Shown here: one piece after another, positions 1-64,000 of the stretch
How positions within the stretch are numbered: position 1 is the stretch's first letter
Layout of the letters: the number at the start of each line of letters is the position of its first letter
Assembly: GCA_016235055.1 (NCBI GenBank)
Contig: JACRMK010000046.1
Location: 34,958 to 98,957 of the forward strand
DNA length: 64,000 bases
Origin: Chloroflexota bacterium
Lineage (GTDB): Bacteria; Chloroflexota; Anaerolineae; JACRMK01
Direction: 5' to 3'
Made by a program: the position numbers and the translations under genes
The notes under the pieces: model-generated
Databases searched by the model: none
The model's input: the letters and a program-made list of their open reading frames with translations, nothing else
What the model was told of the DNA's origin: nothing

Positions 1-122
1 GCATGATCAATGATGGTGTATCGTGGGAGCGTATTCTAGCCGAGATCGACAAGTGTGAAGTGCGATGCGCAAACTGCCATCGCAGGCGAACAGCCGCTCA
101 GTTCGGCTGGTGGAAGCATTGA
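1..122 (+). CDS. HNH endonuclease-like protein, 3' fragment (gene enters window from upstream)
   Basis: Frame 3 reads ...WERILAEIDKCEVRCANCHRRRTAAQFGWWKH then TGA at 120-122; the C-x2-C / C-A-N-C-H pattern matches the C-terminal zinc knuckle of HNH nucleases; too short to appear in ORF track. Confidence 0.4.
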   Translation, partial: MINDGVSWERILAEIDKCEVRCANCHRRRTAAQFGWWKH

Positions 123-135
123 CCAAACACAATTC

Positions 136-208
136 GGGCCTGTAGCTCAATGGTCAGAGCAGCGCCCTCATAAGGCGTTGGTTGCTGGTTCGAGACCAGC
201 CGGGCCCA
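136..208 (+). tRNA. tRNA-Met, anticodon CAT, elongator-type (could also be tRNA-Ile2 if lysidinylated)
   Basis: 73-nt cloverleaf folded by hand: acceptor GGGCCTG/CGGGCCC (one G-T wobble), D-stem GCTC/GAGC, anticodon stem GCGCC/GGCGT with loop CTCATAA, T-stem GCTGG/CCAGC with loop TTCGAGA; G1-C72 paired and no three G-C pairs in anticodon stem, so not initiator; CCA not encoded. Confidence 0.9.
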
Positions 209-224
209 TCCATCTTCGGACACA

Positions 225-253
225 AGCCGCCCTCACCGTGCGGCTTATTTTTT
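225..253 (+). terminator. Rho-independent terminator after tRNA-Met
   Basis: Hairpin AGCCGC-cctcaccgt-GCGGCT followed by T-run TTATTTTTT. Confidence 0.6.
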
Positions 254-278
254 GTCCACCTTTATGTGAGGTCTTGCC

Positions 279-1991
279 ATGCCCGATTTCTCAGCCCTGC
301 CGCGCTACGCGCCCCGCCAGTGGGTGCCCGACCGCTTCGACCCGTCCGAGCCGGCGCAGATCGAAACGCTGTACGACCAGCTCGCCGAGCAGAACCTGGC
401 CTCCCCGGCCGCGCTCGAGCAGTTTCTGCGCCGCTGGAGCGAGTTGACCGATGCGATCCAGGAAGTCGGCATCCGGTGCTATATCGCCATGACCTGCCAG
501 ACCGACGACGCGACTGCCGCCGAGGCGTACCGCCAGTTTGTCACCGGCGTCGCCCCGCTCGTCAAGCGGCGCGACAACGAACTGGAGAAGATGGTCCTCG
601 CCTCGCCCGCGCGCAGCGCGCTGCCGGCGGCGCGCTACGCCGTCTTCGACCGCGAGGTGACGCGGCGCGACGAGATCTACCGCGAGGCCAATGTCGCGCT
701 GGAGACGGAAGACGAACTGCTGGCGCAAGAGTACACGACGCTGATCGGGTCGCTGACCGTGCAGTTCGACGGCGAGGAGCGCACGCTGGCGCAGTTGTAT
801 CCGGTGCTCGAAGAAACCGACCGGGCGCGGCGCGAGGCGGCCTGGCGCGCCATGAACGAGCGGCGCTACCGGGAGCGCGAGAAGCTCGACGCCATCCTGG
901 ACCGCATGATCGGCCTGCGCGAGACGATCGCGTGCAACGCCGGCTTCGCCAACTTCCGCGACTACAAATTTGCGCAGTTGCTGCGCTTCGACTACACGCC
1001 GGCCGACTGCTTCGCCTTCCATGACGCGGTCGAGCGCCACGTCGTGCCCCTGCTGCGGCGCATCCAGGCCGCGCGCCGCGCGCAAATGGGGTTGGGCGCC
1101 CTGCGCCCCTGGGACACATCGGCCGACCCGCTCGGCCGGCCGCCGCTGCGCCCGTTCGCGACCGCCCGCGAGTTGATCGACGGCTGCGCGCGCATCTTCA
1201 CGCAGGTCGACCCGGCGCTGGCGGCGCAGTTCGCGCAGATGGACCAGCGCGGCGTGCTCGATCTGGAGAACCGCAAAGGCAAGGGACCGGGCGGCTACCA
1301 GGAGCTGCTGCCGGAGTCGCGCGTGCCGTTCATCTTCATGAATGCCGTCAGCACCGATGGCGACGTGATGACGCTGCTGCACGAGGGCGGCCATGCCTTC
1401 AACGCCTTCGCCACGCAGAGTGAATGGCTGAACACCTACCGCCACCCGCCGATGGAGTTTGCCGAGGTCGCCTCGATGAGCATGGAACTGCTCGGCGCGC
1501 CGCACATCGAGGCGTTCTACGCGCTGGCCGACGCGCAGCGCTCGCGCACGCAGCACATGGAAAGTACCGTGACGGTGCTCTCGTGGATCGCGATCGTGGA
1601 TGCGTTCCAGCATTGGCTGTACACCGCACCGGGCCACACGCACACGGAACGCAACGCGGAGTGGGCGCGCCTTTACGCGCGCTTCGGCGGCGAGGCCGAC
1701 TGGACTGGGCTGGAGGCGTACCGCGACAGCATGTGGCATCGCCAGTTGCACATCTTCGAGGTGCCATTCTACTACATCGAATACGGCATCGCGCAGTTGG
1801 GGGCGTTGCAGATCTGGCGCAACATGCGGCAGGACCGCGCCGCCGCGATCGCCGCCTACCGGCGCGCGCTGGCGCTGGGCGGCTCCCGGACCCTGCCGGA
1901 GATCTACGCCACGGCCGGCATCGAGTTCAAGTTCGACGCCGGCACCGTCGCGCCGCTGATGGAGCTCGTCGCGAAGGAACTGGGCATATAA
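279..1991 (+). CDS. pepF: Oligoendopeptidase F, M3B family zinc metallopeptidase
   Basis: 570-aa ORF, HEGGH zinc-binding motif (HExxH), overall PepF-like length and composition; GAGG upstream of ATG. Confidence 0.9.
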   Translation: MPDFSALPRYAPRQWVPDRFDPSEPAQIETLYDQLAEQNLASPAALEQFLRRWSELTDAIQEVGIRCYIAMTCQTDDATAAEAYRQFVTGVAPLVKRRDNELEKMVLASPARSALPAARYAVFDREVTRRDEIYREANVALETEDELLAQEYTTLIGSLTVQFDGEERTLAQLYPVLEETDRARREAAWRAMNERRYREREKLDAILDRMIGLRETIACNAGFANFRDYKFAQLLRFDYTPADCFAFHDAVERHVVPLLRRIQAARRAQMGLGALRPWDTSADPLGRPPLRPFATARELIDGCARIFTQVDPALAAQFAQMDQRGVLDLENRKGKGPGGYQELLPESRVPFIFMNAVSTDGDVMTLLHEGGHAFNAFATQSEWLNTYRHPPMEFAEVASMSMELLGAPHIEAFYALADAQRSRTQHMESTVTVLSWIAIVDAFQHWLYTAPGHTHTERNAEWARLYARFGGEADWTGLEAYRDSMWHRQLHIFEVPFYYIEYGIAQLGALQIWRNMRQDRAAAIAAYRRALALGGSRTLPEIYATAGIEFKFDAGTVAPLMELVAKELGI

Positions 1992-1996
1992 GAAAA

Positions 1997-2027
1997 GACC
2001 CGAAGGGTTTGGGGAACCCTTCGGGTC
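1997..2027. terminator. Bidirectional terminator hairpin between convergent pepF and HAD hydrolase genes
   Basis: Near-perfect palindrome GACCCGAAGGGTT-tgggg-AACCCTTCGGGTC; member of a hairpin family reused at 17612, 23058, 28754 and 62679. Confidence 0.55.
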
Positions 2028-2037
2028 TGTCGTTCAT

Positions 2038-2688
2038 CTACTCCGCCATCACCCGCCAGCCGTGCTCGCGCGCCGCGGCCGCCAGCGGCTCGTCGGGCGC
2101 GACCGCCACCGGCGCGGCGCTCATTTGCATCATCGGCACATCGGCGGCGGTGTCGCCGTACGCCGCGACCAGCGCATCGCCGTTCAGCGCGGTGCGCAGG
2201 CGCTCGGCCTTCAGCGGGCCGACCGTCATCGGCCCGGTCAGCCGGCCGGTGGCGCGGCCATCGACCATCTCGAAGCCGGTCGCAATCGCCTCGGCCCCGA
2301 GCCGGCGGGCGAACGCTTCCAGCACGGGCAAGTACGAGCCGGAGGCCAGCACGACCCGGCGGCCTTCTTTCCGGTGCGCCTCCAGTTCGGCGATGACGGC
2401 CGCGCGCCGTTTCGGCCACAGTTCGTTCTCGACGACCCACTCGCCCATTTCGGCCAACTGCTCCGGCGTGCTGCCCTTAAACAGCCCAACCAGATCGATC
2501 AACCAACTCTGGCCGAACTTGTCGCGATCCATCCAGCCTAGTCGGACAGCGACGATGCCCGGCACGCGCGTGAAGAAGAAGCGGCGGTACGCGCCGGACT
2601 GGCCGCTCGCTTCCAGATAGCGGCCGATGCCGCGCCAGGTGGCGCCGCTCGACAGCGTCCCTTCCAGGTCCGATGCAACGACGGGCAT
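2038..2688 (-). CDS. HAD-superfamily hydrolase (HAD-IB / phosphoserine-phosphatase-like)
   Basis: 216 aa; N-terminal DLEGTL is HAD motif I (DxDGT-like); GAGGA upstream of start. Confidence 0.8.
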   Translation of the reverse strand: MPVVASDLEGTLSSGATWRGIGRYLEASGQSGAYRRFFFTRVPGIVAVRLGWMDRDKFGQSWLIDLVGLFKGSTPEQLAEMGEWVVENELWPKRRAAVIAELEAHRKEGRRVVLASGSYLPVLEAFARRLGAEAIATGFEMVDGRATGRLTGPMTVGPLKAERLRTALNGDALVAAYGDTAADVPMMQMSAAPVAVAPDEPLAAAAREHGWRVMAE

Positions 2689-2776
2689 GTGTTATGTCCT
2701 CGATCGCGTCGTGATGAATTGCCGATCCGCGAATAACGCGAATCGACGATACTTCTTCAAGTAGAGCGCGGTCTCA

Positions 2777-2920
2777 TGGTTGTCATGCTGAGCGCGAAGG
2801 TCGAACTATTGGCCTATCGTGCGCTTCGCGCGCGAAGCGCCTGAAATGCAGCACTTCAGATGTCTCGCGCGAGCGACGAGCCAAAGGAAAGAAGTCTTGC
2901 CTTCGCGCTCAACATGACAA
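2777..2920. repeat. MITE-like element, family 1 (terminal inverted repeats GTTGTCATGYTGAGCGCGAAGG)
   Basis: 22-bp terminal inverted repeats with one mismatch flank about 100 bp containing internal hairpins; related copies at about 17279-17415 and 28809-28950. Confidence 0.6.
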
Positions 2921-2950
2921 CATGACAAATTGGGGCACGGCCAAGTCGAA

Positions 2951-3337
2951 TCAGTATGACCACCACGTTTCCGCCGCGCGAGGGCGCCGCGCATACCATT
3001 CGACGAAGCGCAGTTCGCGGCGGCCTTGCGCCGGGGTGATCAGAATGGCGGTCTTCCCGTAGCGCACGCGGATGCGCTTGCGCAGGGATTCCTCGTCCCG
3101 GTCATGATCGACGACCGCGCGCTGGTGAACTGCCACGAACTCGTCGGCATAGCGCAGCCGCTCGTCCGGTGGCAGCGAAGCCCACCACGCCGACTCCGCA
3201 TTCACCTTATGTCGCTGGGCCTCGAATCGATAGTGCCGAATCGCCGTTTCCACAAGACTCTCCGCGTCGACCCCTTCGGCCTGCGCGGCCGCGCGGATCT
3301 GCGACGCCAGCGGCTCGTGAACCACCAATTCACTCAT
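2951..3337 (-). CDS. Hypothetical protein, possible ribbon-helix-helix N-terminus, last gene of metallophosphoesterase-amidohydrolase operon
   Basis: 128-aa reading frame inside track ORF 2951..3781 beginning MSELVVHEPL...; AGGAGG Shine-Dalgarno 5-10 nt upstream of its ATG, start lies 12 nt after the amidohydrolase stop. Confidence 0.6.
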   Translation of the reverse strand: MSELVVHEPLASQIRAAAQAEGVDAESLVETAIRHYRFEAQRHKVNAESAWWASLPPDERLRYADEFVAVHQRAVVDHDRDEESLRKRIRVRYGKTAILITPAQGRRELRFVEWYARRPRAAETWWSY

Positions 3338-3348
3338 CCGACCTCCTG

Positions 3349-4947
3349 TTACTTCCGCTCGTAGACGAACTTGCCGCCGACCATCGTCAGGTCCACCTTG
3401 ACGTCGGTGATGCGCGCCGGGTCGATCGTGAAGATGTCCTCGTTCAGCACGGCCAGGTCGGCCAGCTTGCGCGGCGAGATCGAGCCTTTGATGTTCTCTT
3501 CGCCGGAGGCGAACGCCGGGCCCATCGTAAAGCCGTACACCGTCTCCTCGACGGTCAGCTTCTGCTCCGGGTGCCAGCCGCCCGGCGGCGTGCCGTCCTT
3601 CTTCGTGCGGGTGACGGCGGCGTGGATGTTCGGCATCATGTCGAGCGGCTCGACCGGCGCGTCGGAGCCGAGCGCCAGCATCGCGCCCGAGTTCAGCAGC
3701 GTACGGAACGCGTATGTGCGCGCGGCGCGCTCCTTGCCCCAGAAGCGGTCGGCGTTGGCCATGTCGGCCGGCTGGTGGCACGGCTGCATCGAGGCGATGA
3801 CGCCCAGCTTGGCGAAGCGCCCGATGTCCGCGCTGTCCAGCGTCTGGCAGTGCTCGATGCGGCAGCGCAGTTGGCGCTCGGTCGGCCGCAGTTCTTCGTA
3901 GATGTCAAGCATCTCGCGGTTGGCGCGGTCGCCGATCGCGTGGATCGTCGTCGCCAGCCCGTTTTCGATCGCGCGCGACATGCGGTCGTGCAGGACCTCC
4001 AGCGGTGTGACGGCGATGCCGGTATTGGCCGGCGCGCCCTCGAACGGCGACAGCATCAGCGCCGTCTGCGAGCCGAGCGTGCCGTCGGAGAACAGCTTGA
4101 TGCCGCCGATACGCAGCCACTCGTCGCCGAGTCCGGTGCGCAGTCCGAGTGCAATGGCGTGGTCCAGGTCCTCGTCCGGGATGTACGCCAGCACGCGCAG
4201 GTTCAGCGCGCCGCGGTCCTTCAGCGCCTGGTACGCCCAGAGGTGATCCTTGAAGACGCCCTCGTTCGACATGTCGTGCACGCTGCTGATGCCGTGCTTG
4301 TGCGCGTACGCAATGCCATCCTTCATGGCGTTCAACGCGTCCTCGCGGGTCGTCGGCGGGATGAAGTTGCGCACCAGTCCCATCGCGCTTTCGCGCAGGA
4401 TGCCGGTCGGCTCGCCCGACTCGTCGCGGTCGATATGGCCGCCCGGCACGTCGGCCGTGTCTTTGTTGATTCCCGCGATCTGGAATGCGACCGAATTGCA
4501 CCAGAGCAGGTGCCCGTCCGTGCGGCTCAGTGCCACCGGATGGTTCGGCGCGACGCGATCGAGGTCCTGGCGCGTCGGGTAGCGGTTCTCGACCCACTCG
4601 GTCTGGTCCCAGCCACGCCCTTGAACCCACTGGCCGGCGGGCGTCTTCGCGACACGCTCGGCGACGCGCTTGAGCGCCTCCTCCAGCGACGGCAGATCGT
4701 TGTGATCGACCATCTGCATCGCCTGCGACATCGAGGCGAAGTGCAGGTGCGCGTCGCAAAACGCCGGCACCACGGTGCGCCCCTTCAGATCGACCGCCTC
4801 GACGCCGGGCCGGATCAGGTCCTTGAGGTCCTTGTCCATGCCGGCCGTGACGAACTCGCCGTTGCGAATCACGATCGCCTGCGCGCGCGGGCGGCGTGGA
4901 TCCATCGTATGAACGTTGCCGTTGTACAGCACCATGTCAATCTTCAT
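3349..4947 (-). CDS. Amidohydrolase family protein (metal-dependent hydrolase, amidohydrolase-3 / YtcJ-like)
   Basis: 532 aa; metal-binding H-x-H near N-terminus (CDAHLHF), C-terminal HAIGD and GSDAPV motifs typical of the family. Confidence 0.9.
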   Translation of the reverse strand: MKIDMVLYNGNVHTMDPRRPRAQAIVIRNGEFVTAGMDKDLKDLIRPGVEAVDLKGRTVVPAFCDAHLHFASMSQAMQMVDHNDLPSLEEALKRVAERVAKTPAGQWVQGRGWDQTEWVENRYPTRQDLDRVAPNHPVALSRTDGHLLWCNSVAFQIAGINKDTADVPGGHIDRDESGEPTGILRESAMGLVRNFIPPTTREDALNAMKDGIAYAHKHGISSVHDMSNEGVFKDHLWAYQALKDRGALNLRVLAYIPDEDLDHAIALGLRTGLGDEWLRIGGIKLFSDGTLGSQTALMLSPFEGAPANTGIAVTPLEVLHDRMSRAIENGLATTIHAIGDRANREMLDIYEELRPTERQLRCRIEHCQTLDSADIGRFAKLGVIASMQPCHQPADMANADRFWGKERAARTYAFRTLLNSGAMLALGSDAPVEPLDMMPNIHAAVTRTKKDGTPPGGWHPEQKLTVEETVYGFTMGPAFASGEENIKGSISPRKLADLAVLNEDIFTIDPARITDVKVDLTMVGGKFVYERK

Positions 4948-6343
4948 CGTGTCGTTGTCTCCCGGGAAGTAATGCTCGCAAGCGGGCGAGCAGGTTGCTC
5001 ACAAAATCGGCCAGCCGCTGCAGGATGCCTGGCGCGGCCGGCGGCGCATCGACGAGGCTGGGCGGGGCGTGCTCCAGCAGACGCGCTGTCACGCCGCCGG
5101 CGTCGTCAAAGTCGAGACGCGCATAGTTGAGGCGACGCAGGGCGGCGTATGCGTCCGGTTTAGCGAACAGTTCGCGCCAGCGGCTGTCGTTGGCCCCGGA
5201 CAGGTCCAGTTGCCAGACCCAGCAGCCGGTATTGATGTAGCGCGCGCCGTTCCGCAACTCCATATCGACCGGCCGGTGCGTGTGCCCCAGCAGGACGACC
5301 GTCGCGCCATTCGTCTGCGACAACTGGGCGGCGCCGTCGATCAGGCGACGGTCCTGCTCCTCCTGCATCTGCTGAGCCGTCGCCTGCGGATCGGCCGACG
5401 CGCCGGGCGCCGGCGTTTCGCGGGCGACCGCGTCCATTTCATCCAGCGCGTGGCCCAACAGCGCATGCACTTCGGCGCGATAGGCGTCGCTGGTGCGGTA
5501 GCGCTGGGCAGCGAATTCGGGGTTCGTTTGCAGGTTCGTCAGCCACGAATCGCGGATCTCGTCGCGCACGCCGGCCAGGCGCGGCGCGGCGCGCAACAGC
5601 GCGACCAGCGTGCGGAACGCAAACGACGGGTCGTATTTGAGCGCGTGCCAGACCAGCGCGCCGATCGGCTTGACGCCGTCCACCCAGTACTTGTCGCGCT
5701 CGACGCGGTTGAAGAACTCGATGACGAACTTCGAGCCCCACGGCGTCTCGATCTGCGACGGATCGCCCGGCGCGAGCGGCGCAGCCATGTCCCGGAACCG
5801 GTTGGCCGACTCGGCGTACTGGTTGCCATGTTCCATGCAGGCTGCCCCGTGCCGGTAGCTGACGGCTGGGAACTCCACCAGCGTGCGCCGCTCGCCGCCC
5901 GCGCCGATCGCCTCGCGCAGCGCCTCCTGCACGGCCGACCAGTACCAGTGCGGGTCGTGGTTGCCGCGCAGGATGACGAGCCGGCGGCGCGGCGCATCGG
6001 CGCGCAGCCAGTCGCGCAGCGCGTCGAACAGCGGCCCATGCCCGGCGATGACGTGCCGCAGCCGCTGGGCCGACGCGCTCGGGCCCATATCGGCGTAGTC
6101 GGCGGGCGGGTAGTCCTGCGCGGGATCAAACGAAGCAGCGCGTGGCACCTGCAGGAACTCGACGAAATCGCCGTTGATGACCAGTTCGGCGGCGCGGCCG
6201 CTCTCCTCGCTCTCGCGCGCCAGCGCGGCCAGCAGCGAGGCGAACGCGCCATCGCTGGCGAAGTCTTCGAGCGTGTTTCCGGCGTAGAACCGGCCCGCCC
6301 CGAGATGCAGATCGCTCAGGACGGCGACGATATCGCCTGCCAT
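4937..6343 (-). CDS. Metallophosphoesterase (calcineurin-like phosphoesterase)
   Basis: Start chosen at MAGDIVAVLSDLHLG (7 codons downstream of alternative ATG at 6364; track ORF begins further upstream at 6460); D-x-H, GDFVE, GNHD metallophosphatase motifs; 3' end overlaps amidohydrolase start by 11 nt. Confidence 0.85.
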   Translation of the reverse strand: MAGDIVAVLSDLHLGAGRFYAGNTLEDFASDGAFASLLAALARESEESGRAAELVINGDFVEFLQVPRAASFDPAQDYPPADYADMGPSASAQRLRHVIAGHGPLFDALRDWLRADAPRRRLVILRGNHDPHWYWSAVQEALREAIGAGGERRTLVEFPAVSYRHGAACMEHGNQYAESANRFRDMAAPLAPGDPSQIETPWGSKFVIEFFNRVERDKYWVDGVKPIGALVWHALKYDPSFAFRTLVALLRAAPRLAGVRDEIRDSWLTNLQTNPEFAAQRYRTSDAYRAEVHALLGHALDEMDAVARETPAPGASADPQATAQQMQEEQDRRLIDGAAQLSQTNGATVVLLGHTHRPVDMELRNGARYINTGCWVWQLDLSGANDSRWRELFAKPDAYAALRRLNYARLDFDDAGGVTARLLEHAPPSLVDAPPAAPGILQRLADFVSNLLARLRALLPGRQRHDED

Positions 6344-6349
6344 GCGCGG

Positions 6350-6355
6350 ATTATA
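6350..6355 (-). promoter_or_regulatory. -10 hexamer TATAAT 6 nt upstream of metallophosphoesterase ATG (leaderless-type promoter)
   Basis: mRNA-sense sequence TGGTATAATCCGCGCATG; spacing fits a transcript starting at or next to the start codon. Confidence 0.5.
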
Positions 6356-6523
6356 CCACGGCATGACGGCGTGACAGGATGACAGGCTGGCCGGGTGACA
6401 CGGTGACACGATGAAGAGATGACGGGATAACACGATGACAAGGGGCAGCTTGGGGCGCACTATGAGCGCAGATTCGCGTTATTCGCGGACAGGTTGTTTT
6501 TAAGAAGTCCGACGGTTTGACGG

Positions 6524-6529
6524 TATAAT
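6524..6529 (+). promoter_or_regulatory. -10 hexamer TATAAT 7 nt upstream of epimerase ATG (leaderless-type promoter)
   Basis: GGTATAATGCCGCGTATG; no Shine-Dalgarno between box and ATG at 6537. Confidence 0.5.
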
Positions 6530-6536
6530 GCCGCGT

Positions 6537-7487
6537 ATGTCCTTATGTCTCGTAACCGGCGCGGCTGGCTTTGTCGGCTCGACGCTATCTGAGCGGCTGC
6601 TTACCGACGGCCACACCGTCGTCGGCATCGATTGCTTCACTGACTATTACGCACGCGACGTCAAAGAGAGCAACCTTGCGACGCTGCGCCGACACCCGCG
6701 TTTCACGCTGATCGAGCGAAACCTCGCGACCGGCGACCTCTCGGACGTCATCGACGGCGTTGATGCCGTGTTTCACCAGGCCGGCCAGCCCGGCGTCCTG
6801 CCCTCCTGGGGCCGGCTGTTCGACCAGTACGTGACCAACAACATCATCGCGACACAGCGCTTGCTCGAAGCGCTCAAGGGGCGGCCGCTGCAGCGCTTCG
6901 TTTTCGCCTCGTCGTCCACCGTGTACGGCGAAACGCCCGACCTGCCGGTGCGCGAGACCTCCCTGCCGCGCCCGATCGTGCCGTACGGCGTCACCAAGCT
7001 GGCCGCCGAGCACCTGGTCAATATGTACCACCTCAACTTCGGGCTGCCGGCCGTGATCCTGCGCTACTTCAGCGTGTACGGCCCGCGCCAGCGGCCCGAC
7101 ATGGCGCTCCACAAGTTCATCAATGCCATCGCGCGCGGCGAGACGATCCAGATTCGCGGCGACGGCGAGCAGACGCGCGATGCGACGTACGTGGACGACA
7201 TCGTCGAGGCGAACGTGCTGGCACTGCGCGCCGGCGACGGCGTGCTCGGCAGCGTGTTCAACATCGGCGGCGGCGAAAGCGCCAGCGTGAACCAGATCAT
7301 TCAGCACATGGAGCAGATCATCGAGCGCGCCGCCGTGACGACCCATGTGCCGACGCAGCCCGGTGAACTGCGCCACCAGTGGGCCAATACGAGCCGCGCG
7401 CACGACGCGCTCGGCTTTGCGCCGCACATGCCGTTCAGTCAGGGCTTGCGCCACCAGATCGAATGGCAAATCGGCGGCGGCCAATGA
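6537..7487 (+). CDS. NAD-dependent epimerase/dehydratase (SDR family, UDP-sugar 4-epimerase-like)
   Basis: N-terminal TGAAGFVGS Rossmann motif, YxxxK catalytic pair (YGVTK); start taken at second ATG (MSLCLV). Confidence 0.9.
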   Translation: MSLCLVTGAAGFVGSTLSERLLTDGHTVVGIDCFTDYYARDVKESNLATLRRHPRFTLIERNLATGDLSDVIDGVDAVFHQAGQPGVLPSWGRLFDQYVTNNIIATQRLLEALKGRPLQRFVFASSSTVYGETPDLPVRETSLPRPIVPYGVTKLAAEHLVNMYHLNFGLPAVILRYFSVYGPRQRPDMALHKFINAIARGETIQIRGDGEQTRDATYVDDIVEANVLALRAGDGVLGSVFNIGGGESASVNQIIQHMEQIIERAAVTTHVPTQPGELRHQWANTSRAHDALGFAPHMPFSQGLRHQIEWQIGGGQ

Positions 7488-7876
7488 GCGCAACGGATCC
7501 ATCGCTGACGCGCGTCTTCATCATTCTTGCGATCAACATCGTTTCGAGCGTCAGCGGCCAGTTGCTGCTCAAGCTCGGTATGCGCAATGCCGGCGGGTTT
7601 TCGCTGGATGCCATCGCGCAGGACCCGCTGGTCATTCTGCGCATCGTGTTTAACCCGTTCGTCTTCGTCGGTCTGGTGCTGTACGTGGTGAACGTCTTCC
7701 TCTGGCTCGACGTCATCTCGCGCGCCGACCTGTCCTTCGTCTACCCCTTCCTGAGCCTCTCGTACGCCGCTGTCGTCATCGCCTCGTGGCTGATCCTCGG
7801 CGAGCAGATGTCGTGGATCCGGCTCGTCGGCGTCGCGGTTGTGACCGTCGGCGTCTATCTCATCTCCCGCAGTTAG
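7484..7876 (+). CDS. EamA-like small membrane transporter (ArnE/ArnF-like flippase subunit)
   Basis: 130 aa, four hydrophobic helices; ATGA start-stop overlap with epimerase gene indicates translational coupling. Confidence 0.7.
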   Translation: MSATDPSLTRVFIILAINIVSSVSGQLLLKLGMRNAGGFSLDAIAQDPLVILRIVFNPFVFVGLVLYVVNVFLWLDVISRADLSFVYPFLSLSYAAVVIASWLILGEQMSWIRLVGVAVVTVGVYLISRS

Positions 7877-7968
7877 CACGTACGATTCTTCGCGGCGACG
7901 CAGCGGCACAGAGAAGATCCCTATGGTTCTCTCCATGTCTCCGTGGTGGCCTGGTTCTGGTTTGGCTG

Positions 7969-10900
7969 CTACTGCCGTATCAGCGGCAAGTACAGTTTGG
8001 CGCGCTCCACGAACGTCCACGCGCGGCGCACCAGTACGAAGCCCTCATCGACATCCGCCACCTCGTACTGCGCATAGAACGGATCGGCCGCGGCCGGGTC
8101 AAGCTGCACCGTCCACGTCAGCGGCGGCGCGGCAGTCACCATCCCGCTCCAGCGGATGCTGCGCGATGGCGCATCATACGCCAGCGATGGATCACCCAGT
8201 GAGAGCAACGTCACGGAGGCCGGCAGCGTCACCGTGACGCGCGCGCCCGCGCCAAACGCCGCGTTGCTCGTCGTCAGGCTCAGTTGGTAGGTGAACGCCG
8301 CGCCGGTCAGCACGCTGCTCGGCGCGATCACCGCCGAGTCGCCGAGCGGGCCGAGCCAGCCGGCAACGCGGCCGAGCACCACCGGGCGGGCGGCCACCGG
8401 CAGCGTCTCAAATGGAAAGGCGAAATACGCCGTCTTCCAGACGCCGTTCGGCTGGCGCACCGTCACGGCCGATGGCTGAGCGCCGTTCCCGAGGTACGCG
8501 GCCGTGGCCGTCACGGTTGGCAGCACGTAGTCGCTAAAATTGTTGAACGGGAACGTCAGCGTGTATGGGCCGAGCCCATCGGCGATCGGGCTGTACCGCG
8601 CACCGCCAACGCTGGTGACGGTCACGTCGTTGGTGTACGACAGCACGCCGAGGTACGACGGCGCAAAGCTCGACTGCCCGTAGCGCACATCCAGATAGTC
8701 CTGCGACGTGAAGAACAATCGTCCCCCAGCGTTGAGATAGGCCGCCAGCACTGCTTCGTCGTTCGCGCTCAGCGGGTCGAACCAGTCGTAGCCGGTGAAC
8801 CAGACGACCAGCGGGTACATCTGCATCGTCGCGGTCGACGGCCCCGGTCCGCCGCGCGTGTCGAAAACATCGTACGCGATGCCGGCCGCAGCCAGCGTGG
8901 CGGTGTATTTCTGCTCCTGCTCGTACCAGCGGTCGTCGTCCACCAGCAGCAGCGGCGCGGGCGTCTTGCTGGTAACGGTGCGTGTCTGCGCCACGCTCGG
9001 ATCGCCCTGCGCCTGCACGGCCAGTTGCGCCTGATCCGATGTGTTGCGCGCGGCGTCGGTCGGAATCGTCGTGCGCAGTTCCAGCGCGCGTATTTCGCAC
9101 GCGCCCAGCGTCAGCGGCGATCCAAGCGGCGCGCCGCCGCTCCAGAGCGCGGTCGGCCACGCCTGGCCGGATAGCGCGAGGTCGAATGCATCGGACACGA
9201 TGCCGGTATTGCGCACGCTCACGGCATGCGTCACGGTGGCGCCCGGCACGCCGACGGCGATCGACGCGTCGTCGGTCACGCTCAGGCCGTGCACGGCCGG
9301 CGCTGCCGTCAGCCAGTTGATGAGCTGCTGCAGCGCAGCCTGGCGCGTGGCGGCCGGGCCCGCACCCTCGAATCCGAACGACAAGTACGCCGCGCGGTAC
9401 GGCACACAGGTGTCCACGACCAGCCCGGCGATATCGCCGGTGGCATAGCGCGCCAGCGGCCGCGCCGTGGCGTCGAGCGGCTGGACGGCGTCCGTGGAGC
9501 CCTGGTTGTGCGCGCTGTCGGTCGTGTTGAGCGTGAACGTGATGCCCTGCAGCGCTTCCCCGCTTATGCCTGCGACGTGGGTAGTGGCCACGGCATCGGC
9601 CGCAAACTGCCCATGCAGCCGATACGGGAAGTAGTCGTAGCCGGCGAAGCCCGGCCCGGCGTCCCAGAAGGCGATGTCCTGCCCCGATAGCAGCATCCGC
9701 CCGCCGTAGTTGAAGTACTCGATCAGCGTCTGCCCCGCGCCGATATAGTCCGGCGAATCGAACGGCGCCGACCAGACCACGATGTCATACGCCTGCAGGG
9801 TCGTCGTGGCCGGCGCGCCGTGCAGCGGATCGCCGATAGCGTGCACGGCGTATGGATAACCGAGCGCGTCGAGCGCATCGCGATAGTACTGGATCTGGCT
9901 GCCCATGTACCACGCGCCACTGTCCACCAGCAGGATGGTCGGGGCGGACGCCAGCGCGAAATCGACCGTGAGCAGCGCGTTGGCCGTCAGGCTGACCGTC
10001 GCCGTCAGCGCGCGGTGGGCCCAGGCCGATGTGCGCAGCGTGTAGTCGCCGACCGGCAGGGTCAATGTGTAGAAGCCATCGGCGCCGGCGGTCGTCGTGG
10101 CCGGCGTGCCGGATGCCTGCACGCTGGCGCTGATCGGTTGGCTGCTCGCTACGTCGGTCAGGCGCCCGCGCACGACGCCGGACGGCAGGCGCAGCAGCGT
10201 CGCGTCGAGTGTCGTGGCCTGCGCGGTCGTGATCGCAAGCGCGTTGTTGAGCGCTGGCGCAAAGCCGTATGCAAACACCGAAACCCAGTAGTCGCCCGGC
10301 GCCAGCGGTAGGCGGTATACGCCGTCGGGGCCGCTGCTCGCCGTCGCGGTGCGGCTCAGGCGGTCGGTCGCGACGATCTGCGCGCCGGCCAGTGGTGCGC
10401 CTTCGGCCGTGATCGTGCCGCTCAGCGTGCCGTAGGCCGTCGCCTGCAAAACCGCCTGGAAGGCGTCCACGCGGCCCCAGCCGGTATTGTTGTTCGGCAC
10501 GCTCGTCGTCAGCGGCAGGGCCGTGGATGTGATCAGATAGTATGTGCCATCGACCGTCAGGCTGGGCTGCGCCTGCCGGAGCAGCGCGGCCAGGCCCGCC
10601 ACATGCGGCGCGGCCATCGAGGTGCCGCTCATCAATTGGTAACCACCGCCGGGGACGCTGGAGCGCACACCGACGCCGGGGGCCGACACATCCGGCTTGA
10701 TGTGACCATCGATCGGCGACGGGCCGCGCGACGAGAAGTAGGCCACCTGGTCGGCGCTGTCGGTCGCGCCGACGCCGAACGACTCGGGGTACGAAGCGGG
10801 CGCGCCAACCGTGCCCAAGCCCATGACGCCGTTGTTGCCGTTGGAGAAGACCTGCACGATGCCGGCCGCGCGCACGGCCCGCACATCGTCCTGGAAGACG

Positions 10901-11889
10901 GTGTCGAAGCCGTTGTCGGTGCCCCATGAGTTCGAGACGATATCCGGCGCCAGCGCCGGGTCGCCTCCGGGCGCAATGACCCACTGGAAGCCGGCGTGAA
11001 TCCACGAGTCGAGCCCGCGCCCGCTGTTGTCGAAGATCTTCGCGGCGATCCACTTCGCGCCGGGCGCCACGCCGATTGTGTCGCCGGGCGCGCCGCCGAC
11101 GAGCGTGCCCATCGTGTGTGTGCCGTGGCCGTAACCGTCGCCGGGGTAAAGGTAGCCGCTGCCGGTGGCGTCGAACCAGTTGCCGGTGTGCACCGCCGGG
11201 CCGCTGCCGCGATAACCGCGGTAGCGCGTCTGCAGCGCCGGGTGTTGCCAGTCCACGCCGGTGTCGAGATTGGCGATGACGACGCCGGAACCGTCGATGC
11301 CGAACGCGCTCCAGACGCGGTCGGCGCCGATCAACTGGAGGTTCCACTCGGCGGCAGAGGCGGCAGCCGGGGCGGCGGGCGGCGCATCGTCCGCTGCCGT
11401 GAGCACGCCGTCGACCAGTTGCCGCACGTGATCGGCGCGCACAACCGACACCTCCGACAGGGCAGCCAGCGCGAGAATCGTATCGCGGTCGGCTTCGCCG
11501 GCCAGCGCGTTCGCAATCCAGAGCACGCGCGGCGGCCCGGCCTGCCCGGATGTCTGTCGCGCCGCGAGCAGCGCGCGCGCGTTGACCTGCGCCCGGTCGG
11601 CGGCAATTTGCAGCGCCGACACGACCGACGCCGCGCGCGGGGCGCGCCCGCCCGTCGTCGCCGGCACCAGGCTGGCGCGCGCCGAGAAATGCGCCACAAA
11701 TGGCACGCGACCGCCTTTGGTTTGCAGCAGTTGTTTGCGAAGCGCCGGCTCGAGCTTGCGCGCGCTGTCGGGGAACGGCGCGCCGGCGGGCGCGGCGCTG
11801 GTGGCCGGCCCACGCGGGTCGAGCAGGGCCGCGCAGAGCAGCAACAGGGGCAGCAGCGCGACCAGCACGCGCGATAGTCGGCGGTTCAC
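7969..11889 (-). CDS. Secreted subtilisin-like serine protease (peptidase S8) with long C-terminal beta-rich extension
   Basis: 1306 aa; signal-peptide-like N-terminus; catalytic triad motifs DTGVD, HGTHTMG, GTSMAAPHVAG; GTG start. Confidence 0.9.
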   Translation of the reverse strand: MNRRLSRVLVALLPLLLLCAALLDPRGPATSAAPAGAPFPDSARKLEPALRKQLLQTKGGRVPFVAHFSARASLVPATTGGRAPRAASVVSALQIAADRAQVNARALLAARQTSGQAGPPRVLWIANALAGEADRDTILALAALSEVSVVRADHVRQLVDGVLTAADDAPPAAPAAASAAEWNLQLIGADRVWSAFGIDGSGVVIANLDTGVDWQHPALQTRYRGYRGSGPAVHTGNWFDATGSGYLYPGDGYGHGTHTMGTLVGGAPGDTIGVAPGAKWIAAKIFDNSGRGLDSWIHAGFQWVIAPGGDPALAPDIVSNSWGTDNGFDTVFQDDVRAVRAAGIVQVFSNGNNGVMGLGTVGAPASYPESFGVGATDSADQVAYFSSRGPSPIDGHIKPDVSAPGVGVRSSVPGGGYQLMSGTSMAAPHVAGLAALLRQAQPSLTVDGTYYLITSTALPLTTSVPNNNTGWGRVDAFQAVLQATAYGTLSGTITAEGAPLAGAQIVATDRLSRTATASSGPDGVYRLPLAPGDYWVSVFAYGFAPALNNALAITTAQATTLDATLLRLPSGVVRGRLTDVASSQPISASVQASGTPATTTAGADGFYTLTLPVGDYTLRTSAWAHRALTATVSLTANALLTVDFALASAPTILLVDSGAWYMGSQIQYYRDALDALGYPYAVHAIGDPLHGAPATTTLQAYDIVVWSAPFDSPDYIGAGQTLIEYFNYGGRMLLSGQDIAFWDAGPGFAGYDYFPYRLHGQFAADAVATTHVAGISGEALQGITFTLNTTDSAHNQGSTDAVQPLDATARPLARYATGDIAGLVVDTCVPYRAAYLSFGFEGAGPAATRQAALQQLINWLTAAPAVHGLSVTDDASIAVGVPGATVTHAVSVRNTGIVSDAFDLALSGQAWPTALWSGGAPLGSPLTLGACEIRALELRTTIPTDAARNTSDQAQLAVQAQGDPSVAQTRTVTSKTPAPLLLVDDDRWYEQEQKYTATLAAAGIAYDVFDTRGGPGPSTATMQMYPLVVWFTGYDWFDPLSANDEAVLAAYLNAGGRLFFTSQDYLDVRYGQSSFAPSYLGVLSYTNDVTVTSVGGARYSPIADGLGPYTLTFPFNNFSDYVLPTVTATAAYLGNGAQPSAVTVRQPNGVWKTAYFAFPFETLPVAARPVVLGRVAGWLGPLGDSAVIAPSSVLTGAAFTYQLSLTTSNAAFGAGARVTVTLPASVTLLSLGDPSLAYDAPSRSIRWSGMVTAAPPLTWTVQLDPAAADPFYAQYEVADVDEGFVLVRRAWTFVERAKLYLPLIRQ

Positions 11890-11941
11890 AGACAGATGTT
11901 ACCGATAAAGCGGCGCAGGCGCAAGCGAGTTGTGCGGTAGG

Positions 11942-12192
11942 AGGTATATTCAGTTCTGGGGCGCAACCAATACGGAGCAAGAACATAGTAGCTCGTTATG
12001 TCCGCGTAGGGGCGCATGGCCATGCGCCCGCATCCAGAGGTGCTGCCCCCTGGATTCCCGCGGTGCTCTGCGGCCTTCATCCTGTGCCCGCGCCTGCGGC
12101 GCGGAGCGGGGCGAAGCCCCGCTGCACAGGACATCGCGCAGAGCGTTAACCGCCCGCTGGCCCGAAGCCAGCGGGAAACGCGCGGGAGTGAC
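11942..12192. repeat. Composite intergenic repeat, family 4 (GGTATATTCAGTTCTGGGGCGCAACC module plus GTAGGGGCGC hairpins)
   Basis: Modules recur at about 31255-31370 (inverted) and 55057-55220; several perfect short palindromes. Confidence 0.55.
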
Positions 12193-12433
12193 GTCTTGTT
12201 CTGCCACGGACACCTATTTGCCCCCAATTTGAAATGCGCTCCTATGCCGTAGTGCATACCCGAAAGGTTTAGCGCACCTCCGATAGCGGACAACCCACGA
12301 GAAACTCTTCGGGTCGCAACGCGCCGCGCTCCCATTCGTCGTGCCGGACAACCCTGTGCGCCGATATCCGCGCAATTCCAGCAGATTCATTTCCTCTAGT
12401 ATAATGACCGACGTACCAATTTTGGAGGTCTCT

Positions 12434-14107
12434 GTGGGCAACTCGCAGAAAGTGCTCGTCATCGGACTCGATGGCGTGCCGCTTGAACTGATCAAACCGT
12501 GGGCCGATGCAGGCCACCTGCCGACCCTCAAGCAATTCATCGCTGACGGCGCGTCCGGGCACCTGGCGAGCACCATGCCGCCGACGTCCGGCCCGTCGTG
12601 GTCCACCTTCGCGACCGGCAAGAACCCCGGCAAGCACGGCATCTATGACTTCCTGTTCCGTCATCCGAAGGCGTACGTCTTCCCGCCGGTCAACACGACC
12701 CGCCGCGACGGCAAGGCGCTCTGGAAGATCATCGCCGATGCCGGCAAGGTCGCCGGCTCGCTCAACGTGCCGATCGCGTACCCGGTCGACAAGTTGAACG
12801 GCGGCATGATCTCCGGCTGGATGACGCCGTACAACGCCAAGGACTTCGCGTACCCGCCCGAGCTGCTCGGCGAGATCGAGAAGCGCATCGGCGGGCACTA
12901 TCACATCTACCCGACCGAGACGTTCGCCGAGGGGCGCGGCGAGGAGGCGTTCATGCGCGCCTCCGACGACCTGCTGGATGGGCTGACGAAGACGACGCTG
13001 GCGATGCTGGACAAGTACGCGCCGGACTTCTTCATCACCGTGAACTTCGACACCGACCGCATCCTGCACCAGATGTGGCACTACCTCGACCCGACGCACC
13101 CGTGGCGGAACGACAGCGCAGACCGTTCGGGTCCCGTCCTGCGCTACTTCCAGAAGGTGGACCAGAGCATCGCGCAGATGCTGACGCGCGCCGACGAGAA
13201 CACGCTGGTCGTCATCCTGTCCGATCATGGCATGGGCGCGGCGCACAACTTCGTGGTGCTGAACAACTGGCTGCTGCAGACCGGCCTGCTGCAACTGAAG
13301 CGCGACATCCCGACGCGTCTGAAGCGACTGCTGTTCGACCTCGGCTTCACGCTGCGCAATGTGCACCGCATCGCGAACCGGCTGGGGCTGGCCAAGCACG
13401 CCGAGTACAAGATGGGCTACTTCACCGACGCGCTCATCAAATACTTCTTCCTGTCGTTCCGCAACGTGGACTGGGCGCGCAGCAGGGCGTACTCGTTCGG
13501 GCGGCACGTCGGCTCGATCTATATCAACGTCAAAGGCCGCGAGCCGCAGGGCAGCGTCGAGCGCGGCGCGGAATACGAGCGCGTGCGCGACGAGATCATC
13601 GCGCTGGCGAAGGATTTCCGCGACCCGCACGACGGCCGGGCGATCATCGCGCAGGTGCTCAAGCGCGAAGATGTCTGGACGGGCAAGCATCTCGACGAAG
13701 CGCCCGACCTGGTCATGCTGCCGAAGGAGCCGACCGATATCTTTTTCGGGCTGGCCGACTTCGGCTCCAACCAGTTGATGGACCGCGTGTACCGCTATTC
13801 CGGCATGCACCGCAACGACGGCCTGCTGTTCATGCGCGGCCCGATGATCAAGAAAGGCCACGTCATCACGGGCGCGCAGATCCAGGACATGGCGCCGACG
13901 ATCCTGTGGGCGATGGGCCTGCCGGTCGCGCGCGACATGGACGGCAAGCCGCTGACCGATGTGTTCGAGTACGCGTTCACCGCCGAGCACCCGGTCACCT
14001 ACGACGACGGCAGCAGCGCGGAGCAGAAGCCCGACGTGGCGGACTACAGCGACGAAGAGGCCAGGCAGGTCGAAGAGCGCCTGCGCGAGCTCGGCTACCT
14101 CGGCTGA
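12434..14107 (+). CDS. Type I phosphodiesterase / nucleotide pyrophosphatase family protein (alkaline-phosphatase superfamily)
   Basis: Start chosen at GTG preceded by GGAGGT (alternative ATG at 12404); N-terminal KVLVIGLDG motif typical of the family. Confidence 0.8.
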   Translation: MGNSQKVLVIGLDGVPLELIKPWADAGHLPTLKQFIADGASGHLASTMPPTSGPSWSTFATGKNPGKHGIYDFLFRHPKAYVFPPVNTTRRDGKALWKIIADAGKVAGSLNVPIAYPVDKLNGGMISGWMTPYNAKDFAYPPELLGEIEKRIGGHYHIYPTETFAEGRGEEAFMRASDDLLDGLTKTTLAMLDKYAPDFFITVNFDTDRILHQMWHYLDPTHPWRNDSADRSGPVLRYFQKVDQSIAQMLTRADENTLVVILSDHGMGAAHNFVVLNNWLLQTGLLQLKRDIPTRLKRLLFDLGFTLRNVHRIANRLGLAKHAEYKMGYFTDALIKYFFLSFRNVDWARSRAYSFGRHVGSIYINVKGREPQGSVERGAEYERVRDEIIALAKDFRDPHDGRAIIAQVLKREDVWTGKHLDEAPDLVMLPKEPTDIFFGLADFGSNQLMDRVYRYSGMHRNDGLLFMRGPMIKKGHVITGAQIQDMAPTILWAMGLPVARDMDGKPLTDVFEYAFTAEHPVTYDDGSSAEQKPDVADYSDEEARQVEERLRELGYLG

Positions 14108-14153
14108 GCCGGAGCGCATCCCGCGCGGCAGACGGGACGCGCGATCGACCTCC

Positions 14154-15989
14154 ATGGCTACGCGGACGCGCCTCGCGATTCTCGCCATACTGCTGGCGGC
14201 GTTCGCCCTGCGCGCGGGCAACCTCGACACGCAGAGCATCTGGGGCGACGAGGCGTTTTCGATCTTTACGGCGAAACAGGATATTGCATTTGTGACCGGC
14301 GGCGGGGCGGACACGCACCCGCCGCTTTATCATTTCCTCCTGCACACCTGGATGCTGACGGCGGGCCGCACGCCGTTCGCCATCCGCTGGCTGTCGGTCA
14401 TGGCGTCCATGCTGGCGGTGGCGGCCGCCTATGTGCTGGCCCGACAGGTGTCCGGGCGGAACGCGGGAGCCGGAGCGCCGCTGCTGGCCGCCTTGCTGGT
14501 CGCCGCTGCGCCGTTCCAGGTCTTCTATGCGCAGGAAGCACGCATGTACGCGCAGACCGCCGCGCTGTGCGCGCTCTCGCTGGCCGGATTCATTGGCTGG
14601 CACGCGCGCGGCACGCGCCGTGCGCTGCTCGGCTGGATCGTGGCGACGCTGCCCGCGCTCTACTCTCACTATTTCGCATTCTTCGTGCTGGGCGCGCAGG
14701 ACCTGTTCCTGCTCGGCTCGTTGTGGCGCGACCGCCGCACCGCGCCAGGGCGTTTGCGGGCGGCGGTAGTTGCGCACCTCGCGCTGGCGCTCGCCTATCT
14801 GCCATGGGTCAACGCGCAGCGGGAATACCTCTCCAGCCGCGCCAACGCGCGTGCCAGCACGCTCTCACTACAGGGCATCTGGGATGTGGTGCGCCAATCG
14901 CTTGGCGCATTGTTCGCCGGCACGACCCTCGATGGCCCGGTGCAGGTCGCTGCCGCGCTGTTCTGCCTTGCGCTGGCTCTGTTTGGCCTGTGGTCGGCGC
15001 GGCGCGCGCCATACGCGTGGCTGATGGCGCTGGCGATTGGCGTGCCGATCGCGGGCGCGATCGTGGTCAACCCGCTGTTGCCGTTCTTCCGCGAGCGATT
15101 CTTGCTGCTGGCATCCGTGCCGTTCGCGCTCCTGATGGCGGCCGGACTGTGGCGTTTACCGACGCCGGAGCGATGGGTGTCACTGGCGGTTATCGGAGCG
15201 ATTGTGGCACTCGCGCTGTCGAACACCTGGTACGCAGACCGTTTCCACAAGGGTGAATACGGGCTGGCGATCAACACGATCCGGTCGAATATGCGCGCCG
15301 GCGACGCGGTGATCGTCTATACGCCGATACAGGAGGCGGTGTACGACTACTACCGCATTGAGGGGTTGCCCGCCTACACCATGCCGGGCGCCGACCTGGC
15401 CGCTGTCGCGGCGAAGCAGTCGCGCATCTGGCTGCTGCTGTACGGCGATCCGGCCGTGTTCGATCCGAACCGCAGCGCGGAACAGTTCCTGAGCCAGCAC
15501 GGTTTCAAGAGTTTCTACCAGGGCTACCGTGACGGTGCCCTGGCTCGTTACGATATGGCATCCGAAGCCGTGACGCTGACACCCGCGCAGACGCGATTCG
15601 GCGATGCGGTCACGCTGACCGGCTATGCCGTACCGCCATCGGTGGCCCGCGGAGAGACGCTGCCGGTCGTGCTGCAATGGCAATCGAGCGCGCCGCTAAG
15701 CGAGGATTACACAGTCTTCGCACACCTGCTGGCGCCGGATGGCCGCGTCGTCACGCAGATGGACAGCCAGCCGGTCGGCGGTACGCGCCCGACGCGCGGC
15801 TGGAAACCGGGCGAACCGGTGCGCGACCAGATCGGCGTGGCGGTGCCGTTTGACGCGCCGCCCGGCGTCTATCGCGTCGAGGTCGGCATGTACCTGCTGC
15901 GCACGCTCCAGCGGCTGCCCGTGCGCGAGTCGGGCGGCCTGCCTGTTCAAGCAGACGCCGTGATCCTCGGATCGATTGAGGTGCGATAG
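14154..15989 (+). CDS. Glycosyltransferase family 39 / ArnT-like membrane glycosyltransferase (GT-C fold)
   Basis: 611 aa from internal ATG; multiple TM helices; first-loop IWGDEAF (DE motif); soluble C-terminal domain. Confidence 0.85.
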   Translation: MATRTRLAILAILLAAFALRAGNLDTQSIWGDEAFSIFTAKQDIAFVTGGGADTHPPLYHFLLHTWMLTAGRTPFAIRWLSVMASMLAVAAAYVLARQVSGRNAGAGAPLLAALLVAAAPFQVFYAQEARMYAQTAALCALSLAGFIGWHARGTRRALLGWIVATLPALYSHYFAFFVLGAQDLFLLGSLWRDRRTAPGRLRAAVVAHLALALAYLPWVNAQREYLSSRANARASTLSLQGIWDVVRQSLGALFAGTTLDGPVQVAAALFCLALALFGLWSARRAPYAWLMALAIGVPIAGAIVVNPLLPFFRERFLLLASVPFALLMAAGLWRLPTPERWVSLAVIGAIVALALSNTWYADRFHKGEYGLAINTIRSNMRAGDAVIVYTPIQEAVYDYYRIEGLPAYTMPGADLAAVAAKQSRIWLLLYGDPAVFDPNRSAEQFLSQHGFKSFYQGYRDGALARYDMASEAVTLTPAQTRFGDAVTLTGYAVPPSVARGETLPVVLQWQSSAPLSEDYTVFAHLLAPDGRVVTQMDSQPVGGTRPTRGWKPGEPVRDQIGVAVPFDAPPGVYRVEVGMYLLRTLQRLPVRESGGLPVQADAVILGSIEVR

Positions 15990-15997
15990 CGAACTCG

Positions 15998-16957
15998 CTA
16001 GCGCCCCGCCAGCCGCGCGACGATCGGCGCAAATTCCGCCACCCGATCATCCGGCACGACGTAGTACGAGAACCCGTACACCGCGCGTCGCTCTTCCATC
16101 TGGGCCGCCATCTGCTCCGGCGTGCCGATGAACACCGACGGCATCGCCAACACCTGCTCGACGGTGACGCCCACCCATCCGCGAGTGCGGATCAGCTGCT
16201 CGGCACCGCCCTGCCGGTCGTCTGTGAAGACCAGCCCCGGTATCAGATTCAACTCGATCTGATCGAATCGCTCGCCGGCCCCCTGCCGCACCCACTCTAT
16301 CTTCTGCCGCACCGATTCGGCCAGGCGCTCGGTCGGATCATCAGACAGCGCCCCGCTGGCGACCGACGTGGTCAACATGCTAATGATGTCGGCCTCCCGT
16401 CCGGCCAGCATCAACATCCGCTTCTGCCCGCCACCGAGCAAGATCGGCGGGCGCAGCCGCTGGATGGGCTTCGGGTAGCCGTTCAGATTCGTAACATGGT
16501 AATGCTCGCCCGCATAGGTGAATGGGCCGTCCGCAAACAGGCCGTTTAGCACCCGCAGTGACTCCGCGAGGCGGCTAATGCGCGTGCCAGCGGAATCGAA
16601 TGGCAATCCCGCCTGCGCGTATTCTGTGCGCAGCCAACCCGCGCCGAGCCCCAGTTCCAGCCGCCCGCCGGACAGCGCGTCCAGCGTCGCCGCTTCCTTG
16701 GCCAGCACGACCGGATGCCGGTAATCGTTGTCAATCACGAGCGTACCGACGCGCAGGGTTGTCGTCGCCAGTGCAGCGGCGGTCAGCGCGCTGAACGGCG
16801 CCAGTTGGTCGCCGAAATAGTCGGGCACGAAGTGGTCGCGGATCAGGAACGTCGCGTAACCGAGGTCTTCTACGCGACGTGCGTGGTTCATCCACGTCTG
16901 CGGGTAATGCGACTGCTCGTTGATGACGCCGAAACGGAACGGGTGTGGGTGGGCCAT
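15998..16957 (-). CDS. LLM-class (luciferase-like) flavin/F420-dependent oxidoreductase
   Basis: 319 aa, TIM-barrel luciferase-like composition, N-terminal FRFGV motif. Confidence 0.8.
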   Translation of the reverse strand: MAHPHPFRFGVINEQSHYPQTWMNHARRVEDLGYATFLIRDHFVPDYFGDQLAPFSALTAAALATTTLRVGTLVIDNDYRHPVVLAKEAATLDALSGGRLELGLGAGWLRTEYAQAGLPFDSAGTRISRLAESLRVLNGLFADGPFTYAGEHYHVTNLNGYPKPIQRLRPPILLGGGQKRMLMLAGREADIISMLTTSVASGALSDDPTERLAESVRQKIEWVRQGAGERFDQIELNLIPGLVFTDDRQGGAEQLIRTRGWVGVTVEQVLAMPSVFIGTPEQMAAQMEERRAVYGFSYYVVPDDRVAEFAPIVARLAGR

Positions 16958-17278
16958 GAACTACCGCCTTTCTGGAATCTCAGAACTGCGGCCAGTATAG
17001 CGAGTACCGATGCGTCGTTCTATCCGATTCTTGCGGTTCAAACTGCCGCACAAGCAGGGGACGGCAAAAAGGAATCGTCCGCGCTAGAGCATCTTGCAGA
17101 AACATCGGGCACGCCATGCGGTTCGCCGGGTAGGGGCAGGTCTTTGACCTGCCCAGCGGACAGGCCAAAGGCCTGTCCCTACAGGCGGCGTGCAGCACCG
17201 TATCGGATCATGTCGCAAACCGCTATAAACGCTGGCGACGCTTATGCTTATCCGGGCAGAGCGTGTCCGCAGGAACAT

Positions 17279-17415
17279 GTCATGTTGAGCGCGGCGGCCA
17301 AGTCATCATTAGGCAGACAATCACGCACGCGAAGCATCTATGCCGAAGCATTTCAGGTGCTTCGCGCGCGTGACAGGCCTACCCACAGCGGCCTTGCCTT
17401 CGCGCTGCTCATGAC
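17279..17415. repeat. MITE-like element, family 1 copy
   Basis: Terminal inverted repeats GTCATGTTGAGCGCGG / CCTTCGCGCTGCTCATGAC; internal GAAGCATTTCAGGTGCTTC hairpin as in the copy at 2777. Confidence 0.55.
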
Positions 17416-17611
17416 GTTCGCGGTATTGCTCGTAGGGCCGACCCCGACCCGTTCGCCCCCTTTGGGGGGTTGCGGTCGCCCGGTGCTGGGCCGGGCAAGC
17501 GCTGCTCCTACACGGCTGTCATGCAACGGCGCATGCCCGCCGGGCATGGGGTTCTCGCAATGACGCTTTTGTCGCAGCGCCGCTTACTCTGCAAACCGCT
17601 TCAAAACAAAA

Positions 17612-17644
17612 CAGCCCTTCGGGTCTCTTAACCCGAAGGGCTGT
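17612..17644. terminator. Terminator hairpin (CCCTTCGGGTC family) downstream of L,D-transpeptidase gene
   Basis: Palindrome CAGCCCTTCGGGT-ctctta-ACCCGAAGGGCTG. Confidence 0.55.
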
Positions 17645-17668
17645 TGGTTTCTGGGCGAAGTGTTGCGT

Positions 17669-18472
17669 TTAGTAGTGCGTCCGCACCGGCATGCCGACGT
17701 AGCCGAAGCTGTAGAAGTACGCCGCGTCGTCGAGCGTCAGGTTCACGCAGCCGTGGCTCATCGGGTGCCCGAAGTTGCGGTGCCAGTAGGTGCCGTGCAG
17801 CGCGAAGCCGCGATAGAAGTACATGATGTTCGGCACGCCGGGCAGGCGGTAGTAGTCGCGGGCCGCGCGCGAGCCGCCGGACATTGTCTGCGACTTGACC
17901 TTGGCCCAGACGCGGAACAGGCCGACGACCGTCGGATGACGACGCACGCCGGTCGAGGTCAGCACGGTCTTCAGCGGCGTCGAGCCGCGATAGGCGGTGA
18001 CCGTCTGCCGCGAGATGTTGACGTCCACCCACATGCCGGAGGTCGGCGGGTTCGCCACCGGGCCGGCCAACGTCGTCTCGGCGGTCGTGCGCGGCCAACC
18101 GGGGGCGTCGCCGGGCTTCGCAGGCGGCGCGCCAAGCACGCCGGGCGGCAAGCCGAGCGACAGCGCGCTCTCGAAGGCGGGCGTTTCCGTGGGCGGCATC
18201 GCGAATGCCTCGCTGCTCAACGGCACGCCGCTCATATCCGGTCCACTGGCGGCCAACTCATCGTCGGCAAACAGATCGGCATCGGCGCCGGCCATGATCG
18301 GGTCAAAGCTCAACAGCGCGACCGGATCGATCTCCGCTGACTGCTGCAGCAAATCAGCGGCAACGGCAATGCGCTCCTGCGACACAAAGGCCAGCCCCGT
18401 GCCGATCACGAGCAGCAACAGACTTGCAGCGAGCAGTATACGGTTCTTCAATGTGCCCCCTTTGGCGCTCAA
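17669..18472 (-). CDS. L,D-transpeptidase (YkuD domain), membrane-anchored
   Basis: HGTYWHRNFGHPMSHGCVNL contains the YkuD catalytic His/Cys motif; N-terminal hydrophobic anchor; start is TTG (18472, or a second TTG at 18451 preceded by AAGGGGG). Confidence 0.8.
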   Translation of the reverse strand: MSAKGGTLKNRILLAASLLLLVIGTGLAFVSQERIAVAADLLQQSAEIDPVALLSFDPIMAGADADLFADDELAASGPDMSGVPLSSEAFAMPPTETPAFESALSLGLPPGVLGAPPAKPGDAPGWPRTTAETTLAGPVANPPTSGMWVDVNISRQTVTAYRGSTPLKTVLTSTGVRRHPTVVGLFRVWAKVKSQTMSGGSRAARDYYRLPGVPNIMYFYRGFALHGTYWHRNFGHPMSHGCVNLTLDDAAYFYSFGYVGMPVRTHY

Positions 18473-19566
18473 CGTGCAAAGTTAGGTTGTTCCGTTTTAC
18501 TGCCATTAAGATGGCTTGTCAAGCGCTGCCAATCGGAAACCATCGCTTCGACGCGTACGGCCGCCTCTGCATCTTCCGGCAGCGGGCCGTCGTGCAGGTC
18601 GGCGTACGACGCGCGCTTGTGCGGCGGCACGCAGCCGGCCAGCGTGCCGAGCATCAAGCTCCAGCAGCGCGCGACCGTTTCCGGATGATAGCCGCCGCCG
18701 CCGAACAGCAATAACCGCCCGCCGCACAACTGGTGCGCGGCCGCGTGCAGGCGCTCAGTCAGCGCCTGGTAGGTCTGCGTGGTCAACTGCAATCCGACGA
18801 GTGGGTCGTTGGCGTGCCCGTCGGTGCCGAACTGGACGAGCACGAACTGCGGCCGGTAGGCGCGCAGCGCGGGCAGCGCCACGCGATCGAACGCGTCGAG
18901 GTAGGCGCTGTGTCCCGTCCGGCGCGGCAGCGGCAGGTTGATGTTGTGGCCGAGGCCGGCGCCTTCGCCGTGGTCTTCCAAGCGGCCGGTGCGCGGGTAG
19001 AAGCGCCCGTCGTACTGGTGCAGGGAGATGGTCAGCACCGGTTCGGCGTACAGCAGGTTCTGCGTGCCGTCGCCGTGGTGCCCGTCCACGTCTACGACCG
19101 CGATGCGCGATAGCCCCTGCGCCTGCAGCCAGCGCACGACGATGACGATGTCGTTGAAGATGCAGAACCCGCCGGCGCGGTCGCGCTGCGCGTGGTGCAG
19201 GCCGCCGCTCGGGTTGAAGACGTGGTCGGCTGCGCCATCCATGATCAGCCGCGCGCCGAGCAGCGAGCCGCCGACGCTCAGGCGCGCGCGCTCGAACACG
19301 CCGGGGTAGGCCGGCGTGTCGCCGCCGTCAAGGAAGCCGCTGCCCTCGGCGTCGCGCTGCCGGACATAGTCGACGTACTCCGGCGTGTGCACGCGCAGCA
19401 GTTCGTCCACGCCGGCCGGCGCCTGCCGCTCGACGCGCAGCCCGTTGGCAAAGAAGCCAAGCGACTCAAACAGACGGTAGCTGTCGCGGTAGCGCATCCA
19501 CGAGCGCTGCATCCGCGCGAAGCCGCGCTCGTTGTAGCGCGGGTGGTAAATGAGGACGGTCGACAT
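18469..19566 (-). CDS. Histone deacetylase-family protein (AcuC / acetoin utilization-like deacetylase)
   Basis: 365 aa from internal ATG; zinc-site motifs DVDGHHGDG and GGGGY typical of HDAC/arginase-fold deacetylases. Confidence 0.85.
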   Translation of the reverse strand: MSTVLIYHPRYNERGFARMQRSWMRYRDSYRLFESLGFFANGLRVERQAPAGVDELLRVHTPEYVDYVRQRDAEGSGFLDGGDTPAYPGVFERARLSVGGSLLGARLIMDGAADHVFNPSGGLHHAQRDRAGGFCIFNDIVIVVRWLQAQGLSRIAVVDVDGHHGDGTQNLLYAEPVLTISLHQYDGRFYPRTGRLEDHGEGAGLGHNINLPLPRRTGHSAYLDAFDRVALPALRAYRPQFVLVQFGTDGHANDPLVGLQLTTQTYQALTERLHAAAHQLCGGRLLLFGGGGYHPETVARCWSLMLGTLAGCVPPHKRASYADLHDGPLPEDAEAAVRVEAMVSDWQRLTSHLNGSKTEQPNFAR

Positions 19567-19573
19567 GCGGGGT

Positions 19574-19909
19574 CTACCAGATCCAGCGCTTCGGGCTGTA
19601 GCCGAAGACGAGCACGCCGCAGGCCGCGGCGGCCGAGACGACCGCCATGGCGATGACATCTTCGACGGGCGTCACGCCGAACAACCAGATGCCAAGCACC
19701 TGCTGCGGGTCGAAGTACCACGCGCCCCACTGCCCGCCGAGCGGGTCGGTGACGAGCATCCACAGTTCGGCGATCAGCACGACCGTGATGATTATGCGGC
19801 GGCGGCTCCAGAGAAAGCGCGCGTTGCGCGCCCACAGGATCGCCATGAACAGCGCGCCCATCGCCCCCGTCATCACGAGATAGGTGGCGCGCGGGGGAAT
19901 CAGATCCAT
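19574..19909 (-). CDS. Lycopene cyclase domain protein (heterodimeric CrtYc/CrtYd type), subunit 2
   Basis: 111-aa membrane protein with PVED (PxE[ED]) motif; ATGA overlap with upstream subunit. Confidence 0.75.
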   Translation of the reverse strand: MDLIPPRATYLVMTGAMGALFMAILWARNARFLWSRRRIIITVVLIAELWMLVTDPLGGQWGAWYFDPQQVLGIWLFGVTPVEDVIAMAVVSAAAACGVLVFGYSPKRWIW

Positions 19910-20223
19910 CAGACGCGGCCCTCCGCTTCGGCCAGGACGATCGTCAGTGCGCCGAACAACACGGTGATGGCGGCGATCCAGATCCACTCTTCAATCGGCA
20001 GGCCGAGCAGCCAGATATTGGCGATGTGCTCCGGCGCGTAGAACCAGACGCCGCGCCGCACGGCCAACGCGTCCCACAGCCAGCCGCCGGCCAGCGAGCC
20101 GAGCGTGACCCACGTCAGCGCGCGCCGCTGCTTCCAGAAGACCTGTCGCCAGCGCAGCAGCGCCAGCAGCGGCACGCCCATGCAGAGCGCCAGCCAGATC
20201 AGGTATGTGTAGTGACCGAACAT
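19909..20223 (-). CDS. Lycopene cyclase domain protein (heterodimeric CrtYc/CrtYd type), subunit 1
   Basis: 104-aa membrane protein with PIEE (PxEE) motif. Confidence 0.75.
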   Translation of the reverse strand: MFGHYTYLIWLALCMGVPLLALLRWRQVFWKQRRALTWVTLGSLAGGWLWDALAVRRGVWFYAPEHIANIWLLGLPIEEWIWIAAITVLFGALTIVLAEAEGRV

Positions 20224-20233
20224 AGCTGTTATC

Positions 20234-20452
20234 GGGGATCGGGTTTCAGGTGTCAGGGATCAGGGGATAGGGTATAGGGCATAGTGAGAGCGTCTTGCGC
20301 CGGCCGTCGACATCCGCTTCGCGCAGCAACGCCTTGCTCCGATCCCGAATACCCGATGCCCGGACTCTATGCCTTGTTCCCCGAAACCTGACCCCTGATT
20401 CTCTATTCCCTATCCCCTGATCCCTGACACCCGATCCCTGATACCCGACCCC
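20234..20452. repeat. Large imperfect palindrome in divergent promoter region
   Basis: Left arm GTGTCAGGGATCAGGGGATAGGG is mirrored as CCCTATCCCCTGATCCCTGACAC about 140 bp away; arms extend to about 50-85 bp with mismatches. Confidence 0.6.
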
Positions 20453-20500
20453 CGCTCAACGCGTTTGATTATACCGCCGATATTGTGGTATTGTGATGAT

Positions 20501-21724
20501 ATGCCGCGCGCTGAGCCGCGGCTTCCGAAAATGTCAGACCTCCGAATCAAAGGGCTTGTCGCCGCGATGAACCGCGCCCGCGAGGGGTGGAGTCACGGCG
20601 TGCCCGTCGCCGAAGCCGACGATTTCCGCCGCATGGTGATGGATACGGTCGCGCAAGTCGAAGCGATCTGCCGGCGCAACCAGGTCAAGCCGTCGCAACT
20701 GCCCGGCCCCTCGTACCGCGCGTACCGCTACCTCAAGTCGCTCGATCTGGCCGCGCTGCCGGTCTGCGACGAGTCGGCGGCGCCGTCGCGCGCCGTGCGC
20801 ATCAAGAACGCCATCGCGACCGCGAACCGCATCCGCGCCGACCTGCTGGCGCTGCCCGGCCGCGCCGAACCGGCCGCCCTGCAGCATGGCCCCGCGGCCG
20901 CGCTGCTGAAGCGCATCCAGTCGCAGTCGCGCGCGATCGAGGAGATCTGCGCGCGGCTGTCGAGCTCGCCGGCGCGCCTGCCGCTGCCGTCGCGCCGCGC
21001 GTACCAGTGGCTCAAGTTCCTCAGCGCGACCGACAATCTGCTGTCGCACTGGGCGACGCTGGCGCTGGTGCGCGAGATCATCGGCAGCCTGCGCTGGATC
21101 AAGCAGCGCTGGCCCGGCTACGCCTTCAGCTTCGAAATCTACCCGAGCGACTATCTGTACCGCGCCCAGGTCAATCACACGCAGGTGCGCATCGTCGCCG
21201 CGCCCGGTTTCGTCGGCGCGCCGCCCGATGCGCTCGAAGCGTTGGTGCGCGCGGCGGTCAGCCGCCGGCAGGCGAGCGCAACCAACGCGGTCAAGCGCTA
21301 CATCAACGGCGAGGACTTCGCCGAGGCGTCGCTGGCGTTCGAGTTGTGCCTGGAGCGCCCCGACGGCGGCCTGAAGGGGCGCCACTACGACCTGGCCGAG
21401 GTGTTCGCGCGCGTCAACGCCGCGTACTTCGACGGGTGCATGCCGCGCCCGCGCCTGCAGTGGAGCCGCACCGTCACCGAGCGCACGATGGGCCACTATC
21501 AGGTCGAGAGCGACACGGTGATGATCAGCATCGCGCTCGACGACCATCGCGTGCCGCAGTACGCCATCGACTTCGTGATGTACCACGAACTGCTGCACAA
21601 GCAACTGGGCGTGCAGTTCGTGGACGGGCGGCACTACGCCCACACGCGCGCCTTCCGCGAGGCCGAGAAGCGCTTCAAGCGCTACGACGACGCCGAGGCG
21701 TTCCTGCAGTCGCTGGCGCGCTGA
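20501..21724 (+). CDS. Putative zinc metallohydrolase with C-terminal DUF45/SprT-like HExxH domain and N-terminal internally repeated domain
   Basis: C-terminus ...ISIALDDHRVPQYAIDFVMYHELLHKQ...HTRAF resembles YgjP/DUF45 metal-dependent hydrolases; two about 33-aa N-terminal repeats (...EAICRRNQ...PSYRAYRYLK / ...EEICARLS...PSRRAYQWLK). Confidence 0.65.
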   Translation: MPRAEPRLPKMSDLRIKGLVAAMNRAREGWSHGVPVAEADDFRRMVMDTVAQVEAICRRNQVKPSQLPGPSYRAYRYLKSLDLAALPVCDESAAPSRAVRIKNAIATANRIRADLLALPGRAEPAALQHGPAAALLKRIQSQSRAIEEICARLSSSPARLPLPSRRAYQWLKFLSATDNLLSHWATLALVREIIGSLRWIKQRWPGYAFSFEIYPSDYLYRAQVNHTQVRIVAAPGFVGAPPDALEALVRAAVSRRQASATNAVKRYINGEDFAEASLAFELCLERPDGGLKGRHYDLAEVFARVNAAYFDGCMPRPRLQWSRTVTERTMGHYQVESDTVMISIALDDHRVPQYAIDFVMYHELLHKQLGVQFVDGRHYAHTRAFREAEKRFKRYDDAEAFLQSLAR

Positions 21725-21739
21725 CCGGAAAGCCCACCG

Positions 21740-21955
21740 CAGAGCACGCAAAGAGCGCAAAGAAAAGCTTTGTTGACCGTGAATAACGCGAATTGGCGCT
21801 AGTCGAACGCTAACCGCAGAGAACGCAGAGGAAAACAAGACCAACCGCAAAGCACGCAAAGAGCGCAAAGGAGAACCCTGCTTTCGATTGGCGTCGATTC
21901 GCGTTATTCGCGGATAGAGAGCTTTTCTTTGCGGTCTTTGCGCCCTTTGCGGTTC
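21740..21955. repeat. MITE-like element, family 2 (nested inverted repeats; inner GAATAACGCGAAT / ATTCGCGTTATTC)
   Basis: Outer inverted repeat CGCAAAGAGCGCAAAG / CTTTGCGCCCTTTGCG and inner CCGCGAATAACGCGAAT-type termini; related copy at 56831-56974 and solo ends near 2712, 6465, 24808. Confidence 0.6.
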
Positions 21956-22026
21956 AATGTTCTTGGTGTCCATTCGTGTTCCTTCGTGGACAAAGGTGAT
22001 GTTGAATCTTCCCTGGGGATTTTCTA

Positions 22027-23052
22027 ATGACTGACAAGCTGACCATTATGATCGCCTCGCAACTGGAGCCGGAGCACATCGAGCGCATCCGCGCCGTCGA
22101 TCCGCGCATCGAGGTGCTATACGACCTCGCGCTCGTGCCCCAGATGCGCTACATCGCCGACCACACCGGCGGCCCGTTCCAGCGCACGCCGGAACAGCAG
22201 GCGCAGTGGCTCGACTGGCTTAAGCGCGCCGAGGTGCTGTTCGACTTCGAGCGCGCCGCACTGAAAGATCTGCCGGTCACCGGCCCGCGCGTCAAGTGGA
22301 TCCAGTGGACGAGCGCCGGCATCGGCCAGGTGATCAAGGGCGCGGGCATCGACCGGCTGCCGATCGCGCACACGACCGCCAGCGGCGTGCATGCGCGGCC
22401 GCTGGCCGACTTCTGCCTGATGGTCATGCTGATGACGGTCAAGAACTTCCTCTGGATGCAGCGCGACAAGCGTGCGCACCACTGGGAGCGCTACTGCGGC
22501 GAGGAACTGACCGGCAAGACGCTGGCGATCGTCGGCATGGGGCGCGTCGGCAGCGAGGTGGCGCGCACCGGCAAGCTGATGGGCATGTGTGTGATTGGCA
22601 TGCGCCGTGGCACCGAGCCGGCGCCGTACGTCGACCGGATGGTCACGCGCGCGGAACTGCCCGACATGCTGCGCGTGGCCGACTTCGTGGTGCTGATCGC
22701 GCCGCACACGCCCGAGACGGAGAACCTGATCGGTGGTACGGAACTGGCGCAGATGAAGCCGACCGCCGTGCTGATCAACATCGCGCGCGGCCAGTTGGTG
22801 GACGACGCCGCACTGGTGCGCGCCCTGCAGAGCGGCCAGATCGCCGGCGCGGCGATCGACGTGGCGCGCGTCGAGCCGCTCGACCCGGCGTCGCCGCTGT
22901 GGGCGATGCCGAATGTCGTCATCAGCCCGCACTCGGCCAGCACCGTGACGGCCGAGAACGATCGGATCATGGACATCTTCTGCGAGAACATCGGCCACTA
23001 CCTGCGCGGCGAGCCGATGCGCAACCGCTGGAACCCCGATCTGCTATATTGA
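22027..23052 (+). CDS. D-isomer-specific 2-hydroxyacid dehydrogenase, NAD-binding
   Basis: GxGxxG-type motif IVGMGRVG, conserved catalytic R/E/H region (NIARG..., ISPH). Confidence 0.85.
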   Translation: MTDKLTIMIASQLEPEHIERIRAVDPRIEVLYDLALVPQMRYIADHTGGPFQRTPEQQAQWLDWLKRAEVLFDFERAALKDLPVTGPRVKWIQWTSAGIGQVIKGAGIDRLPIAHTTASGVHARPLADFCLMVMLMTVKNFLWMQRDKRAHHWERYCGEELTGKTLAIVGMGRVGSEVARTGKLMGMCVIGMRRGTEPAPYVDRMVTRAELPDMLRVADFVVLIAPHTPETENLIGGTELAQMKPTAVLINIARGQLVDDAALVRALQSGQIAGAAIDVARVEPLDPASPLWAMPNVVISPHSASTVTAENDRIMDIFCENIGHYLRGEPMRNRWNPDLLY

Positions 23053-23057
23053 TTGGC

Positions 23058-23092
23058 AACCCTTCGGGTCTTCAAGACCCGAAGGGTTTTTT
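23058..23092 (+). terminator. Rho-independent terminator (CCCTTCGGGTC family) after dehydrogenase gene
   Basis: Palindrome AACCCTTCGGGTC-ttcaa-GACCCGAAGGGTT followed by TTTTTT. Confidence 0.65.
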
Positions 23093-23121
23093 GGATTCGC
23101 GAAACGACCGGAGGCGCGGAT

Positions 23122-24765
23122 ATGATCATCAAACGCCTGCTATACCTCGCCTGCACGCTCGTCGCGCTGTTTGCCGCGTACCGCATCCTTGTCGTGGACG
23201 GCGGCATCGTACGTACCTCGACCGTCGTAGATGGCATCCCGGTCGAGATATTCGCGCCGGCACCTGAGCCGAACGCGCGGCTGCCGCGAGTGTACCCTGC
23301 TGTCGTTATCGCACATGGCTATGCGGGAAGCAAGCAGGTCATGTACGAACTGGCGCGCACCCCGATCTATTTGTCACCGGATCAAGGTTTGTTTGTAGCG
23401 GGATTGCTCTCTGGTCCTGGACAGGCAATCGCTGTCACGTTCGACTTCACCGGGCATGGCGCTAATACAACTCCGCTTTCAGCGACCGCACGACTAGATC
23501 AACTGCAGAAGGATATAGGCCGCATTGTGCAGTACGCGCGCTCGCTGCCCAATGTGGATCCAAATAGCATCGCTTTGATTGGTCACTCGATGGGGGCCGG
23601 CGCAGTCGTGCAATACGCCAATCAACACCCGGATATCAAGGGGGTCATATCCATTTCGGGAGGCGCTACCGAGGTGACGCCCAACGCGCCGAAGAATCTG
23701 CTATTGCTGGCCGGTGTTCTCGAATTCGATTCAATCAAGACAGCCCAGAAGATCGCTCTGGCAAACGCGGGGGGCTCGTCCGAAGCATTTTGGTCAGGAC
23801 GGGCGCGAGCATTGGAGTTTGTACCGTCTTCAGAGCACCTTACGGTTTTGTGGAATGACATGACGCTAGTCAGCGCGGCGAGTTGGTTACGGTATTGCTT
23901 TCTCGGAGGGATTCCAGATCGCCTGAGAATAATCGATCGTTGGGGACCATCATTTTGGCAAACGTTGCCACAATCACTGCTTACCGTGCGGGCTATTCAG
24001 GCAGCGCTCTTGCTATCGCTCGCCGTCTTCGTCCTCTTCTTCCCCCTCTCATCATTCGCCGTGTCGCGGCTCGGCCTGCGCGTGGCCGCGCCCGTGCCCG
24101 CCGGTCTGCCGTACGGGCAGGTGCTGCTCGTCGCGCTCGTGCCGGCCGTGCTCGCGCCGCTGATCCTGCGTGGGCTGTCGCTGACGCCGATTGACCCGGC
24201 GACGTGGCTGCCGATCCAGATCGTCAACTACATGGCGATGCATTTCCTGCTGTACGCCGCGCTAATGCTGGGAGTGCTGCGACTGTTCGGCGTGCGCGAC
24301 CTGTGGGCACGCATCCGGCGCAATCTGCGGCCGGCTGCGCTCGTGCTGGCGGCGCTGTTCTTCGCGTGGATCTACGTCACGAACGGGGTGGTGGCGCACC
24401 TGACGTGGCTGAACTTCCTGCCGTCGGGCAGCCGGCTGTGGCTCTGGCCGGTGGTCTGCGCGTTGGCGATGCCGTACTTCGTGCTGAACGAGTATGTGAC
24501 GAAAGCGGCGACGATGCGGCGGAGCGCGCTGAACGAGTTGACCTCGAAGGTCGCGCTGATCGGCTCGCTGCTGTTCGCGGTGGCGATCACGCCGGGGTTG
24601 TTCTTCCTGCTGCTGGTGATCGCCGTCTTTGCGGTCTTCTTCGCCGTGTATGGCGCGTACGCGGTGCGCCTGCATAGCCTGACCGGCAACCCGCTGATCG
24701 CCGCGCTCGGCTACGCGGCTATGACCGCCGCGTTGCTCGTCGCCGTGTTCCCCATCACCGGATAG
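23122..24765 (+). CDS. Alpha/beta-hydrolase fold protein fused to C-terminal polytopic membrane domain
   Basis: GGAGG 7 nt upstream of internal ATG; N-terminal signal anchor; GHSMGAG nucleophile elbow (GxSxG); about 250-aa C-terminal region of 6-8 predicted TM helices. Confidence 0.75.
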   Translation: MIIKRLLYLACTLVALFAAYRILVVDGGIVRTSTVVDGIPVEIFAPAPEPNARLPRVYPAVVIAHGYAGSKQVMYELARTPIYLSPDQGLFVAGLLSGPGQAIAVTFDFTGHGANTTPLSATARLDQLQKDIGRIVQYARSLPNVDPNSIALIGHSMGAGAVVQYANQHPDIKGVISISGGATEVTPNAPKNLLLLAGVLEFDSIKTAQKIALANAGGSSEAFWSGRARALEFVPSSEHLTVLWNDMTLVSAASWLRYCFLGGIPDRLRIIDRWGPSFWQTLPQSLLTVRAIQAALLLSLAVFVLFFPLSSFAVSRLGLRVAAPVPAGLPYGQVLLVALVPAVLAPLILRGLSLTPIDPATWLPIQIVNYMAMHFLLYAALMLGVLRLFGVRDLWARIRRNLRPAALVLAALFFAWIYVTNGVVAHLTWLNFLPSGSRLWLWPVVCALAMPYFVLNEYVTKAATMRRSALNELTSKVALIGSLLFAVAITPGLFFLLLVIAVFAVFFAVYGAYAVRLHSLTGNPLIAALGYAAMTAALLVAVFPITG

Positions 24766-24839
24766 AACTTTTCACCGCAGAGAGCGCAGCGAGAACCTTT
24801 GTATCCGCGAATAACGCGAATCGGCGCGAATAGAACAAC

Positions 24840-24995
24840 TGCGTCCCCCAATGAACGCAAAGAGCGCAGAGGTTACTCCCTGCGCTCTCGTCATCTCTTC
24901 ATCCAGTTATCTTGTCATCTCTTCATCCAGTCATCTTGTCATCTCTTCACCTTGTCACCTTGTCACCTTGTCATCTTGTCATCCCGTCATCTTTC
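24840..24995. repeat. Short tandem repeats (CTTGTCAYC units) next to solo family-2 repeat end
   Basis: TCATCTCTTCATCCAG... then CACCTTGTCACCTTGTCACCTTGTCATCTTGTCATCC; similar GTGACAGGATGACAGG tract in inverted orientation near 6380-6450. Confidence 0.55.
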
Positions 24996-25479
24996 AGATG
25001 ACCGGCTTCTCCTTGTCGGTCAGGTTGACGACGACGGCGCGGCTCGCCTTGACCAGGTCGGCCGGCGCAATCAGGATCTCCTCGCCCCACTGGCCGGTGC
25101 CGACGCCGAGCACGCTCTCAATCAGCAGTGACGCTTCGAGGAACGAGCGGAAGCCCGGCCTCTGCCAGTGAAACGGCGGGATCGAGCCGATCTCGTAGCC
25201 GGTCGTCGTTTTGACCGCTTCCGGGCTGGCGAGCTTGATGTTGCGCGAGTTGAGCACCTTCTTCAGGTGCCCGGAGATCGCGCTCTGGTCGCCGCCGAGC
25301 ATGATCAGTGCCCGCTCGCCGCGGTCGTTCTCGAAGATCAGCGTCTTGACCATCTGCCGCTCGTTGAAGCCGAGCGCGCGCGCCACCGAGGCCGCGCCTT
25401 TCTCGATGTCGGTCGGGAATGAGCGCCGCTCGTATGGAATATTCTGCTGGTCGAGGTAGTCGTGGGATGGCAGGTTCAT
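24994..25479 (-). CDS. ybaK: YbaK/ProX-type aminoacyl-tRNA deacylase (Cys-tRNA(Pro) editing domain)
   Basis: 161 aa from internal ATG with AGGAGA upstream; central G-rich loop and K...GG editing-domain pattern (MVKTLIFENDRGERALIMLGGD). Confidence 0.75.
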   Translation of the reverse strand: MNLPSHDYLDQQNIPYERRSFPTDIEKGAASVARALGFNERQMVKTLIFENDRGERALIMLGGDQSAISGHLKKVLNSRNIKLASPEAVKTTTGYEIGSIPPFHWQRPGFRSFLEASLLIESVLGVGTGQWGEEILIAPADLVKASRAVVVNLTDKEKPVI

Positions 25480-25587
25480 CGCGGTCTCCTGTGCCGGTTG
25501 GCGTAGTGCGCGTATTATAGCCGAACCGCATCCACGAAGGAATACAAAGGGGCACGAATAGACCGCCGACACACAGCAATCCCGACC

Positions 25588-25687
25588 GTCATGCCGGCAA
25601 GTAGTAAGCCGGCATCCACGACCACGGCACGCAAAAGCCCGTGACTCTTGGCCGTGTGGATTCCGGCCAAAATCACGCCGGAATGAC
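25588..25687. repeat. MITE-like element, family 3 (termini GTCATGCCGGCA ... GCCGGAATGAC)
   Basis: About 100 bp with 11-bp terminal inverted repeats and internal hairpin GCCGGCAAGTAGTAAGCCGGC; second copy 41470-41568. Confidence 0.6.
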
Positions 25688-25852
25688 AAATTGCCGATTG
25701 TTGCCGACTTTTAGCGCTTCTTGCCTGTTTGGTGCCCCTTCGTGCCGCTTCGTGGACAATGCTCCCGCGATTTCTGGTATACTTTCAAGGATACGGCCGC
25801 GCGCGGCGGCGCGCCAGCCGGCTGGCGCTGGTTACCCACGGAGGACGCGAAT

Positions 25853-27763
25853 ATGGCTCACGGAAGCACTGGCAAGATCCTGCACGTCAATCTCACCACA
25901 TCGGCTATTCACACCGAAGATATCGACGAGGCGCTGTACCGCCTCTACCCCGGCGGCAAAGCGCTGGCCGCCTACCTGCTGCTCAAGCAGATGCCGGCAC
26001 ACGCCGACCCGCTCGGCCCCGACAATGTGCTGATCCTGGCCAACGGCGTGCTGACCGGCGCGCCGGTCTCGACCGCCACGCGCTTTTCGGCCGTCGCGCG
26101 CTCGCCACTAACCGGCGCATTCGGCGAGTCGGAAGCGGGCGGTTTCTGGGGCCCGGAACTCAAGTTCGCCGGCTTCGAGGCGATCGTGCTCAAAGGGCGC
26201 GCCGACAAGCCGGTCTACCTCTGGATCAAAGACGGCCGGGTCGAGATTCGCGATGCAGCGCACCTGTGGGGCAAGGAGACCGGCGACACGCAGAACGCCG
26301 TGCGCGCCGAACTGGGCGACAAGCTGGTGCGCTTCCTGCAGATCGGCCCCGGCGGCGAGAACCTGGTGCGCTTCGCCTGCCTGACCAACGACCTGCGCCA
26401 CTACAACGGCCGCAACGGCATGGGCGCGGTGATGGGCTCCAAGCGGCTCAAGGGTATCGCCGTGCGCGGCAGCGGCAAGTACCTCGACCTTGCCGAGCAG
26501 CCGAAGGCGCTCTCGGAGTTCGGCAAGCTGCTGTCGAAGCGCGTCAAGAACCAGCCGCAGTCGTTCGACTTGCAGGAGAAGGGCACGCCGGGCATCACCG
26601 GCGGCCTGAACGCGGCCGGCATCCTGCCGACGCGCAACTTCCTGCAGGGCGCGTTCGAAGGCGTGGACGGCCTCAAGTGGGAGGTATACGAGAAGGAACT
26701 GCTGACCGCCCGTCGCTCGTGCTACGCCTGCGCCGTGCGCTGCAAGCGCGAGGTCGCGGTGAACGACCGCTACGTGGTCAGCGATACTTACGGCGGCCCG
26801 GAGTACGAGGCGGTCGGCGGCTTCGGCTCGAACTGTGGCATCGGCGACCTGCAAGCGGTCGCCAAGGCGAACGAACTGTGCGGGCGCTACACGCTCGACG
26901 CCATCTCGACCTCATCGGTCATTTCGTTCGCCATGGAATGCTTCGAGCACGGGCTGATCACGACGAAGGACACCGGCGGCATGGAACTGCGCTTCGGCAA
27001 TGTCGACGCGATGCTGAAGACGGTCGAGTTGATCGCGTTCCGTAAGGGCATCGGCGACCTGCTGGCCGAGGGCGTCAAGCGCGCGGCTGAAAAGATCGGC
27101 GGCGACGCGCCGTTTTTCGCGATGCACGTCAAGGGCCAGGAACTGCCGATGCACGACCCGCGCGGCAAGATTGGCGTTGGCATCGGCTACGCCGTCAACG
27201 AGGGCGGCGCGGATCACCTCGTCGCGTACCACGACACGGCGCTCGCGAACCCGGCGTCGGCCGGTTTCAAGAGCGCGACGGCGCTCGGCATCACGGAAGC
27301 GGTGCCACCGCGCGAACTCAGCGCGCGCAAGGCGTTCAACTACGCGATTCTGGAGAACTGGAGCAGCGCCGGCAAGGTGACCGGCTACTGCTACTTCGGC
27401 CCCGGCCCGCGCTCGTTCATCGAGGCGCAGGAAGTCGTCGATTCGGTGCGCGCGGCGACCGGTTGGGATCTGACGATTGCCGACCTGCTCAAGATCGGCG
27501 AGCGGGCGACGAACCTGGCGCGCGTCTTCAACGTGCGCGAAGGGTTCTCGCGCAAAGACGACATGATCCCGGAGCGGTTGTTTGCGCCGTCGCCGGTCGG
27601 CGCGCTGCAGGGCGTCGGCATCTCGCACGACGAGTTCGAGCAGGCGCTGACCGAGCTGTACCGGCTGAAGGGCTGGGACCCGGAGACCGCGAAGCCGACC
27701 CGCGAGCGCCTGCGCGAGCTGGGCATCGAGTGGGCGGCGGACATCGTCGAGGCGTCCGCGTAG
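25853..27763 (+). CDS. Aldehyde:ferredoxin oxidoreductase (tungsten/molybdopterin AOR family)
   Basis: 636 aa from internal ATG with GGAGGA upstream; N-terminal HVNLT...YPGGKAL AOR signature; cysteine motif CYACAVRC for the [4Fe-4S] cluster. Confidence 0.9.
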   Translation: MAHGSTGKILHVNLTTSAIHTEDIDEALYRLYPGGKALAAYLLLKQMPAHADPLGPDNVLILANGVLTGAPVSTATRFSAVARSPLTGAFGESEAGGFWGPELKFAGFEAIVLKGRADKPVYLWIKDGRVEIRDAAHLWGKETGDTQNAVRAELGDKLVRFLQIGPGGENLVRFACLTNDLRHYNGRNGMGAVMGSKRLKGIAVRGSGKYLDLAEQPKALSEFGKLLSKRVKNQPQSFDLQEKGTPGITGGLNAAGILPTRNFLQGAFEGVDGLKWEVYEKELLTARRSCYACAVRCKREVAVNDRYVVSDTYGGPEYEAVGGFGSNCGIGDLQAVAKANELCGRYTLDAISTSSVISFAMECFEHGLITTKDTGGMELRFGNVDAMLKTVELIAFRKGIGDLLAEGVKRAAEKIGGDAPFFAMHVKGQELPMHDPRGKIGVGIGYAVNEGGADHLVAYHDTALANPASAGFKSATALGITEAVPPRELSARKAFNYAILENWSSAGKVTGYCYFGPGPRSFIEAQEVVDSVRAATGWDLTIADLLKIGERATNLARVFNVREGFSRKDDMIPERLFAPSPVGALQGVGISHDEFEQALTELYRLKGWDPETAKPTRERLRELGIEWAADIVEASA

Positions 27764-27787
27764 CGCCGGGCTGATGGAGGAGAGTCG

Positions 27788-28120
27788 ATGAGCACCCCCG
27801 TAATCGCCGAGCCGCCGTGCTTGGCTGAAGCGATTGAGCGCATCGTGCAGCAGTTTCACCCGCTGCGCATCATCCTGTTCGGCTCCTGGGCGCGCGGGGA
27901 CGCCCGCCCGGACAGCGACCTTGATTTGCTGGTGGTGATGCCGGAGGCGCAGAACAAGCGCGCTATGACAGTTCGCATAGGCAATTCGTTGAGTGATCTG
28001 CCGATCAGCAAAGATGTCGTGGTAACGACGCCAGCGGAGATCGTGGAGCACGGGCAGACTATCGGGCGGGTGCTCCAGCCGGCGCTGGCCGAAGGCAAAG
28101 TCGTCTATGAGCGCCGATGA
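27788..28120 (+). CDS. Nucleotidyltransferase (MNT/MntA-like antitoxin component)
   Basis: GSWARGD...DSDLDLLVV matches the GSx9-13Dx[DE] minimal nucleotidyltransferase motif; GGAGGAG upstream. Confidence 0.8.
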   Translation: MSTPVIAEPPCLAEAIERIVQQFHPLRIILFGSWARGDARPDSDLDLLVVMPEAQNKRAMTVRIGNSLSDLPISKDVVVTTPAEIVEHGQTIGRVLQPALAEGKVVYERR

Positions 28121-28508
28121 TGTAGGCACTTGGCTGGCGTATGCGCATTCCGACTTGGGGGCGGGTCGGTCACTCTTGCTCGGGCCTGAGCCTTTTTCAC
28201 GCCAGTCGTGTTTTTATGCACAACCGGCTGCGGAAAAGGCGCTAAAAGCTGTGCTGGTAGCGCATGGCATCAAAGTTCCGCACACGCATGACCTTGATCA
28301 TTTGCGTGAGATCATCCCGGGCGGGGCTTCGGTGAAAGTCGAATTCCCGCACCTCTATGCATTGTCGATCTGGGCCGTCGAGGCGCGCTATCCCGGCGAT
28401 CCGCAAGAGGTCACGGCCGATGAGGCACGCGCGGCGCTCGATCTGGCGGAACGAGTGCTGCGGGCGGTGGAGCGCGACTTGCGCGCCGGCGGCGCAGAGG
28501 CGTCGTAG
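28107..28508 (+). CDS. HEPN domain protein (toxin component), overlaps MNT gene by 14 nt
   Basis: 133 aa with HEPN-like helices (QQA/QPAAEKALKAVL); gene order MNT-HEPN with overlapping ends is the canonical arrangement. Confidence 0.75.
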   Translation: MSADDVGTWLAYAHSDLGAGRSLLLGPEPFSRQSCFYAQPAAEKALKAVLVAHGIKVPHTHDLDHLREIIPGGASVKVEFPHLYALSIWAVEARYPGDPQEVTADEARAALDLAERVLRAVERDLRAGGAEAS

Positions 28509-28745
28509 ATGCAGGTGCATCTCGGCGGGCATCTCAACTGGTACGAGCCGCAGCGCCGGGTCTGGGTGGAGTTGCCTGCCGGCGGGGCCATGCGCTTGCT
28601 GGCGATCTGTGCCGCGGTGGGCGTGCCGCCGGAGGAAGTCGCCATCGCCGTCGTGAACGGCCATGCGGTCGACCTGGAGCGTGCCACGGCGACCGATGCC
28701 GACCGCGTGGAGTTATACCCGCCGATCGGCGGCGGGGTGGCATAA
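28509..28745 (+). CDS. MoaD/ThiS-family small beta-grasp protein (sulfur-carrier-like)
   Basis: 78 aa; about this size and with Gly-Gly near the C-terminus (IGGGVA); this family commonly accompanies AOR genes. Confidence 0.55.
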   Translation: MQVHLGGHLNWYEPQRRVWVELPAGGAMRLLAICAAVGVPPEEVAIAVVNGHAVDLERATATDADRVELYPPIGGGVA

Positions 28746-28753
28746 CAACACCA

Positions 28754-28787
28754 AGCCCCTTCGGGATTTCAAGACCCGAAGGGGCTT
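28754..28787 (+). terminator. Terminator hairpin (CCCTTCGGG family)
   Basis: AAGCCCCTTCGGG-atttcaa-GACCCGAAGGGGCTT. Confidence 0.55.
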
Positions 28788-28808
28788 CTGTTTCCGGCCA
28801 CCTCGGGC

Positions 28809-28950
28809 GGTCATCCTGAGCGCGAAAGCGGGGCGTATGTCCTTTGGCTCGTTAGGCGCGCGAAGGATCTGAACTGCCGCCTCTCAGATTCTTCGCGCGC
28901 GAGGCGTGTTGCACGCCATCGGTCTTGCCGCCGCGCTCCGAATGACAGCG
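28809..28950. repeat. MITE-like element, family 1 copy
   Basis: Termini GGTCATCCTGAGCGCGAAAG / CCGCGCTCCGAATGACAGCG with internal CGCGCGAAGG...CTTCGCGCGCG hairpin. Confidence 0.5.
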
Positions 28951-28999
28951 GACCAGGGTATGCTCAGCGCAAAACCGCTGTACCTGCGCTTGATTTGCG

Positions 29000-29842
29000 C
29001 TACCGCATCGCGCCGTAGACCAGCACGGCGGTGACGGCGCCGGCCAGCGACGCGAGGAAGTTCACCACGTCGTTGTCCATCCATGCCAGCCCGCGCGTCA
29101 GGATCGCCGGGCGGCCGCAGGCGTGGATCGGCTTCTCGGTGTACGCAGCGTCGCTCGCGCAGTAGTAGAGCGCCTGCACCGTTGCGCCCAACAGCGAATC
29201 GACTACGCTGCCGATGAAGCCCGCGATCAGCGCGGTGGTCGGCAGCCAGAGATACGCGCTCAGGGGCACGTCCGCGAAGAATCCCTCGACGTAGCGCCCC
29301 AGCAGCGCCGCCGAGCCGATCAGCAGCGCGCCGGTGGCCGCCGAGATCAGGCCGAGCGTGCTGACCGCGCCGTTCTCGCCGGTCCGCGTCTCGCGCCAGG
29401 TGGTGACCATGCGCGGCGGCGTCAGGCTGAGCATGCCCAGTTCCGTCGCCCACGTGTCGGCCGTCACGGCCGCCATGGCGCCGGCAAACGCGGCGAAGAT
29501 CGGCAGGGTGTACGCGGGAAAAATGGCGCCCGAGACGGCCAGCACGGCCGCCGCGCCGCCGTTGGCGAGCGTCTGCGCCAGGTCGCGGCGGCCACCCTTG
29601 GCGAACTCGGCGGACGATTCGCGTTTGCGTTCCGCGCCGTAGCGCGTCAGCGCCGACGACGAGACGAAGAACGCCACGACGACCACGGCCCAGGCGAAGC
29701 CGCCGAGGCCGAACGTCAGCGTGCCGACGATGGCCGCGCCCGCGACGCCGTCGCGCGTCAGCGCGCCGCGTCGCTGCGCCGCCAGCCCGATCAGCAGGCT
29801 GAGCGCGAACCCGGCGGCCAGTTGCAGAGGCGAAAGAGACAT
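29000..29842 (-). CDS. Integral membrane protein, DUF92 / TIGR00297-like
   Basis: 280 aa, 7-8 predicted TM helices, Gly/Ala-rich composition as in DUF92 membrane proteins. Confidence 0.55.
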   Translation of the reverse strand: MSLSPLQLAAGFALSLLIGLAAQRRGALTRDGVAGAAIVGTLTFGLGGFAWAVVVVAFFVSSSALTRYGAERKRESSAEFAKGGRRDLAQTLANGGAAAVLAVSGAIFPAYTLPIFAAFAGAMAAVTADTWATELGMLSLTPPRMVTTWRETRTGENGAVSTLGLISAATGALLIGSAALLGRYVEGFFADVPLSAYLWLPTTALIAGFIGSVVDSLLGATVQALYYCASDAAYTEKPIHACGRPAILTRGLAWMDNDVVNFLASLAGAVTAVLVYGAMR

Positions 29843-29896
29843 AGGCAGCCCCTCCGGCGCGCGGCGCGGAGGGGCGTTTTCTTCGGAGCGCGGAGA

Positions 29897-30172
29897 CTAC
29901 TGCGGCAGGATGAAGCGCAGTGCAATCATGCCCGCGAGCAATATGGTCGCGAGCACGGCGATGCGGACCAGGTCGCTCTTGACGTGCGCGTACTGCTGCG
30001 CGGGTGCGGACGACAGCGCCGGCGCGGGCGACCGGGGCGCCGGGGCGGCGGTGACGCGCTCGATCGGCTCCATTGAAGCGCCATGCGGCATGGTGGCGGG
30101 TGCAGCGGAGCGGGGCGCCCTGGGGGTCTTGTCGCCCATGCGGCGGCGCTCGCGGCGTGACGGTTTTGCCAT
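29897..30172 (-). CDS. Small tail-anchored protein (basic N-terminus, C-terminal TM helix), hypothetical
   Basis: 91 aa; GGAG 9 nt upstream of ATG; lies between sortase and DUF92 genes on the same strand. Confidence 0.5.
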   Translation of the reverse strand: MAKPSRRERRRMGDKTPRAPRSAAPATMPHGASMEPIERVTAAPAPRSPAPALSSAPAQQYAHVKSDLVRIAVLATILLAGMIALRFILPQ

Positions 30173-30212
30173 GTGAATACTCCGGTGTCTGTGAAATGGC
30201 CCGAAGGGCCGG

Positions 30213-31037
30213 TTACTTCGCCAGTTGGGCGAAGACGATCATGCGCTGGTTGTCGATCAGGTACGGATAACAGGTGATCAGCGTCAGCGTCGGTTCGGTC
30301 GTCGCCTGCAGCACGCTGACGTCCGTCGGCTCGACAATGCGCCGGTTGCGGACGACGTATGTAAACTTCGCTTCCTTCGAATAGACCTGCACCTCGTCCC
30401 CGGCTTTCAGGTCGCCGATATAGCGGAAGACCTCGCCGAAGACATCATCGTGCCCCGATATGACCATGTTGCCGCGCTGGCCCGGATTGGTCGAGCCCGC
30501 CCGGTGTCCCGCGCCTTTCTTGAGCGCTTCCCAATCGTCGCCCTCGACGACCAGCGAATCGACGTTGATCGCCGGGATGACGATGCGCACCGGCTGCTGC
30601 GGGCCGGGCGTCGGAATAGCGACAGGCACGACCTGCTTGAGCACGCCCTTGAACCGCTCCGGCGTGCCCGCCGAGGGCGGCTGTGAAGCGCCGGGCAGCG
30701 TGGCCGCCGCCTCGGGACTGCCGGTGCGCACCTGGCCGCTGCCGGACTGCGCCGCCGCGCTCTCGCGGTTGAGCTCCTGCAGACGAAAGAAGATGGCGAG
30801 GCCGGCAATCAGCAGTCCCGCCACCGCAAAGACCTCGACAGCCAGCAGCAGGCGATTGCCGACGCGCATGAAGTTGATGTCGGGGCGCGCCGTGCCCGCC
30901 GCCTTGAGCTTCTGCGCGCCGCGCTCCATCGCGCTGGTCTGCGACTCCATGCGCGTGCTGAAGCGTTGCCGCGCGCGTTTCTCGGCCAGCAGTTTTTCCA
31001 GCTCTTCAATCGACAGGTCGTTCAGGTGGGTGCTCAT
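30213..31037 (-). CDS. Class E-like sortase (transpeptidase)
   Basis: N-terminal TM anchor, catalytic TLITCYP (TLxTC) motif and conserved His (MVISGHDD). Confidence 0.8.
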   Translation of the reverse strand: MSTHLNDLSIEELEKLLAEKRARQRFSTRMESQTSAMERGAQKLKAAGTARPDINFMRVGNRLLLAVEVFAVAGLLIAGLAIFFRLQELNRESAAAQSGSGQVRTGSPEAAATLPGASQPPSAGTPERFKGVLKQVVPVAIPTPGPQQPVRIVIPAINVDSLVVEGDDWEALKKGAGHRAGSTNPGQRGNMVISGHDDVFGEVFRYIGDLKAGDEVQVYSKEAKFTYVVRNRRIVEPTDVSVLQATTEPTLTLITCYPYLIDNQRMIVFAQLAK

Positions 31038-31254
31038 ACGACGCCCGTCGGCGCAATCGAAATTATACCCGCGCTATGGATGACGGGCAACTGGCGACCC
31101 GGCAACGGGTATACCGACAAACTGTCGGGGACTCAATCGGTCGTCATGCCGGAATGGCGGATTGGTCAGCCGTGCGGCCCCGACACTTTTGCGGTATACC
31201 CTTTCAATTGGGTGCATTTCGGATTGGGGCCGGGCGCATGCAACTCAACGAGGC

Positions 31255-31370
31255 GTCACTCCCGCGGAAGCGGGAGTCCAGGGACAACACCGCTGGATGC
31301 CCGCGCTGGTCGGCGGCGAGCCACCGTGGTCTCATACCGTATTGGTTGCGCCCCGGAACTGAAAATACCC
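31255..31370. repeat. Intergenic repeat, family 4 partial copy
   Basis: CGTATTGGTTGCGCCCCGGAACTGAAAATACC is the reverse complement of the module at 11942; CACTCCCGCGGAAGCGGGAGTC hairpin. Confidence 0.5.
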
Positions 31371-31467
31371 CCTTTCAACGTCTCAAGCATAGCGAACTGC
31401 CTGCGCAGGGGAGCGATTTGCGAGCTCATCGGGTCGGTATTCATAGGGCGTGCCGGGCGCGCCCGGA

Positions 31468-32397
31468 TCACACGTAGACGGTGCAGCCGCGCGTCTCAAG
31501 CTCCACGAGCCATGTGGGTGCGGCCAGCATCTTGTTCCAGCGCAGATCGAGCTTTTCCAGATGAGGCAGGTTGCGGATGCCCGCAGGCAGTTGCGCCAGC
31601 CGGTTGGCGCGCAGGTCGAGGGTGCGCAGATTGCGCAGGCCGCCGAGGGTTTCCGGCAGGGCGATCAGCGCATTGTTTCGCAAGTCGAGGTCAGTCAGGC
31701 TGCGCAGGCCACCGATTGACTCCGGGAGCGTGGTCAGCCGATTGTCCTGCAATACCAGTTTCCGCAGCGCCCCGAGCGCTCCAATGGATTCCGGCAGCGA
31801 CGCCAGCCGGTTGTTCATCGCGTGCAGTTCCCGCAGGCGCGTCAACCGCCCCAGCGATTCCGGCAGCGCGCCGATCTGGTTGTTGTACACGCGCAACTCG
31901 CTCAGTTGCGTCAGGTCGCCGATGAACTCCGGTAGCGACGTGAGCCGGTTATCGGTCACGTTCAGGTAGATCAGCCTGCCGAGTTTCCCCATTGATTCGG
32001 GCATGCTCGTCAGTTGATTGTTGCTCCCGTACAGAAACGCCAGTTGGCCCAGCCTGCCGAGTGCAACAGGGAGCTCGGCCAATGCGTTGTGCCCCAGGTC
32101 GAGCATGCGCAGCGCGGTGAGCTCGCCGATGCCGCCCGGTAATGCGGTCAGCCTGTTGTCCGCGACGTTGAGCGTTTGCAGCGCGCTCAACTGCCAGAGC
32201 GAGTCGGGCAGTTCGCTCAACCGGTTGTGGTACAGGCTCAACGATGTGAGCGTAATCAGTTCGCCGATCCAGCGGGGCAGTTCGCTCAACCGATTCAGAT
32301 CGAGGTCGAGATCGGCCAGCACAGCGCTGGCGCGAATATGGTCGGGCACGCTGGCCAAGTCGCGGCCGCGCAGGCTGATGCTGGTCGGGTTGTGCAT
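31468..32397 (-). CDS. Leucine-rich repeat (LRR) protein
   Basis: About 12 tandem 23-aa repeats of LxxLxLxxNxLxxLPxxIGxLxx; no other domain; start at internal ATG (MHNPTS). Confidence 0.8.
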   Translation of the reverse strand: MHNPTSISLRGRDLASVPDHIRASAVLADLDLDLNRLSELPRWIGELITLTSLSLYHNRLSELPDSLWQLSALQTLNVADNRLTALPGGIGELTALRMLDLGHNALAELPVALGRLGQLAFLYGSNNQLTSMPESMGKLGRLIYLNVTDNRLTSLPEFIGDLTQLSELRVYNNQIGALPESLGRLTRLRELHAMNNRLASLPESIGALGALRKLVLQDNRLTTLPESIGGLRSLTDLDLRNNALIALPETLGGLRNLRTLDLRANRLAQLPAGIRNLPHLEKLDLRWNKMLAAPTWLVELETRGCTVYV

Positions 32398-32565
32398 GAT
32401 GAGGTGCCGGCATTGTAGGTGCGGCCCCGGCAATCCGCAAATCGGCGCCAGATGCGCGCACGGTTAGCAGCACAATACGCCGTCGAATCACACCTTATTG
32501 TCGGAAAGCCTACCCTTCGACAGGCTCAGGGTACGTGTGTCATTGCGCCCGGCCGCTGGCCGTGT

Positions 32566-32571
32566 TATGAT
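32566..32571 (+). promoter_or_regulatory. -10-like hexamer TATGAT 7 nt upstream of ATG (leaderless-type)
   Basis: GTGTTATGATGCCGGTCATG. Confidence 0.4.
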
Positions 32572-32578
32572 GCCGGTC

Positions 32579-33601
32579 ATGGATACCATCCGCACCCTCC
32601 GCGTCGCCGTCAGCGGCATCCCGCGCGGCTGCCAGACGGCCCGCCCCGATGGCAACTGGCTCTCGCCTGTTCAGCGGACGCAGATCGAGTCCGTTTCCTC
32701 CCGCATCGAGTTAATCGAGCATCCGGCCGACCGGATCGGCGCACCGGTCGGCAGCGAGGTGCTGCTGGCCGAAGGCGGCAACCGCACGCACTACCCCGGC
32801 GAATTGGACTGGGACGACTATCTGCGCTTCTTCATGCCGAGCCTGCGCTGGGTGCAACTATGCAGCACCGGCTTCAGCGACAACATCACCCCGCAGGTGC
32901 TCGACGGCTCCGTGACGCTGACCAATGCGCCGGGCATTCACACCATTCCGATCGCCGAGAGCGTGCTGGCGGCGATGCTCGATCACGCCAAGCGCCTGCG
33001 CGAGCGGCGCATCCACCAGCAGTCGCGCGACTGGCAGGCGCTGCACACCGGTGAACTGCACGGGCGCACCGTGCTGATCATCGGCCTGGGGCGTATCGGC
33101 GGGCGCGTGGCGCAACTGGCGCGCGCGTTCGGCATGCGCGTGATCGGCGTGCGGCGCACCACGGCCGCCGCAAACGAGGCCGATGAAGTGATCGGTCCGC
33201 CGGCGCTGCGCGCGCGCCTGCCCGAGGCCGATTACGTTGTCATGACCGCGCCGTTGACGCCGGAGACCGAGCGCATGCTCGGCGCGGCTGAACTGGCCGC
33301 GATGAAGCCGTCGGCGTACTTCGTCAACGTCGGGCGCGGTTCTACGGTGGACGAAGACGCGCTGGCGCGCGCCATGGCGACGCGGCAGATCGCCGGCGCG
33401 TACCTCGATGCGTTTGCCGACGAGCCGCTGCCGCCGGCGCACCCGTTCTGGGCGCTCGACAACGTCCTGCTGGTGCCGCACGACAGCCACTCGTCGCCGC
33501 ACATCACCGACCGGATGGTGGCGCTGTTCTGCGACAACCTGCGGCGCTATGTCGGCGGCGAACCGCTCCTGCATGTCTGCGACCGGACGCGAGGCTATTG
33601 A
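32579..33601 (+). CDS. D-isomer-specific 2-hydroxyacid dehydrogenase, NAD-binding (paralog)
   Basis: IIGLGRIGG nucleotide-binding motif; catalytic region NVGRG ... VPHDSH. Confidence 0.85.
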   Translation: MDTIRTLRVAVSGIPRGCQTARPDGNWLSPVQRTQIESVSSRIELIEHPADRIGAPVGSEVLLAEGGNRTHYPGELDWDDYLRFFMPSLRWVQLCSTGFSDNITPQVLDGSVTLTNAPGIHTIPIAESVLAAMLDHAKRLRERRIHQQSRDWQALHTGELHGRTVLIIGLGRIGGRVAQLARAFGMRVIGVRRTTAAANEADEVIGPPALRARLPEADYVVMTAPLTPETERMLGAAELAAMKPSAYFVNVGRGSTVDEDALARAMATRQIAGAYLDAFADEPLPPAHPFWALDNVLLVPHDSHSSPHITDRMVALFCDNLRRYVGGEPLLHVCDRTRGY

Positions 33602-33723
33602 GATGAACGGAATCCATACCAACAATGCCGGACAGGGCGCACTCCGTATAATAAAGTAGATACTCAACCGTCCGCGCATGGCGCGGCCTATCAGCAGATG
33701 ATACACTCTGCAAGGTGTAGATA

Positions 33724-34659
33724 ATGAACTGGACTGCAAACGACCTGCCCGACTTACGCAATCGAACCGTGATTGTCACCGGCGCGAACAGCGGCGTCGG
33801 GTTTGAATCGGCGCGCGGCCTGGCGCAGCACGGCGCGACCGTGGTCATGGCCTGCCGCGACGAGGGGCGGGGCCAGCGCGCGGCCGACGCGATCCGTGCC
33901 GGTCAGCCGGATGCGGCGCTCGCGGTCATGCCGCTCGATCTGGCCGATCTCTCCTCCGTGCGGCGCTTCGCTGATGCGTTCACGGCGCGCCATGACCGGC
34001 TCGATGTGCTGCTGAACAACGCCGGCGTCATGGCCATCCCGTACCGCACGACGGCCGATGGCTTCGAGATGCAGTTCGGCACGAACCACCTGGGGCACTT
34101 CGCGCTGACGGGGCGGCTGCTGGACGCGCTGCGGCGCACACCGGGCGCGCGGGTGGTCGTGGTCAGCAGCGGCATGCACCGTCGTGGCCGCGTTGCGTTT
34201 GATGATCTGCAATCGAAGCGAGCGTACAGCCGCTATGGCGCATACGGGCAGAGCAAGCTCGCCAACCTGCTGTTCGCCTACGAGTTGAATCGCCGCTTCG
34301 CCGCGAACGGCGTGCCGGCGATCGGCGTGGGCGCGCATCCCGGCTATGCGGCGACCAACCTGCAGACGGCGGGGGCGCGCATGGACGGCGCACGCATGAC
34401 GGAGACGATCACGAACGCCGTGACCAATCTGGTGGCGCAGAGCTCGGCCATGGGCGCGCTGCCGCTGATGTACGCGGCTGCCGCACCGGGCGTCAGCGGC
34501 GGCGACTACATCGGCCCAACCGGGTTGGCGGGCATGCGCGGCTACCCCGGCCAGGCCAAGTCGAGCACCGCCTCGCACAGCCGCGCCGATGCCGCGCGCC
34601 TGTGGGAGAGCTCCGAGCAGCTGACTGGCGTCTCGTACAACCTGCCGCCCGCGCCGTGA
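33724..34659 (+). CDS. Short-chain dehydrogenase/reductase (SDR) family oxidoreductase
   Basis: TGANSGVG (TGxxxGxG) cofactor motif, NNAG, catalytic YGQSK (YxxxK). Confidence 0.85.
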   Translation: MNWTANDLPDLRNRTVIVTGANSGVGFESARGLAQHGATVVMACRDEGRGQRAADAIRAGQPDAALAVMPLDLADLSSVRRFADAFTARHDRLDVLLNNAGVMAIPYRTTADGFEMQFGTNHLGHFALTGRLLDALRRTPGARVVVVSSGMHRRGRVAFDDLQSKRAYSRYGAYGQSKLANLLFAYELNRRFAANGVPAIGVGAHPGYAATNLQTAGARMDGARMTETITNAVTNLVAQSSAMGALPLMYAAAAPGVSGGDYIGPTGLAGMRGYPGQAKSSTASHSRADAARLWESSEQLTGVSYNLPPAP

Positions 34660-34754
34660 CGCTTGCCCGCGCTGGGGCGGGTGGTACAATAGACCGTGCT
34701 GCGCCCGGCGCAGCTCAAAATCACGCTATTCCGGTCACCGGCAAGGAGAACCAG

Positions 34755-35606
34755 ATGGCAATCAAGACGGTCGGTGTTGTCGGCTGCGGTTTGATGGGGT
34801 CGGGTATTGTCGAAGTCTGCGCGAAGAGCGGCTACGACGTCATTGTAATGGAGATGAACGACGGGCTGTTGAAGCGCGGGCTGGAGCGCATCGATGCCAG
34901 CCTGGCCAAAGCGGTTGAGCGCAAGAAGCTGGACGCCGCCGCCCGCGACGGCATCCGGGCGCGCATCCGTGGCACCACCGGTTTCGCCGATTTCCGCGAC
35001 GCCGATTTCGTCGTCGAGGCGGCGATCGAGAACCTCGACGAGAAGAAGCAGATCTTCGCGCAGCTCGACACAGTCACCCGGCCGGACGCAACTCTGTCGT
35101 CGAACACGTCGTCGCTGTCGATCATCGACATGGCGTCGGCGACGAAGCGGCCGGCGCAGGTGCTCGGCATGCACTTCTTCAATCCGGTGCCGGTCATGCC
35201 GCTGCTCGAGATGGTGCGCTCGTTCCTGACGAGCGAGGCGACCTACCAGGCGGCGCGGGCTTTCGGCGAATCGCTCGGCAAGACCGTGGTCGTGGCGAAG
35301 GACAAGCCGGGCTTCATCGTCAACGCGTTGCTGATCCCGTACCTGCTCGACGCGATCCGCATGGTCGAAGAGGGCGCCGCGTCACGCGAGGATATCGACG
35401 CCGGCATTCATCTGGGGCTGAACCACCCGATGGGCCCGCTGACGCTGACGGACTTCGTGGGGCTGGACACGACGCTCTACGTGGCCGACGCGATGTTCGC
35501 GGAGACGAAGAACGCGCGTTACGCCGCGCCGACGCTGCTGCGCCGCATGGTCACGGCCGGGCACATGGGCCGCAAGAGCGGCAAGGGGTTCTACGAGTAT
35601 GAGTGA
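34755..35606 (+). CDS. hbd: 3-hydroxyacyl-CoA / 3-hydroxybutyryl-CoA dehydrogenase
   Basis: N-terminal VGVVGCGLMGSGI Rossmann motif; AAGGAGAA upstream of internal ATG; C-terminal dimerisation domain. Confidence 0.9.
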   Translation: MAIKTVGVVGCGLMGSGIVEVCAKSGYDVIVMEMNDGLLKRGLERIDASLAKAVERKKLDAAARDGIRARIRGTTGFADFRDADFVVEAAIENLDEKKQIFAQLDTVTRPDATLSSNTSSLSIIDMASATKRPAQVLGMHFFNPVPVMPLLEMVRSFLTSEATYQAARAFGESLGKTVVVAKDKPGFIVNALLIPYLLDAIRMVEEGAASREDIDAGIHLGLNHPMGPLTLTDFVGLDTTLYVADAMFAETKNARYAAPTLLRRMVTAGHMGRKSGKGFYEYE

Positions 35607-35751
35607 GGCTTGGGGGCTTGCAAAAGCCTCGGCTGGCACACTTGCCACGCTGCCGCCCATAGCGGTTATGGGCGGCAGCGAGTTGATTCCCCCCGTTTGG
35701 TCCGTCGGCGGCCAGAACGACGGTCTGGCCGCCAATCACGAACTCGGCAGA

Positions 35752-35997
35752 TTACGGGCAGGATGAATTGACCACAGCGGTGTGCATGCCGATGTTTCCA
35801 TTGATGTTATCGCGAGCCATCGGAATACTCCCCATCGTGGCGTCGGCGATCATGTTGCGCGCTCCGGCATATCCGGTGCCCGGAGCGGGGCACGTTCCGC
35901 CATCAGCCTGTGCCGGGCGCGGCGCGAGCGCGCCTGCACCCAATGCCAGGATAGCCAGCAACGCCCAAACCTTGATAGAGCGAATATTCATGTGCAT
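35752..35997 (-). CDS. Small secreted protein (signal peptide plus about 50-aa Gly/Ala-rich mature part with 2 Cys)
   Basis: GGAGGT 9 nt upstream of ATG; predicted signal peptide ending ...RPAQA; flanked by terminator-like hairpins and its own upstream region. Confidence 0.6.
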   Translation of the reverse strand: MHMNIRSIKVWALLAILALGAGALAPRPAQADGGTCPAPGTGYAGARNMIADATMGSIPMARDNINGNIGMHTAVVNSSCP

Positions 35998-36393
35998 GGT
36001 GGTCAGACCTCCAGTCTGAAGATGCGCTTTTGATCATGCTTATCCATTGCCGCGGAATTGAAGCCGAGACACAATTACACCGTTGTTGATCCGCAGTCAG
36101 ATTAGGGCGACATGTGAGCCTCCTTGAGAGTCCGCGCGCCTGCCCTTTGTGACGCACTGCAGTCGTGTCGTCGGAGCGAACGTTGCTATCGGGCAATGGC
36201 GTCTTGCAGCTAGCCTGCTTCGGGCACGCGCTCGACGGTCTGGATGTACTCCTCTATGAGCGTAGAACCCTGGGCTGTCTCGCGCTCCTCGCGCTTACGG
36301 CGGGTCGACCAATCGCGTCCGCCTTAATCTCCCTCCGGGCACGGTCGCTAGGCGTGCCCGGAGATCGACGCAATTGAAACCCGCTCGGCGATT

Positions 36394-37308
36394 CTAGCCG
36401 GGTTTCACGACCGGCAAACCGGCCTTGGCCCACGCGGCGAAGCCGCCGGCCAGGCTTTTTACGTTGGTATAGCCCAGCAGGCGCAGCGCCATCATCGTCT
36501 GCGCACCGTTGTGCCCGATGGAACAATGGGTCACGATGGGCGCGTTTTTGTCCTGCGGGAGCTTGTCCAGGTTCTTGAATAGGTTGCGGATCGGCACGTT
36601 CAGCGCGCCGACGATCATGCCGTTGGTTTTCAGATCCTGCTCGTTGCGCACATCGAGCACGACCGGCTTGCCCGCGGCCAACTGGTCTTTGAGACCAGCC
36701 GGCGCGACGGCGTTGTAGTCGTCCGGGAGGTTGCTCAGGTACTGGTCAACCAGTGCCAGCCGGTCGGCATCGACCGCGGCGGCTTTGCCCGCCACCGGCG
36801 CCGCGATCGGTCCTTTGACCACGGGCAGATTGGCGCCCGTCCAGCCGGCAAAGCCGCCCGCCACGCTTTTCACGTTCGTGTAGCCCAGCAGGTGCAGCGC
36901 CATCATGCTCTGCGCCCCGTTGTGCCCGATCCCACAGTACACCACGATGGGCGCCGTCTTGTCCTGCGGCAGCTTGTCCAGGTTCTTGGCCAGCGTGCGG
37001 ATCGGGATGTTGACTGCCCCCTCGATGTAACCATTCGTCGCCACGTCCTGGGCGCTCCGCACGTCCACCAGGAACGGCTTGCTGCCGGCCAGTTGCTCCT
37101 GCAAGCCAGCGGGTGTGACCGCCCAATTGCTGTCGGGCAGGGTCTCGATGTAGTTCTGGACCATGGCGCGGACGTCGAGCGCGGCTTTGGTTGGCGCTTG
37201 CGTCGGCGCCGGCGCGGGCGCAAGCGGGCCGCACGCCACCGTGCCGACAAAGGCAAGCAGCGTGAGCAGCATGGCGAACAACACAGTGAACCGATATTGG
37301 TTTCTCAT
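36394..37308 (-). CDS. Tandem-rhodanese sulfurtransferase lipoprotein
   Basis: Lipobox-like TVAC; two rhodanese domains each with active-site Cys loop (YCGIGHNG, HCSIGHNG). Confidence 0.85.
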   Translation of the reverse strand: MRNQYRFTVLFAMLLTLLAFVGTVACGPLAPAPAPTQAPTKAALDVRAMVQNYIETLPDSNWAVTPAGLQEQLAGSKPFLVDVRSAQDVATNGYIEGAVNIPIRTLAKNLDKLPQDKTAPIVVYCGIGHNGAQSMMALHLLGYTNVKSVAGGFAGWTGANLPVVKGPIAAPVAGKAAAVDADRLALVDQYLSNLPDDYNAVAPAGLKDQLAAGKPVVLDVRNEQDLKTNGMIVGALNVPIRNLFKNLDKLPQDKNAPIVTHCSIGHNGAQTMMALRLLGYTNVKSLAGGFAAWAKAGLPVVKPG

Positions 37309-37320
37309 GTCTCTCCTTGA

Positions 37321-37963
37321 TTATTTTCGCCCTAAGGCAATATGCGCAGCTGTTCGATAGACTTGTTCGTCACCGTCGACGTATGTTTGCAGGGCCCGCC
37401 CGATATCGCCCTCTACCGCCCGCGCCACGGCAGCGCGCTCATCGGGGCCCATGGTACTTACGGCGGGGACACATCCCCCAACGCTCGCCAGAATCGGAGC
37501 AATGATCTGCGGACTGCGCGGCTCACGCACGTTGTAGGCGCGAGCCGTGATCGTCACATCGATAAACCCGGCCGCCTCCAGCAGCGCCTCGAGTTCGCTC
37601 GCGTCGCCAAGATTGAAGAACGGAAGTAGGACGGAGACGCTGGTAGCAAAGCGATGGGCGAGCGCTACCCAGATGAGCCGCACCTTCGGATGGTGTTCAA
37701 TGGAGCGCCAGACACAACTGGCGGCGCGCCCGCATGGCTGGATCGATGTCCACGCCCACGACGATGCCGGCGCACCCCACGCGCGGTGCGACCCGCCGGG
37801 CGACGATTCCCGTGCCGCACGCCACATCCAAAACTCGCTCGCCGGGCAGTGGGTTGGCGATTTCGAGCAGGAGCGTCGCCCATGATCCCATCTGGTAGGT
37901 AACGAGGTTCTTCTCATAGTTCTCGGCTGCGGCCAGTGCGGGATTGGGTTGTGGTTGAGTCAT
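37321..37963 (-). pseudogene. Class I SAM-dependent methyltransferase, reading frame disrupted
   Basis: Motif I VLDVACGTG in ORF 37697..38005; C-terminal MTase-like part continues in a different frame (ORF 37321..37917). Confidence 0.5.
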
Positions 37964-38202
37964 GTGCTCTTCGATCGCCGTGTCGATATGGCATGCGCGT
38001 TTCATTCCCCTATGAACCCAGTTTAGCCAACCGGGCCAGAATGTATATGCTCAAAATCAACCGTTTATCGGCGCAAGTGCGCCGCAGGTCCCGCGGCACC
38101 ACTAGTCAATTTGGACTGTGCAAGAAAAAACCTGACGGTGCCAATGGGCCCGTCAGGTCTGCGCCTGCGTGCGAAGTTAGCGGCCGCCCGGCCGCTTGCG
38201 GC

Positions 38203-41200
38203 TCAGATCAGGCGGCGATCCAAAGCGGCGCGCATGGCAGCCGAACGAGAGGGCACGTCCAGCTTGGCGTAGACCGACCGCAGATGACCGCGCACGGTAT
38301 GCACGCTGATAACCAGCCGGTCCGCGATTTCCTTGTCGCTTAGGCCCTGAGCGAGCCAGCGCAGCACCTCCATCTCGCGCGCGGTCAGGGGTTCGCCGGG
38401 CGTTGGCGGTGCACCTTCGTCAACGGGCCCGCCATGCGACTCGGGAGAGGGGTGTTGCCGCTTGGGACCCAGTGCCTCCAGCGCGGCGCGCGCGCGCGCC
38501 GCGTCGGGCAGCGCCTGCACTTCCTCAAAACCGGCCAACGCGCGGGAAAGATAGTCGTGCGCGCGGACAGCGTCGCCGCGCGCGCGTTCGAGGTCGCCGA
38601 GGTCGGCCAACGTGCGACCCGTTTGCCAGGGGGTGCCTAATTGCTGGAACAGCGCCAGTGCCTGCTGGAAGCGTGTTTCCGCTGAGGGGTATTCGCCGGC
38701 CAGCCGGTGAGCCACGCCCCAGGCGCGATGGGCGACGGCCTGATAGAGCACATGGCCGTAGCGCATGGCCAGCGCTTCGGCGAGCGGCGCGTACCTGCGC
38801 AGCATCGGCTCGTCGGCCCGCTGCGCCGCCGTGTCGGCCATTGTGGCGAACAGATCATGGTCGCCGGGCCAGCTTCCGTTATTAAACACCTGTGGGTTGT
38901 TCGCAAATCGCTTCTGCAATGCCCCTTCCAGGTGCTGCTCCACGAGGGCGAACTCGCCCTCCGCCATTAACGGCAGCGCATGTCAGTAGTGCTGGGTGCG
39001 TCCCCACCCATCGGGCCCGACGACCGCGCCCATGATCTGGGCCGACTCGAGTCGCAGCCGGCGCGCGCGTTCGGAATCCCCGCGCATCGCATAGGCGCAC
39101 GAGAAAATGGCGGTGTGCCAGCAAGGATATTGGAACAGGTCCTGCGTGGAGCGCCGCTGCAGCGCAACCATGATTTGCTCGCTGCGGAGGACCTCGTTCC
39201 AGCGGTCGAGGCGCAGCCAAGACAGTGCCTGGCTCGCAAGTGTATGGAGGCAAAGGTCCAATGCGCGAATCTGCCCGGCCTGCGTCTGTGCTTCATCCAG
39301 ATACCGCAGCGCGTCTGTGTATTCGCCCACCGACGCCAACGCCGCGCCCAATTGCATCAAAATCCGCACACGCTCGCGCTGATCGCGGAAACGGGCATCG
39401 CGGCTCAGCGCCAACCGGCGCTGCACCAACTCTATTTGCTCGCGCAGCATGCCCTGCGCGCCATAGACCAGGGCCAGCGCGTCGAGCGCAACCGACGTGA
39501 CGACAGGGTCGTCCAGTTTTTCGGCCATATCCACGCCGGCGCGGGCGTACCGCTCGGCAGCCTCCCAGTCTGCGCTCGCTTGCCGGATCCACATGGCCGA
39601 GGAAAGGGTGGCCAGCAAGTAAACCGTTTCCACATGCGGCGGTTCCACGCTCGCTATTTCCCATGCAACGGCCAGCTGGGCCCGCGCATCGACCCGGAAG
39701 CGCTGGAAGTCGGCGCCCGCGCGCAGATTGAGCACGGCGTTCCCAAACTTGCGGCGCAAGCGAACGGCAAGCATCTTGTCACCGCTGGCCAGCGCGTCCC
39801 ACAGCGCGATCGCCTGCGCGAAGAGCGGAACCGCCAGCAAGGTGTCTCCCTGTTGGTCGTATATGTCGGCCAATTGCTCGACCACGGCGGCTTGCGTGTC
39901 CGGTTTGCGGCTGCCCTGCAGCCAGTCCAGCGCGCGGTGCAAATGCTGCGCCGCCGCGTCATACGCATGGACGGACTGAGCACGCCGCGCCGCCTTGCAG
40001 GCGTAATCGATCGCTTTGTCGCGCTCTCCGGCCGCGCTGAAGTGATAAGCCAGCGCTTCGTCGTCATCCGGATGCCGGCCCTCGATCGCCATCGCAACCT
40101 GGCGGTGAAGATGCTGGCGGCGCGGGGCCACAATATCTTCCTGCAGCGCCGACGGGATGAGCGCATGGGCAAAGACGGACAGGCTGTGCCCGCCTCGCCG
40201 CGTCTCCCGGATCAGCCCCGCGCGCCCGGCGGTCTCCAGGGCATCGATCAGCCGATCGGCCTCCAGGTCGCCCGCAATACGCAGCAGGTCAACGTCAAAT
40301 TCCCTGCCGATGATCGCCGCCAGGCGCAAGACATCCTGCACAGCAGCCGGCAGTTTCTCCACGCGCGCCCGGACCACGGCGCGCACGTTCTGCGGGATGT
40401 GGGACTGTTCCGGCGAGGGCCAGTGCCAGCGTTCTCCTGTGCGATACAGCGTGCCGTCTTCGAGCAGTCCTTTGACAACCTCCTCAATAAAGAAGGGGTT
40501 GCCTTCGGTCTGGCGATACAGGTATTCCAGAAATGCGGGCTCGACCTCGCCGCCAAAAGGCGCGGCCAGCAGCTCGCGAGCCTGCTCGAGGGTGAAGCGC
40601 GACACGCCGAGGTGCGTGCTCAGCCGCTCGCGATTGAGGTCCAGCAGCAGGTGGCCGAGGGCCGCGTTGTCGTGCAGCTCCTCCTCTCGGTAGGTCAGGA
40701 CCACCATGAGACGCATCTGGAATGCGCGGCGAGCCACGTGGCGCAGCAGGTCGAGGGTGCCTCGATCAGCCCAGTGCACGTCCTCAATAGCGAGCACGAC
40801 GGGCGTGCGCGCGGCCGGCGCAGCGCACAACTCCGCGACGCTTTCAAAGATGCGCTCTCGCTCCGAGAGCGGATCGAGCGTGGGATTTGGAGCTATGGCC
40901 GGATAGCGTGCACGCAGCGCCGGCGCGAGTGTAACGAGGTCAGCCAGGGCGAATGCGGGGAGACGCAATTCCTCGCTGGACTGCTCTAAGGCTTGCCGGA
41001 TGAACTGGGCAATGGGAGCATACGGCGTGCCGCCTTCGGCATGGCAGTCGCAGATGAACGCGCGTGCGCCGGCGCGGGACGCCCGGGAGGTGAATTCGCG
41101 CACCAGGCGCGTCTTGCCGACACCCGGCTCGCCGCTCACGAGCAGCGTATGACCTTCGCCGTCCAGCACTCGCCCGAACACGGCGTCGGCCTCGGCCAAC

Positions 41201-41253
41201 TCCCGCGCACGTCCAACAAATGGGCTGCGTAGCAGGCGTTCCAGCATTGGCAT
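38203..41253 (-). pseudogene. Large LuxR-family regulator (N-terminal AAA/NTPase, helical repeats, C-terminal LuxR HTH) interrupted by one in-frame TGA
   Basis: Walker A GEPGVGKT near N-terminus; LuxR HTH (EIADRLVISVHTVRGHLRSVYAKL) at C-terminus; ORFs 38983..41253 and 38203..38967 are in the same frame, separated by TGA at 38983-38985 plus 5 sense codons. Confidence 0.7.
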
Positions 41254-41469
41254 TAGAATCTCGGACCGACTAGCTAATGGAGTGCTACGGGGGTGTATTT
41301 ACCCGTGATCGTCGCGATCTGGGACACGGGCGTGCTCCCTTCCATAGCACGCTGCGCCGATGGTGCTGCCTCATTCGGGTAGACCGATAATAGGCTCGCG
41401 GGAAGCTAATGTCAAGCGAGTAAAAGGTAGGAGCGCACCTCAGTTTCGGGGTAGAGTTGTTGGCAACCC

Positions 41470-41568
41470 GTCATGCCGGCATGTAGTTAGCCGGCATCCA
41501 CGCCAGCATCTGGCGCGCATGCTGGCCCGTGTTACGCCGGCGTGGATTCCGGCCTTCGCCGGAATGAC
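41470..41568. repeat. MITE-like element, family 3 copy
   Basis: GTCATGCCGGCATGTAGTTAGCCGGCAT ... GCCGGAATGAC; close match to 25588-25687. Confidence 0.6.
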
Positions 41569-41792
41569 GGCTTGGATATGCGGTGCATCAGTTTCTGCAC
41601 TCACGCATCCGACGCTGCGGGATGTAATTCTTGCAACGACAGTCTCGCTGAGTGGTGGTTATGCGTATCGGACATCTCTGTTACTGAGTTGTCGAAATCT
41701 AGCATTCATCCGATATTCGCAATATACACTGTATTTCCGGGCGCTTCGTACTCATCGCATGCGCGCTATTTGCTGAAAAGTCAGTAAGCGTT

Positions 41793-42485
41793 CTAGCCGC
41801 CGCTGCGGCGGCCGGGCAGTCCCGCAGAGTCTTTCGGTGCCGTGCGCATCTTTTCCATCATCCGCATGCGCACCTGCGCCAGCGCGTGCTTGAGCGGCGT
41901 CACGCGCAACAGCAGCAGTAACGCGAGCACCGTGCCGTACACCAGCGGCAGGCCGACGTTGCCTTGCAAACGCAGGAAGTCGCCTTTGACCGATAGAACG
42001 AAGTGCACGACCACCAGCGGCGCAATCAGATAGACCAGCTTGTGCAGGCGCGTCCAGCCTTTGCCAAGCCGTTTCATCCAGTAGCGGAACGACGTGACCG
42101 CCAGCGGCACCAGCAGCAGGAACGCCGTCGTGCCGATGATGATGTACCACTTGCTGCCGACGTCGGCCCAAATCAACCCGAAATCGAACGTGTAGTCCAC
42201 CCCGACGAACGCCAGCAGGTGCAGGCTGGCGTACATGAAGCCATAGAGCCCCAGCGCCTTGCGGCGCCGCAGCACCGCCTTCCAGCCGCCGATCGAGGCC
42301 AGCGGCGTGCAGGCCAGCGACAGCAGCAGGAAGGTCAGCGCGACCAGCCCCGTGCGCTGCTCGATCGCCTGGATCGGGTTGGATGTCAGGTTGCGCGCCA
42401 GCGCATCGGCAGCCAGCCACGCCAGCGGCAGCCAGCCGCCGATGTGGACGAGCGCCTGCAGCGGGTCAGGCAAGTGATGTTTCAT
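41793..42485 (-). CDS. msrQ: Protein-methionine-sulfoxide reductase heme-binding subunit MsrQ (YedZ-like)
   Basis: 230 aa from internal ATG, 6 TM helices, conserved His residues for heme b; immediately downstream of msrP. Confidence 0.85.
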   Translation of the reverse strand: MKHHLPDPLQALVHIGGWLPLAWLAADALARNLTSNPIQAIEQRTGLVALTFLLLSLACTPLASIGGWKAVLRRRKALGLYGFMYASLHLLAFVGVDYTFDFGLIWADVGSKWYIIIGTTAFLLLVPLAVTSFRYWMKRLGKGWTRLHKLVYLIAPLVVVHFVLSVKGDFLRLQGNVGLPLVYGTVLALLLLLRVTPLKHALAQVRMRMMEKMRTAPKDSAGLPGRRSGG

Positions 42486-42535
42486 GACCGGACGTAGACC
42501 TGGCGGGTTTGCAAAACCCGCGAGGTCTTTCTCGC

Positions 42536-43507
42536 TCAATAGTTCTTCCGCAAGTCCAGCCCCGCGTAGAGGCCGGCGACCTGCTCGGCATAGCCGTTGA
42601 ACGGCTGCGTCGTCCGCCGGCGCAATTCGCCGATGCGCCGCTCGCTGCCCTGCGACCAGCGCGGGTGATTGACCTCCGGATTCACATTAGCGTAGAAGCC
42701 ATATTCATTCGAGGCAATCGTGCTCCACATCGTCTTCGGCTGCGTGTCGGTTAACTCGATCTTGACGACCGCCTTGATCGACTTGAACCCGTACTTCCAC
42801 GGCACGACCAGCCGGATGCCGCCGCCGTTCGCGGCCGGTAGTTCGCCGCCGTACAGGCCGGTCGCCAGCAGCGTCAGGTCGTTCATCGCCTCGTCGATAC
42901 GCAGCCCTTCCTGGTACGGCCAGGGGTAGAACGGCGAGCGCTGGCCGGGGAAGTCGTCCGGCTTGAAGAGCGTCTCGAAGCGCACATATTTCGCGGCTGC
43001 CGTCGGTTCGACCGCCTTCAGCAGCTTCGCGAGCGGGAAGCCGACCCACGGGATGACCATGCTCCACGCTTCGACGCAGCGCAGGCGGTAGATGCGCTCC
43101 TCGGGCTGGAAGCGCTTGATCATCTCCTCGACGGCGTACTTGCCCGGCTTGCCTACCAGGCCCGACACCTGCACGTCCCACGGCGACGTCTTGAAGTTGG
43201 CGGCGCGCGGCGCAACGCCCTCTTTCTCTTCCGTGAACTCGTAGTAGTTGTTGTAGTGCGTGATGTCCTGGTACGACGTCGCCGGATCGCCCAGTTCGTC
43301 CTTGCGCGCGGACGCGCCCGGCTGGGCCGCAGGCGGCGCCGTGGCCGAAGGCGCCGGCTGCGCGTCGTTGCCTGCCAGCGGACCGCACGCCGCAAGTGCC
43401 ATGCTGCCCGCCACCACGCCGGTGGCCTTGATAAACTCGCGCCGCGAGAGGTACACCGCCTTCGGCGTGACCTCGGATTCCGCGATGCGCGGATAACGGC
43501 TCTTCAT
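42536..43507 (-). CDS. msrP: Protein-methionine-sulfoxide reductase catalytic subunit MsrP (YedY-like molybdopterin oxidoreductase)
   Basis: Twin-arginine signal (SRREFIK), sulfite-oxidase-fold motifs (ITHYNNYYEF, RLRCVEAW, GGGIRLVVPWKYGFKSIKAV). Confidence 0.9.
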   Translation of the reverse strand: MKSRYPRIAESEVTPKAVYLSRREFIKATGVVAGSMALAACGPLAGNDAQPAPSATAPPAAQPGASARKDELGDPATSYQDITHYNNYYEFTEEKEGVAPRAANFKTSPWDVQVSGLVGKPGKYAVEEMIKRFQPEERIYRLRCVEAWSMVIPWVGFPLAKLLKAVEPTAAAKYVRFETLFKPDDFPGQRSPFYPWPYQEGLRIDEAMNDLTLLATGLYGGELPAANGGGIRLVVPWKYGFKSIKAVVKIELTDTQPKTMWSTIASNEYGFYANVNPEVNHPRWSQGSERRIGELRRRTTQPFNGYAEQVAGLYAGLDLRKNY

Positions 43508-43531
43508 ACAGCTCTCCCTCCCTGGGTGTGT

Positions 43532-44083
43532 CTAAGCCGGCTCATTCAGCAATGTCACGATGGCGGCTTCCAGTTCATCATACCGCCCCTCGCCGATATG
43601 CGTGAATCGAATGCGGCCGTGCTTGTCGATCAGGTACAACGTCGGCCAGAACTGATTGCGATACGCGCGCCACGTCGCACCGTCATTGTCCTGCGCCACC
43701 GCATATGGCACGCCCAACCGGGCCACGGCATCCTTCAGATTGCCAAGGTCGGCCTCGTAGCCGAACTCCGGGAAATGGTTGCCGATGATCGTCAGCCCTT
43801 GCGGGCCGTACTGCGCATGCCAGCCCCTCAACGAGGGGATCACATTACGGCAGTTGATTCAGCCAAACGTCCACATATCGAGCAGCACGACGCGCCCGCG
43901 CAGATCGGCCAGCCGCAGCGGGCGGTCGGTGTTGAGCCAGACCGTGTTGGTCAGCTCCGGCGCCGGGCCGAGATCAACCAGTTGCGCCTTTGGCGCGCCG
44001 GCGGCTTGCGGCAACTGCGCAGCCGCCTGCGGAGCGCACGCCGCCAAACATACGAGGGCCAACAGCCAGATAGCATGTCTCAT
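43532..44083 (-). CDS. TlpA/DipZ-type thiol:disulfide oxidoreductase lipoprotein with in-frame TGA at first active-site position (candidate selenoprotein, U-x-x-C)
   Basis: ORFs 43859..44083 and 43532..43843 are in the same frame; TGA at 43859-43861 gives ...[19 protein letters not shown]..., matching the WTYTCINC redox motif of this family with Sec in place of Cys; AGGAGG 6 nt upstream of ATG; lipobox LAAC. Confidence 0.7.
43803..43850 (-). promoter_or_regulatory. Candidate SECIS-like hairpin downstream of the in-frame UGA
   Basis: mRNA CCCCUC-guu-GAGGGG hairpin about 20 nt 3' of UGA, nested in a longer GCCGUA...UACGGC pairing; not verified against a SECIS model. Confidence 0.3.
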
Positions 44084-44150
44084 GGTCGCCTCCTGAAAAC
44101 ATACTAACCGGTTGACATTACGAAAGTATTACCCGGCGCTGAATGGCCGC

Positions 44151-45383
44151 TTACGGCAGCGTAAAGCGGAACGTCGTCCCGGCACCCGGTTCGCTCGCGA
44201 CGCTGATGTCGCCGCCGTGCGCCTGCACCAGCCCGCGCGCGATCGCCAGCCCCAGCCCGGAACCGCCGGTCGCGCGACTGCGCGACTTCTCGCCGCGGTA
44301 GAACTGCTCGAACACGCGCGCCAGATCCTCGGTGCGAATCCCCTCCCCGCTGTCGCTGATGCTCACGCCAACCTGGCCGCCCTCGCGTGCCGCCTGCACG
44401 ACCACGCGCCCGCCGGCCGGCGTGTGCCGCAGGCCATTGCCGACCAGGTTGCTCAGCACGCGACCAATGCGTGCCGCGTCCATCGTGACCGGATCCACAC
44501 CGGGCGCGACAGCCCCTTCCAGCACGACGCCCTGGCGAGCCGCCATGGCGGAAAAGCTTTCCAGCGTGTCGGACACCAGGTCGGCGAGCGAATTCGGCGC
44601 GCGGTCCAGCCGCAGGCCGCCCGCGTCGATCTGGGCCATCTGGAACAGGTCGTCAATCAGCGCCGACAGCGCGCGCACGTCGCGCTGCGCGCCTGCCAGG
44701 TACCGGCGCGCCGTCTGCGGATCGTCCACCACGTCGTCGGCCAGCGCCTCGACAACCGCACGGATCGACGCGAGCGGGGTCTGCAGATCATGGCCCACCC
44801 AGGCGATCAGGTCAGCGCGGAGCCGCGCGACCTCCTGCTGGCGCTCGGCCGCTTCCTGCAACTGCGCCGCCATGCGGTTGAAGGCGCGTGCCAGCGATGC
44901 CACCTCGTCGGTGCCGTGCGCCTCGACGCGCACGCCGAGCTCGCCCCCGGCCACCGCCTGCGCCGCGGACTCGACCTGCCGGATGCGGTCGGTCACAGCG
45001 CTGGATAGAAAATATCCGAGCGCCATCGCCATACCACCGGCAAAGACCAGCAGGATCGTCGCCAGCGCCAGATCATGCGCGCTGGCGAACATCAGGCGCG
45101 CAGTCAGCCATACATTGACGAACGTCAGCACGCTGGACAGGGCATGCCCGGCCAGCAGCGCCCATCGCAGCGTCGGCGCGTACGACAGCCAACCCAGCCG
45201 GTAGGCCGCAAAAGCCGCCGCGCCGGAAATGATCGCCGTCACGCCCAGGAACGCCGTCATCAGCCCGAGCTCGGCCGGCGGCGGCTGCATGACGAGCGTA
45301 AACAGCGCCAGCGCCGCCAGGGTGGCGATCAGGACGCCGGCGGCATAGCGCGCGGCCAGTGGTATGCGAGTGATAGCGCTCAT
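44151..45383 (-). CDS. Sensor histidine kinase (HAMP-HisKA-HATPase)
   Basis: Two N-terminal TM helices; H-box EVARLRADLIAWVGHDLQTPL; N, G1, G2 boxes (GLGLAIAR, GAGTTF); ATGA overlap with response-regulator gene. Confidence 0.85.
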   Translation of the reverse strand: MSAITRIPLAARYAAGVLIATLAALALFTLVMQPPPAELGLMTAFLGVTAIISGAAAFAAYRLGWLSYAPTLRWALLAGHALSSVLTFVNVWLTARLMFASAHDLALATILLVFAGGMAMALGYFLSSAVTDRIRQVESAAQAVAGGELGVRVEAHGTDEVASLARAFNRMAAQLQEAAERQQEVARLRADLIAWVGHDLQTPLASIRAVVEALADDVVDDPQTARRYLAGAQRDVRALSALIDDLFQMAQIDAGGLRLDRAPNSLADLVSDTLESFSAMAARQGVVLEGAVAPGVDPVTMDAARIGRVLSNLVGNGLRHTPAGGRVVVQAAREGGQVGVSISDSGEGIRTEDLARVFEQFYRGEKSRSRATGGSGLGLAIARGLVQAHGGDISVASEPGAGTTFRFTLP

Positions 45384-46069
45384 GGTTCGAACTTGTACCC
45401 CACGCCCCACACGGTCAGCAGGCGGCGCGGATTGGAGGCGTCGGCCTCGATCTTTTCGCGCAGACGCCGCACGTGCACCGTCACCGTGCCTGGGTCGATG
45501 TATTCCGCGCCACCCCACACGCGCTCCAGCAGTTGATCGCGCGTGAACACCTGGCGCGGGTGTCGTGCGAACAGGTAGAGCATGTCAAACTCCCTGGCCG
45601 TGAGTATGGCCGGCGCGCCGGCAACCGTGACGCTGCGCGCACGTGGGTCCACGCACAGGTCGCCATGCTGGATGGCGCGCTCGCCGTCGGCGCCCTTGTC
45701 TCCGCCGGCGCGGCGCAGCACAGCGCGCACGCGACTGACCAGCTCTTGCGGGCTGAACGGCTTAACCATGTAGTCGTCGGCGCCCATCTCCAGTCCGGCA
45801 ATGCGGTCAATCTCCTCGCGTCGCGCGGTGAGCATGATGATCGGCACGTCGCTCTGCTCGCGCAGCCAGCGGGTGAGCGTGTAGCCGTCCAGACCCGGCA
45901 GCATCAGATCGAGCACGAGCAGAGCGGGCAGGCGCTGCGACAGCCACGTACGCGCCGACAGACCGTCCGCCGCGATGTGAACGGTGTAGCCCGAGCGCCG
46001 GAGGTATAAGCCGATCACTTCAGCGATGCTCGGTTCATCTTCAACGACAAGGATTGTTTTCTCGGACAT
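45380..46069 (-). CDS. OmpR-family response regulator (REC plus winged helix)
   Basis: ILVVEDEP, phospho-acceptor region LLVLDLMLPGLDG, C-terminal ...LTVWGVGYKF winged-helix signature. Confidence 0.9.
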   Translation of the reverse strand: MSEKTILVVEDEPSIAEVIGLYLRRSGYTVHIAADGLSARTWLSQRLPALLVLDLMLPGLDGYTLTRWLREQSDVPIIMLTARREEIDRIAGLEMGADDYMVKPFSPQELVSRVRAVLRRAGGDKGADGERAIQHGDLCVDPRARSVTVAGAPAILTAREFDMLYLFARHPRQVFTRDQLLERVWGGAEYIDPGTVTVHVRRLREKIEADASNPRRLLTVWGVGYKFEP

Positions 46070-46259
46070 CGTTCGTGCCCCGCCTCACTGAATAATACAC
46101 CGATTCCGGTCAAACTCATCACTTTGTTAAGAATCTTGTAATACTCCGGCAGGCTGCGCGTAATGAGGATGCGGTAGGATACGCACAGTTATCAATCCAC
46201 CGTGCCGACGGCTTCCGCAAGTCAGGAACCCGTACCGGCCGCTTTTCAAGGAGCAAACC

Positions 46260-47024
46260 ATGCGCAAAGAGATAGCAACCGTCGTGTTGGGATTAACAAT
46301 GATACTCGCGGCTTGCGGGCCGACCCCCACACCCGCCGCCATGATGCAAGCCGCGATGCCAACGCCTGACGCAATGATGGCCAAGCCGACGCCCGATGCG
46401 ATGATGGCCAAGCCGACGCCCGATGCCATGATGGCCAAGCCGACGCCCGACGCCATGATGGCGCGCCCAACACCCGACGCGATGATGGCGCACCCAACAC
46501 CCGACGCCATGATGGCGCACCCAACACCCGACGCGATGATGGCGCATTCGACCCCGGATGCCATGATGCAAGCCCCGGCCTGGTTTGGCGCATCGCTGAC
46601 CGATGTGCGCACCGGTCAGACGTTCTCGCTCAACGGCTTCAAAGGCAAGGTGGTGCTGGTCGAAACGATGGCGCAATGGTGTCCGAGTTGCCGCACGCAG
46701 CAGACGCAGGTGAAAGACCTGCGCGCGATGTTTGCCGGGCGCGATGATCTGGTGACGATCGCGCTCGACGTGGATCCGAATGAGCAGGCCGCCGACCTGA
46801 AGAAATACGTGCAGGCCAACGGCTTCGAAGGGTTCTACGGCATCGCGCCCGCCGCCGTGGCGCGCGAGATCGGCAATCTTTATGGCGCGCAATTCCTGAA
46901 TCCGCCGTCCACGCCGATCCTGATTGTGGACCGCCACGGCCTGGCGCATCCCCTGCCGTTCGGCATCAAGAGCGCACGCGATCTGGCGAGCGCCATCGAG
47001 CCGTACCTCAAGGACGCCATGTAA
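46260..47024 (+). CDS. TlpA/ResA-like thioredoxin-fold lipoprotein with tandem nonapeptide linker
   Basis: Lipobox ILAAC; seven to eight repeats of A[KRH]PTPDAMM; redox motif WCPSC; AAGGAG upstream. Confidence 0.85.
   Translation: MRKEIATVVLGLTMILAACGPTPTPAAMMQAAMPTPDAMMAKPTPDAMMAKPTPDAMMAKPTPDAMMARPTPDAMMAHPTPDAMMAHPTPDAMMAHSTPDAMMQAPAWFGASLTDVRTGQTFSLNGFKGKVVLVETMAQWCPSCRTQQTQVKDLRAMFAGRDDLVTIALDVDPNEQAADLKKYVQANGFEGFYGIAPAAVAREIGNLYGAQFLNPPSTPILIVDRHGLAHPLPFGIKSARDLASAIEPYLKDAM
46341..46560 (+). repeat. 27-bp tandem repeat array inside the tlpA-like gene (coding, in frame)
   Basis: GCCAAGCCGACGCCCGATGCGATGATG-type unit repeated about 8 times with third-position and K/R/H variation. Confidence 0.8.
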
Positions 47025-47088
47025 GGCTGCACGGTTGCGGGCGGACGGCGCTCCAGGGAGCGCCGTCCGCCCCGGGAGGGACAGTTCT

Positions 47089-47757
47089 ATGGAAACGATT
47101 CTGACCGCGATCGGCATTGGCCTGTTGGCGACGACCAGCCCGTGCGTGTTCCCGCTCTATCCCGGGTTTCTCGCCTATATCGGTGGGGGGCCAGTGGCGC
47201 CGAGCCGCGCCGGGCGCTACACGCTGGGCGTGTTCGTGTTGGCGGGCGTGCTGACCATGATGCTCGCACTGGGTGCGCTAATCGCGGCGCTATCCGTCTC
47301 GGTCGGCCGCGCGCTCTCCCTGCTCGTGCCGCTGGCCGACGGCCTGATCGTATTGCTGGGCGTGCTGTTGTTGCTGGGCGCCAACCCGTTCAAGGCGCTG
47401 CCGCAGGTACGTGTGCCGGCGCTGTCGCACCCCTTCGCCAACGCATTCGTCTATGGCTTGTTGTATGGACCGATCGCCCTGCCGTGCGCGGGTCCATTGC
47501 TGGTCGGCCTCTTCGCGTTTTCGCTGACCGCGACGGAGTTCGTCTCGAAACTGGGAGTCTTTCTGGGCTTCGGGTTCGGCTTCGGCTTGCCGTTGCTGGC
47601 GCTTTCGTTTCTGTCCGGCGCCGCCCAGCGCGTCATCACGCGCGCCTTCGCGCGTCATAGCCGGGCGATCAACCGCGCGAGCGGCAGCCTGTTGGTCGGC
47701 GTGGGAGCGTACGATCTCTGGTCGAACTGGACGCTGATCAGCGCGTACCTCGCCTGA
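47089..47757 (+). CDS. ccdA: Cytochrome c-type biogenesis protein CcdA (DsbD-like transmembrane electron transporter)
   Basis: 222 aa, 6 TM helices, two conserved Cys in TM1 and TM4 (TSPCVFPLYP, LPCAGP); GGGAGGG upstream; perfect 30-bp palindrome between tlpA and ccdA. Confidence 0.85.
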   Translation: METILTAIGIGLLATTSPCVFPLYPGFLAYIGGGPVAPSRAGRYTLGVFVLAGVLTMMLALGALIAALSVSVGRALSLLVPLADGLIVLLGVLLLLGANPFKALPQVRVPALSHPFANAFVYGLLYGPIALPCAGPLLVGLFAFSLTATEFVSKLGVFLGFGFGFGLPLLALSFLSGAAQRVITRAFARHSRAINRASGSLLVGVGAYDLWSNWTLISAYLA

Positions 47758-48006
47758 CTTGTGCGCACCGGTTCTTGAAGCGCAATACCGTTTCCCGGAG
47801 TAGACCAGGAGCTAGCGCAGCGTGCAGAACCATCGAGCAGGCAGAATGGAAATCGCCACCCGCGCTGTGCCATGCCTGGCGTCCGGCTTTTGCGGGAATG
47901 ACGTACCGAGACCGTGCCGGTTCATTCTACAAGCCGCGCCAGGGGATGAAGTGGCTCAGCATCGCGCCAGTATGCGCCGTGATGATGGAGACGGATGGCG
48001 ACTGCG

Positions 48007-48174
48007 TCAAAGCAAAACCGTATGCACGCGCCCGGGCGCGCCCGGCGGCCCGCAGGCCGCGATGGCCATACTGCCCGCCACGACGCCGGCGGCCATGATG
48101 AATGCGCGCCGCGAGAGGTACGCCGCCTTCGGCGTGACCTCGGATTCCGCGATGCGCGGATAGCGATTGTTCAT
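48007..48174 (-). pseudogene. Truncated duplicate of the msrP 5' end (RBS plus twin-arginine signal peptide only)
   Basis: About 110 bp near 48060-48175 is roughly 90% identical to msrP 43395-43505 including the GGGAGG ribosome-binding region; reads MNNRYPRIAESEVTPKAAYLSRRAFIMAAGVVAGSMAIAACGP then terminates; end coordinate approximate. Confidence 0.5.
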
Positions 48175-48338
48175 ATTTTTCCCTCCCCTGGATATACGCG
48201 CAGGCCGCCCTGGTCCATTGCCTCCGGCTGTGGCAGCGTGCTGTTCATCTTACCGCCCTTGCCCGAATTGCGTGAACGGCCGCCGGCAACAAAAAGCCCC
48301 GCGTAAGCGCGGGGCGTGTCTGGCTGACCCGCTGCGGG

Positions 48339-49283
48339 CTACCCGCCCGCGCAGATGCTCATGTTCGGATAGAACTGCTTGCAGATGCGCGGCACCGACG
48401 GGCCGAGGATCACCAGGCCCAGCGCCGGCAGCAGCATCAGCACCAGCACCACGCTCATCTTGACCGGCGCGCGCTGCGCCTCTTCCTCGGCGCGCTGGCG
48501 CCGCTGAATGCGCATCATGTCGGACTGCACGCGCAGCACCTTGGCGATATTCACACCCAATTGCTCGGCCTGCAGGATGGCCGCCACAAAGCTGGACAAC
48601 TCCGGCAGGCCGGCGCGCGCCGCCATATCGCGCATCGCTTCGGAGCGCGTCTTGCCGATCTGCACCTCCACCAGCATCTGCGCCAGCCCGCGCGCCATCT
48701 CGTCGTCCCGCTCGCGCGCGACGCGCGCCATGGCCGCCTCCAGGCCAAGTCCGGCTTCCACGCTGACCGTGATCAGGTCAATCGCATCCGGCAGCGCGCG
48801 GCGAATCAAATGCTGGCGGGCGCGAATGCGGCTGTTCAGCCAGAGCACCGGCGCATAGAATCCCAGGCCAACCACCGCCAGGAAAACCAGGATCTGGTTG
48901 GCCAGCGGCAAATTGAGCACCCCGAAAAGCAGTAAGCCGAAGCCGCCGAATAGCGCCGCCAACACGACCCGCATCCCCAGGAAATCGGCCGGCGCCCAGC
49001 GAAACGGGTTGCCCGCCATATCGAGCTTGAGCCGGATCGCATCCAGGTTGACCTGCGGCATCAGGCGCAGCAGCAGTCGCGCCAGGTTGCGCAGTCCGGG
49101 CCGGATCACACGCTCATACAGCGGCTGGTCCAGATCCACCTCGTCCAGCGAGCGGACGCGGCGCCCGTAGTTTTCGAGGCGCGCCTGCACGCGATCGCGG
49201 CGCGTAGTTACCGCCAGGCCCGCGAAGACCAGAAAGATGCCGTAGGCCAGCGACAGCGCGATAATGACAATCTCGGTGGGCAT
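48339..49283 (-). CDS. tadC: Tad pilus inner-membrane platform protein TadC (T2SS F-family)
   Basis: 314 aa, N-terminal TM, cytoplasmic GspF-like domain, two C-terminal TM helices. Confidence 0.85.
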   Translation of the reverse strand: MPTEIVIIALSLAYGIFLVFAGLAVTTRRDRVQARLENYGRRVRSLDEVDLDQPLYERVIRPGLRNLARLLLRLMPQVNLDAIRLKLDMAGNPFRWAPADFLGMRVVLAALFGGFGLLLFGVLNLPLANQILVFLAVVGLGFYAPVLWLNSRIRARQHLIRRALPDAIDLITVSVEAGLGLEAAMARVARERDDEMARGLAQMLVEVQIGKTRSEAMRDMAARAGLPELSSFVAAILQAEQLGVNIAKVLRVQSDMMRIQRRQRAEEEAQRAPVKMSVVLVLMLLPALGLVILGPSVPRICKQFYPNMSICAGG

Positions 49284-49292
49284 GGGGTTGCG

Positions 49293-50267
49293 TCAAACCT
49301 CGATACTGATAATCCGGCGGATGACCAGCATGGCCGAGCCGACCAGCACCAGCACTGTGAAGAAGATCAGTTGCCCGCACAGCGAGTTGAAGAACTGTCC
49401 CATGTACGCGGGGCTGATGACAAAGAGCAGCACGGTCAGCAGGAACGGCATGGCGCCGACAAAATAGCCGGATGCCTGCTGCTGCGTGGTCAGGATGCGC
49501 ACCTCACCCTTGATGCGGATGCGCTCGCGGATCGTGTGGTTGATCGTGTCGAGAATGAGCGAGAGGTTGCCGCCGACCTCGTGCTGGATCAGCAGCGCGG
49601 TGACCAGCAGGTCGAGGTCTTCATTGCGGATGCGATTGCGCATGTTTGAGATCGCCTGATCGAACGCCACGCCAAGGCCGATCTCGCGCACCACCCGGCC
49701 GAACTCCTCCGAGATCGGCGGCTGCAGTTCCCGCGACAACAACTCCATGGACTGCAAGAGGCTGTAGCCGGACCGCAGCGAGGTGGACATCAGGCTGATC
49801 GCGTCGGGCAGTTGCCCGCTGAAGGCGCTGCGCCGCTGGTACTGGCGGAACACCAGGTACCAGCGCGGGCCCAGGTAGCCCAGGATGGCGCACGGCAGCG
49901 CCACATACCACTGCTTGAAGATGAGGAGTCCCAGCGCAAACGCGAGCAGCACGCCGGTGACCATCACGACGATGAACTCGCCGGGCGTCAGCTTCAGGTC
50001 GGCCTGCGCCAGCTCCAGCTCCAGCGTGTGGCCGCGACCGCGGCGCGTCAACTGGCGGTCGATGTCGCGCGTCAGGCGCCCGCGCGCGCGCGCGCCGCCC
50101 GTCACGTGCCCGCCGACGACGCTGGCGCGCATCGCATAGTGTTCCATGCGGTCGTCCACGTCGTACGGGTTGCGCGATAGCGCGCGCGCCAGCCCGGCAA
50201 AGAACAGGACGATCCCCAGCATGGCGAGGCCGCCGACGACCAGCGCCGCAACGGGTAGCCCGCCCAT
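49293..50267 (-). CDS. tadB: Tad pilus inner-membrane platform protein TadB (T2SS F-family)
   Basis: 324 aa with the same topology; start codon directly abuts cpaE-like stop. Confidence 0.85.
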   Translation of the reverse strand: MGGLPVAALVVGGLAMLGIVLFFAGLARALSRNPYDVDDRMEHYAMRASVVGGHVTGGARARGRLTRDIDRQLTRRGRGHTLELELAQADLKLTPGEFIVVMVTGVLLAFALGLLIFKQWYVALPCAILGYLGPRWYLVFRQYQRRSAFSGQLPDAISLMSTSLRSGYSLLQSMELLSRELQPPISEEFGRVVREIGLGVAFDQAISNMRNRIRNEDLDLLVTALLIQHEVGGNLSLILDTINHTIRERIRIKGEVRILTTQQQASGYFVGAMPFLLTVLLFVISPAYMGQFFNSLCGQLIFFTVLVLVGSAMLVIRRIISIEV

Positions 50268-51536
50268 CTAGCGTGCTCCGAACAGCCCGTGCTTCGGCCG
50301 GGAACCGGCCGCGCGCAACTCGGGCGCCATGTGCTGCGCCAGGTGTAACACCACCTGGCTGATCGGCGTTTTGGGACTGCTGATGACGAACGGCAGGCCG
50401 GACTGCACCGCCTCGACCGCCGTCTTGTCGTCGCGCTCGATCACGGCGACGATCGGCTGGCCGATGGCAGATTCGATCTCCTTGGGCGACACGCGTCCTT
50501 TGGGGTTATGCCGGTTCAGCACCAGCATCATCTTATTCGCCGGGTATTTGAGCAGTTCCGCAACCTCCAGGAACAGCCGCATGTTCTTGACGACATGCAC
50601 CTCGCTGGTGGCGACCAGCACGATCCGGTCGGCATGGTCGAGGATCGTCAGCATCGTCTCGTCGAGCGCGCTGAATGTGTCCACGATCACATAGTCGAAC
50701 TGGTCGCGCAGCGCGTTCAACACCTGGTCAACGGCATGCGGCGTCAGCGTGTCGGCAAGCTCCGGCGACGCCGGCGCCAGCAGGACCTTAACGCCGCTGT
50801 GGTGCGCGGCCAGCACGTCGGGCAACGCCGCCAGGTCCACCTTGCCGTTGGACGAGCAAATATCGGTGATCGTGCGCTGGGAGCGCAGGTTCATGTACAC
50901 GCCCACGTCGCCGTAGCGCAGGCTGGCATCCATCAGCGCGACCCGTTCGATCCCGCCGGTTTGCAGCGCAATGGCCAGGTTAACCGCCAGCGTGGTGCGC
51001 CCGATGCCGCCGTTGGCGCTGTACACGGCAATGATTCGACCGTGCCGCGACGGCGGTGGCGGTGGCGGCGGAGCGATCGCGGCCAGGCGCGGCGCCGAGC
51101 CGGGTATCACGCTGCCGGGCGACAGCGGCATAGGGCCAGCCGACGGCGCAGCGTACGCGGTGCGCCGGATCCCTTCCAGCAGTTCTGCCGACTCAAACGG
51201 CCGGATGATAAACTCGCGCGCGCCAGCCAGCAGTACGCGCTGCAGATATTCCGCGCTCGCCAGCGACTTGGGAATCACCATCAAGATGCGCGTGGCGGGC
51301 AAGCGCTCGGCAATCGCCTGGCTAATCTGCAGACCATCGGCGCCCTGGCCGCCCACCACCGCCACCAGCACGACGTCGGGCATCTTCTGCTCGGCCGCAA
51401 ACAACGCGTCGTGCAGCGAGGTCGCCGTACCCACAATCTGGATGGTAGACTCAAGGGACAGCAACTGCTCAAGCGCAGACAGCGTGTCCCGCTCGGCGTC
51501 GACTAACAGGAGTCGGATCGGTTGCGTTGAGTTCAT
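50268..51536 (-). CDS. cpaE: CpaE/TadZ-like pilus-assembly ATPase (ParA/MinD fold) with N-terminal receiver-like domain
   Basis: Deviant Walker A VYSANGGIGRTT; N-terminal about 120-aa REC-like domain (IRLLLVDAE...); Pro-rich linker. Confidence 0.85.
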   Translation of the reverse strand: MNSTQPIRLLLVDAERDTLSALEQLLSLESTIQIVGTATSLHDALFAAEQKMPDVVLVAVVGGQGADGLQISQAIAERLPATRILMVIPKSLASAEYLQRVLLAGAREFIIRPFESAELLEGIRRTAYAAPSAGPMPLSPGSVIPGSAPRLAAIAPPPPPPPSRHGRIIAVYSANGGIGRTTLAVNLAIALQTGGIERVALMDASLRYGDVGVYMNLRSQRTITDICSSNGKVDLAALPDVLAAHHSGVKVLLAPASPELADTLTPHAVDQVLNALRDQFDYVIVDTFSALDETMLTILDHADRIVLVATSEVHVVKNMRLFLEVAELLKYPANKMMLVLNRHNPKGRVSPKEIESAIGQPIVAVIERDDKTAVEAVQSGLPFVISSPKTPISQVVLHLAQHMAPELRAAGSRPKHGLFGAR

Positions 51537-51560
51537 AAAGAGCTATCGGACCGGTTGACG

Positions 51561-51953
51561 CTAGCGCGGCTTGCCCAATTGCGCCGCCACAAAACGGACA
51601 ATGCTCAGCGCGTATTGATAATATTCCCCGGATTGCTCGATCGTCGGCGCCGCTTCAATATCAGCCGGGTAGACCGATTGCGTCGTAAACGGCACGAGCG
51701 CCGCCACCGGCCGCTCAAACTGGCGGAACGCCGCATCGACCGAGACACACAGCCCCAGCAGGTAGGTCAGGTTCTGGCGCAGCAAAAAGTGCTTGGCGCT
51801 CGCCACCAGATATGCCTTCAGGCTCTTTTCGATCGCCTGCTGGCAATGAAAGGCGTGGATCGCCGTCGGGAAGTCGTCGACGTGCTGCAGAATCTCCGCG
51901 GTTCTAAGGTCGGACTGCGCATAGCGCAGCCAGTCTTGAGCATTTTCAGCCAC
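51561..51953 (-). CDS. HEPN domain protein, orphan (no adjacent nucleotidyltransferase gene)
   Basis: 130 aa, GTG start; helix pattern HCQQAIEKSLKAYL similar to the HEPN at 28107; sits between cpaB and cpaE-like genes. Confidence 0.7.
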   Translation of the reverse strand: MAENAQDWLRYAQSDLRTAEILQHVDDFPTAIHAFHCQQAIEKSLKAYLVASAKHFLLRQNLTYLLGLCVSVDAAFRQFERPVAALVPFTTQSVYPADIEAAPTIEQSGEYYQYALSIVRFVAAQLGKPR

Positions 51954-52004
51954 GGGTGCGTCTATCCTTTGTGTAGTGTGATGCAGAGCGTCCGTCGCGG
52001 CCGC

Positions 52005-52778
52005 TCACTTGACGAGCATGCCGTTGAAGCCGAAGCGAATATCCACGTATTCCACGACGATCGGCTGGGTCCGGAAGCGCTGGTGGTCGCCCGCCGCGCG
52101 CAGGACGAGATGCAGCCCCGATGACGTCTCGCGCAGGAACTTGAGCGTCAGCGCGTCCTGCGGCGTCAGCAGGAAGGTCACGTACGACTGCGCGCCCGCC
52201 TCAGCGCTCGCCGACCAGAGGCCGACCTTGAGCACCTCGACGTCCTGCAGCGCGATCTGGGTGATCTGCCGCCGGGTGACGCCGGTCGTGATGTTGCCGG
52301 TCGAGGCGACATCGTAGGACGCCAGCACGTCCACGTGGTCGCCTTCGCGCAGCGCCGATGCTACGCCGCTGACGGCGTCGATCGCGTATGCCATCGCCAC
52401 CAGGCCGTTCGGGACAATGTATGAGGCCTGGCTGCCGGCGCCGCGGCGCGTCTCCTCGATCTCTTTGTCGATCAGCATGCCGGGCAGGATGACCTGCCCC
52501 TCGGCGATCTGCGTCGCCGCCAGCCGGTTGTACGCGTCGACCGGATCGGTCAGCGCGCCGCGCGGCACGGAGGCGGTTGGCCAGTCGGCCAGCCCGATCG
52601 TATCGGTTGTCACCGTCGCGCGCGGCGCAATCGCCCGGCGCGCCACGACGACTTTGGTCGTCTGCACTTCCACCTGCGCCCGATTGCGATCGGGGTTGAG
52701 AAAGACAAATGACGCGATGAGTGCGAGGCCGCCGAGCAGAATGCCCAGCAGGATCAGAACGCGCCCGCTTCGTTGCAT
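52005..52778 (-). CDS. cpaB: Flp pilus assembly protein CpaB (RcpC-like)
   Basis: N-terminal TM anchor, SAF-like and beta-rich periplasmic domains typical of CpaB. Confidence 0.85.
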   Translation of the reverse strand: MQRSGRVLILLGILLGGLALIASFVFLNPDRNRAQVEVQTTKVVVARRAIAPRATVTTDTIGLADWPTASVPRGALTDPVDAYNRLAATQIAEGQVILPGMLIDKEIEETRRGAGSQASYIVPNGLVAMAYAIDAVSGVASALREGDHVDVLASYDVASTGNITTGVTRRQITQIALQDVEVLKVGLWSASAEAGAQSYVTFLLTPQDALTLKFLRETSSGLHLVLRAAGDHQRFRTQPIVVEYVDIRFGFNGMLVK

Positions 52779-52838
52779 ACGATTCTCCGAATGGCCGGCG
52801 AAAGTCGCTTGCGCAGCGACGCTGCTGCGCGCCGCCGG

Positions 52839-53855
52839 CTAGTTGGTCAGATTGACGCTCTTAACGCCCGACACACCACCACAGTTGGTTATACAGATCT
52901 CGCCCGGCATGATGTAATGCTGGAAATAGCCCATTACCGTCTTCGGATTGCCGGTCATGTTTACCACGCTTACCACGAGGCGCGCGAAGCCCACGACGTG
53001 GTACATCTTATGGCCCTGCTCCGAATTCGCTGTGTCGTAGAATAATACCGTCACCGACATCCCCTGATGCGCTACGATGGCGTCGCGAATGTTCTGCGTA
53101 TTGCCCAGGCCGGTGTCGCCGTCCAGGCAATCGCCGATGGACAGCATCGTCTTCGATGTCGCCTGATTCTGATCGCACTCGCCGCCTGAATACAGATAGG
53201 TCATGTACGGGCTGGCGGACTGACCGTTCAGCCAATTCAGCGTGTCGGTCGAATTGTTGTTGCCGCCATTAAAGTCGACCCACCCGAACGTGCCCGGCTG
53301 GTAGTTGGTGCCGTTGTCGTTGAACAGCGTATACACCTGACCATAGGACAATGGCGAGGTGATCGACGGCGTGTGCACAACCATCGGCCACAGCGGCGCA
53401 TTGGTCATTCCGATCGGCCCGGCGCACGCCGTGGCTTGCGCGGACGTGTTCATCGCGTTGAATCCGACGATGCCCATGAAGTAGGTGCCAAAGGTCACGT
53501 AGGTTGTGACCCGCACGCAGTTGTCGCTGGCCGACGGGTTGGTCGTTTTGACATCGTTGTTGCTGGGCAGGAAGACACCTTCCCAGTTGTCGGCGCGATT
53601 GCCGAAACCGCCGCCGCCCACCGTGTACGACTGAACCTGTCCTTCGATAATCGAGCGCGCCATCGCGTTACCCAGTGCATACGCGCCTGCCATGGAACCC
53701 GAATCGGCGGCGTTCTGCATCATGCGCCGCCGCTCGAAAACCTGCGCACCATCCAGCGCCAGACCCACGAACGCGACCAGCGCAACCGCCATCAGCGCCA
53801 CCAGCACAACGGCTTGCCCGCGCCGGCGACGGTCCTTCAAATGTAGGCCGTTCAT
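52839..53855 (-). CDS. TadG-like pilus-assembly protein (Tad N-terminal domain plus large extracellular domain)
   Basis: N-terminus RRGQAVVLVALMAVALVAFVGLALDGAQV matches the Tad/TadG motif; Gly/Asn/Thr-rich remainder. Confidence 0.7.
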   Translation of the reverse strand: MNGLHLKDRRRRGQAVVLVALMAVALVAFVGLALDGAQVFERRRMMQNAADSGSMAGAYALGNAMARSIIEGQVQSYTVGGGGFGNRADNWEGVFLPSNNDVKTTNPSASDNCVRVTTYVTFGTYFMGIVGFNAMNTSAQATACAGPIGMTNAPLWPMVVHTPSITSPLSYGQVYTLFNDNGTNYQPGTFGWVDFNGGNNNSTDTLNWLNGQSASPYMTYLYSGGECDQNQATSKTMLSIGDCLDGDTGLGNTQNIRDAIVAHQGMSVTVLFYDTANSEQGHKMYHVVGFARLVVSVVNMTGNPKTVMGYFQHYIMPGEICITNCGGVSGVKSVNLTN

Positions 53856-53927
53856 GGGACCATCTCCTTCTGCATCAGACCGCTCCCCCTTAGGCCTCGA
53901 AAGCCCTGGGACCTTCCGCCCTCACCG

Positions 53928-54359
53928 TTAATTGCACGTGCTATTATTGTTCGTACGGCCAATCCGCATGGTCGCCGTCGCCGCCAGCGGCAAACTCGGA
54001 ATAAACGACACGATCGGCGAGAACGTGTAACTGGTGCCCACCTGGATCCGATTGCCAAACGAGCAGTAGCTGCTGCCGGTGGCGCCGGCATCGTTCAAGC
54101 AGGTGACCGTAACGTCGCTGGATGTCATACCCACCGCGACGACGCGCTGCAAAGCGACCTGCGTGACGCATGCCGTATTCTGGTTAACTATCCCGTAGCG
54201 CGCGCCTTCTTCCGCCGCGCTCAGGACGGTGTTGTAATAGAAATAGGCGCGCGAGAACTCCAGAATGCCGAACACGATCAGAAACAGCAGGGAAGCGATC
54301 GCTGCAAACTCAACCAGCGATTGCCCGGCCTGCCGCATGCGCGCGACAATGCTCATCAC
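53928..54359 (-). CDS. TadE/TadF-like pseudopilin
   Basis: N-terminal GQSLVEFAAIASLLFLIVFGILEF (TadE motif); 143 aa. Confidence 0.75.
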   Translation of the reverse strand: MMSIVARMRQAGQSLVEFAAIASLLFLIVFGILEFSRAYFYYNTVLSAAEEGARYGIVNQNTACVTQVALQRVVAVGMTSSDVTVTCLNDAGATGSSYCSFGNRIQVGTSYTFSPIVSFIPSLPLAATATMRIGRTNNNSTCN

Positions 54360-54821
54360 CTAATTCCCGGTCGTCAAAACCATCATGTCAGCCTGCCCCA
54401 TCAGCGGAATCGTCGAGAAGCCGATGATGCCGGCGAAATACGGGGTCAGACTGTAGGCGACCGCGACGCGCACCGGGCAACCTGCGGCGGCAGAGCCGCC
54501 GGCGCACGTGATTGTTCCGCTGAGCGCTGGATAGCTGACCGTCACATCGCCGCACGCCACCGTCAGTGTGCCGGACAGCGATTCCTGCACACGCGAGCAG
54601 ACCGTCGCCGACGTTCCATCCGGCAGCGCAGCATAATATGCGCCCTCGCGCGCCGCGTTGGTCAGCGCGATGTAGATACGAAACGCGTTGGCGAAGTCAA
54701 CCACGCCGGCCAGCAGGAGGATGAGGAACGGCAACACGAGCGCGAACTCGATCACGCTCTGCGCCCGGCTGTTTTTGCGGTGCAATACTCCGACCATATC
54801 ACCCCATACTCCCTTAACCAT
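54360..54821 (-). CDS. TadE/TadF-like pseudopilin
   Basis: N-terminal AQSVIEFALVLPFLILLLAGVVDF (TadE motif); 153 aa; start may be the internal ATG 24 nt downstream. Confidence 0.75.
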   Translation of the reverse strand: MVKGVWGDMVGVLHRKNSRAQSVIEFALVLPFLILLLAGVVDFANAFRIYIALTNAAREGAYYAALPDGTSATVCSRVQESLSGTLTVACGDVTVSYPALSGTITCAGGSAAAGCPVRVAVAYSLTPYFAGIIGFSTIPLMGQADMMVLTTGN

Positions 54822-55056
54822 ATTATAACATTATAACGGCATAGCGGGAGCGCAACAATAGCCCATACGGCACAAAAGTCGCTGAACTGTGCCATCCGGC
54901 CAGCCGGCCAGCGCGGTGCCGTCAGGCTCTGCCGGGGTGGAAGGCGCCAATCCCCTCGCCTGCGACGCCGTTGGGTGAGCCTGCCGAACCCCGTCGCGGG
55001 AGAGGGTTTGGGAGCGGGCCAATCCGACTCTGAAAAGACCCAGACCCGATAAGCAG

Positions 55057-55220
55057 GGTGCATTTCACTTCTGGGGCGGCTAATGGGCCAACAAGCCGTC
55101 ATGCCGTTGCCCGCTGGCCCCTTGCCAGCGGGCGCTTGACGGTCAGCGGCGAGAAGCCGCTGACCAGCGCGGGCATCCAGAGGTGTTGCCCCTGGACTCC
55201 CGCTTTCGCGGGAGTGACGA
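55057..55220. repeat. Composite intergenic repeat, family 4 copy
   Basis: GGTGCATTTCACTTCTGGGGCGGC module; GCCCGCTGGCCCCTTGCCAGCGGGC and TCCCGCTTTCGCGGGA hairpins matching modules at 12030-12192. Confidence 0.55.
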
Positions 55221-55316
55221 TGTGGAGGGCTGACTGGTTATGCGCCGAATCTCGCCCCTAATCTGAAATACACCCGATAAGAACATTTGTTTCATTGGTG
55301 GTTCATCCTGTGGTAT

Positions 55317-55322
55317 TATAAT
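55317..55322 (+). promoter_or_regulatory. -10 hexamer TATAAT 6 nt upstream of ATG (leaderless-type)
   Basis: GGTATTATAATGATGCCATG. Confidence 0.45.
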
Positions 55323-55328
55323 GATGCC

Positions 55329-56690
55329 ATGCCCCAGCCGATCCATTTTGAGAAAGGCGCGACGCAGACCGTCGCCTTTGTGCCCGGCGCCGACGCGACC
55401 GCCATCGCCGAGACGATGGTCGCCTTCGCCAATGCCGAGGGCGGCAGCCTGTTCATCGGCATGAGCGCCGACGGCCGCATCCACGACCTGTCCGGCGAGG
55501 ATGTCGACGCCTCCGTCACGCGCGCGCAGTCGCTCTGCCGCCCGCCGGTGCGCTCCGAGTGGCAGCGCGTCGAGACGCCGGCCGGCTTCGCCATCGGCAT
55601 CACCATCGCGCGCAGCCCCGAATTGCACTCGCTGGCCGACGGCCGCGTGCTGATCCGCGCCGGCGCGGAGAACCGGCCGCTGGCCGGCTCCGAGATCCGC
55701 CAACTGGCGGCGACCAAGGGCAGCGGCGATTTCGAAGCGGAACTGGTGCCTGCCGCGCGCCGCGCCGATCTCAGCGACGCCCTCATCAAGGAGTACATCG
55801 CCAAGCGCGAGGAGAAGCAGCGCCGTCGCTTTGCCCAGCCCGCCGACGAGATCCTGCGCGACGCCGCGTTCACCGACGAGCACGGCAACCCGACCGTGGC
55901 CGGATTGCTGCTGCTCGGGCACAACCCGCAAGCGCTCCTGCCGCAGAGCGGGCTCGTCTTCGTGCGCTTCCCCGGCACCCAGCCGACCTCCGGCGAGAAA
56001 GCCGGTTACGGCCGCCGCGAGGAGATCGGCGGCCCCCTGCCGCGCCTGACCGAAGAGGCGTGGGACTTGATTCACCAGGAGATGCGCGTCGGCGCCGTCG
56101 TCACCGGCCTGCGCCGGCAGGAGACGACCGAGTACCCGCCGTTCGCCGTGCGCGAGGCGCTGATCAACGCCGTGGCGCACCGCGACTACCGGCTGGGCGG
56201 TCGGCGCATCGAGGTGCGCATGTTCGACGACCGGCTGGAGATCATCAGCCCCGGCGGGCTGGCCGGCTACATCACCGTGGACAACATTGTCGAGGAGCAC
56301 TTCTCGCGCAACCCGCGCATCGTGCACGGCCTGTTCCAGTGGGGCTACATCGAGGAGCTCGGGCTCGGCGTGGACAAGATGATCGACGACATGCTGGCCG
56401 CCGGGCACCCGCCGCCCAAGTTCAAGCCCGCGCCGTACTCGTTCACCGTGATCCTGTCGAACCAGAAACAGCGCGCGCCGATGCCGACCTGGCAGAAGAA
56501 CATCAGCGAGCGCCAGAAGCGCGCCGTGCAGTACGTGCAGGAGAACGGGCGCATCACCAATCGCGAGTACCAGCAACTGTGCCCCGACGTCAGCGCCGAG
56601 ACGCTGCGCATCGATCTGGCCGACCTGGTCGACAAGGGCCTGCTGATCCGCATCGGCGACAAGAAGGGCACCTATTACATGCTGAAATGA
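55329..56690 (+). CDS. Schlafen/AlbA_2-type ATP-binding protein with HATPase_c_4 and C-terminal HTH (RecG-C-terminal-like putative regulator)
   Basis: N-terminal AFANAEGGSLFIGMSADGRI (AlbA_2 pattern); middle REALINAVAHRDY; C-terminal winged-helix-like segment. Confidence 0.75.
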   Translation: MPQPIHFEKGATQTVAFVPGADATAIAETMVAFANAEGGSLFIGMSADGRIHDLSGEDVDASVTRAQSLCRPPVRSEWQRVETPAGFAIGITIARSPELHSLADGRVLIRAGAENRPLAGSEIRQLAATKGSGDFEAELVPAARRADLSDALIKEYIAKREEKQRRRFAQPADEILRDAAFTDEHGNPTVAGLLLLGHNPQALLPQSGLVFVRFPGTQPTSGEKAGYGRREEIGGPLPRLTEEAWDLIHQEMRVGAVVTGLRRQETTEYPPFAVREALINAVAHRDYRLGGRRIEVRMFDDRLEIISPGGLAGYITVDNIVEEHFSRNPRIVHGLFQWGYIEELGLGVDKMIDDMLAAGHPPPKFKPAPYSFTVILSNQKQRAPMPTWQKNISERQKRAVQYVQENGRITNREYQQLCPDVSAETLRIDLADLVDKGLLIRIGDKKGTYYMLK

Positions 56691-56830
56691 TGCGGGTGCG
56701 TAGGGGCGCGTTGCACGCGTCCCGCAACGGGGCACATGCAATGTGCCCCTACGTTATCCGCAGGTGGCAGATGTCGTTCTGCGAAACGATCATCCGCTGC
56801 CCGCCCAGCACCTCCGCCGCATAGACTCAT

Positions 56831-56974
56831 CCACGAAGGGACACGAAGGAACACCAAGAACACCTTTATCCGCGAATAACGCGAATGAACGCGAATAGAG
56901 CCCACAAACTCCAGAACTGATTGGCCTCGATTCGCGTTATTCGCGGATCGCTTTTTATTTGTGTTCCTTCGTGG
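56831..56974. repeat. MITE-like element, family 2 copy (nested inverted repeats)
   Basis: Outer CCACGAAGGGACACGAAGGAACAC / GTGTTCCTTCGTGG; inner CCGCGAATAACGCGAAT / ATTCGCGTTATTCGCGG. Confidence 0.6.
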
Positions 56975-56982
56975 ACGGTGTG

Positions 56983-58008
56983 TTAGATCATCGCGCGCGC
57001 GCGGCGGGCGAGGGCCGGCACGCCGGTATCCAGCATCGCGAAGAACGGGTCGTCGGTCGTGCCGAGCTGATGGCGCTTATAGCTGCCTTCCAGCAGGATC
57101 GCCAGCTTCCAGATCGCCAGCACGATGTAGAAATTGAGGTTGGCGACCTTGCGGCCGCTCAGTTCCTCGTAGCGCGCGGCGACCTCCGCGCGGCCCGGGA
57201 AGCCGCCCGAGGCCGTTACATCGCCCATGTCGTCGGGCAGCGGCGTTGTTGGCGCCTCGCCCGGCTCGCGCCAGAACGACAGCAGGTAGCCCAGGTCGGC
57301 CAGCGGATCGCCGAGCGTGGACATCTCCCAGTCGAGCACCGCCAGCAGCTTGACCGGCGGCCGGCTGGCGTAGATCGCGTTGTCGAGCCGGAAGTCGCCG
57401 TGCACGATCGTCGCGGCAGGCGATTCCGGGATGTGGCCTTGCAGCCACGCGCTCACGGCGTCGAGGTCGGGCAGGTCGCGGGTACGCGCGCCGTCCAGTT
57501 GGCCGACCCAGCGCTTGACCTGCCGCGCGATGTAGCCATCGGGCTTGCCCAGCGTGCCGAGGCCGGCCGCCGTGTAGTCCACCGTGTGCAGGGCAACCAG
57601 CGCGCGAATCAACTCATCGGCGAGCGCGGCGCGTTCCGCCGGGCCGCTCAGAGCTGCCGGCAGCTTGTTGCGCACGACCGCGCCCTCGATGCGCTGCATC
57701 AGGTAGAACGGCGCGCCGATGACCGCCGTGTCTTCGCACAACAGGATCGGTTGCGGGACCGGAAAGTGCGCCGCCGTCAGCCCCGCGATGACGCGGTACT
57801 CGCGCGCCACGTCGTGCGCGGTCGGCAGGTACGGCGGGCGCGGCGGGCGGCGCAGGACGTACTGCTCCGCGCCGCGCGAGACGAAGAACGTCAGGTTCGA
57901 GTGTCCCGCATCGATCCGTTCCGCGCGGACCGGCGCCTCGCTCGGCGACAGCGCGCGGTCGAGGTACGCTTGCAGGTTCGCTTCATCCACGAGCGGGGGC
58001 AGGGTCAT
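56983..58008 (-). CDS. Phosphotransferase-family protein (APH-like kinase fold)
   Basis: Brenner motif HGDFRLDN and downstream D-W-E metal-binding region (VLDWEMS). Confidence 0.8.
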   Translation of the reverse strand: MTLPPLVDEANLQAYLDRALSPSEAPVRAERIDAGHSNLTFFVSRGAEQYVLRRPPRPPYLPTAHDVAREYRVIAGLTAAHFPVPQPILLCEDTAVIGAPFYLMQRIEGAVVRNKLPAALSGPAERAALADELIRALVALHTVDYTAAGLGTLGKPDGYIARQVKRWVGQLDGARTRDLPDLDAVSAWLQGHIPESPAATIVHGDFRLDNAIYASRPPVKLLAVLDWEMSTLGDPLADLGYLLSFWREPGEAPTTPLPDDMGDVTASGGFPGRAEVAARYEELSGRKVANLNFYIVLAIWKLAILLEGSYKRHQLGTTDDPFFAMLDTGVPALARRARAMI

Positions 58009-58347
58009 GGCTGGTCATCCTCACAACACAATGGGTCGATGCGGACGCAAGCCATTATAGCACGGCCGAATGAGCGCGGCGCTAGTTTGCTTCTGCGCGT
58101 TATCGCGGTTGCAGCTGGAGTAGATGGATGGTTTGCCGGCACGGAAGGTCATGGGGCAGGTCGAATTGCACTCCCTTTGATCCCAGATGAGGTTTGCTGG
58201 TCCGGGCTACTGCGCTTGCTTCATGGATTGAGGGCGCATATAATCCCATTGACCCCGACGGTTTACGAGCATCGTTGGTGGTAGCTGCGGGACGGATGAC
58301 CTGCGCACCAGGCATAGTGGCCGGTTCGCAAAAGGAGACGCGACTCC

Positions 58348-58686
58348 ATGAACATAACGGCGCAAGGAAGCCGCACGGCGTCAACACGTGGACGGTCCGA
58401 TCTGAACCGATTCAGACGAATCCTGAAGCGGCACATGCCTGATTTGGAGAACCGCTACAACGTCCGGTCGCTAGGCATCTTCGGATCGTATGTTAGGGGC
58501 GAACAGCGGAAGCGTAGTGATCTGGACGTGCTGGTCGAATTCGCCAAATCGCCCGACCTGTTCGAGTTCACGGCATTGGCCGACGACCTCGAGCACCTGT
58601 TGGGCGTTAAGGTGGATTTGGTCAGCCGGAACGGCCTGCAAGGCCGCTTGGCAGAGCGCATCTTAAGCGAGGTTGTGCCGGTATGA
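58348..58686 (+). CDS. Nucleotidyltransferase MntA-like antitoxin
   Basis: LGIFGSYVRGE...SDLDVLV motif; AAGGAG upstream. Confidence 0.8.
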   Translation: MNITAQGSRTASTRGRSDLNRFRRILKRHMPDLENRYNVRSLGIFGSYVRGEQRKRSDLDVLVEFAKSPDLFEFTALADDLEHLLGVKVDLVSRNGLQGRLAERILSEVVPV

Positions 58687-59069
58687 GTGCCGCGCGCCGC
58701 CATCTCGACTACCTGCGGGACATCGCCGACATGATGGGCACCGTTGTCGAGTTGACCGATGCGATGACGTTTGAGCAGTTTGCGACTGACAAACGCACGG
58801 CTTTGGCCGTCAGAAAGGCAATCGAGATCATCGGCGAAGCCGCCAAGCATCTGCCACCGTCCTTCCGCGATCGGCACGATGCAATCCCCTGGAAACAAAT
58901 GGCTGGCATGCGCGATCGGTTAATCCACGCTTACTGGGGCATCAACATTGACATTTTGTGGGCAACGGCAACCGAAGTGATTCCCAGCCTGCGCCCGCGC
59001 ATCGCACTAGTCCTGGAACAGGAGCTGGCACGCGAACAGCGCGCGCGGCCGGCGCCAGATGATACGTGA
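58683..59069 (+). CDS. HepT-like (DUF86) HEPN toxin
   Basis: R-x4-H-x-Y HEPN motif (RDRLIHAY); ATGA overlap with mntA-like gene. Confidence 0.8.
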   Translation: MSAARRHLDYLRDIADMMGTVVELTDAMTFEQFATDKRTALAVRKAIEIIGEAAKHLPPSFRDRHDAIPWKQMAGMRDRLIHAYWGINIDILWATATEVIPSLRPRIALVLEQELAREQRARPAPDDT

Positions 59070-59186
59070 GTCACATCCGTTCCAGCCGGTCTTATTTATC
59101 TCGCCTCGCTTGACTTTCCCCCGCCAAATCGAGTACGCTTGCAACGCAACACCGTCCACAACCATGACCTGGTAAGGAGGCATCCC

Positions 59187-60785
59187 ATGACCACGTTGTA
59201 TGCCGAGAAGCAGGCTGCGTTCGATTGGATCGAAGCCAACCGAGCGCGCCTTTCCGGCTTCTGCGAGCAGATCTGGAACTATGCGGAGACGGCGTTCCGC
59301 GAGTACAAGTCCGCGCGCGCGTATTGCGATCTGCTGCGCGCCGAAGGGTTCACCGTCGAGGAAGGCTCCGCCGAGATGCCGACGGCGTTCGTCGCGACGT
59401 ACGGCAACGGCGGGCCGGTGCTGGCGACGTTCTCCGAATACGACGCCGTGCCGGAGAACTCGCAGGAGCGCGTGCCGTACCCGTCGCCGCGCGCCGGCCT
59501 GAACCGCTGGGCGGCCGGGCACACCGACCCGCACTCGTCGCTCGGCACGAGCGCGCTGATCGGTGCGCTGGCCGCCAAGGCGATGATGGTCAAATACGGG
59601 CTGCACGGCACGCTCAAGCTGTTCGGCGAGCCGGCGGAGAAGGTCTGCGGTTCCAAGCCGGTACACGCCGCCAAGGGGTATTACGACGGGCTCGACGCGG
59701 CGGTCGTCTATCACCCCAATGCCAGCAACTCCGTAGTGTGGGAAACACACAGCGGCTCGTACTGGAGCGCGGCGTTCGTCTTTGAGTGCATCGATCCGGA
59801 GGAGTGGATCGACCAGCGCCTGCTGCCGAACACGAGCACCTCGCACGCGGCGGCGCGCTGTCCGGCGGCGATCGACGCGCTGTGCCTGATGTATACGCTG
59901 ACCAAGTACAGCAAGGAGGCGATGTTCCCGCACACCGGCACCTGGACGCTCAACGAGAACATCATGGTTGGCGGGCAGTGCACCTCGGACAACCTGCCGC
60001 CGCGCCTGGCGGTCATCCAGTACTCGTGGCGCTCGCCGACGCTCGACATCCAGGAGCGCGTATTCCAGGTGCTGGCGCAGAACGCGCGGCAGGTCGCCGG
60101 CGCGACCGGCTGCGTCGCCTCGGTGCGCTGGATCACGAAGACGCGCGTCGGCCTGCCGAACCTGGCGATCTCCGACCTGGCCTACCGCAACCTGGAACTG
60201 GTCGGCGCGCCCCAGTTTGGAGACGAGGCGCGCACCTTCGCCCGCGCGATCCAGAAGAATCTCGGCTTCGAGCCGATGGACGACCCGTTCATTGCCGACA
60301 ACCAGACGCTGACGCCGCCGCCCGAACTGGAAGCGCGCGTGCGCCAGGGCCTGCCGCCGTGGCAGCTCAACTTCACGTCGGATGATTATGTGGAATACAC
60401 CTGGCACGCGCCGACCGTGCGGCTCTACACGGCGCGGCCGCGCCTGAAGGCGCCCAAGCCCGGTTACACGTACCCGGCATGGGTGAACAACGCGATGGGC
60501 GGCGTGCCGGCCTGCATCGATCCCGGCATGTTCGTCGCGGGCAAGACGATCGCCGCGACGATGCTCGATCTGCTCAAGTCCCCGGACGAGCTCGCCAAAG
60601 CGCAAGCCGAGTTCCGCGAGCGGACGGGTGGCGGCGTGGGCGGCAGCCAGTGGGTCGCGCCGCTGTTGGCGCGCGATTTCCCGCCGCCGGTCGAATTACG
60701 CTGGCCGGAGTACGTGCAGACGCCGCGCGGCGAGGAGTGGTGGGTGCCGACGGTGACGCACGAATCGGCCTACGTGAAGCTGTAG
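59187..60785 (+). CDS. M20-family amidohydrolase (aminobenzoyl-glutamate-utilization AbgB-like)
   Basis: 532 aa from internal ATG with AAGGAGG upstream; metal-ligand regions (GHTDPHS, EPAEK) typical of M20 peptidases. Confidence 0.8.
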   Translation: MTTLYAEKQAAFDWIEANRARLSGFCEQIWNYAETAFREYKSARAYCDLLRAEGFTVEEGSAEMPTAFVATYGNGGPVLATFSEYDAVPENSQERVPYPSPRAGLNRWAAGHTDPHSSLGTSALIGALAAKAMMVKYGLHGTLKLFGEPAEKVCGSKPVHAAKGYYDGLDAAVVYHPNASNSVVWETHSGSYWSAAFVFECIDPEEWIDQRLLPNTSTSHAAARCPAAIDALCLMYTLTKYSKEAMFPHTGTWTLNENIMVGGQCTSDNLPPRLAVIQYSWRSPTLDIQERVFQVLAQNARQVAGATGCVASVRWITKTRVGLPNLAISDLAYRNLELVGAPQFGDEARTFARAIQKNLGFEPMDDPFIADNQTLTPPPELEARVRQGLPPWQLNFTSDDYVEYTWHAPTVRLYTARPRLKAPKPGYTYPAWVNNAMGGVPACIDPGMFVAGKTIAATMLDLLKSPDELAKAQAEFRERTGGGVGGSQWVAPLLARDFPPPVELRWPEYVQTPRGEEWWVPTVTHESAYVKL

Positions 60786-60835
60786 CCAAACGCGACGCAC
60801 AAACGGAAGCGGGACAGGCATGATGCCTGTCCCGC
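60705..60835 (+). repeat. Direct repeat, left copy (3' end of M20 gene plus terminator)
   Basis: 131 bp; identical to 62092-62222 except 2 substitutions. Confidence 0.85.
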
Positions 60836-60841
60836 TTTTTT
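60811..60841 (+). terminator. Rho-independent terminator of M20 gene
   Basis: GGGACAGGC-atga-GCCTGTCCC followed by GCTTTTTTG. Confidence 0.7.
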
Positions 60842-60945
60842 GTTGTGCGTGCTATCCCTCAGCGCGCCCGGCTGGACGAAACTGGCTTGAATCCCCGTTT
60901 GCGGCAATCCGCACGAGGAATGTCAAACAGCATCAGTACGGAGAA

Positions 60946-61080
60946 AATGGGGGTACGACGGCGTGTGCCCATTGCCAACGCAGTGGGCAACAAGTCAAGG
61001 ACGGAATCAATGCGTTTGGCAGCCTGCAGTATCGATGCAAAGGCTGTTGCCCTTCTGAACTTTTTCACTTAACACGGTAG
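60946..61080 (+). pseudogene. Possible IS1595-family transposase N-terminal zinc-ribbon remnant
   Basis: ...NGGTTACAHCQRSGQQVKDGINAFGSLQYRCKGCCPSELFHLTR then stop; pattern NG..C.HC...(13)...YRCK.C...F resembles the Zn_Tnp_IS1595 ribbon; no DDE domain follows. Confidence 0.3.
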
Positions 61081-61086
61081 CAATTG

Positions 61087-61743
61087 TCATCTTCCAAGCA
61101 ATTCTGCATTCGACTGGAATAGAGGAATCTGTGTACTTTCAGTATCATCGCAGTCCGGTGAGAACTTGTATTTCACGTTGAAACTCATTTCTGAATAGCT
61201 GTAGGCTTGATACCCTTTAAAATGGGAATTGGAAAGCTGGGTAAAGCGATTCTCAATAGGTTTCCATACGGCGGTGCTCCAATATGAAACCGGATATCGT
61301 ATGCACGACCTCTCGTGAGCCCCACCATCTTGAACATCCAAATCGACAAAAACCAAGAATCGATCTGAACCGAACTTCACATACTCGACCAAGTAGTAGC
61401 CCTTGCCATGATACCAAACGTCTCGCCTGACCCCGACGTTTATCGAACCAAGCGCTTGTGCCTTGGTGATAAACGCCGCGACCCCTGAGGCATCTTGCAC
61501 GGCCGCAGTCGCCCAGAAGGTATTTTCGCGTTGAGCTTTACGCTGTGACTCAATTGTGCTGACAGCTCGATCATCAAGTGTACCATATGAAATCGCATTC
61601 GACGCGCCTTGGTAAACTGCGACGACGGCAGAGAATCCGACGAGGATGATCAGGAGGCCGATTAATCCCCTCAGCAAATTGCCAAAACATCCCGACTCGA
61701 TCAAAATACCCAAGCCAACAGCTCGAAAGAAGTTATCGCTCAT
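61087..61743 (-). CDS. Hypothetical membrane-anchored protein (cargo gene B)
   Basis: 218-aa ORF in AT-richer DNA where stop-free frames of this length are unlikely by chance; two N-terminal hydrophobic helices; ATGA overlap with upstream ORF. Confidence 0.55.
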   Translation of the reverse strand: MSDNFFRAVGLGILIESGCFGNLLRGLIGLLIILVGFSAVVAVYQGASNAISYGTLDDRAVSTIESQRKAQRENTFWATAAVQDASGVAAFITKAQALGSINVGVRRDVWYHGKGYYLVEYVKFGSDRFLVFVDLDVQDGGAHERSCIRYPVSYWSTAVWKPIENRFTQLSNSHFKGYQAYSYSEMSFNVKYKFSPDCDDTESTQIPLFQSNAELLGR

Positions 61744-62054
61744 ATTCCGCCTGCGTCTTTCTCTTCGGTGACAACTGGAGGAAAACAGCGCTTTGCACTA
61801 GAAAGCATGTCTCGCCGTGTGTACCGCATGTATCCAATCTTCAAGTATATGCACTTTGCATTGTGGCGACCATCATGATAGCGGTGTGAGTTTCCAGGCT
61901 TGGGCAATGGCGAACGAAGATGGAAATAGCATCGAACTTCGCTCGCGTATTTTCTTCTGAACTCAGCCCACGGTTGGTTTGTCCCATAAACACAGTCATT
62001 ATACAACTTTGTGCTGCGTTTCTGGTTTATCGGCAATGGGTGTAGCAACGACAT
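61740..62054 (-). CDS. Hypothetical Cys/His-rich small protein (cargo gene A)
   Basis: 104 aa; 4 Cys and 6 His could form a metal site; no obvious RBS. Confidence 0.45.
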   Translation of the reverse strand: MSLLHPLPINQKRSTKLYNDCVYGTNQPWAEFRRKYASEVRCYFHLRSPLPKPGNSHRYHDGRHNAKCIYLKIGYMRYTRRDMLSSAKRCFPPVVTEEKDAGGI

Positions 62055-62091
62055 ACACTTGATTCCATCGATACCGTGCGGTTTGCTCTGG

Positions 62092-62222
62092 CCGGAATAC
62101 GTGCAGACGCCGCGCGGCGAGGAGTGGTGGGTGCCGACGGTGACGCACGAATCGGCCTACGTGAAGCTGTAGCCAAACGCGACGCACAAACGGAAGCGGG
62201 ACAGGCATCATGCCTGTCCCGC
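62092..62222 (+). repeat. Direct repeat, right copy (duplicate of M20 3' end plus terminator hairpin)
   Basis: Same 131 bp as 60705-60835 with G-to-A at position 6 and loop ATGA-to-ATCA; followed by TTCATTTTC. Confidence 0.85.
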
Positions 62223-62459
62223 TTCATTTTCACTCGGGCGCGGTATTCTGTTCGGACCCTATCTGGCTGCGTCGGGATCGCGTAGGGGCGCACCGACGTG
62301 TGCGCCCGCCTGGCACGCTGCGGGCCGACACGCAGGTCGGCCCCTACCACCGGCGCTTTGCGGGTGGCTTTGCCCAATTCGCACGCATGTTCTAAGTTTG
62401 TGCTATAATAGCGACGGGCACAGAACATTAGTTCTCACTACCGCTATAGGAGAATCGCG

Positions 62460-62654
62460 ATGATCACCGGACCGCAATCCCAACTGCTCTTCATCGGCGT
62501 GTTTGCCGTGCTGTTCGCCTTTTGCCTCGCGTTCGCGTGGCTGTTTGCCACCGTGGCCGCCAGGATCGGCATGCCCAATGACGACGAGCTCGACGAACTA
62601 GCGGAGGCCGTGCTGAATGGCACGCCGGTCCGCGCGCCGCGCGTCGCCGAGTGA
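62460..62654 (+). CDS. Small membrane protein, hypothetical
   Basis: 64 aa; AGGAGAA 7 nt upstream of ATG; TATAAT-like box about 50 nt upstream; one TM helix plus acidic C-terminus. Confidence 0.55.
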   Translation: MITGPQSQLLFIGVFAVLFAFCLAFAWLFATVAARIGMPNDDELDELAEAVLNGTPVRAPRVAE

Positions 62655-62678
62655 CCAGCTCGTGCGGTTGTAACAAAA

Positions 62679-62710
62679 GACCCGAAGGGTTTGCAAACCC
62701 TTCGGGTCTA
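62679..62710. terminator. Bidirectional terminator hairpin (CCCTTCGGGTC family) between convergent genes
   Basis: AGACCCGAAGGGTT-tgca-AACCCTTCGGGTCT. Confidence 0.6.
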
Positions 62711-62733
62711 TTTCGCTGCGCCCGCGACGGCGC

Positions 62734-64000
62734 TTACGCCGGTCGCCAGCAGAGGTCCGGCTTGCGCGCTGCCGTCGCCTCGTCCAGCCGCGAGACCGGC
62801 GTGGTGTGCGGCGCAGAGCGCACGAGCTCGGGGTTCTCCTCGGCCTCGCGCGCGATCTGCAGCATCACCTCGCAGAAGCGGTCGATCGTCTCCTTGCTCT
62901 CCGTCTCGGTCGGCTCGACCATCAGCGCTTCCTCGACGACCAGCGGGAAGTAGACCGTCGGCGGGTGAATGCCGAAGTCGATCAGCCGCTTGGCGATGTC
63001 GAGCGTGCGCACGTTGTTCTTCGCCTGGCGCTTGCCGGAAAAGACGACCTCGTGGTAGCAGGTGCGGTCGAACGGCAGGTCGTACGCGCCCTTGAGGCGC
63101 TCCTTGATGTAGTTCGCGTTCAGCACGGCGATCTGGCTCACCTCGCGCAGGCCGTCCTCGCCGTGTGAGCGGATGTACGCGTAGCCGCGCACCAGGTTGG
63201 CGAAGTTGCCGTGGAACGCGCGCACCCGGCCGATCGACAGCGGCCGGTCGTTGTCGAGCGTGTAGCGGCCATCCTTGAATGCGACGACCGGCGCCGGCAG
63301 GAACGGCGCCAGCGCCTTGGAAACGCTTGTGCCGCACGCGCCCGGCCCGCCGCCGCCGTGCGGCACGCCGAACGTCTTGTGCAGGTTGTAGTGCAGGATG
63401 TCGAAGCCGACCTCGCCCGGCTTGCAGATGCCGAGCAGGGCGTTCATGTTCGCGCCGTCGCCGTACACCAGGCCGCCCGCCGCGTGCACCAGTCGATTGA
63501 TCTGCTCGATGTGCTGGTCGAAAAGGCCAACCGTCGACGGATTGGTGATCATCATGCCCGCGACCGTGTCGTCGAGCAGCGCCTTCAGCGCGTCCACGTC
63601 CACGTTGCCGTGGGCGTCCGCCTTGACGGTGACGACGCTGTAGCCGACCATCGCGGCGGTCGCCGGGTTGGTGCCGTGCGAGCTATCCGGCACGATAATT
63701 TTGGTGCGCTTCGTGTCGCCGCGCGACTTGTGATAGCCGTGGATCATCAGCACGCCGGTCAGTTCGCCGTGCGCGCCTGCCGCCGGCTGCAGCGTCGCGC
63801 CCGCGTGCCCTGCGATCTCGGCGAGCTGCTCCTGCAGTTCGTACATCATGCGCAGCGCGCCCTGCACGGTGCTCTCAGCCTGGTACGGGTGAATGCGCGC
63901 AAAGCCCGCCTGCCCGGCGATGACGTCGTTGATCTTCGGGTTGTACTTCATCGTGCACGAGCCGAGCGGATAGAACACGGTATCCACGCTGAAGTTCTTG
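62734..64000 (-). CDS. gcvPB: Glycine dehydrogenase (decarboxylating) subunit 2, GcvPB; 5' end lies beyond window
   Basis: PLP-enzyme motifs incl. [13 protein letters not shown] and LHKTF (Lys for PLP); reading frame stays open to the window edge. Confidence 0.9.

Follow-up and report, generated by a model that had tools for sequence, protein, structure and literature searches.

A Probable Selenocysteine-Containing Redoxin Lipoprotein Encoded Beside msrPQ in Anaerolineae

Organization of the Redoxin Gene

The window analyzed here, a stretch of 64 kb from a member of the Anaerolineae, holds on its minus strand a redoxin gene whose reading frame contains a single in-frame TGA. The features of this gene are the following:

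43532..44083, minus strand: probable selenoprotein gene (redoxin), one frame of 183 codons including Sec75, with ATG at 44083 and TAG at 43534-43532
44089..44094, minus strand: Shine-Dalgarno sequence AGGAGG, read from the sequence 5 nt 5' of ATG 44083
44036..44083, minus strand: putative signal peptide with the lipobox L-A-A-C at its end (Cys16), recognized by inspection from its hydrophobic core and motif
43859..43861, minus strand: UGA codon 75 (predicted Sec), the first, nucleophilic position of U-I-N-C, assigned from the TGA/Cys comparison and seen in three assemblies
43850..43852, minus strand: codon of Cys78, the second (resolving) residue of UxxC, an invariant column in an alignment of 36 family members
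43819..43843, minus strand: hairpin of the bacterial SECIS type within the coding sequence, with helix 43840-43833 : 43829-43822 and a GUU loop at 43832-43830, 26 nt past the UGA

The initial annotation had described two open reading frames (43859..44083 and 43532..43843) that share one frame and are separated by no stop other than the TGA. This description is accurate, as translation of 44083..43529 on the minus strand gives TGA 43861-43859 as the sole internal stop and a C-terminus that reads NEPA before the terminator. Elsewhere in the window UGA is an ordinary stop, as in the neighboring msrP gene, and a scan of the whole window for TGA-separated pairs of coding ORFs left the redoxin as the only redox-type candidate.

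Resequencing had been proposed as a check on this codon, and TGA, rather than TGC or TGT, was reproduced in three independent assemblies. The gene with the identical TGA is present in the Logan assemblies of SRR12113394, SRR12113397, and SRR12113407, in contigs of 1.7–3.4 kb that were recovered with the response regulator or the 103-aa fragment of the redoxin as query. These assemblies derive from independent read sets, and the TGA is therefore not an assembly error.

Exchange of TGA and Cysteine Codons among Relatives

Cys-containing orthologs, which the initial annotation had proposed to look for in relatives, are abundant. The comparison set comprised 80 related loci from Anaerolineae/Chloroflexota, which together with the gene of the window give 81 genes, 28 of them Sec forms. 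At the equivalent of codon 75, 27 of the 80 loci, from different metagenome-assembled genomes (MAGs), carry TGA, and the remaining 53 carry TGC or TGT; TAA and TAG are found in none. The MAGs with TGA-form loci include PHBU01, JABFGC01, CAVQYK01, SZPK01, and JACRBJ01. Ortholog alignments obtained by tblastn span residues 1–181 and cross the TGA with conservation on both sides, and the closest match among GTDB representatives shares 75% identity. The only other in-frame stop within the 81 genes is a TGA at a Gln position in one locus (L057). Similarly, 119 of the 120 best database matches hold Cys at the TGA-equivalent position, and the remaining one holds Leu (WTFGLINC).

The claim that a chance nonsense mutation would be unlikely to fall on the catalytic Cys codon is thus borne out by the recurrence of TGA at this very codon in 27 loci and of Cys codons in the other 53. 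The placement of the TGA where the redox motif has its first Cys (WTFG-U-INC) was likewise confirmed by alignment to the Pfam AhpC-TSA and Redoxin families and to DipZ from Mycobacterium tuberculosis (WAYSCINC). Exchange of Sec and Cys at redox-active cysteines is the rule among bacterial selenoproteins (PMC1794560), and the two versions probably interconvert readily within Anaerolineae.

A Covarying Hairpin Downstream of the UGA

The GC-rich hairpin that had been noticed about 20 nt past the TGA is present as CCCCUC-GUU-GAGGGG, with a possible outward extension. It begins 18 nt past the UGA and occupies the 18–40 nt downstream of it, and the stretch of 67 nt from the UGA onward has a folding energy of -29.5 kcal/mol (z-score of -2.78 relative to shuffled sequences). 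All 28 Sec forms hold the hairpin, whereas all eight pairs are retained in just 5 of the 53 Cys forms, and the mean hairpin energy is -11.8 kcal/mol in Sec forms versus -5.2 kcal/mol in Cys forms (Mann-Whitney p = 1e-10).

The consensus of the Sec forms consists of a stem AUYCCYUC/GARGGRAU closed by a GUU loop. Two stem pairs covary, one of them alternating between U-A and C-G (16 and 11 sequences) and the other between C-G and U-A (21 and 7 sequences), with zero unpaired cells. Over the stem, 95.4% of the cells are paired, compared with 38–62% in a control where the 3' partners were slid by one to three columns. Synonymous codon choice is also frozen in the Sec forms, with Ser encoded by TCG in 28/28, Leu by TTG in 27/28, and Arg always by AGG and never by CGN, while the codons at these positions vary in the Cys forms.

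The bSECIS model (PMC13188914) sets four constraints: a 3-nt loop starting with G-U, a stem of 6–8 bp, the spacing between UGA and loop, and an energy of at most -7.5 kcal/mol. A search for a SECIS element past the TGA had been suggested, and the hairpin agrees with all four; together with its covariation, it is conserved in TGA forms only. Across the family, the loop is GUU in 27 of the 28 Sec forms and GGU in the other one, the stem measures 6–8 bp, the spacing is 26 nt, and the energies of all 28 lie between -8.3 and -15.7 kcal/mol. No SECIS family of Rfam gave a match in a scan of the whole window at the gathering threshold, and a permissive scan of 43700-43950 returned noise only.

Fold and Predicted Export of the Redoxin

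The redoxin scores above the cutoffs of two Pfam families, AhpC-TSA (PF00578, 43.9 bits, cutoff 26) and Redoxin (PF08534, 32.9 bits, cutoff 26.6). Its best solved relative is the C-terminal domain of M. tuberculosis DipZ (PDB 2hyx), which matches redoxin residues 22–181 with E = 1.4e-41, an alignment that fixes the fold of the protein. In it, U75-I-N-C78 faces the C-I-N-C of DipZ and the cis-Pro region FWPTLYLID faces YWPAEYLID. Peroxiredoxins of the AhpC/Prx type were ruled out, the site being a thioredoxin-like WxxxUxxC and no PxxxTxxC motif being visible in the sequence.

The protein had been described as a TlpA/DipZ-type lipoprotein redoxin. The DipZ-type redoxin domain stands, but the fusion to CcdA that marks DipZ proper does not: this is a stand-alone protein of 183 residues that lacks an N-terminal CcdA/DsbD domain, and the DsbD_TM protein of the locus is encoded separately at 47089-47757. 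Nor does the redoxin reach any of the related NCBIfam equivalogs, as its scores fall below the cutoffs for TlpA (NF047696, 29.9 vs 230), ResA (NF002854, 47.4 vs 170), and DsbE/CcmG (TIGR00385, 29.7 vs 123; NF011941, 24.5 vs 359). It is not a member of the ResA-like WAxxUGC model either (NF041054, 19.9 vs 300), its motif being WTFGUINC, and comparison with NCBIfam yielded no specific model for the family.

Export of the redoxin and lipid anchoring at Cys16 are predicted from the putative signal peptide. A motif resembling a lipobox is encoded at 23 of 27 Sec loci, and 75 of 120 homologs from the database have one as well. The product would be a pre-lipoprotein of 183 residues, held by Cys16 at the external surface of the cytoplasmic membrane. 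There, its thioredoxin domain of the TlpA/DipZ-C type would expose Sec75 as the nucleophile, with Cys78 acting as the resolving residue.

A Proposed Envelope Redox-Repair Neighborhood

An envelope redox-repair neighborhood with msrPQ, a two-component system, tlpA, and ccdA had been claimed around the gene, and NCBIfam and Pfam matches identify all of these components:

42536..43507, minus strand: msrP, catalytic subunit of the molybdopterin methionine-sulfoxide reductase (NF003767, 445.5 bits, cutoff 207)
41793..42539, minus strand: msrQ, heme-binding membrane subunit, start codon uncertain (NF003831, 162.9 bits, cutoff 130)
44151..45383, minus strand: sensor histidine kinase (HAMP-HisKA-HATPase by Pfam), immediately upstream of the redoxin; called with 410 aa in the Logan contigs, position conserved
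45380..46069, minus strand: OmpR-family response regulator (Pfam Response_reg and Trans_reg_C), position conserved
46260..47024, plus strand: second TlpA-like redoxin lipoprotein (tlpA2), divergent, with a WCPSC motif (Pfam AhpC-TSA/Redoxin), syntenic in many loci
47089..47757, plus strand: CcdA/DsbD-type membrane thiol-electron transporter (Pfam DsbD_TM), syntenic with tlpA2 in many loci

The start of msrP lies 24 nt past the redoxin stop with no terminator-like site in between, and msrP directly follows the redoxin gene in 64 of the 80 loci. The order response regulator–histidine kinase–redoxin–msrP–msrQ, together with the divergent tlpA–ccdA pair, is common to Sec and Cys forms. The two-component system is of a generic OmpR type and reaches no specific NCBIfam equivalog. 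The second redoxin, TlpA2, carries a Met-rich linker of tandem repeats that is conserved among loci.

Decoding of the UGA Codon

The initial annotation regarded selenocysteine recoding as the best explanation for the interrupted frame, a view supported by the TGA/Cys loci, the covarying hairpin, its fit to the bSECIS model, and the reproducibility of the TGA. On these grounds, the redoxin gene (44083..43532, minus strand) is considered a genuine selenoprotein gene in which the UGA at the first active-site Cys is read as Sec, with a probability of approximately 0.88. During translation, codon 75 would be recoded to selenocysteine, and the hairpin, judging from its anatomy and the comparative data, would act as a bacterial SECIS element that brings SelB·GTP·Sec-tRNA(Sec) to the ribosome.

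The machinery for this process was sought in the sequences at hand. An ARAGORN search of the 64-kb window and the 27 TGA-form loci yielded no tRNA-Sec. Likewise, tblastn with E. coli SelA, SelB, and SelD queries gave no matches to selA, selB, or selD in the window and the 80 loci, of which the latter amount to about 1.1 Mb and represent partial genomes only. An all-against-all tblastx for TGA/Cys pairs over about 1.2 Mb of window and loci retrieved no second selenoprotein family beyond the redoxin, its other hits being off-frame noise. Among cultured Anaerolineae, Anaerolinea thermophila and Caldilinea aerophila are listed as SelD+/SelA+/SelB+, with four and three selenoproteins, respectively (PMC5029168 supplement). 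A genome-wide alternative genetic code with UGA as a sense codon was ruled out, as many genes of the window, msrP among them, end in TGA.

Other readings of the interrupted frame have to be weighed against selenocysteine recoding. Gene callers divide the redoxin of the Logan contigs into ORFs of 74 and 103 amino acids, which would suit a pseudogene, that is, an ordinary Cys redoxin broken by a nonsense mutation or by a sequencing or assembly error. The family does contain a genuine nonsense mutation, the lone TGA at a Gln codon of L057, and the Sec machinery was not seen within the window. However, a pseudogene accounts neither for the same codon being TGA, and never TAA or TAG, in 27 other MAGs, nor for the in-frame conservation of both halves, the covarying hairpin that accompanies every TGA form, and the identity of the TGA across three assemblies; the comparative data effectively refute this reading, which is left with a minimal probability. 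The same two ORFs, which automatic annotation separates, could instead be two small genes, one for a lipopeptide of 74 aa and the other for a protein of 103 aa that begins with GTG 43843. Such a boundary would cut the thioredoxin fold after the strand that leads into the active site and ahead of the CxxC helix, so that neither half is a domain; in addition, GTG 43843 lacks a Shine-Dalgarno sequence and the 53 Cys orthologs are single continuous genes, all of which makes two genes extremely improbable. Read-through without selenocysteine, by near-cognate or suppressor decoding of the UGA to Cys or Trp, would need neither SelB nor Sec-tRNA, the hairpin perhaps serving as a stimulator, and it agrees with the absence of visible Sec machinery in the window and related loci. 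Downstream structures are able to stimulate read-through, and Cys is known to be mis-inserted at Sec-UGA codons under selenium scarcity. Nevertheless, the hairpin fits a SelB-type bSECIS in its G-U loop, stem length, and spacing, the UGA coincides exactly with the redox-active Cys where Sec and Cys are usually exchanged (PMC1794560), SelA, SelB, and SelD occur in Anaerolineae isolates (PMC5029168), and UGA terminates other genes of the window. This kind of decoding is accordingly regarded as improbable.

Proposed Function

With the UGA read as selenocysteine, the conserved context and the homology of the protein suggest that it acts outside the cytoplasm, either as a thiol/selenol-disulfide reductase or as a redoxin that scavenges oxidants, and that it is recycled by CcdA and linked to msrPQ-dependent defense, a role to which we give even odds. 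The redoxin and MsrPQ would be co-transcribed under the control of the adjacent two-component system, forming a defense module against oxidant damage (H2O2/HOCl) in the envelope. The neighboring CcdA (47089..47757) is a candidate for supplying reductant to the redoxins, and may recycle the selenoprotein possibly together with the second TlpA-like protein. We also infer a link in activity between the redoxin and MsrPQ. Because MsrP is a molybdoenzyme that receives its electrons from MsrQ, the redoxin would not be expected to pass electrons to it directly.

A selenoprotein decoded in the same way could instead serve as a ResA/CcmG/TlpA-like maturation factor for cytochrome c or copper centers. 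Its weak NCBIfam likeness to ResA, TlpA, and DsbE and the proximity of ccdA are in line with this role, since CcdA classically feeds cytochrome c maturation. On the other hand, the equivalog scores stay far under their cutoffs (47 vs 170, 30 vs 230, and 30 vs 123), and the conserved partner in 64 of 80 loci is msrPQ rather than genes for cytochrome or cytochrome-oxidase biogenesis. The adjacent TlpA-like protein, moreover, has a Met-rich linker of the oxidant-sink type found alongside MsrP homologs (PMC4436054). A maturation role is therefore considered unlikely.

As a broader and more tentative proposal, which we rate as somewhat less than an even chance, the locus may represent an undescribed module for oxidant defense of the envelope that is widely conserved in Anaerolineae. 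It would combine an exported, lipid-anchored selenoprotein redoxin, MsrPQ, CcdA, and a TlpA-like lipoprotein with a sacrificial Met-rich linker under one two-component system. Its adjustment to the availability of selenium would come from frequent Sec-to-Cys switching, which would take place among close relatives and even inside a single MAG bin.

Comparison with Known Systems

The C-terminal domain of DipZ (2hyx, 5cyy) and the redoxin share W-x-x-x-C-I-N-C and (Y/F)WP...YLID signatures that align over 160 residues. DipZ, however, has Cys where the redoxin is predicted to have Sec, and the redoxin is free-standing, with ccdA encoded on its own at a distance of about 3 kb. In DipZ, a CcdA-like membrane domain is fused at the N-terminus and a further domain is found at the C-terminus, the crystallized chain comprising 352 residues.

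The structure search with the redoxin also matches 2yp6 and 4hqz, labelled 'thioredoxin family protein', which we take to be the solved Etrx chains of Streptococcus pneumoniae. In the Etrx1/2-CcdA-MsrAB2 system of this bacterium, surface TlpA-like lipoproteins work with CcdA and a methionine-sulfoxide repair enzyme, and the redoxin reduces the thiol-dependent MsrAB. In both systems TlpA-like redoxins, lipoproteins by prediction in the present case, would work with CcdA and methionine-sulfoxide repair at the cell surface. Nevertheless, the Etrx proteins lack Sec, and MsrP draws its electrons from MsrQ, unlike the thiol-dependent MsrAB.

In E. coli, HprSR-hiuH-msrPQ forms an envelope oxidant-repair module. 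In Azospira suillum, the Met-rich peptide MrpX is found with the MsrP homolog YedY1 (PMC4436054). As in these modules, msrPQ adjoins a dedicated signaling system in the locus described here, and there is a Met-rich extracytoplasmic polypeptide, in this case the linker of TlpA2. Contrary to the present locus, the operons of the E. coli and Azospira modules include neither a selenoprotein nor a redoxin, and the regulator here is of a generic OmpR type that profile scores do not assign to HprSR.

Selenoproteins of the UxxC thiol-oxidoreductase type are common in bacteria (PMC1794560, PMC13188914), and the catalogued classes include 'Prx-like thiol:disulfide oxidoreductase' (PF00578), 'Redoxin family protein' (PF08534), and 'Thiol:disulfide interchange protein' (PMC1794560, PMC2398784, PMC13188914). 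Like the redoxin, these proteins belong to the AhpC-TSA/Redoxin families, have Sec in place of the first Cys of CxxC, many Cys homologs, and a hairpin SECIS within the coding sequence, and they are alike computational predictions from Sec/Cys pairs. The comparison with these families is one of their descriptions (listed examples WP_010940744.1 and HEU0032618.1), and the redoxin may belong to the same subfamily or to a separate one. Earlier UxxC members come mostly from Deltaproteobacteria and marine metagenomes, whereas the redoxin is a DipZ-C-like lipoprotein from Anaerolineae in an operon with a two-component system and msrPQ; a literature search found no mention of a DipZ-type or MsrP-linked selenoprotein. 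The ResA-like WAxxUGC and TlpA-family UGC selenoproteins (NF041054; cd02966 entry, PMC13188914) are also thioredoxin-fold proteins of the TlpA/ResA kind and lie outside the cytoplasm, as is predicted for the redoxin, but their motif is UGC, compared with U-x-x-C in the redoxin.

Implications

UxxC redoxin selenoproteins are an already catalogued and well-populated class, so the redoxin is a solid but unsurprising addition to it, and the general picture of bacterial selenoproteomes, in which UxxC redoxins already predominate, is unchanged. The gene and at least 27 orthologs in public MAGs are nevertheless split or truncated by gene callers, and each should be annotated as one selenoprotein. With its many close Sec/Cys pairs and one defined, covarying SECIS, the family serves the study of the way coding sequences accommodate SECIS elements and of the interconversion of Sec and Cys, and provides training material for selenoprotein predictors. 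For the organisms themselves, the redoxin would place selenium chemistry at the cell surface, beside MsrPQ, in a lineage common in soil, sludge, and groundwater, suggesting a link between selenium supply and tolerance of the envelope to oxidants.

The redoxin gene and its reading frame

The gene and its translation signals are distributed as follows:

44083-43532, minus strand: redoxin gene, from ATG (44083) to TAG (43534-43532), with TGA 43861-43859 as its sole internal stop
44094-44089, minus strand: Shine-Dalgarno sequence AGGAGG, ahead of ATG 44083

The initial annotation had regarded ORFs 43859..44083 and 43532..43843 as a single redoxin frame interrupted only by a TGA. They are indeed the two halves of the frame 44083..43532, whose translation ends in LLNEPA, and the GTG that opens the second ORF lacks a ribosome-binding site. 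When the stop is read as Cys, the 183-residue product scores above threshold against two Pfam families, AhpC-TSA (43.9 bits) and Redoxin (32.9 bits), in agreement with the proposed identity. The closest solved structure is the C-terminal thioredoxin-like domain of DipZ from M. tuberculosis (2hyx/5cyy; E = 1.4e-41, residues 22-181), where WTFG-[stop]-INC aligns to WAYS-C-INC and FWPTLYLID to YWPAEYLID. Therefore, the stop falls exactly where the CxxC motif has its first Cys, the nucleophile, as originally noticed. The N-terminus holds a hydrophobic core and the sequence motif of a lipobox, L-A-A-C (Cys16), and a lipobox-like motif is also present in most orthologues.

Distribution of the in-frame TGA

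With each GTDB species represented by one genome, a search yielded 80 related loci (57-75% identity), none from the window's own genome and nearly all labelled as Anaerolineales, Anaerolineae or Chloroflexota MAGs. The aligned codon is TGA in 27 of the 80, TGC or TGT in 53, and TAA or TAG in none, so Cys-containing orthologues do exist among relatives. The surrounding residues are near-invariant: (D/E)MWTFG-x-INC-x-x-V-(I/M)-P-S-L.

Neither a genome-wide recoding of UGA nor an assembly artefact accounts for the internal stop, since UGA ends other genes of the window, msrP among them, and independent assemblies of runs SRR12113394, SRR12113397, and SRR12113407 carry the redoxin gene, with its TGA, without a single base difference. 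Gene callers also cut the redoxin into ORFs of 74 and 103 aa in the contigs from these runs. An all-against-all tblastx of the window and the related loci revealed just one other in-frame stop in the redoxin family, a lone TGA in a Cys-form orthologue (locus L057, ~10406, plus strand). In the conserved motif RNQ(F/Y)WP, this TGA takes the place of Gln, a sense codon in 48 aligned relatives, and in contrast to the Sec codon it is an ordinary nonsense mutation or a sequencing error.

Elsewhere in the window (38203-41253, minus strand), an AAA_16 and TPR ORF (38983-41253) and a TPR and GerE/LuxR ORF (38203-38967) share one frame, with a single TGA (38983-38985) between them. The pair resembles a single large LAL/MalT-type regulator, and either a stop has split it or the two genes are real; there is no reason to suspect selenocysteine, because the context (GWGRTQHY*HALPLMAE) is not redox-like.

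A candidate SECIS element

The 67 nt from the UGA onward form an extended stem (-29.5 kcal/mol, z = -2.78) with the apex CCCCUC-GUU-GAGGGG and a UGA-loop spacing of 26 nt, which bears out the GC-rich hairpin of the initial annotation. All 28 Sec forms (27 loci and the window gene) hold this hairpin at nt 22-40 (first base of the UGA = 1), with stems of 8 bp in 21 and of six contiguous pairs in seven, and with a GUU loop in 27 and GGU in one. Among the Cys forms, all eight pairs are kept in just 5/53 and the loop-closing pair is missing in 17/53. Mean hairpin energy is -11.8 kcal/mol in the Sec forms (all <= -7.5) versus -5.2 in the Cys forms (8/53 <= -7.5; Mann-Whitney p = 1.4e-10).

Two stem pairs covary across the 28 Sec forms with no mismatched cell: 24:38 (U-A n=16, C-G n=11, U-G n=1) and 27:35 (C-G n=21, U-A n=7). 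Paired cells reach 95.4%, versus 38-62% with the 3' partners slid by 1-3 columns. The covariation extends to the protein, where the third positions of the Ile and Pro codons vary with the choice of Gly/Glu and Arg/Lys on the opposite arm. Synonymous codons are also fixed in the Sec forms (Ser TCG in 28/28, Leu TTG in 27/28, and Arg always AGG, never CGN), at positions that drift in the Cys forms. No Rfam family matches the hairpin; this is not uncommon among bacterial SECIS elements. The published bacterial model sets four requirements, including a stem of 4-16 bp, a UGA-loop distance of 16-37 nt, and an energy <= -7.5 kcal/mol (PMC13188914); the structure agrees with all four, with a G-U-U loop, a stem of 6-8 bp, a spacing of 26 nt, and energies from -8.3 to -15.7 kcal/mol.

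The codon distribution among relatives, the covarying hairpin of the Sec forms and its fit to the SECIS model support selenocysteine as the best explanation, as first advanced, and the UGA is very probably recoded (probability of about 0.88). No tRNA-Sec, selA, selB or selD was found in the 64-kb window or in the flanks of the related loci. Indirect support for the Sec trait in the lineage comes from Anaerolinea thermophila UNI-1 and Caldilinea aerophila, both SelD+/SelA+/SelB+ with 4 and 3 selenoproteins, respectively (Peng et al., PMC5029168 supplement), and from the Sec-containing formate dehydrogenases reported in Anaerolineae-related single-cell genomes (PMC5736913). A 92-nt "tRNA-Ala(GGC)" called by ARAGORN (63283-63374, minus strand), with no Rfam confirmation and located within a strongly coding ORF (62734-63987, GC3 0.93), is probably a false positive.

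Evolution of the Sec and Cys forms

In a neighbour-joining tree of 81 redoxin proteins, built with the Sec/Cys position masked, both states are interleaved and Fitch parsimony requires at least 14 changes, a figure that is only indicative, given the short protein and the lack of support values on the tree. Since one homologous hairpin is common to all Sec forms and is intact in five Cys forms, the simplest history is an ancient Sec form with repeated Sec-to-Cys reversions.

Both states occur in the MAG bin JBGSPW01 (Thermoflexales), which holds a Cys copy (L012, 136-3694) retaining 7/8 hairpin pairs and a Sec copy (L077, 9759-13339), with 86% DNA identity over the 3.6-kb redoxin-msrPQ-regulator block. 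These are either paralogous operons or two related populations in one bin; if paralogous, the Cys operon could act as a selenium-independent backup.

Comparison with known selenoproteins

Among bacterial selenoproteins, thiol-oxidoreductase-like proteins with a UxxC motif are the most frequent type (PMC1794560). The catalogued groups already include the "Prx-like thiol:disulfide oxidoreductase" (PF00578, UxxC), the "Redoxin family protein" (PF08534, UxxC), the "Thiol:disulfide interchange protein", and the "UGC-containing TlpA family" (PMC2398784, PMC13188914), and the redoxin would be filed as one of the first two. It belongs neither to the WAxxUGC family (19.9 bits vs a cutoff of 300) nor to the TlpA, ResA or DsbE equivalogs, and the lack of a fused CcdA domain sets it apart from DipZ proper. 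A literature search returned no paper on a selenoprotein that is DipZ-C-like or linked to msrPQ. A U residue is absent from all of the 120 best database homologues, which suggests that the Sec forms have gone unannotated. The gene is worth correcting in annotation, and the family offers a tidy Sec/Cys and SECIS dataset, although the finding would not surprise a specialist.

Gene neighbourhood and proposed function

NCBIfam scores and domain content corroborate the envelope redox-repair setting initially described. Downstream of the redoxin lie MsrP (equivalog, 445.5 bits vs a cutoff of 207) and MsrQ (162.9 bits vs 130). On its upstream side, in the same orientation, are genes for a HAMP histidine kinase and an OmpR-type response regulator, and a second TlpA-like redoxin (WCPSC motif) and a CcdA/DsbD_TM protein are encoded divergently. 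The redoxin stop and the msrP start are 24 nt apart, with no terminator-like site found between them, and msrP is immediately 3' of the redoxin in 64/80 loci, whether the form is Sec or Cys. Most of the longer loci also have the regulator and tlpA-ccdA pairs. In locus L069 (~9381, plus strand), the histidine kinase upstream of a Sec-form redoxin carries an in-frame TAG at a sense codon of 56 aligned relatives, and this sensor may be pseudogenised or affected by a sequencing error. Two tandem T2SSF-domain genes just past the redox cluster (48339-50267, minus strand), encoding type II secretion/type IV pilus/Tad-like platform proteins, are unrelated to the selenoprotein finding.

The TlpA-like lipoprotein (46260-47024, plus strand) holds about eight tandem 9-residue Met-Met repeats, PTPDAMMA[K/R/H], in its N-terminal linker (especially ~46340-46560). 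A similar Met-rich xAMM(D/E)KxT linker, with 6-27 Met, is found in nearly every orthologue checked (loci L002-L080; just 2 Met in L046). Located beside msrPQ, this linker resembles MrpX, a Met-rich peptide that is sacrificed in hypochlorite defence in partnership with an MsrP homologue (PMC4436054).

The specific role of the redoxin, for which gene context gives about even odds, would be that of an extracytoplasmic thiol/selenol-disulfide reductase or oxidant scavenger. MsrP is a molybdoenzyme that receives its electrons from MsrQ, and thus no electron donation from the redoxin to MsrP is proposed. The selenoprotein would be recycled to its reduced state by way of CcdA and co-expressed with MsrPQ, both belonging to an envelope module for oxidant repair.

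Follow-up and report, generated by a model that had tools for sequence, protein, structure and literature searches.

A truncated msrP paralog close to an intact msrPQ cluster in an uncultured Chloroflexota bacterium

MsrP (YedY) of Escherichia coli is the molybdenum catalytic subunit of the periplasmic MsrPQ system, which reactive chlorine species induce via HprSR/YedVW (PMC9302797; bioRxiv 10.1101/2021.09.09.459708). The stretch of Chloroflexota DNA analysed here (64,000 nt of contig JACRMK010000046.1; hereafter the window) carries an intact msrP (42536-43507, minus strand; NCBIfam NF003767, 445.5 bits against a cutoff of 207) and an intact msrQ (41793-42539, minus strand; NCBIfam NF003831, 162.9 bits against a cutoff of 130). 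As in hprRS-msrPQ of E. coli, this working msrP-msrQ pair adjoins genes for an OmpR-type response regulator and a histidine kinase. Equivalence of that regulator-kinase pair to HprSR is only an analogy, and neither protein reached an NCBIfam equivalog cutoff.

A second, much shorter open reading frame with an msrP-like start lies 4.7 kb upstream of the working msrP (48007-48174, minus strand; 55 codons, product MNNRYPRIAESEVTPKAAYLSRRAFIMAAGVVAGSMAIAACGPPGAPGRVHTVLL). Truncated paralogs such as this one (hereafter the stub) are a known and common class of feature, and its reading frame is already in GenBank as MBI5878164.1. The PGAP name of that entry, 'twin-arginine translocation signal domain-containing protein', is silent on origin, whereas the stub can be traced to the neighbouring msrP. 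It resembles other truncated-paralog and pseudogene remnants in being homologous to a nearby functional paralog and cut after 44 of its 323 codons, in carrying along a decayed piece of a neighbouring gene, in being absent from more distant relatives and in its patchy, conversion-type identity. It differs from them in that its translation start is still complete and its frame of 55 codons open, which is why annotation pipelines call it a protein. Its first 44 residues are homologous to the Tat signal of MsrP, but there is no molybdopterin-binding domain (no Pfam match), and it cannot be a reductase. In our judgement the stub is very probably a non-functional remnant of a duplication; how that duplication arose and decayed can be reconstructed with less confidence.

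The working locus is part of a cluster that spans 41793-47757, with the stub just outside it. In this cluster ccdA and a tlpA-like gene are divergent from the genes for the OmpR-type response regulator, the histidine kinase and a thioredoxin-like protein, followed by msrP and msrQ. The window's neighbouring proteins were used as tblastn queries against 80 MsrP loci from Chloroflexota genomes, and the cluster was found to recur in many Anaerolineales (loci L002-L004, L006, L007, L015-L018, L025, L028, L037, L052 and L079). The cluster has the look of an envelope module for methionine/thiol repair that is equipped with a sensor of its own.

Three features of the cluster and its edge are recorded here in their own right. 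The thioredoxin-fold gene 5′ of msrP (43532-44083, minus strand), whose product Pfam places in AhpC-TSA/Redoxin, was split into 74-residue and 103-residue pieces in the list of open reading frames by an in-frame TGA (43859-43861) at the first cysteine of the redox motif (DMWTFG-U-INC). At this position eight of 17 orthologs from related loci have TGA and nine a Cys codon; such a split is a classic Sec/Cys signature and marks the product as a putative selenoprotein. The tlpA-like gene (46260-47024) contains eight tandem 27-nt repeats (46326-46595, plus strand) that encode (PTPDAMMAx)n, a linker behind the lipoprotein signal of this TlpA/ResA-like protein. Finally, a 540-nt non-coding stretch of lower GC content (41254-41792), possibly a rearrangement scar, separates msrQ from the gene for a 756-residue regulator (38983-41253, minus strand).

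The relation of the stub to the working msrP was established at both the DNA and the protein level. A direct-repeat search of the window paired 43375-43508 with 48042-48175 (minus strand; spacing 4667 nt), the stub copy being 134 nt long and 87% identical to a source that consists of msrP codons 1-44 and one upstream base. A run of 40 nt is identical in the two copies (48123-48162 = 43456-43495). Stub residues 1-44 align without gaps to the MsrP N-terminus, while residues 45-55 are unrelated to it, and a tblastn search of the window with the first 50 residues of MsrP found the stub with 84% identity over 43 residues (E = 4e-21). The ATG of the stub is intact, and a ribosome-binding site, GGGGAGGG (48181-48188, minus strand), can be read from the sequence 6 nt 5′ of it. 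The earlier note on this DNA had described a match of about 110 bp at roughly 90% identity that took in the ribosome-binding region; the homology holds, with figures slightly different from those given (134 nt at 87%, extending approximately 100 nt upstream), and the frame closes at codon 55, much as that note had it.

Short matches between signal peptides can arise by chance or from the generic composition of Tat signals, and the shortness of this match is the single point in favour of such an explanation here. The alignment of the stub region with the msrP start, at 87% over 134 nt, is far from chance, as is the protein match within the window. The homology also runs on into upstream DNA that encodes no signal, and when 120 public MsrP N-termini were compared with the stub, the local MsrP proved nearest, ahead of the 119 others. 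Generic Tat-signal composition fails as an explanation because the match exists at the DNA level, includes the 40-nt exact run and is closest to the local MsrP. We give chance or composition a negligible probability. Significant nucleotide homology together with truncation relative to a functional gene places the stub among gene remnants and partial paralogs.

The duplicated segment is longer than its coding part, totalling approximately 235 nt (48042-48276). Its counterpart at the working locus (43375-43606, minus strand) runs from the 3′ end of the thioredoxin-like gene across the intergenic region to codon 44 of msrP. The leader of the stub is homologous to the sequence 5′ of the working msrP, that is, to the 3′ end of the thioredoxin-fold gene described above, and a decayed version of that gene end remains at 48230-48276 (minus strand; PFTQFGQGR*DEQHAA, with an internal stop). 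The alignment of this remnant scored 42, and the best of 1000 shuffles reached 27; since the leader homology scores above all 1000 shuffles, we extend the duplication to the full length of about 235 nt. The segment starts directly after the intrinsic terminator of tadC (48291-48315, minus strand; eight G-C pairs and a T run), a boundary that we call junction J1. The stub sits between the end of ccdA (47757) and tadC (48339-49283).

A chimeric join across the 40-nt repeat during assembly could also create a feature of this kind. The source of the window is a metagenome-assembled genome, and short-read unitigs do break within the repeat: four Logan unitigs, drawn from three SRA runs, all end precisely 30 nt inside it, as expected if they were built with 31-mers. 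Those from SRR12113407, SRR12113394 and SRR12113397 match the window from 48133 onwards (the tadC side) and a further one from SRR12113394 matches 46880-48152 (the ccdA side), with no mismatches in any. Both junctions are reproduced exactly, the tadC-leader-stub start and the ccdA-spacer-stub tail being found in independent runs, and the stub-specific leader and tail are present in the reads regardless of the join. With two direct copies of the repeat, moreover, the order in the window is the sole linear path that uses every segment once. An assembly artefact is extremely unlikely.

Comparison with relatives rested mainly on a 2.5-kb JGI contig, the sole close relative found (hereafter L081; sample 3300013125, Ga0172369_10068972). 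It encodes the closest public MsrP (P0003, 87% identity to the window MsrP). Nucleotides 178-543 of L081 align to window 48424-48042 at 71% identity and comprise approximately 85 nt of the tadC 3′ end, the terminator, the thioredoxin-remnant leader and the msrP start; the thioredoxin-gene remnant is detectable in the L081 leader too (score 33, against a shuffle maximum of 30). From there the L081 frame runs on into a complete msrP-msrQ, 83% identical over 1648 nt to window 43504-41863. Junction J1, between the tadC terminator and the 3′ remnant of the thioredoxin gene, is common to both organisms and would most simply have formed once, in their common ancestor. The earlier note had suggested a comparison with relatives that may retain a second msrP; the intact msrPQ behind the same junction in L081 lends real support to its reading of the stub as the stump of a second copy, and two more distant relatives carry the tandem msrP genes described next.

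More distant relatives have no such stub. A scan of the genome collection within 10 kb of the 80 MsrP loci (closest, 73% identity) found none, and a second msrP N-terminus was present in just two of them, L008 and L017, both full tandem duplicates (full-length msrP-msrP 5′ of msrQ, at 2060-3996 and 10001-12117, respectively). When metagenomes were scanned for the stub-type leader pattern, L081's own contig was the sole hit; exact-protein look-ups with the stub and with MsrP returned no contig, and the 55-residue peptide, used as query in a homology search, matched nothing but itself. In L087-L089, whose TadC is 79% identical to that of the window, tadC is followed after about 300 nt by a response regulator, with neither tlpA-ccdA nor the stub. 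The tadC/regulator neighbourhood has clearly been rearranged repeatedly. Two further observations concern these contigs: the response-regulator gene that follows tadC in L087-L089 (for example in L089 1174-1646) has a conserved promoter region with it, 82% identical to window 46164-45897, and L081 1-177, the sequence before the last 85 nt or so of tadC, is unrelated to the window tadC. The tad locus appears to be disrupted in the L081 organism.

At the other end of the stub, msrP homology ends at 48042, defining junction J2 (48041/48042). Immediately beyond it lies a 14-nt GC palindrome, CGCGCCCGGGCGCG (48027-48040), which occurs once in the window, and a 284-nt spacer (47758-48041) leads from the breakpoint to the convergent ccdA. 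The spacer held no detectable remnants of msrP or msrQ or of their downstream regions and no similarity to L081; elsewhere in the window, too, searches for remnants of msrP, msrQ and plsY found none. The spacer search gave two dispersed motifs of approximately 30 nt, each with 80-81% identity to its relatives: 47873-47903, similar to 41539-41569 and 55190-55219, and 47811-47842, similar to 17083-17114. The earlier note had reported family-3/4 repeat material after the stub and had ascribed the truncation to a repeat-associated deletion, and here our results depart from it. Those two short motifs were the only dispersed material detected, and the breakpoint lies neither in nor beside a member of a dispersed repeat family, where a deletion mediated by REP or MITE elements would be expected to place it. 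A repeat-mediated deletion is not supported, because the nearer motif (47873-47903) is approximately 140 nt from the breakpoint; the palindrome at the junction, for its part, is unique in the window. The motif at 47873-47903 is one of three intergenic copies (with 41539-41569 and 55190-55219) of a hairpin-like sequence of about 30 nt (GCNTGG..TCCSGCYTTYGCSGGARTGACG) that yields 'AFAGMT' and 'RRNDG' pseudo-peptides in spurious reading frames.

Identity between the stub and its relatives is unevenly distributed. In a three-way comparison of sites in the stub, the working copy and L081 (coordinates relative to the ATG), the stub agrees with L081 alone at 17 sites from -50 to -8 and with the working copy alone at none, while from +12 to +69 the corresponding counts are 0 and 11 (Fisher's exact test on the contrast, p = 5e-8). 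The candidate gene-conversion tract (48105-48162, minus strand) has one mismatch to the working msrP in 58 nt, whereas L081 differs at 11 sites, and the stub is approximately 20% different from L081 within it. Given 18 differences in 132 nt, the probability of a 58-nt window with at most one difference is 0.003. Outside the tract the stub, the working copy and L081 are equidistant at approximately 18%. Constraint fails to explain the identity of the tract, because L081 varies freely there, mostly at synonymous positions. The mosaic, seen against the single relative L081, is best read as the result of a gene-conversion event in this lineage that involved the stub and the working msrP. Such an overwriting of about 58 nt would account for the young appearance of part of the stub beside the roughly 18% divergence of the rest.

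The history that we propose starts in the common ancestor of the window and L081 organisms, where approximately 235 nt would have been copied directly behind the tadC terminator: the last 90 nt or so of the thioredoxin-like gene, msrP codons 1-44 and, between them, the short intergenic stretch that carries the ribosome-binding site. At first this copy would most likely have stood at the front of a full second msrPQ, an arrangement that L081 retains. Everything beyond codon 44 may then have been lost through an illegitimate deletion at 48041/48042, and the gene conversion with the working msrP would have come later. We give about even chances to the central steps of this history, namely that a full-length second msrPQ existed and was later deleted after codon 44. 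The earlier note had called the stub the stump of a second msrP copy: as a description of a partial paralog this stands, and the intact msrPQ behind the same junction in L081 agrees with it, but former full length finds no msrP or msrQ remnant in the spacer to confirm it. The conserved leader block, the pattern of substitutions and the repeated occurrence of full msrP duplicates within the order slightly favour a formerly complete copy over one that was never complete. Against it stand the spacer, without any trace of the msrP body or msrQ, and the gene 3′ of msrQ in L081, a plsY-like fragment and not ccdA, so that the two 'site B' contexts differ downstream. It also relies on just one close relative, on a 2.5-kb contig, and L087-L089 are without the stub.

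The same arrangement could have been reached without a second complete gene. A 4667-nt tandem duplication, running from the spacer start to msrP codon 44, would have created J2. The first of the two copies would then have lost the stretch between the tadC terminator and the thioredoxin gene's 3′ end, which would have produced J1 and left just the 235-nt stub; L081 would be a later recombinational collapse, in which homologous recombination between a stub and a working msrP deleted the intervening module. Several observations suit this course of events. The two direct repeats exactly bracket a module of approximately 4.5 kb (43509-48041: the thioredoxin-like, histidine kinase and response regulator genes on the minus strand, the tlpA-like gene and ccdA on the plus strand, and the spacer), which recombination between them would be expected to delete. 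The layout of L081, with tadC terminator, remnant leader and intact msrPQ, is exactly the product that such an event predicts. The conversion tract, for its part, points to repeats that do recombine, and the want of any msrP-body or msrQ remnant beside the stub is in keeping with a copy that never had them. This course nevertheless demands that the L081 organism lost a module conserved across many Anaerolineales, and the plsY-like sequence 3′ of msrQ in L081 does not match the region 3′ of the window's working msrQ. A ratio of synonymous to non-synonymous changes of 5:4 and the TATAT block shared with L081 also fit a once-functional copy slightly better. We regard a stub that was never a full gene as possible, though probably not what happened.

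The downstream context of L081 is of limited help in choosing between the two histories. A search of the window for plsY found it absent, and neither plsY nor the gene for the 756-residue regulator was matched 3′ of msrQ in the relatives. The plsY-like gene of L081 cannot decide between the histories, because it matches neither window context.

Whichever way the stub arose, its present function, if any, has to be judged from what it encodes and from what surrounds it. The stub product scores 21.2 bits with TIGR01409 (Tat signal; cutoff 16.7) over residues 20-46. Its Tat motif, SRRAFIM, has methionine in place of the consensus lysine (K27M) and is followed by a hydrophobic region, and the lipobox pattern [LVI][ASTVI][GAS]C can be read at residues 38-41 (IAAC, corresponding to LAAC in MsrP). 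No Pfam family matches the stub, and TIGR01409 is the only NCBIfam match; neither NF003767 nor the catalytic domain PF00174 (Oxidored_molyb) is found in it, and plus-strand reading frames that overlap it have no Pfam match. If transcribed, the stub would give rise to a 55-residue predicted signal peptide with an unrelated 11-residue tail and no enzyme domain. Expression of a short Tat peptide, an idea put forward in the earlier note, is plausible on these sequence features.

As for transcription, an 18-mer, GGCGGCCTGCGCGTATAT (48192-48209, minus strand), is identical in the stub and L081 leaders and absent 5′ of the working msrP. It contains a -10-like TATAT and may on that ground be a promoter. 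In neither the window nor L081 did a consensus promoter scan pick out the leader with the TATAT; the scan's sole call in the stub region (48010-47982, minus strand) falls inside the stub tail and the spacer. A molybdenum-cofactor riboswitch precedes some molybdoenzyme genes. An Rfam scan of the window gave nothing at the gathering level except a tRNA, and in 47600-48450 it gave only anti-hemB, at 20.1 bits against a cutoff of 49.5, over the tadC terminator. RNA folding of the stub region is unremarkable (z = -0.73). Neither an Rfam model nor folding beyond that of shuffled sequences marks the region as a cis-regulatory RNA.

The nine stub-specific changes, counted in one stub genome, are five synonymous and four non-synonymous (p = 0.08 against the neutral expectation), a weak and statistically non-significant hint of past constraint. 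They may be set beside other features that would suit a stub under selection, whether as a Tat-exported lipopeptide or decoy or as a promoter-leader for genes on the same strand. The ribosome-binding site and the ATG are intact, the twin-arginine motif is above the TIGR01409 cutoff and is accompanied by the lipobox-like IAAC, the 18-mer with its TATAT box is conserved with L081, and non-synonymous changes are slightly fewer than neutrality predicts. No minus-strand terminator-like site was called between the stub and ccdA, and transcription from a promoter-leader would run antisense to ccdA-tlpA and onward into the regulator, kinase, thioredoxin and msrPQ genes. Other evidence tells against selection. 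The stub is absent from 80 of 80 related loci and from L087-L089; the consensus lysine of the Tat motif is lost and the tail beyond residue 44 is unrelated to MsrP; gene conversion, rather than constraint, accounts for the high identity of the tract, given the variation of L081 within it; and the leader shows no RNA family, no unusual folding and no sigma-70-type promoter call. Selection for a functional element is very unlikely, and we retain the reading of the stub as a non-functional duplication remnant.

A further proposal would be that the two 134-nt repeats are kept as a recombination switch that excises the 4.5-kb redox-sensing module, or that the 55-residue peptide is itself functional; we think this very unlikely. 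If the switch existed, excision would put msrPQ under the stub's leader, as in L081, and populations could alternate between regulated and regulator-free msrPQ expression.

In practical terms, 'msrP 5′ fragment' would be a more fitting label for MBI5878164.1, and the entry should be left out of counts of Tat substrates. Beyond annotation the significance of the locus is small, and nothing in it would surprise a specialist. It illustrates on a small scale how an envelope oxidative-repair cluster in uncultured Chloroflexota may be remodelled through partial duplication, gene conversion and deletion, how a short repeat breaks up short-read assemblies, and how a direct repeat pair could delete a conserved regulatory module.

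Other repeats were noted in the window. They include a 151-nt pair with 95% identity (60687-60837 and 62074-62224), a tandem array of 8-nt period (24862-24997), and a dispersed family centred on ATCCGCGAATAACGCGAATCG that is present in both orientations (2709-2756, 21759-21806, 24787-24834 and 56852-56899).

Follow-up and report, generated by a model that had tools for sequence, protein, structure and literature searches.

How can a Tad/Flp pilus locus be kept when it carries neither its motor ATPase nor its pilin and prepilin peptidase, and what might it still do? The question is raised by eight genes on the minus strand, at 48339-54821 of the window, by which we mean the whole 64-kb stretch of DNA analyzed here. 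The window comes from the metagenome-assembled genome (MAG) of an uncultured groundwater member of the Chloroflexota.

Operon layout and components in cis

Pfam and NCBIfam profile searches assigned each of the eight co-directional genes, and the order tadE, tadE, tadG-like, cpaB, HEPN, REC-cpaE, tadB and tadC proposed in a first-pass annotation of this DNA holds throughout. All ORFs are intact, the junctions are tight, and the genes make up one operon-like block. A putative promoter may lie at 54822-54860 (-), where two TATAAT hexamers in overlapping register sit directly upstream of the first tadE1 ATG with TTGTTG 17 nt upstream; it was not reported by a consensus scan because the -35 hexamer matches at only 3/6 positions. 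At the other end, a strong intrinsic terminator (48296-48315, -) starts 24 nt past the tadC stop and closes the operon with an 8-bp all-GC stem, a 4-nt loop and the tail TTTTTGTT (48288-48295).

The first two genes encode TadE-like minor pilins or pseudopilins. TadE1 (54360-54821, -; PF07811, 49 bits) has a leader ending in ...SRA/QSVIEF and is 51% identical to TadEa of the canonical locus L005; translation may in fact begin at the ATG at 54797, and the gene call in the environmental contig L001 begins 8 codons later. TadE2 (53928-54359, -; PF07811, 52 bits) is 48% identical to TadEb of L005 and keeps the canonical prepilin-peptidase site G/QSLVEF. The TadG-like protein (52839-53855, -; 338 aa) combines Tad and Tad_C domains (PF13400, PF09977) with a hydrophobic, prepilin-like N-terminus and aligns over 360 columns, at 26% identity, with the N-terminal half of a TadG-VWA protein in locus L003. 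The first three proteins of the operon thus represent the TadE/TadF-type pseudopilins. CpaB/RcpC (52005-52778, -) contains PF16976 and SAF domains, scores 114 bits against the TIGR03177 cutoff of 71 and is 49-51% identical to CpaB of L002, L003 and L005. Finally, TadB (49293-50267, -) and TadC (48339-49283, -) each have one T2SSF domain (PF00482; 69 and 66 bits, respectively) and provide the two platform proteins, with 54-55% and 50-55% identity to their counterparts in L002 and L005.

The first-pass annotation had the cpaE stop directly abutting the tadB start with no ATPase gene between them, and the junction sequence bears this out (...CGC TAG ATG GGC...; cpaE stop TAG at 50268-50270, tadB ATG at 50267-50265). 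Its wider claim of a locus without secretion ATPase, pilin and prepilin peptidase in cis stands over flanks of 48 and 9 kb, with no TadA/CpaF ATPase (PF00437), Flp major pilin or TadV peptidase in the 64-kb window. Pfam scans of essentially all plausible ORFs in the 64 kb returned no T2SSE, Flp_Fap or Peptidase_A24 domain, and no T2SSE-type Walker A motif occurs in the six frames of the whole window. The best tblastn hit in the window to CpaF of the nearest canonical locus had only E = 0.5, while a phmmer search with an outgroup Flp pilin and six-frame motif scans of the window matched TadE N-termini only. The absence of flp and tadV, first noted close to the operon, therefore extends to 64 kb; for tadV it is ordinary, since the canonical relatives also have no tadV within 10 kb, and tadV is a recognized "loner" of Tad systems (PMC6668835).

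The CpaE receiver and the orphan HEPN gene

The cpaE/tadZ-like gene (50268-51536, -) encodes a receiver-like region at aa 1-129 (nt 51150-51536; Response_reg at aa 10-123, 44 bits), a Pro/Ala-rich linker and a MinD/ParA-type domain at aa ~165-405 (AAA_31/ParA/CbiA at aa 167-402) with the Walker A motif SANGGIGRTT. The C-terminal domain is of the TadZ/CpaE type: the best solved match of its family profile is the ParA-family ATPase 3EA0, and its homologues bear the JGI name CpaE and lie between cpaB and cpaF. The receiver-like N-terminus singled out by the first-pass annotation is present, but it is the normal architecture, PF00072 being carried by all but one of the 120 listed CpaE homologues.

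Phospho-regulated assembly, which the annotation had read into this domain, finds no footing in its residues. A check of the receiver for the phospho-acceptor Asp found Ala59 at the position of D57 (CheY numbering); D13 is Ala14, K109 is Arg112, and the T/S87 site is broken by a 2-residue insertion with a Lys at the aligned column. Thus four of the five residues of the phospho-accepting quintet (D12, D13, D57, T/S87 and K109) are lost and only D12 is retained, whereas cpaF-type outgroup homologues have D12, D13, D57 and S87 in 115/115 cases and K109 in 114/115. In the clade to which the window locus belongs, D13, T/S87 and K109 are gone and D57 is also gone in most members; CpaE of L016 retains D57 and has lost D13 and K109, while the other crown-clade members are degenerate like the window protein. 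The remodelled receiver is nevertheless highly conserved within the clade, as exemplified by an invariant QIVGTATSLHDALF block. Judged by these residues, phospho-control would suit the relatives rather than the window locus, and window CpaE would fall under the definition of the TadZ-type atypical receiver domain (ARD), i.e. a receiver without acceptor placed N-terminal to a MinD-like domain. TadZ typically bears such a domain (bioRxiv 10.64898/2026.07.08.737194).

Between cpaB (51 nt upstream) and cpaE (24 nt downstream) lies an orphan HEPN gene (51561-51953, -; PF05168, 54 bits) with no MNT partner beside it. Its AF2 model (pLDDT 89) predicts the four-helix up-and-down HEPN fold, consistent with the family assignment, and the best Foldseek matches are ST0689, TT1696, AF_0298 and the sacsin HEPN domain (TM 0.72-0.76; top structures 1WOL, 1UFB, 2HSB and 3O10). 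HEPN occupies the same tad position in L006, L007/8, L009 and L016, and in L006, L007 and L016 it also has no adjacent MNT. The conserved His of the family (x-H-[DNE]-L), kept in 142/150 of the nearest HEPN representatives, is Gln60 in the window protein (LRQNL) and Gln in all five tad-linked HEPNs, which, on the strength of this substitution, are predicted to be catalytically degenerate, toxin-like and inactive.

Descent, selection and proposed supply of the missing parts

Related loci share the canonical order flp-tadE-tadE-X-cpaB-REC.cpaE-cpaF-tadB-tadC, with CpaE proteins 42-53% identical to that of the window plus one more distant locus, and the same order recurs in the distant complete genome L019. 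Four further lineages (L009, L006, L007/8 and L016) instead have cpaB-HEPN-cpaE-tadB(-tadC) without cpaF; their CpaE proteins are ~48-78% identical, and identity within the clade falls to 48-50%. For HEPN, cpaE, tadB, tadC and cpaB, dN/dS is 0.15-0.41 at dS of 0.44-1.6, and we therefore conclude that the motor-less operon is maintained by selection; its retention in this form by several related lineages implies that it still has a role, probably played with borrowed parts. TadB of the clade is 40-41% identical to that of L019 versus 42-43% for cpaF-containing relatives, and CpaB 30% versus 26-29%. Of the sites conserved between distant cpaF-containing loci, the clade retains 70-78% in TadB/TadC, 69-76% in the CpaE C-terminal domain and ~50% in the receiver. 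By these comparisons, TadB, TadC and CpaB still look like parts of a working platform.

Altogether, the window operon descends from a canonical Chloroflexota Tad cluster, flp-tadE-tadE-(tadG)-cpaB-REC.cpaE-cpaF-tadB-tadC. Four changes date to the ancestor of the small and old clade that has this form: flp and cpaF were cleanly removed (the flp loss is seen in one lineage), an orphan degenerate HEPN was fixed between cpaB and cpaE, the CpaE receiver lost its phosphorylation chemistry, and the adjacent HisKA_3 kinase and NarL-type regulator, which adjoin the receiver in canonical relatives, disappeared, as seen in the window only. The losses of flp and of the kinase and regulator are documented for the window alone because no other contig of the clade extends upstream of cpaB; the region upstream of tadE1 is covered only by the window and the identical L001. 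The window locus also lies outside the canonical tadC-DUF192-comF-like-hpf chromosomal context. What remains, namely three prepilin-like minor pilins, CpaB, the CpaE scaffold and the TadB/TadC inner-membrane platform, is under purifying selection.

We lean, with slightly better than even confidence, towards a derived Tad module whose ATPase, pilin and prepilin peptidase are supplied in trans from elsewhere in the genome. In our model, CpaE would be a non-phosphorylatable scaffold that organizes the TadB/TadC platform with CpaB, and TadE1, TadE2 and TadG would form a priming or tip complex, while the hexameric ATPase, the bulk pilin and the prepilin peptidase would be encoded elsewhere. Such a supply would make the operon a trans-dependent Tad platform plus minor-pilin set outside two-component control. 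HEPN would probably act as a non-enzymatic adaptor or regulator in a CpaE-centered complex, which is the weakest step of the model. Because TadE2 keeps G/QSLVEF and the window has no A24 peptidase, the peptidase must act in trans. In Tad pili, CpaF powers extension and retraction alike (PMC6920026). No type IV filament is known to us to assemble in the absence of an ATPase of the PilB/CpaF family, and together with a platform under selection this argues that a motor exists somewhere. Counting against supply in trans, scattered Tad systems have been described as very rare (PMC6668835).

In a search for such partners, seven source-named entries were looked up among the 120 closest listed homologues of the nearest canonical CpaF (all at least 65% identical), and none fell in the accession range of the MAG's proteins (around MBI5878166-7). 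The seven took in the only other Chloroflexi-labelled entry besides the query and the Logan-linked ones; the check is weak, as it covers named entries among the top 120 matches. Similarly, the MAG contributed no second entry to the 120 best CpaE homologues. The assembled MAG thus seems to lack an orthologous cpaF or another canonical Tad locus, although a more divergent ATPase or an unassembled region would escape detection.

The losses and gains fall on the same branch; they could just as well signal a new function as mere dependence in trans. Accordingly, one alternative is a repurposed, motor-independent envelope complex of TadB/TadC, pseudo-receiver CpaE, CpaB and TadE/E/G with the dead HEPN in a new role, for example a short static pseudopilus, an adhesin anchor or an envelope or polarity scaffold, working with no dedicated PilB/CpaF-type ATPase or with an unrelated energy source. 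The coincidence on one branch of four changes (loss of cpaF and of flp, gain of HEPN and degeneration of the receiver), the long maintenance of this state under selection and the lack of a MAG CpaF orthologue or second CpaE among the matches listed are all in keeping with it, as is the conservation of the remodelled receiver in the clade, which suggests new constraint rather than decay. We nevertheless regard it as unlikely: no precedent is known to us for a type IV platform working without an ATPase, TadB/TadC have neither evolved clearly faster nor clearly lost more conserved sites than in cpaF-containing relatives, the prepilin cleavage motif persists, and the CpaF negative is a weak one, limited to named entries of the top 120. 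Somewhat more doubtful still is a Tad machine of these same parts, without dedicated motor or Flp pilin, that works free of any PilB/CpaF-family ATPase or has recruited a heterologous one, with the catalytically dead HEPN domesticated as a new subunit and HEPN and the pseudo-receiver replacing two-component control.

A non-functional remnant left to decay after deletion of the motor and pilin genes would agree with the absence of two components essential for any pilus, with the loss of catalytic residues from the receiver and of the conserved His from HEPN and with the position outside the tadC-DUF192-comF-like-hpf context. Against this stand the eight intact ORFs, the retained tight junctions and terminator and an architecture shared by five lineages despite CpaE identities of only 48-78%; the selection data (dN/dS 0.15-0.41 at dS up to ~1.6) largely refute such decay, making it very improbable. 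Still less credence is due to two-component phospho-control of assembly through a phosphorylatable CpaE receiver: Response_reg scores 44 bits against a cutoff of 30, the receiver of relatives is canonical and has a HisKA_3 kinase and a NarL-type regulator as neighbors, and 2-4 kb further downstream the window encodes a kinase and an OmpR-type regulator, but the substitutions described above recur as degeneration in other crown-clade members, and the two-component genes of the window form a separate 4.67-kb block between direct repeats. Least probable of all is that cpaF and flp were lost through mis-assembly or binning. The source is indeed a MAG; however, the independently assembled Logan contig L001 (7065 bp, SRR12113407) matches window 48133-55197 at 100% identity across all junctions, which therefore are not an artefact of one assembler, even if both may share the same reads, and the cpaE-tadB adjacency recurs in four other samples or assemblies.

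Comparison with known systems

Canonical Chloroflexota Tad clusters (type IVc, rcpC-tadZABC-type), e.g. L002 (GCA_038198935.1), L005 (GCA_016200765.1) and L019, contain the same families in the same order, and every window protein is a ~50% identical orthologue of its counterpart in L002 and L005. Both have no secretin and no tadV in cis, and the CpaE Walker A motif of the nearest canonical relatives, SANGGxGR[ST]T, is that of the window. The window locus differs by lacking flp, cpaF and the HisKA_3/NarL pair, by its additional HEPN and by its chromosomal context. Comparable Chloroflexota clusters have been described for Roseiflexus, Viridilinea and Litorilinea (bioRxiv 10.1101/2025.08.19.671072).

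Window CpaE also resembles the ARD-containing TadZ/CpaE proteins (Eubacterium rectale TadZ, Aggregatibacter TadZ and Caulobacter CpaE), which likewise join a non-phosphorylatable receiver-like N-terminal domain to a MinD/ParA domain with atypical Walker A and are presumed to act as a localization or recruitment hub (PMC6668835; bioRxiv 10.64898/2026.07.08.737194). Its sequence match to solved TadZ-like structures is confined to the C-terminal domain (3EA0). In contrast to the classical ARD, the pseudo-receiver of the window is secondary, derived from a canonical receiver intact in 115/115 listed relatives, so its likeness to the classical form reflects convergence and not common inheritance.

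The tad-linked HEPN shares fold and family with MNT-HEPN toxin-antitoxin modules (PF05168 HEPN plus NTP_transf_2), and L018 encodes a homologue with 41% identity as half of a classical MNT-HEPN pair; the tad-linked protein differs in having no MNT, a Gln in place of the His and a conserved place inside a pilus operon. The window itself contains an MNT-HEPN pair (27788-28508) and an MNT-HepT pair (58348-59069). Finally, the MacSyFinder TFF-SF model allows multi-locus, or "scattered", Tad systems with components beyond one locus, in which the usual loner is tadV and not, unlike here, the ATPase or the pilin (PMC6668835).

Gene content and ancestry of the tad operon

The tad operon is a newly recognised derivative of the Chloroflexota Tad operon that is conserved, under selection and marked by four coupled changes: cpaF has been cleanly lost, flp is lost in the window lineage, CpaE is predicted to have lost its phospho-acceptor chemistry, and a HEPN protein that appears to be catalytically dead has been gained. 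Pfam and NCBIfam assign its minus-strand genes as two tadE genes (tadE1, 54360-54821; tadE2, 53928-54359), a tadG-like gene encoding Tad and Tad_C domains (52839-53855), cpaB/rcpC (52005-52778), a HEPN gene (51561-51953), a cpaE/tadZ-like gene encoding a Response_reg and a MinD/ParA-type domain (50268-51536), and the T2SSF genes tadB (49293-50267) and tadC (48339-49283). All eight co-directional ORFs show the codon-position GC of real genes in a genome of 65% GC, they are separated by 0-72 nt, and the ATG of tadB directly follows the TAG stop codon of cpaE. An independent Logan contig is identical to the window over 48133-55197 and, together with the domain calls and this junction, confirms the gene order, coordinates and cpaE-tadB boundary of the first-pass annotation. 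Two TATAAT hexamers lie upstream of tadE1, and an 8-bp all-GC hairpin followed by TTTTTGTT starts 24 nt past tadC. Rfam finds no RNA element in or near the operon; its sole match in the window is a single tRNA gene at 136-208 (+).

No T2SSE-type Walker A motif occurs in any frame of the 64-kb window, and tblastn with CpaF of the nearest canonical locus found no cpaF there (best E = 0.5). Similarly, phmmer with an outgroup Flp (MLFNPREEGQGLVEYALILV...) matched only TadE N-termini, and Pfam scans of essentially all plausible window ORFs gave no T2SSE, Flp_Fap or Peptidase_A24 domain. The earlier statement that ATPase, pilin and prepilin peptidase are missing in cis is thus borne out and extends to the whole window. 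The absence of tadV, remarked on at the same time, also holds for the window but is not unusual: tadV and a secretin are absent within 10 kb in the canonical cpaF-containing loci L002, L005, L003/L004 and L019 too, so that both absences are normal for the lineage, and tadV is a recognised "loner" of Tad systems (PMC6668835).

The canonical order, seen at L002 and L005 (in part at L003/L004; CpaE 42-53% identical) and in the distant complete genome L019, begins with a HisKA_3 kinase and a NarL-type regulator, flp, tadE, tadE and large TadG/beta-propeller proteins and continues with cpaB, REC.cpaE, cpaF, tadB and tadC, in agreement with published rcpC-tadZABC clusters of cultured Chloroflexota (bioRxiv 10.1101/2025.08.19.671072). 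The window CpaE and MBI5878167.1, encoded on a 139,767-bp contig of a Chloroflexota MAG, are identical. Window and canonical proteins stand in one-to-one orthology (TadE1 versus TadEa, 51% identity; TadE2 versus TadEb, 48%; CpaB, ~50%; TadB, ~55%; TadC, 50-55%). The locus therefore corresponds to a canonical cluster from which flp and cpaF are missing and to which HEPN has been added. The distant canonical clusters share the context tadC, DUF192, ComF-like phosphoribosyltransferase and ribosome hibernation factor (L002, 14957-16684; L019, 14789-16689); the window locus lies outside it, which makes it a relocated or paralogous copy. Also missing from the window locus are the genes that canonical relatives carry between tadE and cpaB, encoding Kelch/beta-propeller and CARDB/CLIPPER proteins of 1040-1296 aa and a TadG-VWA protein (L002, 5910-9032; L003, 1-1425 and 5131-9021); these proteins are candidate pilus-tip adhesins.

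The surroundings are unrelated. To the right lie an AlbA_2/HATPase_c_4 protein, APH and an MNT-HepT pair, to the left a DsbD/thioredoxin pair, an OmpR-type two-component system and msrPQ. The adjoining, divergent gene at 55287-56690 (+) encodes an AlbA_2/Schlafen, HATPase_c_4 and HTH protein for which PADLOC indicates partial similarity to the Schlafen-like parts of proteins associated with pAgo; it has no evident link to pilus genes. The intervening 465 nt upstream of tadE1 (54822-55286) hold several perfect 10-nt inverted repeats (55109-55133, 55141-55165) and the motif CACTCCCGCGAAAGCGGGAGTCCAGG; with the related CATTCCCGCAAAAGCCGGACGCCAGG downstream of tadC, it may represent a dispersed palindromic repeat family. 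A 134-nt direct repeat (43375-43508 and 48042-48175, 87% identical) duplicates the 5' end of msrP, and the copy just past the tad terminator codes for a fragment of 55 aa that shares 84% identity with the N-terminus of MsrP, TAT signal included. The 4.67-kb block between the copies, comprising a kinase, an OmpR-type regulator, a thioredoxin-like and a DsbD-like protein, has the appearance of an insertion or of a rearrangement mediated by duplication. Its thioredoxin-like gene (46260-47024) contains at least eight tandem 27-nt repeats (46326-46595, +) encoding a Met/Pro-rich nine-residue unit (PTPDAMMAK-like), possibly a metal- or oxidant-related motif. Farther away, 151-nt direct repeats (60687-60837 and 62074-62224, 95% identical), each ending in a 37-nt hairpin, flank a 1.4-kb island of low GC (0.57) that is possibly a small mobile insertion and holds a 218-aa ORF (61087-61743, minus) without a Pfam match.

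Age of the cpaF loss and selection on the operon

Four further lineages have the arrangement cpaB-HEPN-cpaE-tadB(-tadC) without cpaF. Their CpaE proteins are 78% (L009), 75% (L006), 65% (L007/L008) and 48% (L016, found via its HEPN) identical to that of the window. The cpaE stop lies 0-3 nt from the tadB start in three of the four, while L016 has a 184-nt simple-repeat spacer, and tblastn detected no cpaF remnant at the cpaE-tadB junction, including this spacer. Simple tandem repeats of the CTGACTACT / CTGCCTACT type occur in L016 both in the spacer (2329-2511) and past tadC (4451-4699). Identity within the clade falls to 48% for CpaE and 59% for TadB; this divergence is almost as deep as the split from the cpaF-containing relatives, and the loss of cpaF is therefore old. 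Pairwise dN/dS is 0.15-0.41 for HEPN, cpaE, tadB, tadC and cpaB (dS 0.44-1.6) and all ORFs of the operon are intact, demonstrating that purifying selection maintains it and ruling out both recent decay and an error of assembly. We also considered whether the loss of cpaF had relaxed the constraint on TadB and TadC and rejected this, as their conserved-site retention differs by only ~10 points, which is within what phylogenetic bias of the control would produce.

The clade is rare. No further member was found with CpaE in 185,579 species-representative genomes or with the clade alignment in JGI metagenome contigs, collections that include neither the source MAG nor close relatives; the genome scan gave only distant matches in Bacillota, Actinomycetota and Vulcanimicrobiota (20-26% identity). 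An exhaustive HMMER search returned one 50%-identity cluster of the tad-linked HEPN type.

Where the motor may be encoded

The prevailing view is that type IV filament machines cannot work without their hexameric ATPase, and nearly all Tad systems have their genes together at a single locus. No type IV filament is known to assemble without such an ATPase. Because, in addition, CpaF is the motor for extending as well as retracting Tad pili (PMC6920026), the selected platform most likely uses parts encoded elsewhere, in which case ATPase, bulk pilin and peptidase would come from other genes of the genome. In agreement with supply in trans, the divergence of TadB and CpaB from the distant canonical L019 is nearly unchanged and TadE2 retains the G/QSLVEF cleavage site. 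Against it, scattered Tad systems are described as very rare (PMC6668835), and no second CpaE from the same MAG was found among the 120 listed CpaE homologues. Moreover, searching a 5.8-billion-protein set with CpaF of the nearest canonical locus, using MBI5878166/7 as the MAG accessions for comparison, revealed no same-MAG CpaF orthologue of at least 65% identity among the ten matches examined, seven of them accession-bearing; this test is weak, as it rests on the best 120 matches (at least 65% identity) and only named entries carry accessions. The alternative, a complex repurposed to function with no dedicated motor, we regard as improbable.

That motor and major pilin were lost long ago while selection persists implies either that platform modules can persist as trans-dependent add-ons or that the platform together with the minor pilins serves a separate function. 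Because the organisms are uncultured and the clade is rare, the finding carries limited practical weight.

The HEPN protein and the CpaE receiver

The tad-linked HEPN belongs to PF05168 and is confidently modeled as a HEPN helical bundle (pLDDT 89) with ST0689, TT1696, AF_0298 and the sacsin HEPN domain as nearest structures. Its gene overlaps cpaE or lies at most 28 nt from it in every lineage, and its dN/dS is 0.19-0.30. A homologue with 41% identity forms part of a classical MNT-HEPN pair at L018, whereas the tad-linked copies have no MNT partner and have Gln (LRQNL) at a position that is His in 142 of the 150 nearest representatives (xxH[DN]L). With this His lost, no MNT partner and no PADLOC or NCBIfam match, we rejected a defence or toxin-antitoxin role. 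We read the protein, from its sequence, as domesticated, presumably non-catalytic and now part of the operon, where it might act as an adaptor or regulator; it would exemplify a toxin-antitoxin HEPN domain fixed inside a structural operon. Its intact toxin-antitoxin-type counterpart is a classical pair in the same window, with overlapping MNT (NTP_transf_2; 27788-28120, +) and HEPN (PF05168, PHTHDL; 28107-28508, +) genes. A second nucleotidyltransferase/HEPN-superfamily pair, MNT-HepT (PF01934; 58348-58686 and 58683-59069, both +), lies 3.5 kb from the operon, and the genome appears rich in such modules.

The receiver-like N-terminus noted in the first-pass annotation is present on CpaE but is not unusual. 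Among the outgroup homologues listed with an aligned receiver, D12, D13, D57 and S87 (CheY numbering) are found in 115/115 and K109 in 114/115, and the family profile matches the receivers of DesR, VraR, Spo0A and CheY; a canonical receiver beside a HisKA_3 kinase is thus the family norm. The phospho-regulated assembly proposed from it fits these relatives but is wrong for the window CpaE, which has lost D13, D57, T/S87 and K109 and has Ala in place of the phospho-acceptor Asp at position 57. The four crown-clade proteins share D-[A/P/G] at 12-13, Ala57, Arg109 and a T/S87 site interrupted by two inserted residues; in L016, which has DG and Arg109, D57 is retained. Of the receiver sites that are conserved among distant canonical loci, only about 50% are retained by the clade, compared with 70-78% for TadB/TadC and 69-76% for the CpaE C-domain, and the remodelled receiver is strongly conserved inside the clade.

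The CpaE Walker A motif, SANGGIGRTT, lacks both lysines. A correlation with the loss of cpaF was considered and rejected: the nearest relatives that have cpaF share SANGGxGR[ST]T, so motif and loss are unlinked, and the P-loop Lys is missing in 118 of the 120 listed CpaE homologues. Such a motif fits the description of TadZ as an ATP binder of low activity (PMC6668835). Judged by its residues, the clade receiver has undergone secondary conversion into a putative pseudo-receiver, a clear-cut natural case of a genuine receiver turning TadZ-like; in function it would resemble the atypical receiver domain of classical TadZ (bioRxiv 10.64898/2026.07.08.737194).

Follow-up and report, generated by a model that had tools for sequence, protein, structure and literature searches.

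A HEPN-domain protein without its predicted catalytic residues is conserved under purifying selection in a derived Tad-like gene cluster of Chloroflexota

The closest described relatives of the gene considered here belong to MNT-HEPN modules of the PF05168 or ‘HEPN-T’ type, exemplified by TT1696, ST0689, AF0298 and TM0613, and by a gene pair at 27788-28508 of the window (by which we mean the whole 64,000-nucleotide stretch of Chloroflexota DNA that was analysed). The HEPN gene at 51561..51953 has in common with them the family, the fold, the helix-2 core ‘FHxQQAxEKxLK’ and the ‘YP’ loop. Unlike them, it is accompanied by neither an MNT gene nor the remnant of one, His60 and Arg94 are both replaced in its product, and its setting is a pilus operon rather than a two-gene module; it is not part of an MNT-HEPN module. 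In the HEPN-T subfamily the His of the Rx4-6H motif is usually replaced by Asp and the Arg is kept, and an alternative active site is probably completed by a second strongly conserved His, contributed by the insert that separates core helices 2 and 3 (PMC3710099).

As well as acting within toxin–antitoxin (TA) modules, HEPN proteins have been put to other uses, and ‘domestication of former TA systems’ has been described for them (PMC3710099). In exapted HEPN domains, including the C-terminal domain of kanamycin nucleotidyltransferase and GlnE-type proteins, MtlR and human sacsin, the scaffold is kept, the RNase residues are lost and the domain is reused for binding or regulation, as we propose here. 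Those domains are, however, of other families and occur in fusion or partnership with nucleotidyltransferases, chaperone modules or sugar operons, whereas the protein described here stands alone in a Tad-like cluster. HEPN-T domains such as that of sacsin are reported to bind nucleotides. A further point of comparison is provided by the gene dyads of a MAE_18760-family HEPN and a ParA/Soj-like ATPase, which have been predicted to be TA systems (Anantharaman et al. 2013, PMC3710099). The likeness lies in a small HEPN gene that directly adjoins the gene of a ParA/MinD-family ATPase. The present gene appears to differ in family (it matches PF05168 and is nested among MNT-linked genes), lies upstream rather than downstream of the ATPase gene and encodes a protein predicted to be inactive, and the dyad ATPase is a stand-alone Soj, whereas the neighbour here is a pilus organiser of the CpaE/TadZ type that carries a receiver domain. 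Searches of full-text papers turned up no description of a HEPN protein as part of a Tad or type IV pilus cluster, or together with CpaE.

The sequence-only reading of the window had placed a HEPN gene alone between cpaB and a cpaE-like gene, on the same strand and with gaps of about 25 and 50 bp. This arrangement was confirmed, the spacers being 24 bp and 51 bp. The Tad/Flp gene set clustered in the window encodes CpaB/RcpC, CpaE/TadZ, TadB, TadC and TadE/G-type pseudopilins, and is laid out as follows.

53928..54359 and 54360..54821, minus strand: two tadE-like pseudopilin genes, the first of the cluster (PF07811 both).
52839..53855, minus strand: gene for a TadG-like pseudopilin/anchor protein (PF13400, PF09977).
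52005..52778, minus strand: cpaB/rcpC, 257 aa (TIGR03177 4.9e-33, PF16976), immediately upstream of the HEPN gene across the 51-bp spacer.
51965..51969, minus strand: AAGGA, an RBS-like motif 11 nt 5′ of the GTG start, read from the sequence.
51561..51953, minus strand: HEPN-domain gene of the PF05168 / HEPN-T type, 130 aa, GTG start (protein MBI5878168.1).
50268..51536, minus strand: CpaE/TadZ-like gene, 422 aa, encoding a degenerate (pseudo-)receiver and a ParA/MinD-like ATPase (PF00072 + PF13614/PF10609), 24 bp after the HEPN gene.
49293..50267, minus strand: tadB (T2SSF; PF00482, tblastn map), abutting the CpaE-like gene with no cpaF between.
48339..49283, minus strand: tadC (T2SSF; PF00482).
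48296..48315, minus strand: intrinsic-terminator-like hairpin (8 G-C pairs and a T run), just 3′ of tadC.

The hairpin after tadC is the probable end of the operon. It was the only strong terminator found, and there was no convincing one next to the HEPN gene. The HEPN gene and the CpaE-like (REC-ParA) gene lie in the same frame and are separated by two stop codons.

Sequence and structure together show that the gene encodes a HEPN-T protein. The ORF matched the Pfam family PF05168 over residues 5-122 with an E-value of 2.5e-14 and a score of 53.9 bits, against a cutoff of 22 bits. In the alignment its N-terminus, MAENAQDW, is that of homologues that start with ATG, and both the start position and the RBS are conserved. 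An AF2 model built on nine sequences (pLDDT 89, pTM 0.86, with residues 93-97 as the sole low-confidence stretch) forms an all-alpha, up-down helical bundle that can be superimposed on the solved HEPN-T structures. The best Foldseek matches of the model in the PDB were ST0689, TT1696, AF0298, the sacsin HEPN domain and TM0613 (1wol, 1ufb, 2hsb, 3o10 and 1o3u, respectively), with TM-scores of 0.72-0.80 for the first four, including 0.76 for sacsin, and of 0.58/0.63 for TM0613. PADLOC, which has no model for the HEPN protein, returned zero matches to it.

The cluster itself is unusual in what it contains. Neither a T2SSE match nor a tblastn match to CpaF was found in the whole 64-kb window, or in the related loci L005 and L006, so that no CpaF/TadA gene was detected in any of them. 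In the HEPN-bearing clade tadB comes directly after the REC-ParA gene, except in L006, where the gap of 183 bp is too short for cpaF. No Flp-like small ORF was found upstream of tadE, and tblastn with the Flp proteins of two canonical loci (L097 and L099) found nothing in the 64-kb window, with the proviso that short pilins are hard to detect and a divergent Flp in the window is still possible. No prepilin peptidase gene was found either, inside the cluster or in any other part of the 64-kb window. We found no conserved RNA structure in or near the cluster, and a regulatory RNA within it was rejected as a candidate feature, as Rfam at gathering thresholds gave only a tRNA at 136-208.

Several other features of the window may be recorded here. 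Divergent from the tad cluster, at 55287-56690 on the plus strand, is a gene for a protein with Schlafen AlbA_2, HATPase_c_4 and HTH domains, which gave PADLOC matches to pAgo and Argonaute-associated models (E 1e-21 to 4e-10) and may be a defence-related or regulatory gene. On the other side, at 46260-47024 on the plus strand, is the gene of a thioredoxin/redoxin-like lipoprotein with about eight tandem ‘PTPDAMMA’ peptide repeats between its signal peptide and its catalytic domain, followed by a DsbD-like membrane protein. At 19574-20223 on the minus strand, two short overlapping ORFs of 137 and 104 aa both match the lycopene cyclase domain PF18916 and adjoin a histone-deacetylase-family gene; they fit a heterodimeric (split) lycopene cyclase. 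Lastly, ARAGORN called a tRNA-Ala (GGC) at 63283-63374 on the minus strand, inside the ORF of the glycine-cleavage P-protein (62734..63987), which is probably a false positive because Rfam did not support it at the gathering threshold.

The position of the HEPN gene is not peculiar to the window. The order cpaB, HEPN, REC-ParA was found in all five lineages for which the context is known, whose HEPN proteins are 54-100% identical: the window with four identical Logan contigs (L001-4), L005 (72%), L012 (73%), L096 (61%) and L006 (55%). In L006 the HEPN stop codon overlaps the start of the REC-ParA gene by 4 bp; three of the other four lineages have a gap of 24-28 bp between the two genes, and L096 has one of 88 bp. 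P0010, the representative HEPN protein of the clade, and P0163, a REC-ParA protein 63% identical to that of the window, both come from Logan contigs of at most 2826 bp, and are probably encoded on one contig, which would make up a sixth lineage with this arrangement. The tad clade, as we call this group, is defined by six sequences, all of them metagenomic. It is also rare, amounting to one 50%-identity cluster at E <=1e-30 among 1.84 billion representative proteins, compared with 4909 family matches at E <=1e-3, and a scan of metagenomes with a profile of the clade found no new tad-clade locus and returned only the MNT-paired gene L093.

Beyond this clade, Tad loci lack the gene. A search with the REC-ParA protein recovered a group at 63-100% identity that coincides with the HEPN clade, then one protein at 53% and many at 35-43%. 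In the nearest outsiders that were read (L097, L098 and L099), cpaB is followed directly by cpaE, with gaps of 15-50 bp and no HEPN gene between. L097 and L099 have the order response regulator, histidine kinase, flp, tadE, tadE, (a large adhesin-like gene), cpaB, cpaE, cpaF (T2SSE), tadB and tadC; L098 is cut off within tadE at one end and, at the other, before the gene that follows cpaE can be identified. A REC-ParA scan of GTDB genomes gave 80 further tad loci, none of which encodes a relative of the HEPN protein, and most of the twenty closest of these 80, when mapped, leave a cpaF-sized space between cpaE and tadB. The full-text searches did not show HEPN to be a recognised Tad component, and none of these 80 + 3 other tad loci has one. 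In comparison with the canonical Chloroflexota Tad/Flp loci L097 and L099, the cluster in the window has CpaB, CpaE, TadB and TadC in the same order and 46-54% identical, but differs in having an additional HEPN gene, no cpaF, no flp, no adjacent two-component pair and a degenerate CpaE receiver.

The last of these differences concerns the direct neighbour of the HEPN gene, a CpaE/TadZ protein in which an atypical, N-terminal receiver-like domain without phospho-acceptor residues is fused to a ParA/MinD-like domain. Its REC motifs read DAE, LVA and RPF, compared with DD, LMD and KPF in canonical relatives. The canonical motifs were found in 36/36 outsiders, and degeneration occurred only in the HEPN clade. 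In the clade proteins P0160-P0163, D-D has become D-A-E, the acceptor Asp has become Ala and the Lys has become Arg. Over the clade the phospho-acceptor Asp is gone in four of the five lineages and the change from Lys to Arg is found in all five. L006 keeps the receiver Asp, though not the other REC motifs, so the correlation between the presence of HEPN and loss of the phosphorylation site is imperfect. The Walker A motif of the CpaE-like protein reads ANGGIGRT, both of the usual lysines being replaced, by Asn and Arg. This feature is not specific to the HEPN clade, because the nearest canonical clade also has ANGGxGR[ST]T.

The predicted active site of the HEPN protein has been altered just as consistently. 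Residues were mapped after Anantharaman et al. 2013 (PMC3710099), taking the Arg to be that of ‘RYP’ and the alternative His to be that of ‘xHDL’. Among 159 relatives collected by a word-index search and a profile search of 1.84 billion representative proteins, the His is present in 146 and the Arg in 145 (each ~92%). TT1696 and ST0689 carry both residues, and TM0613 and sacsin carry the Arg, which the protein encoded at 51561..51953 is without. The two codons concerned are the following.

51774..51776, minus strand: codon CAG, Gln60, at the position of the ‘xHDL’ His; Gln in 6/6 tad-clade members.
51672..51674, minus strand: codon GTC, Val94, at the position of the ‘RYP’ Arg (the R of the Rx4-6H-equivalent motif); Val, Ile or Asn in 6/6 tad-clade members.

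An alignment check of the catalytic motif had been proposed for this gene, and it found both predicted residues gone in every one of the six clade members; the five closest relatives (P0002-P0005 and P0010, 52-73% identity) all have Gln together with Val, Ile or Asn. Judged from its predicted catalytic residues, the HEPN protein is probably enzymatically inactive. We know of no HEPN-T RNase activity that has been measured to date. The clade also keeps the polar residues H33, H36, R59 and D98, which could in principle form a different active site.

The rest of the protein has not been eroded. The family core is retained, with W8, D15, H36, the QQxxEKxxK motif on helix 2 and Y95-P96, and 50 positions are invariant in the clade, several of them specific to it. 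The clade-specific invariants Q23, F28, H33, R59, Q60 and T90 cluster in loops round the former active-site cleft. Retention of the core and the appearance of new invariant residues round the cleft suggest a surface that has been repurposed rather than one that is decaying. Elsewhere in the family, loss of the two residues has occurred independently in three further PF05168 relatives (P0014, P0053 and P0076), and P0076, a protein of 182 aa, also has Gln and Ile at these positions, so there may be other HEPN-T domestications besides the tad clade.

A repurposed cleft need not bind a protein. In the main rival to the reading that we prefer, the HEPN protein would be a non-catalytic, RNA-binding, post-transcriptional regulator of the tad-like operon, similar to MtlR, that binds the operon mRNA or some other RNA and not the CpaE-like protein. 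RNA binding has been proposed for HEPN domains without the motif, for example MtlR, which is encoded in the operon that it represses (PMC3710099), and both the location of the HEPN gene in mid-operon and the conservation of cleft loops in a protein whose catalytic residues are gone are consistent with such a role. However, the cluster and its surroundings yielded no conserved RNA structure or Rfam match to serve as a target, loss of the Arg removes a residue likely to contact phosphate, and regulation through RNA would leave the co-occurring pseudo-receiver and loss of cpaF unexplained. We consider RNA binding improbable as the main function, while ranking it ahead of the other alternatives.

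No antitoxin gene was found beside the HEPN gene. The spacers that flank the HEPN gene are only 51 and 24 bp long and therefore leave no room for an MNT gene. A tblastn search with five MNT proteins (the two encoded in the window, plus the three MNT partners of the nearest MNT-paired relatives) gave only noise in the tad region of the window and in L005, L006 and L012 (best E ~0.09), and the same queries found the window's own MNT at E 1e-14 as a positive control. A hidden or decayed MNT gene beside HEPN is thus rejected for these four tad-clade loci, and no small overlooked MNT ORF was found next to the HEPN gene. In L005 the spacer between cpaB and HEPN (267-640) is 375 bp long and is made up of a GC-rich repeat of about 125 bp, present twice and containing a palindrome; the repeat is REP/MITE-like, and the spacer contains no gene.

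MNT genes do occur elsewhere in the window, where the sequence-only reading had noted two MNT-HEPN pairs. Both are present.

27788..28120 and 28107..28508: MNT-HEPN pair 1, an MNT gene and a PF05168 HEPN gene.
58348..58686 and 58683..59069: MNT-HEPN pair 2, an MNT gene and a HepT/PF01934 gene.

These pairs give some substance to a second alternative, that the gene at 51561..51953 encodes an active orphan toxin or RNase which uses alternative residues and is held in check in trans by an MNT protein encoded elsewhere, such as that at 27788-28120 or 58348-58686. Two MNT genes lie in the same window, alternative active-site residues are known in HEPN families (PMC3710099), and H33, H36, R59 and D98 are kept by the clade. 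Against this, none of the six members has either of the residues predicted for the subfamily, both local MNTs are already paired with overlapping partners of their own, and the gene has stayed at precisely the same place in a pilus operon while its sequence diverged by about 46%, which is not expected of an orphan toxin. Nor is the gene a recent paralogue of the window's MNT-linked HEPN gene (28107..28508), which retains both the His and the Arg and to whose product it has 29% identity. The suggestion that its antitoxin is encoded elsewhere accordingly found no support in the replaced residues or in this low identity; with both predicted catalytic residues replaced, no antitoxin would be needed. 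We regard an active orphan toxin as very unlikely.

The origin of the gene in a TA module is nevertheless clear, as comparison with the wider family shows its descent from MNT-linked genes. An overlapping upstream MNT gene accompanies every one of the five His/Arg-intact relatives whose context could be read (P0006, P0007, P0008, P0009 and L093). In the contexts that were read, genomic setting splits perfectly with predicted chemistry: proteins without the His and Arg are encoded between cpaB and REC-ParA, and proteins with both residues intact are MNT-paired. The closest MNT-paired gene with both residues intact is L093, at 44% identity, whose product already has the ‘FDEFPTAI’ motif in common with the tad clade. 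In a neighbour-joining analysis of 54 family members the tad clade was monophyletic in 483 of 500 bootstraps (97%), and its sister group, in 427 of 500 (85%), consisted of the MNT-paired L093 and P0012. Most simply, an MNT-HEPN module was captured once, and its MNT gene and catalytic residues were lost afterwards.

Descent from a TA module could have left no more than debris, and selection on the gene bears directly on this point. Within the clade the HEPN gene has a dN/dS of 0.12-0.37 at a dS of 0.6-2.7, and for the same genome pairs cpaB, REC-ParA, tadB and tadC have a dN/dS of 0.15-0.41. As the two ranges are the same, the HEPN gene is maintained just as the genes round it are, and it is no pseudogene. 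Its ORF is neither broken nor truncated in five or six lineages, with identities as low as 54%, over which synonymous change is saturated or nearly so. A functionless remnant of a TA insertion, decaying neutrally and hitch-hiking in the operon, would account for the absence of HEPN from the nearest canonical tad loci and 80 more distant ones, for the loss of both MNT and catalytic residues, and for a GC3 (0.75) somewhat below that of cpaB and cpaE (0.85-0.88), but is the least likely explanation of all in view of the intact ORF, the dN/dS shared with neighbouring tad genes, the 50 invariant positions and the conserved start and RBS. The sequence-only reading had taken absence from otherwise syntenic loci, combined with inactive residues, as the mark of a simple insertion; HEPN is indeed missing from more distant canonical loci, but its conservation within the clade rules out an insertion that is simple and functionless.

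Our data are most consistent with a model in which a HEPN protein, now catalytically dead, came from an MNT-HEPN module and was exapted by a derived Tad-like cluster, where it is probably a binding or regulatory partner of the pseudo-receiver ATPase, and we give this reading as a whole a probability of roughly 0.6. That purifying selection has kept the gene at a single position in a derived Tad-like cluster is a direct result of the comparison. That the protein is a domesticated, inactive and selected member of the operon is, in our judgement, highly likely. Two suggestions made from the sequence alone are each borne out in part. The gene does originate from what was called a degraded TA module, as its nearest relatives are MNT-paired and its catalytic residues are gone, but an intact gene under selection is not one in decay. 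Recruitment into pilus regulation is favoured as far as the recruitment goes, by the position held in five lineages, purifying selection equal to that on the neighbours and clade-specific invariant residues; the regulatory role is only putative.

In the exaptation model, one Chloroflexota lineage acquired an ancestral MNT-HEPN module of the PF05168 / HEPN-T type, a single time, at the point between cpaB and the cpaE-like gene. The module lost its MNT antitoxin gene, and both predicted RNase active-site residues were replaced, the His by Gln60 and the Arg by Val, Ile or Asn at position 94. Purifying selection fixed the rest of the four-helix HEPN scaffold, along with the loops at the former cleft, as a probably co-transcribed member of the cluster. 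The comparisons either display these steps or lead straight to them. Most likely, we infer, the protein acts non-catalytically, as a small binding or regulatory subunit.

The best candidate for a partner would be the adjacent CpaE/TadZ-like protein, on the grounds of tight linkage, the coincident loss of the phospho-acceptor and the precedent of HEPN genes associated with P-loop ATPases. That this pseudo-receiver protein is the specific partner is a possibility that we put forward tentatively. Gain of HEPN coincides with degeneration of the CpaE receiver, with the lack of cpaF in the locus and with the lack of a detected flp in the window, so that HEPN may replace phosphorylation as the input that controls or positions the ParA-like organiser. 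The apparatus may be a secondary Tad-like one, with motor and pilin supplied from elsewhere in the genome. In its fullest form this proposal makes HEPN a hitherto unrecognised subunit, structural or regulatory, of a secondary Tad-like apparatus that has neither motor nor pilin, an RNase toxin exapted to bind the CpaE/TadZ pseudo-receiver in place of a phosphorylation input; we regard it as doubtful, a little more so than the choice of partner itself. If true, it would be the first case in which a TA toxin has become part of a type IV filament machine.

Overall, the locus represents a well-documented case of a TA toxin that was disarmed and then retained by selection as a fixed gene of a cellular machine with which it had no connection, within the limited scope set by a tiny clade seen only in metagenomes. 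The steps are visible in extant sequences, from the MNT-paired sister with an intact active site, through loss of the MNT gene and replacement of the His and the Arg, to new clade-specific conservation. HEPN also marks a derived class of Tad-like clusters with no cpaF in the locus, no flp found and a pseudo-receiver CpaE. The proposed interaction between HEPN and the pseudo-receiver would offer a testable handle on how organisers of the CpaE/TadZ type are controlled.
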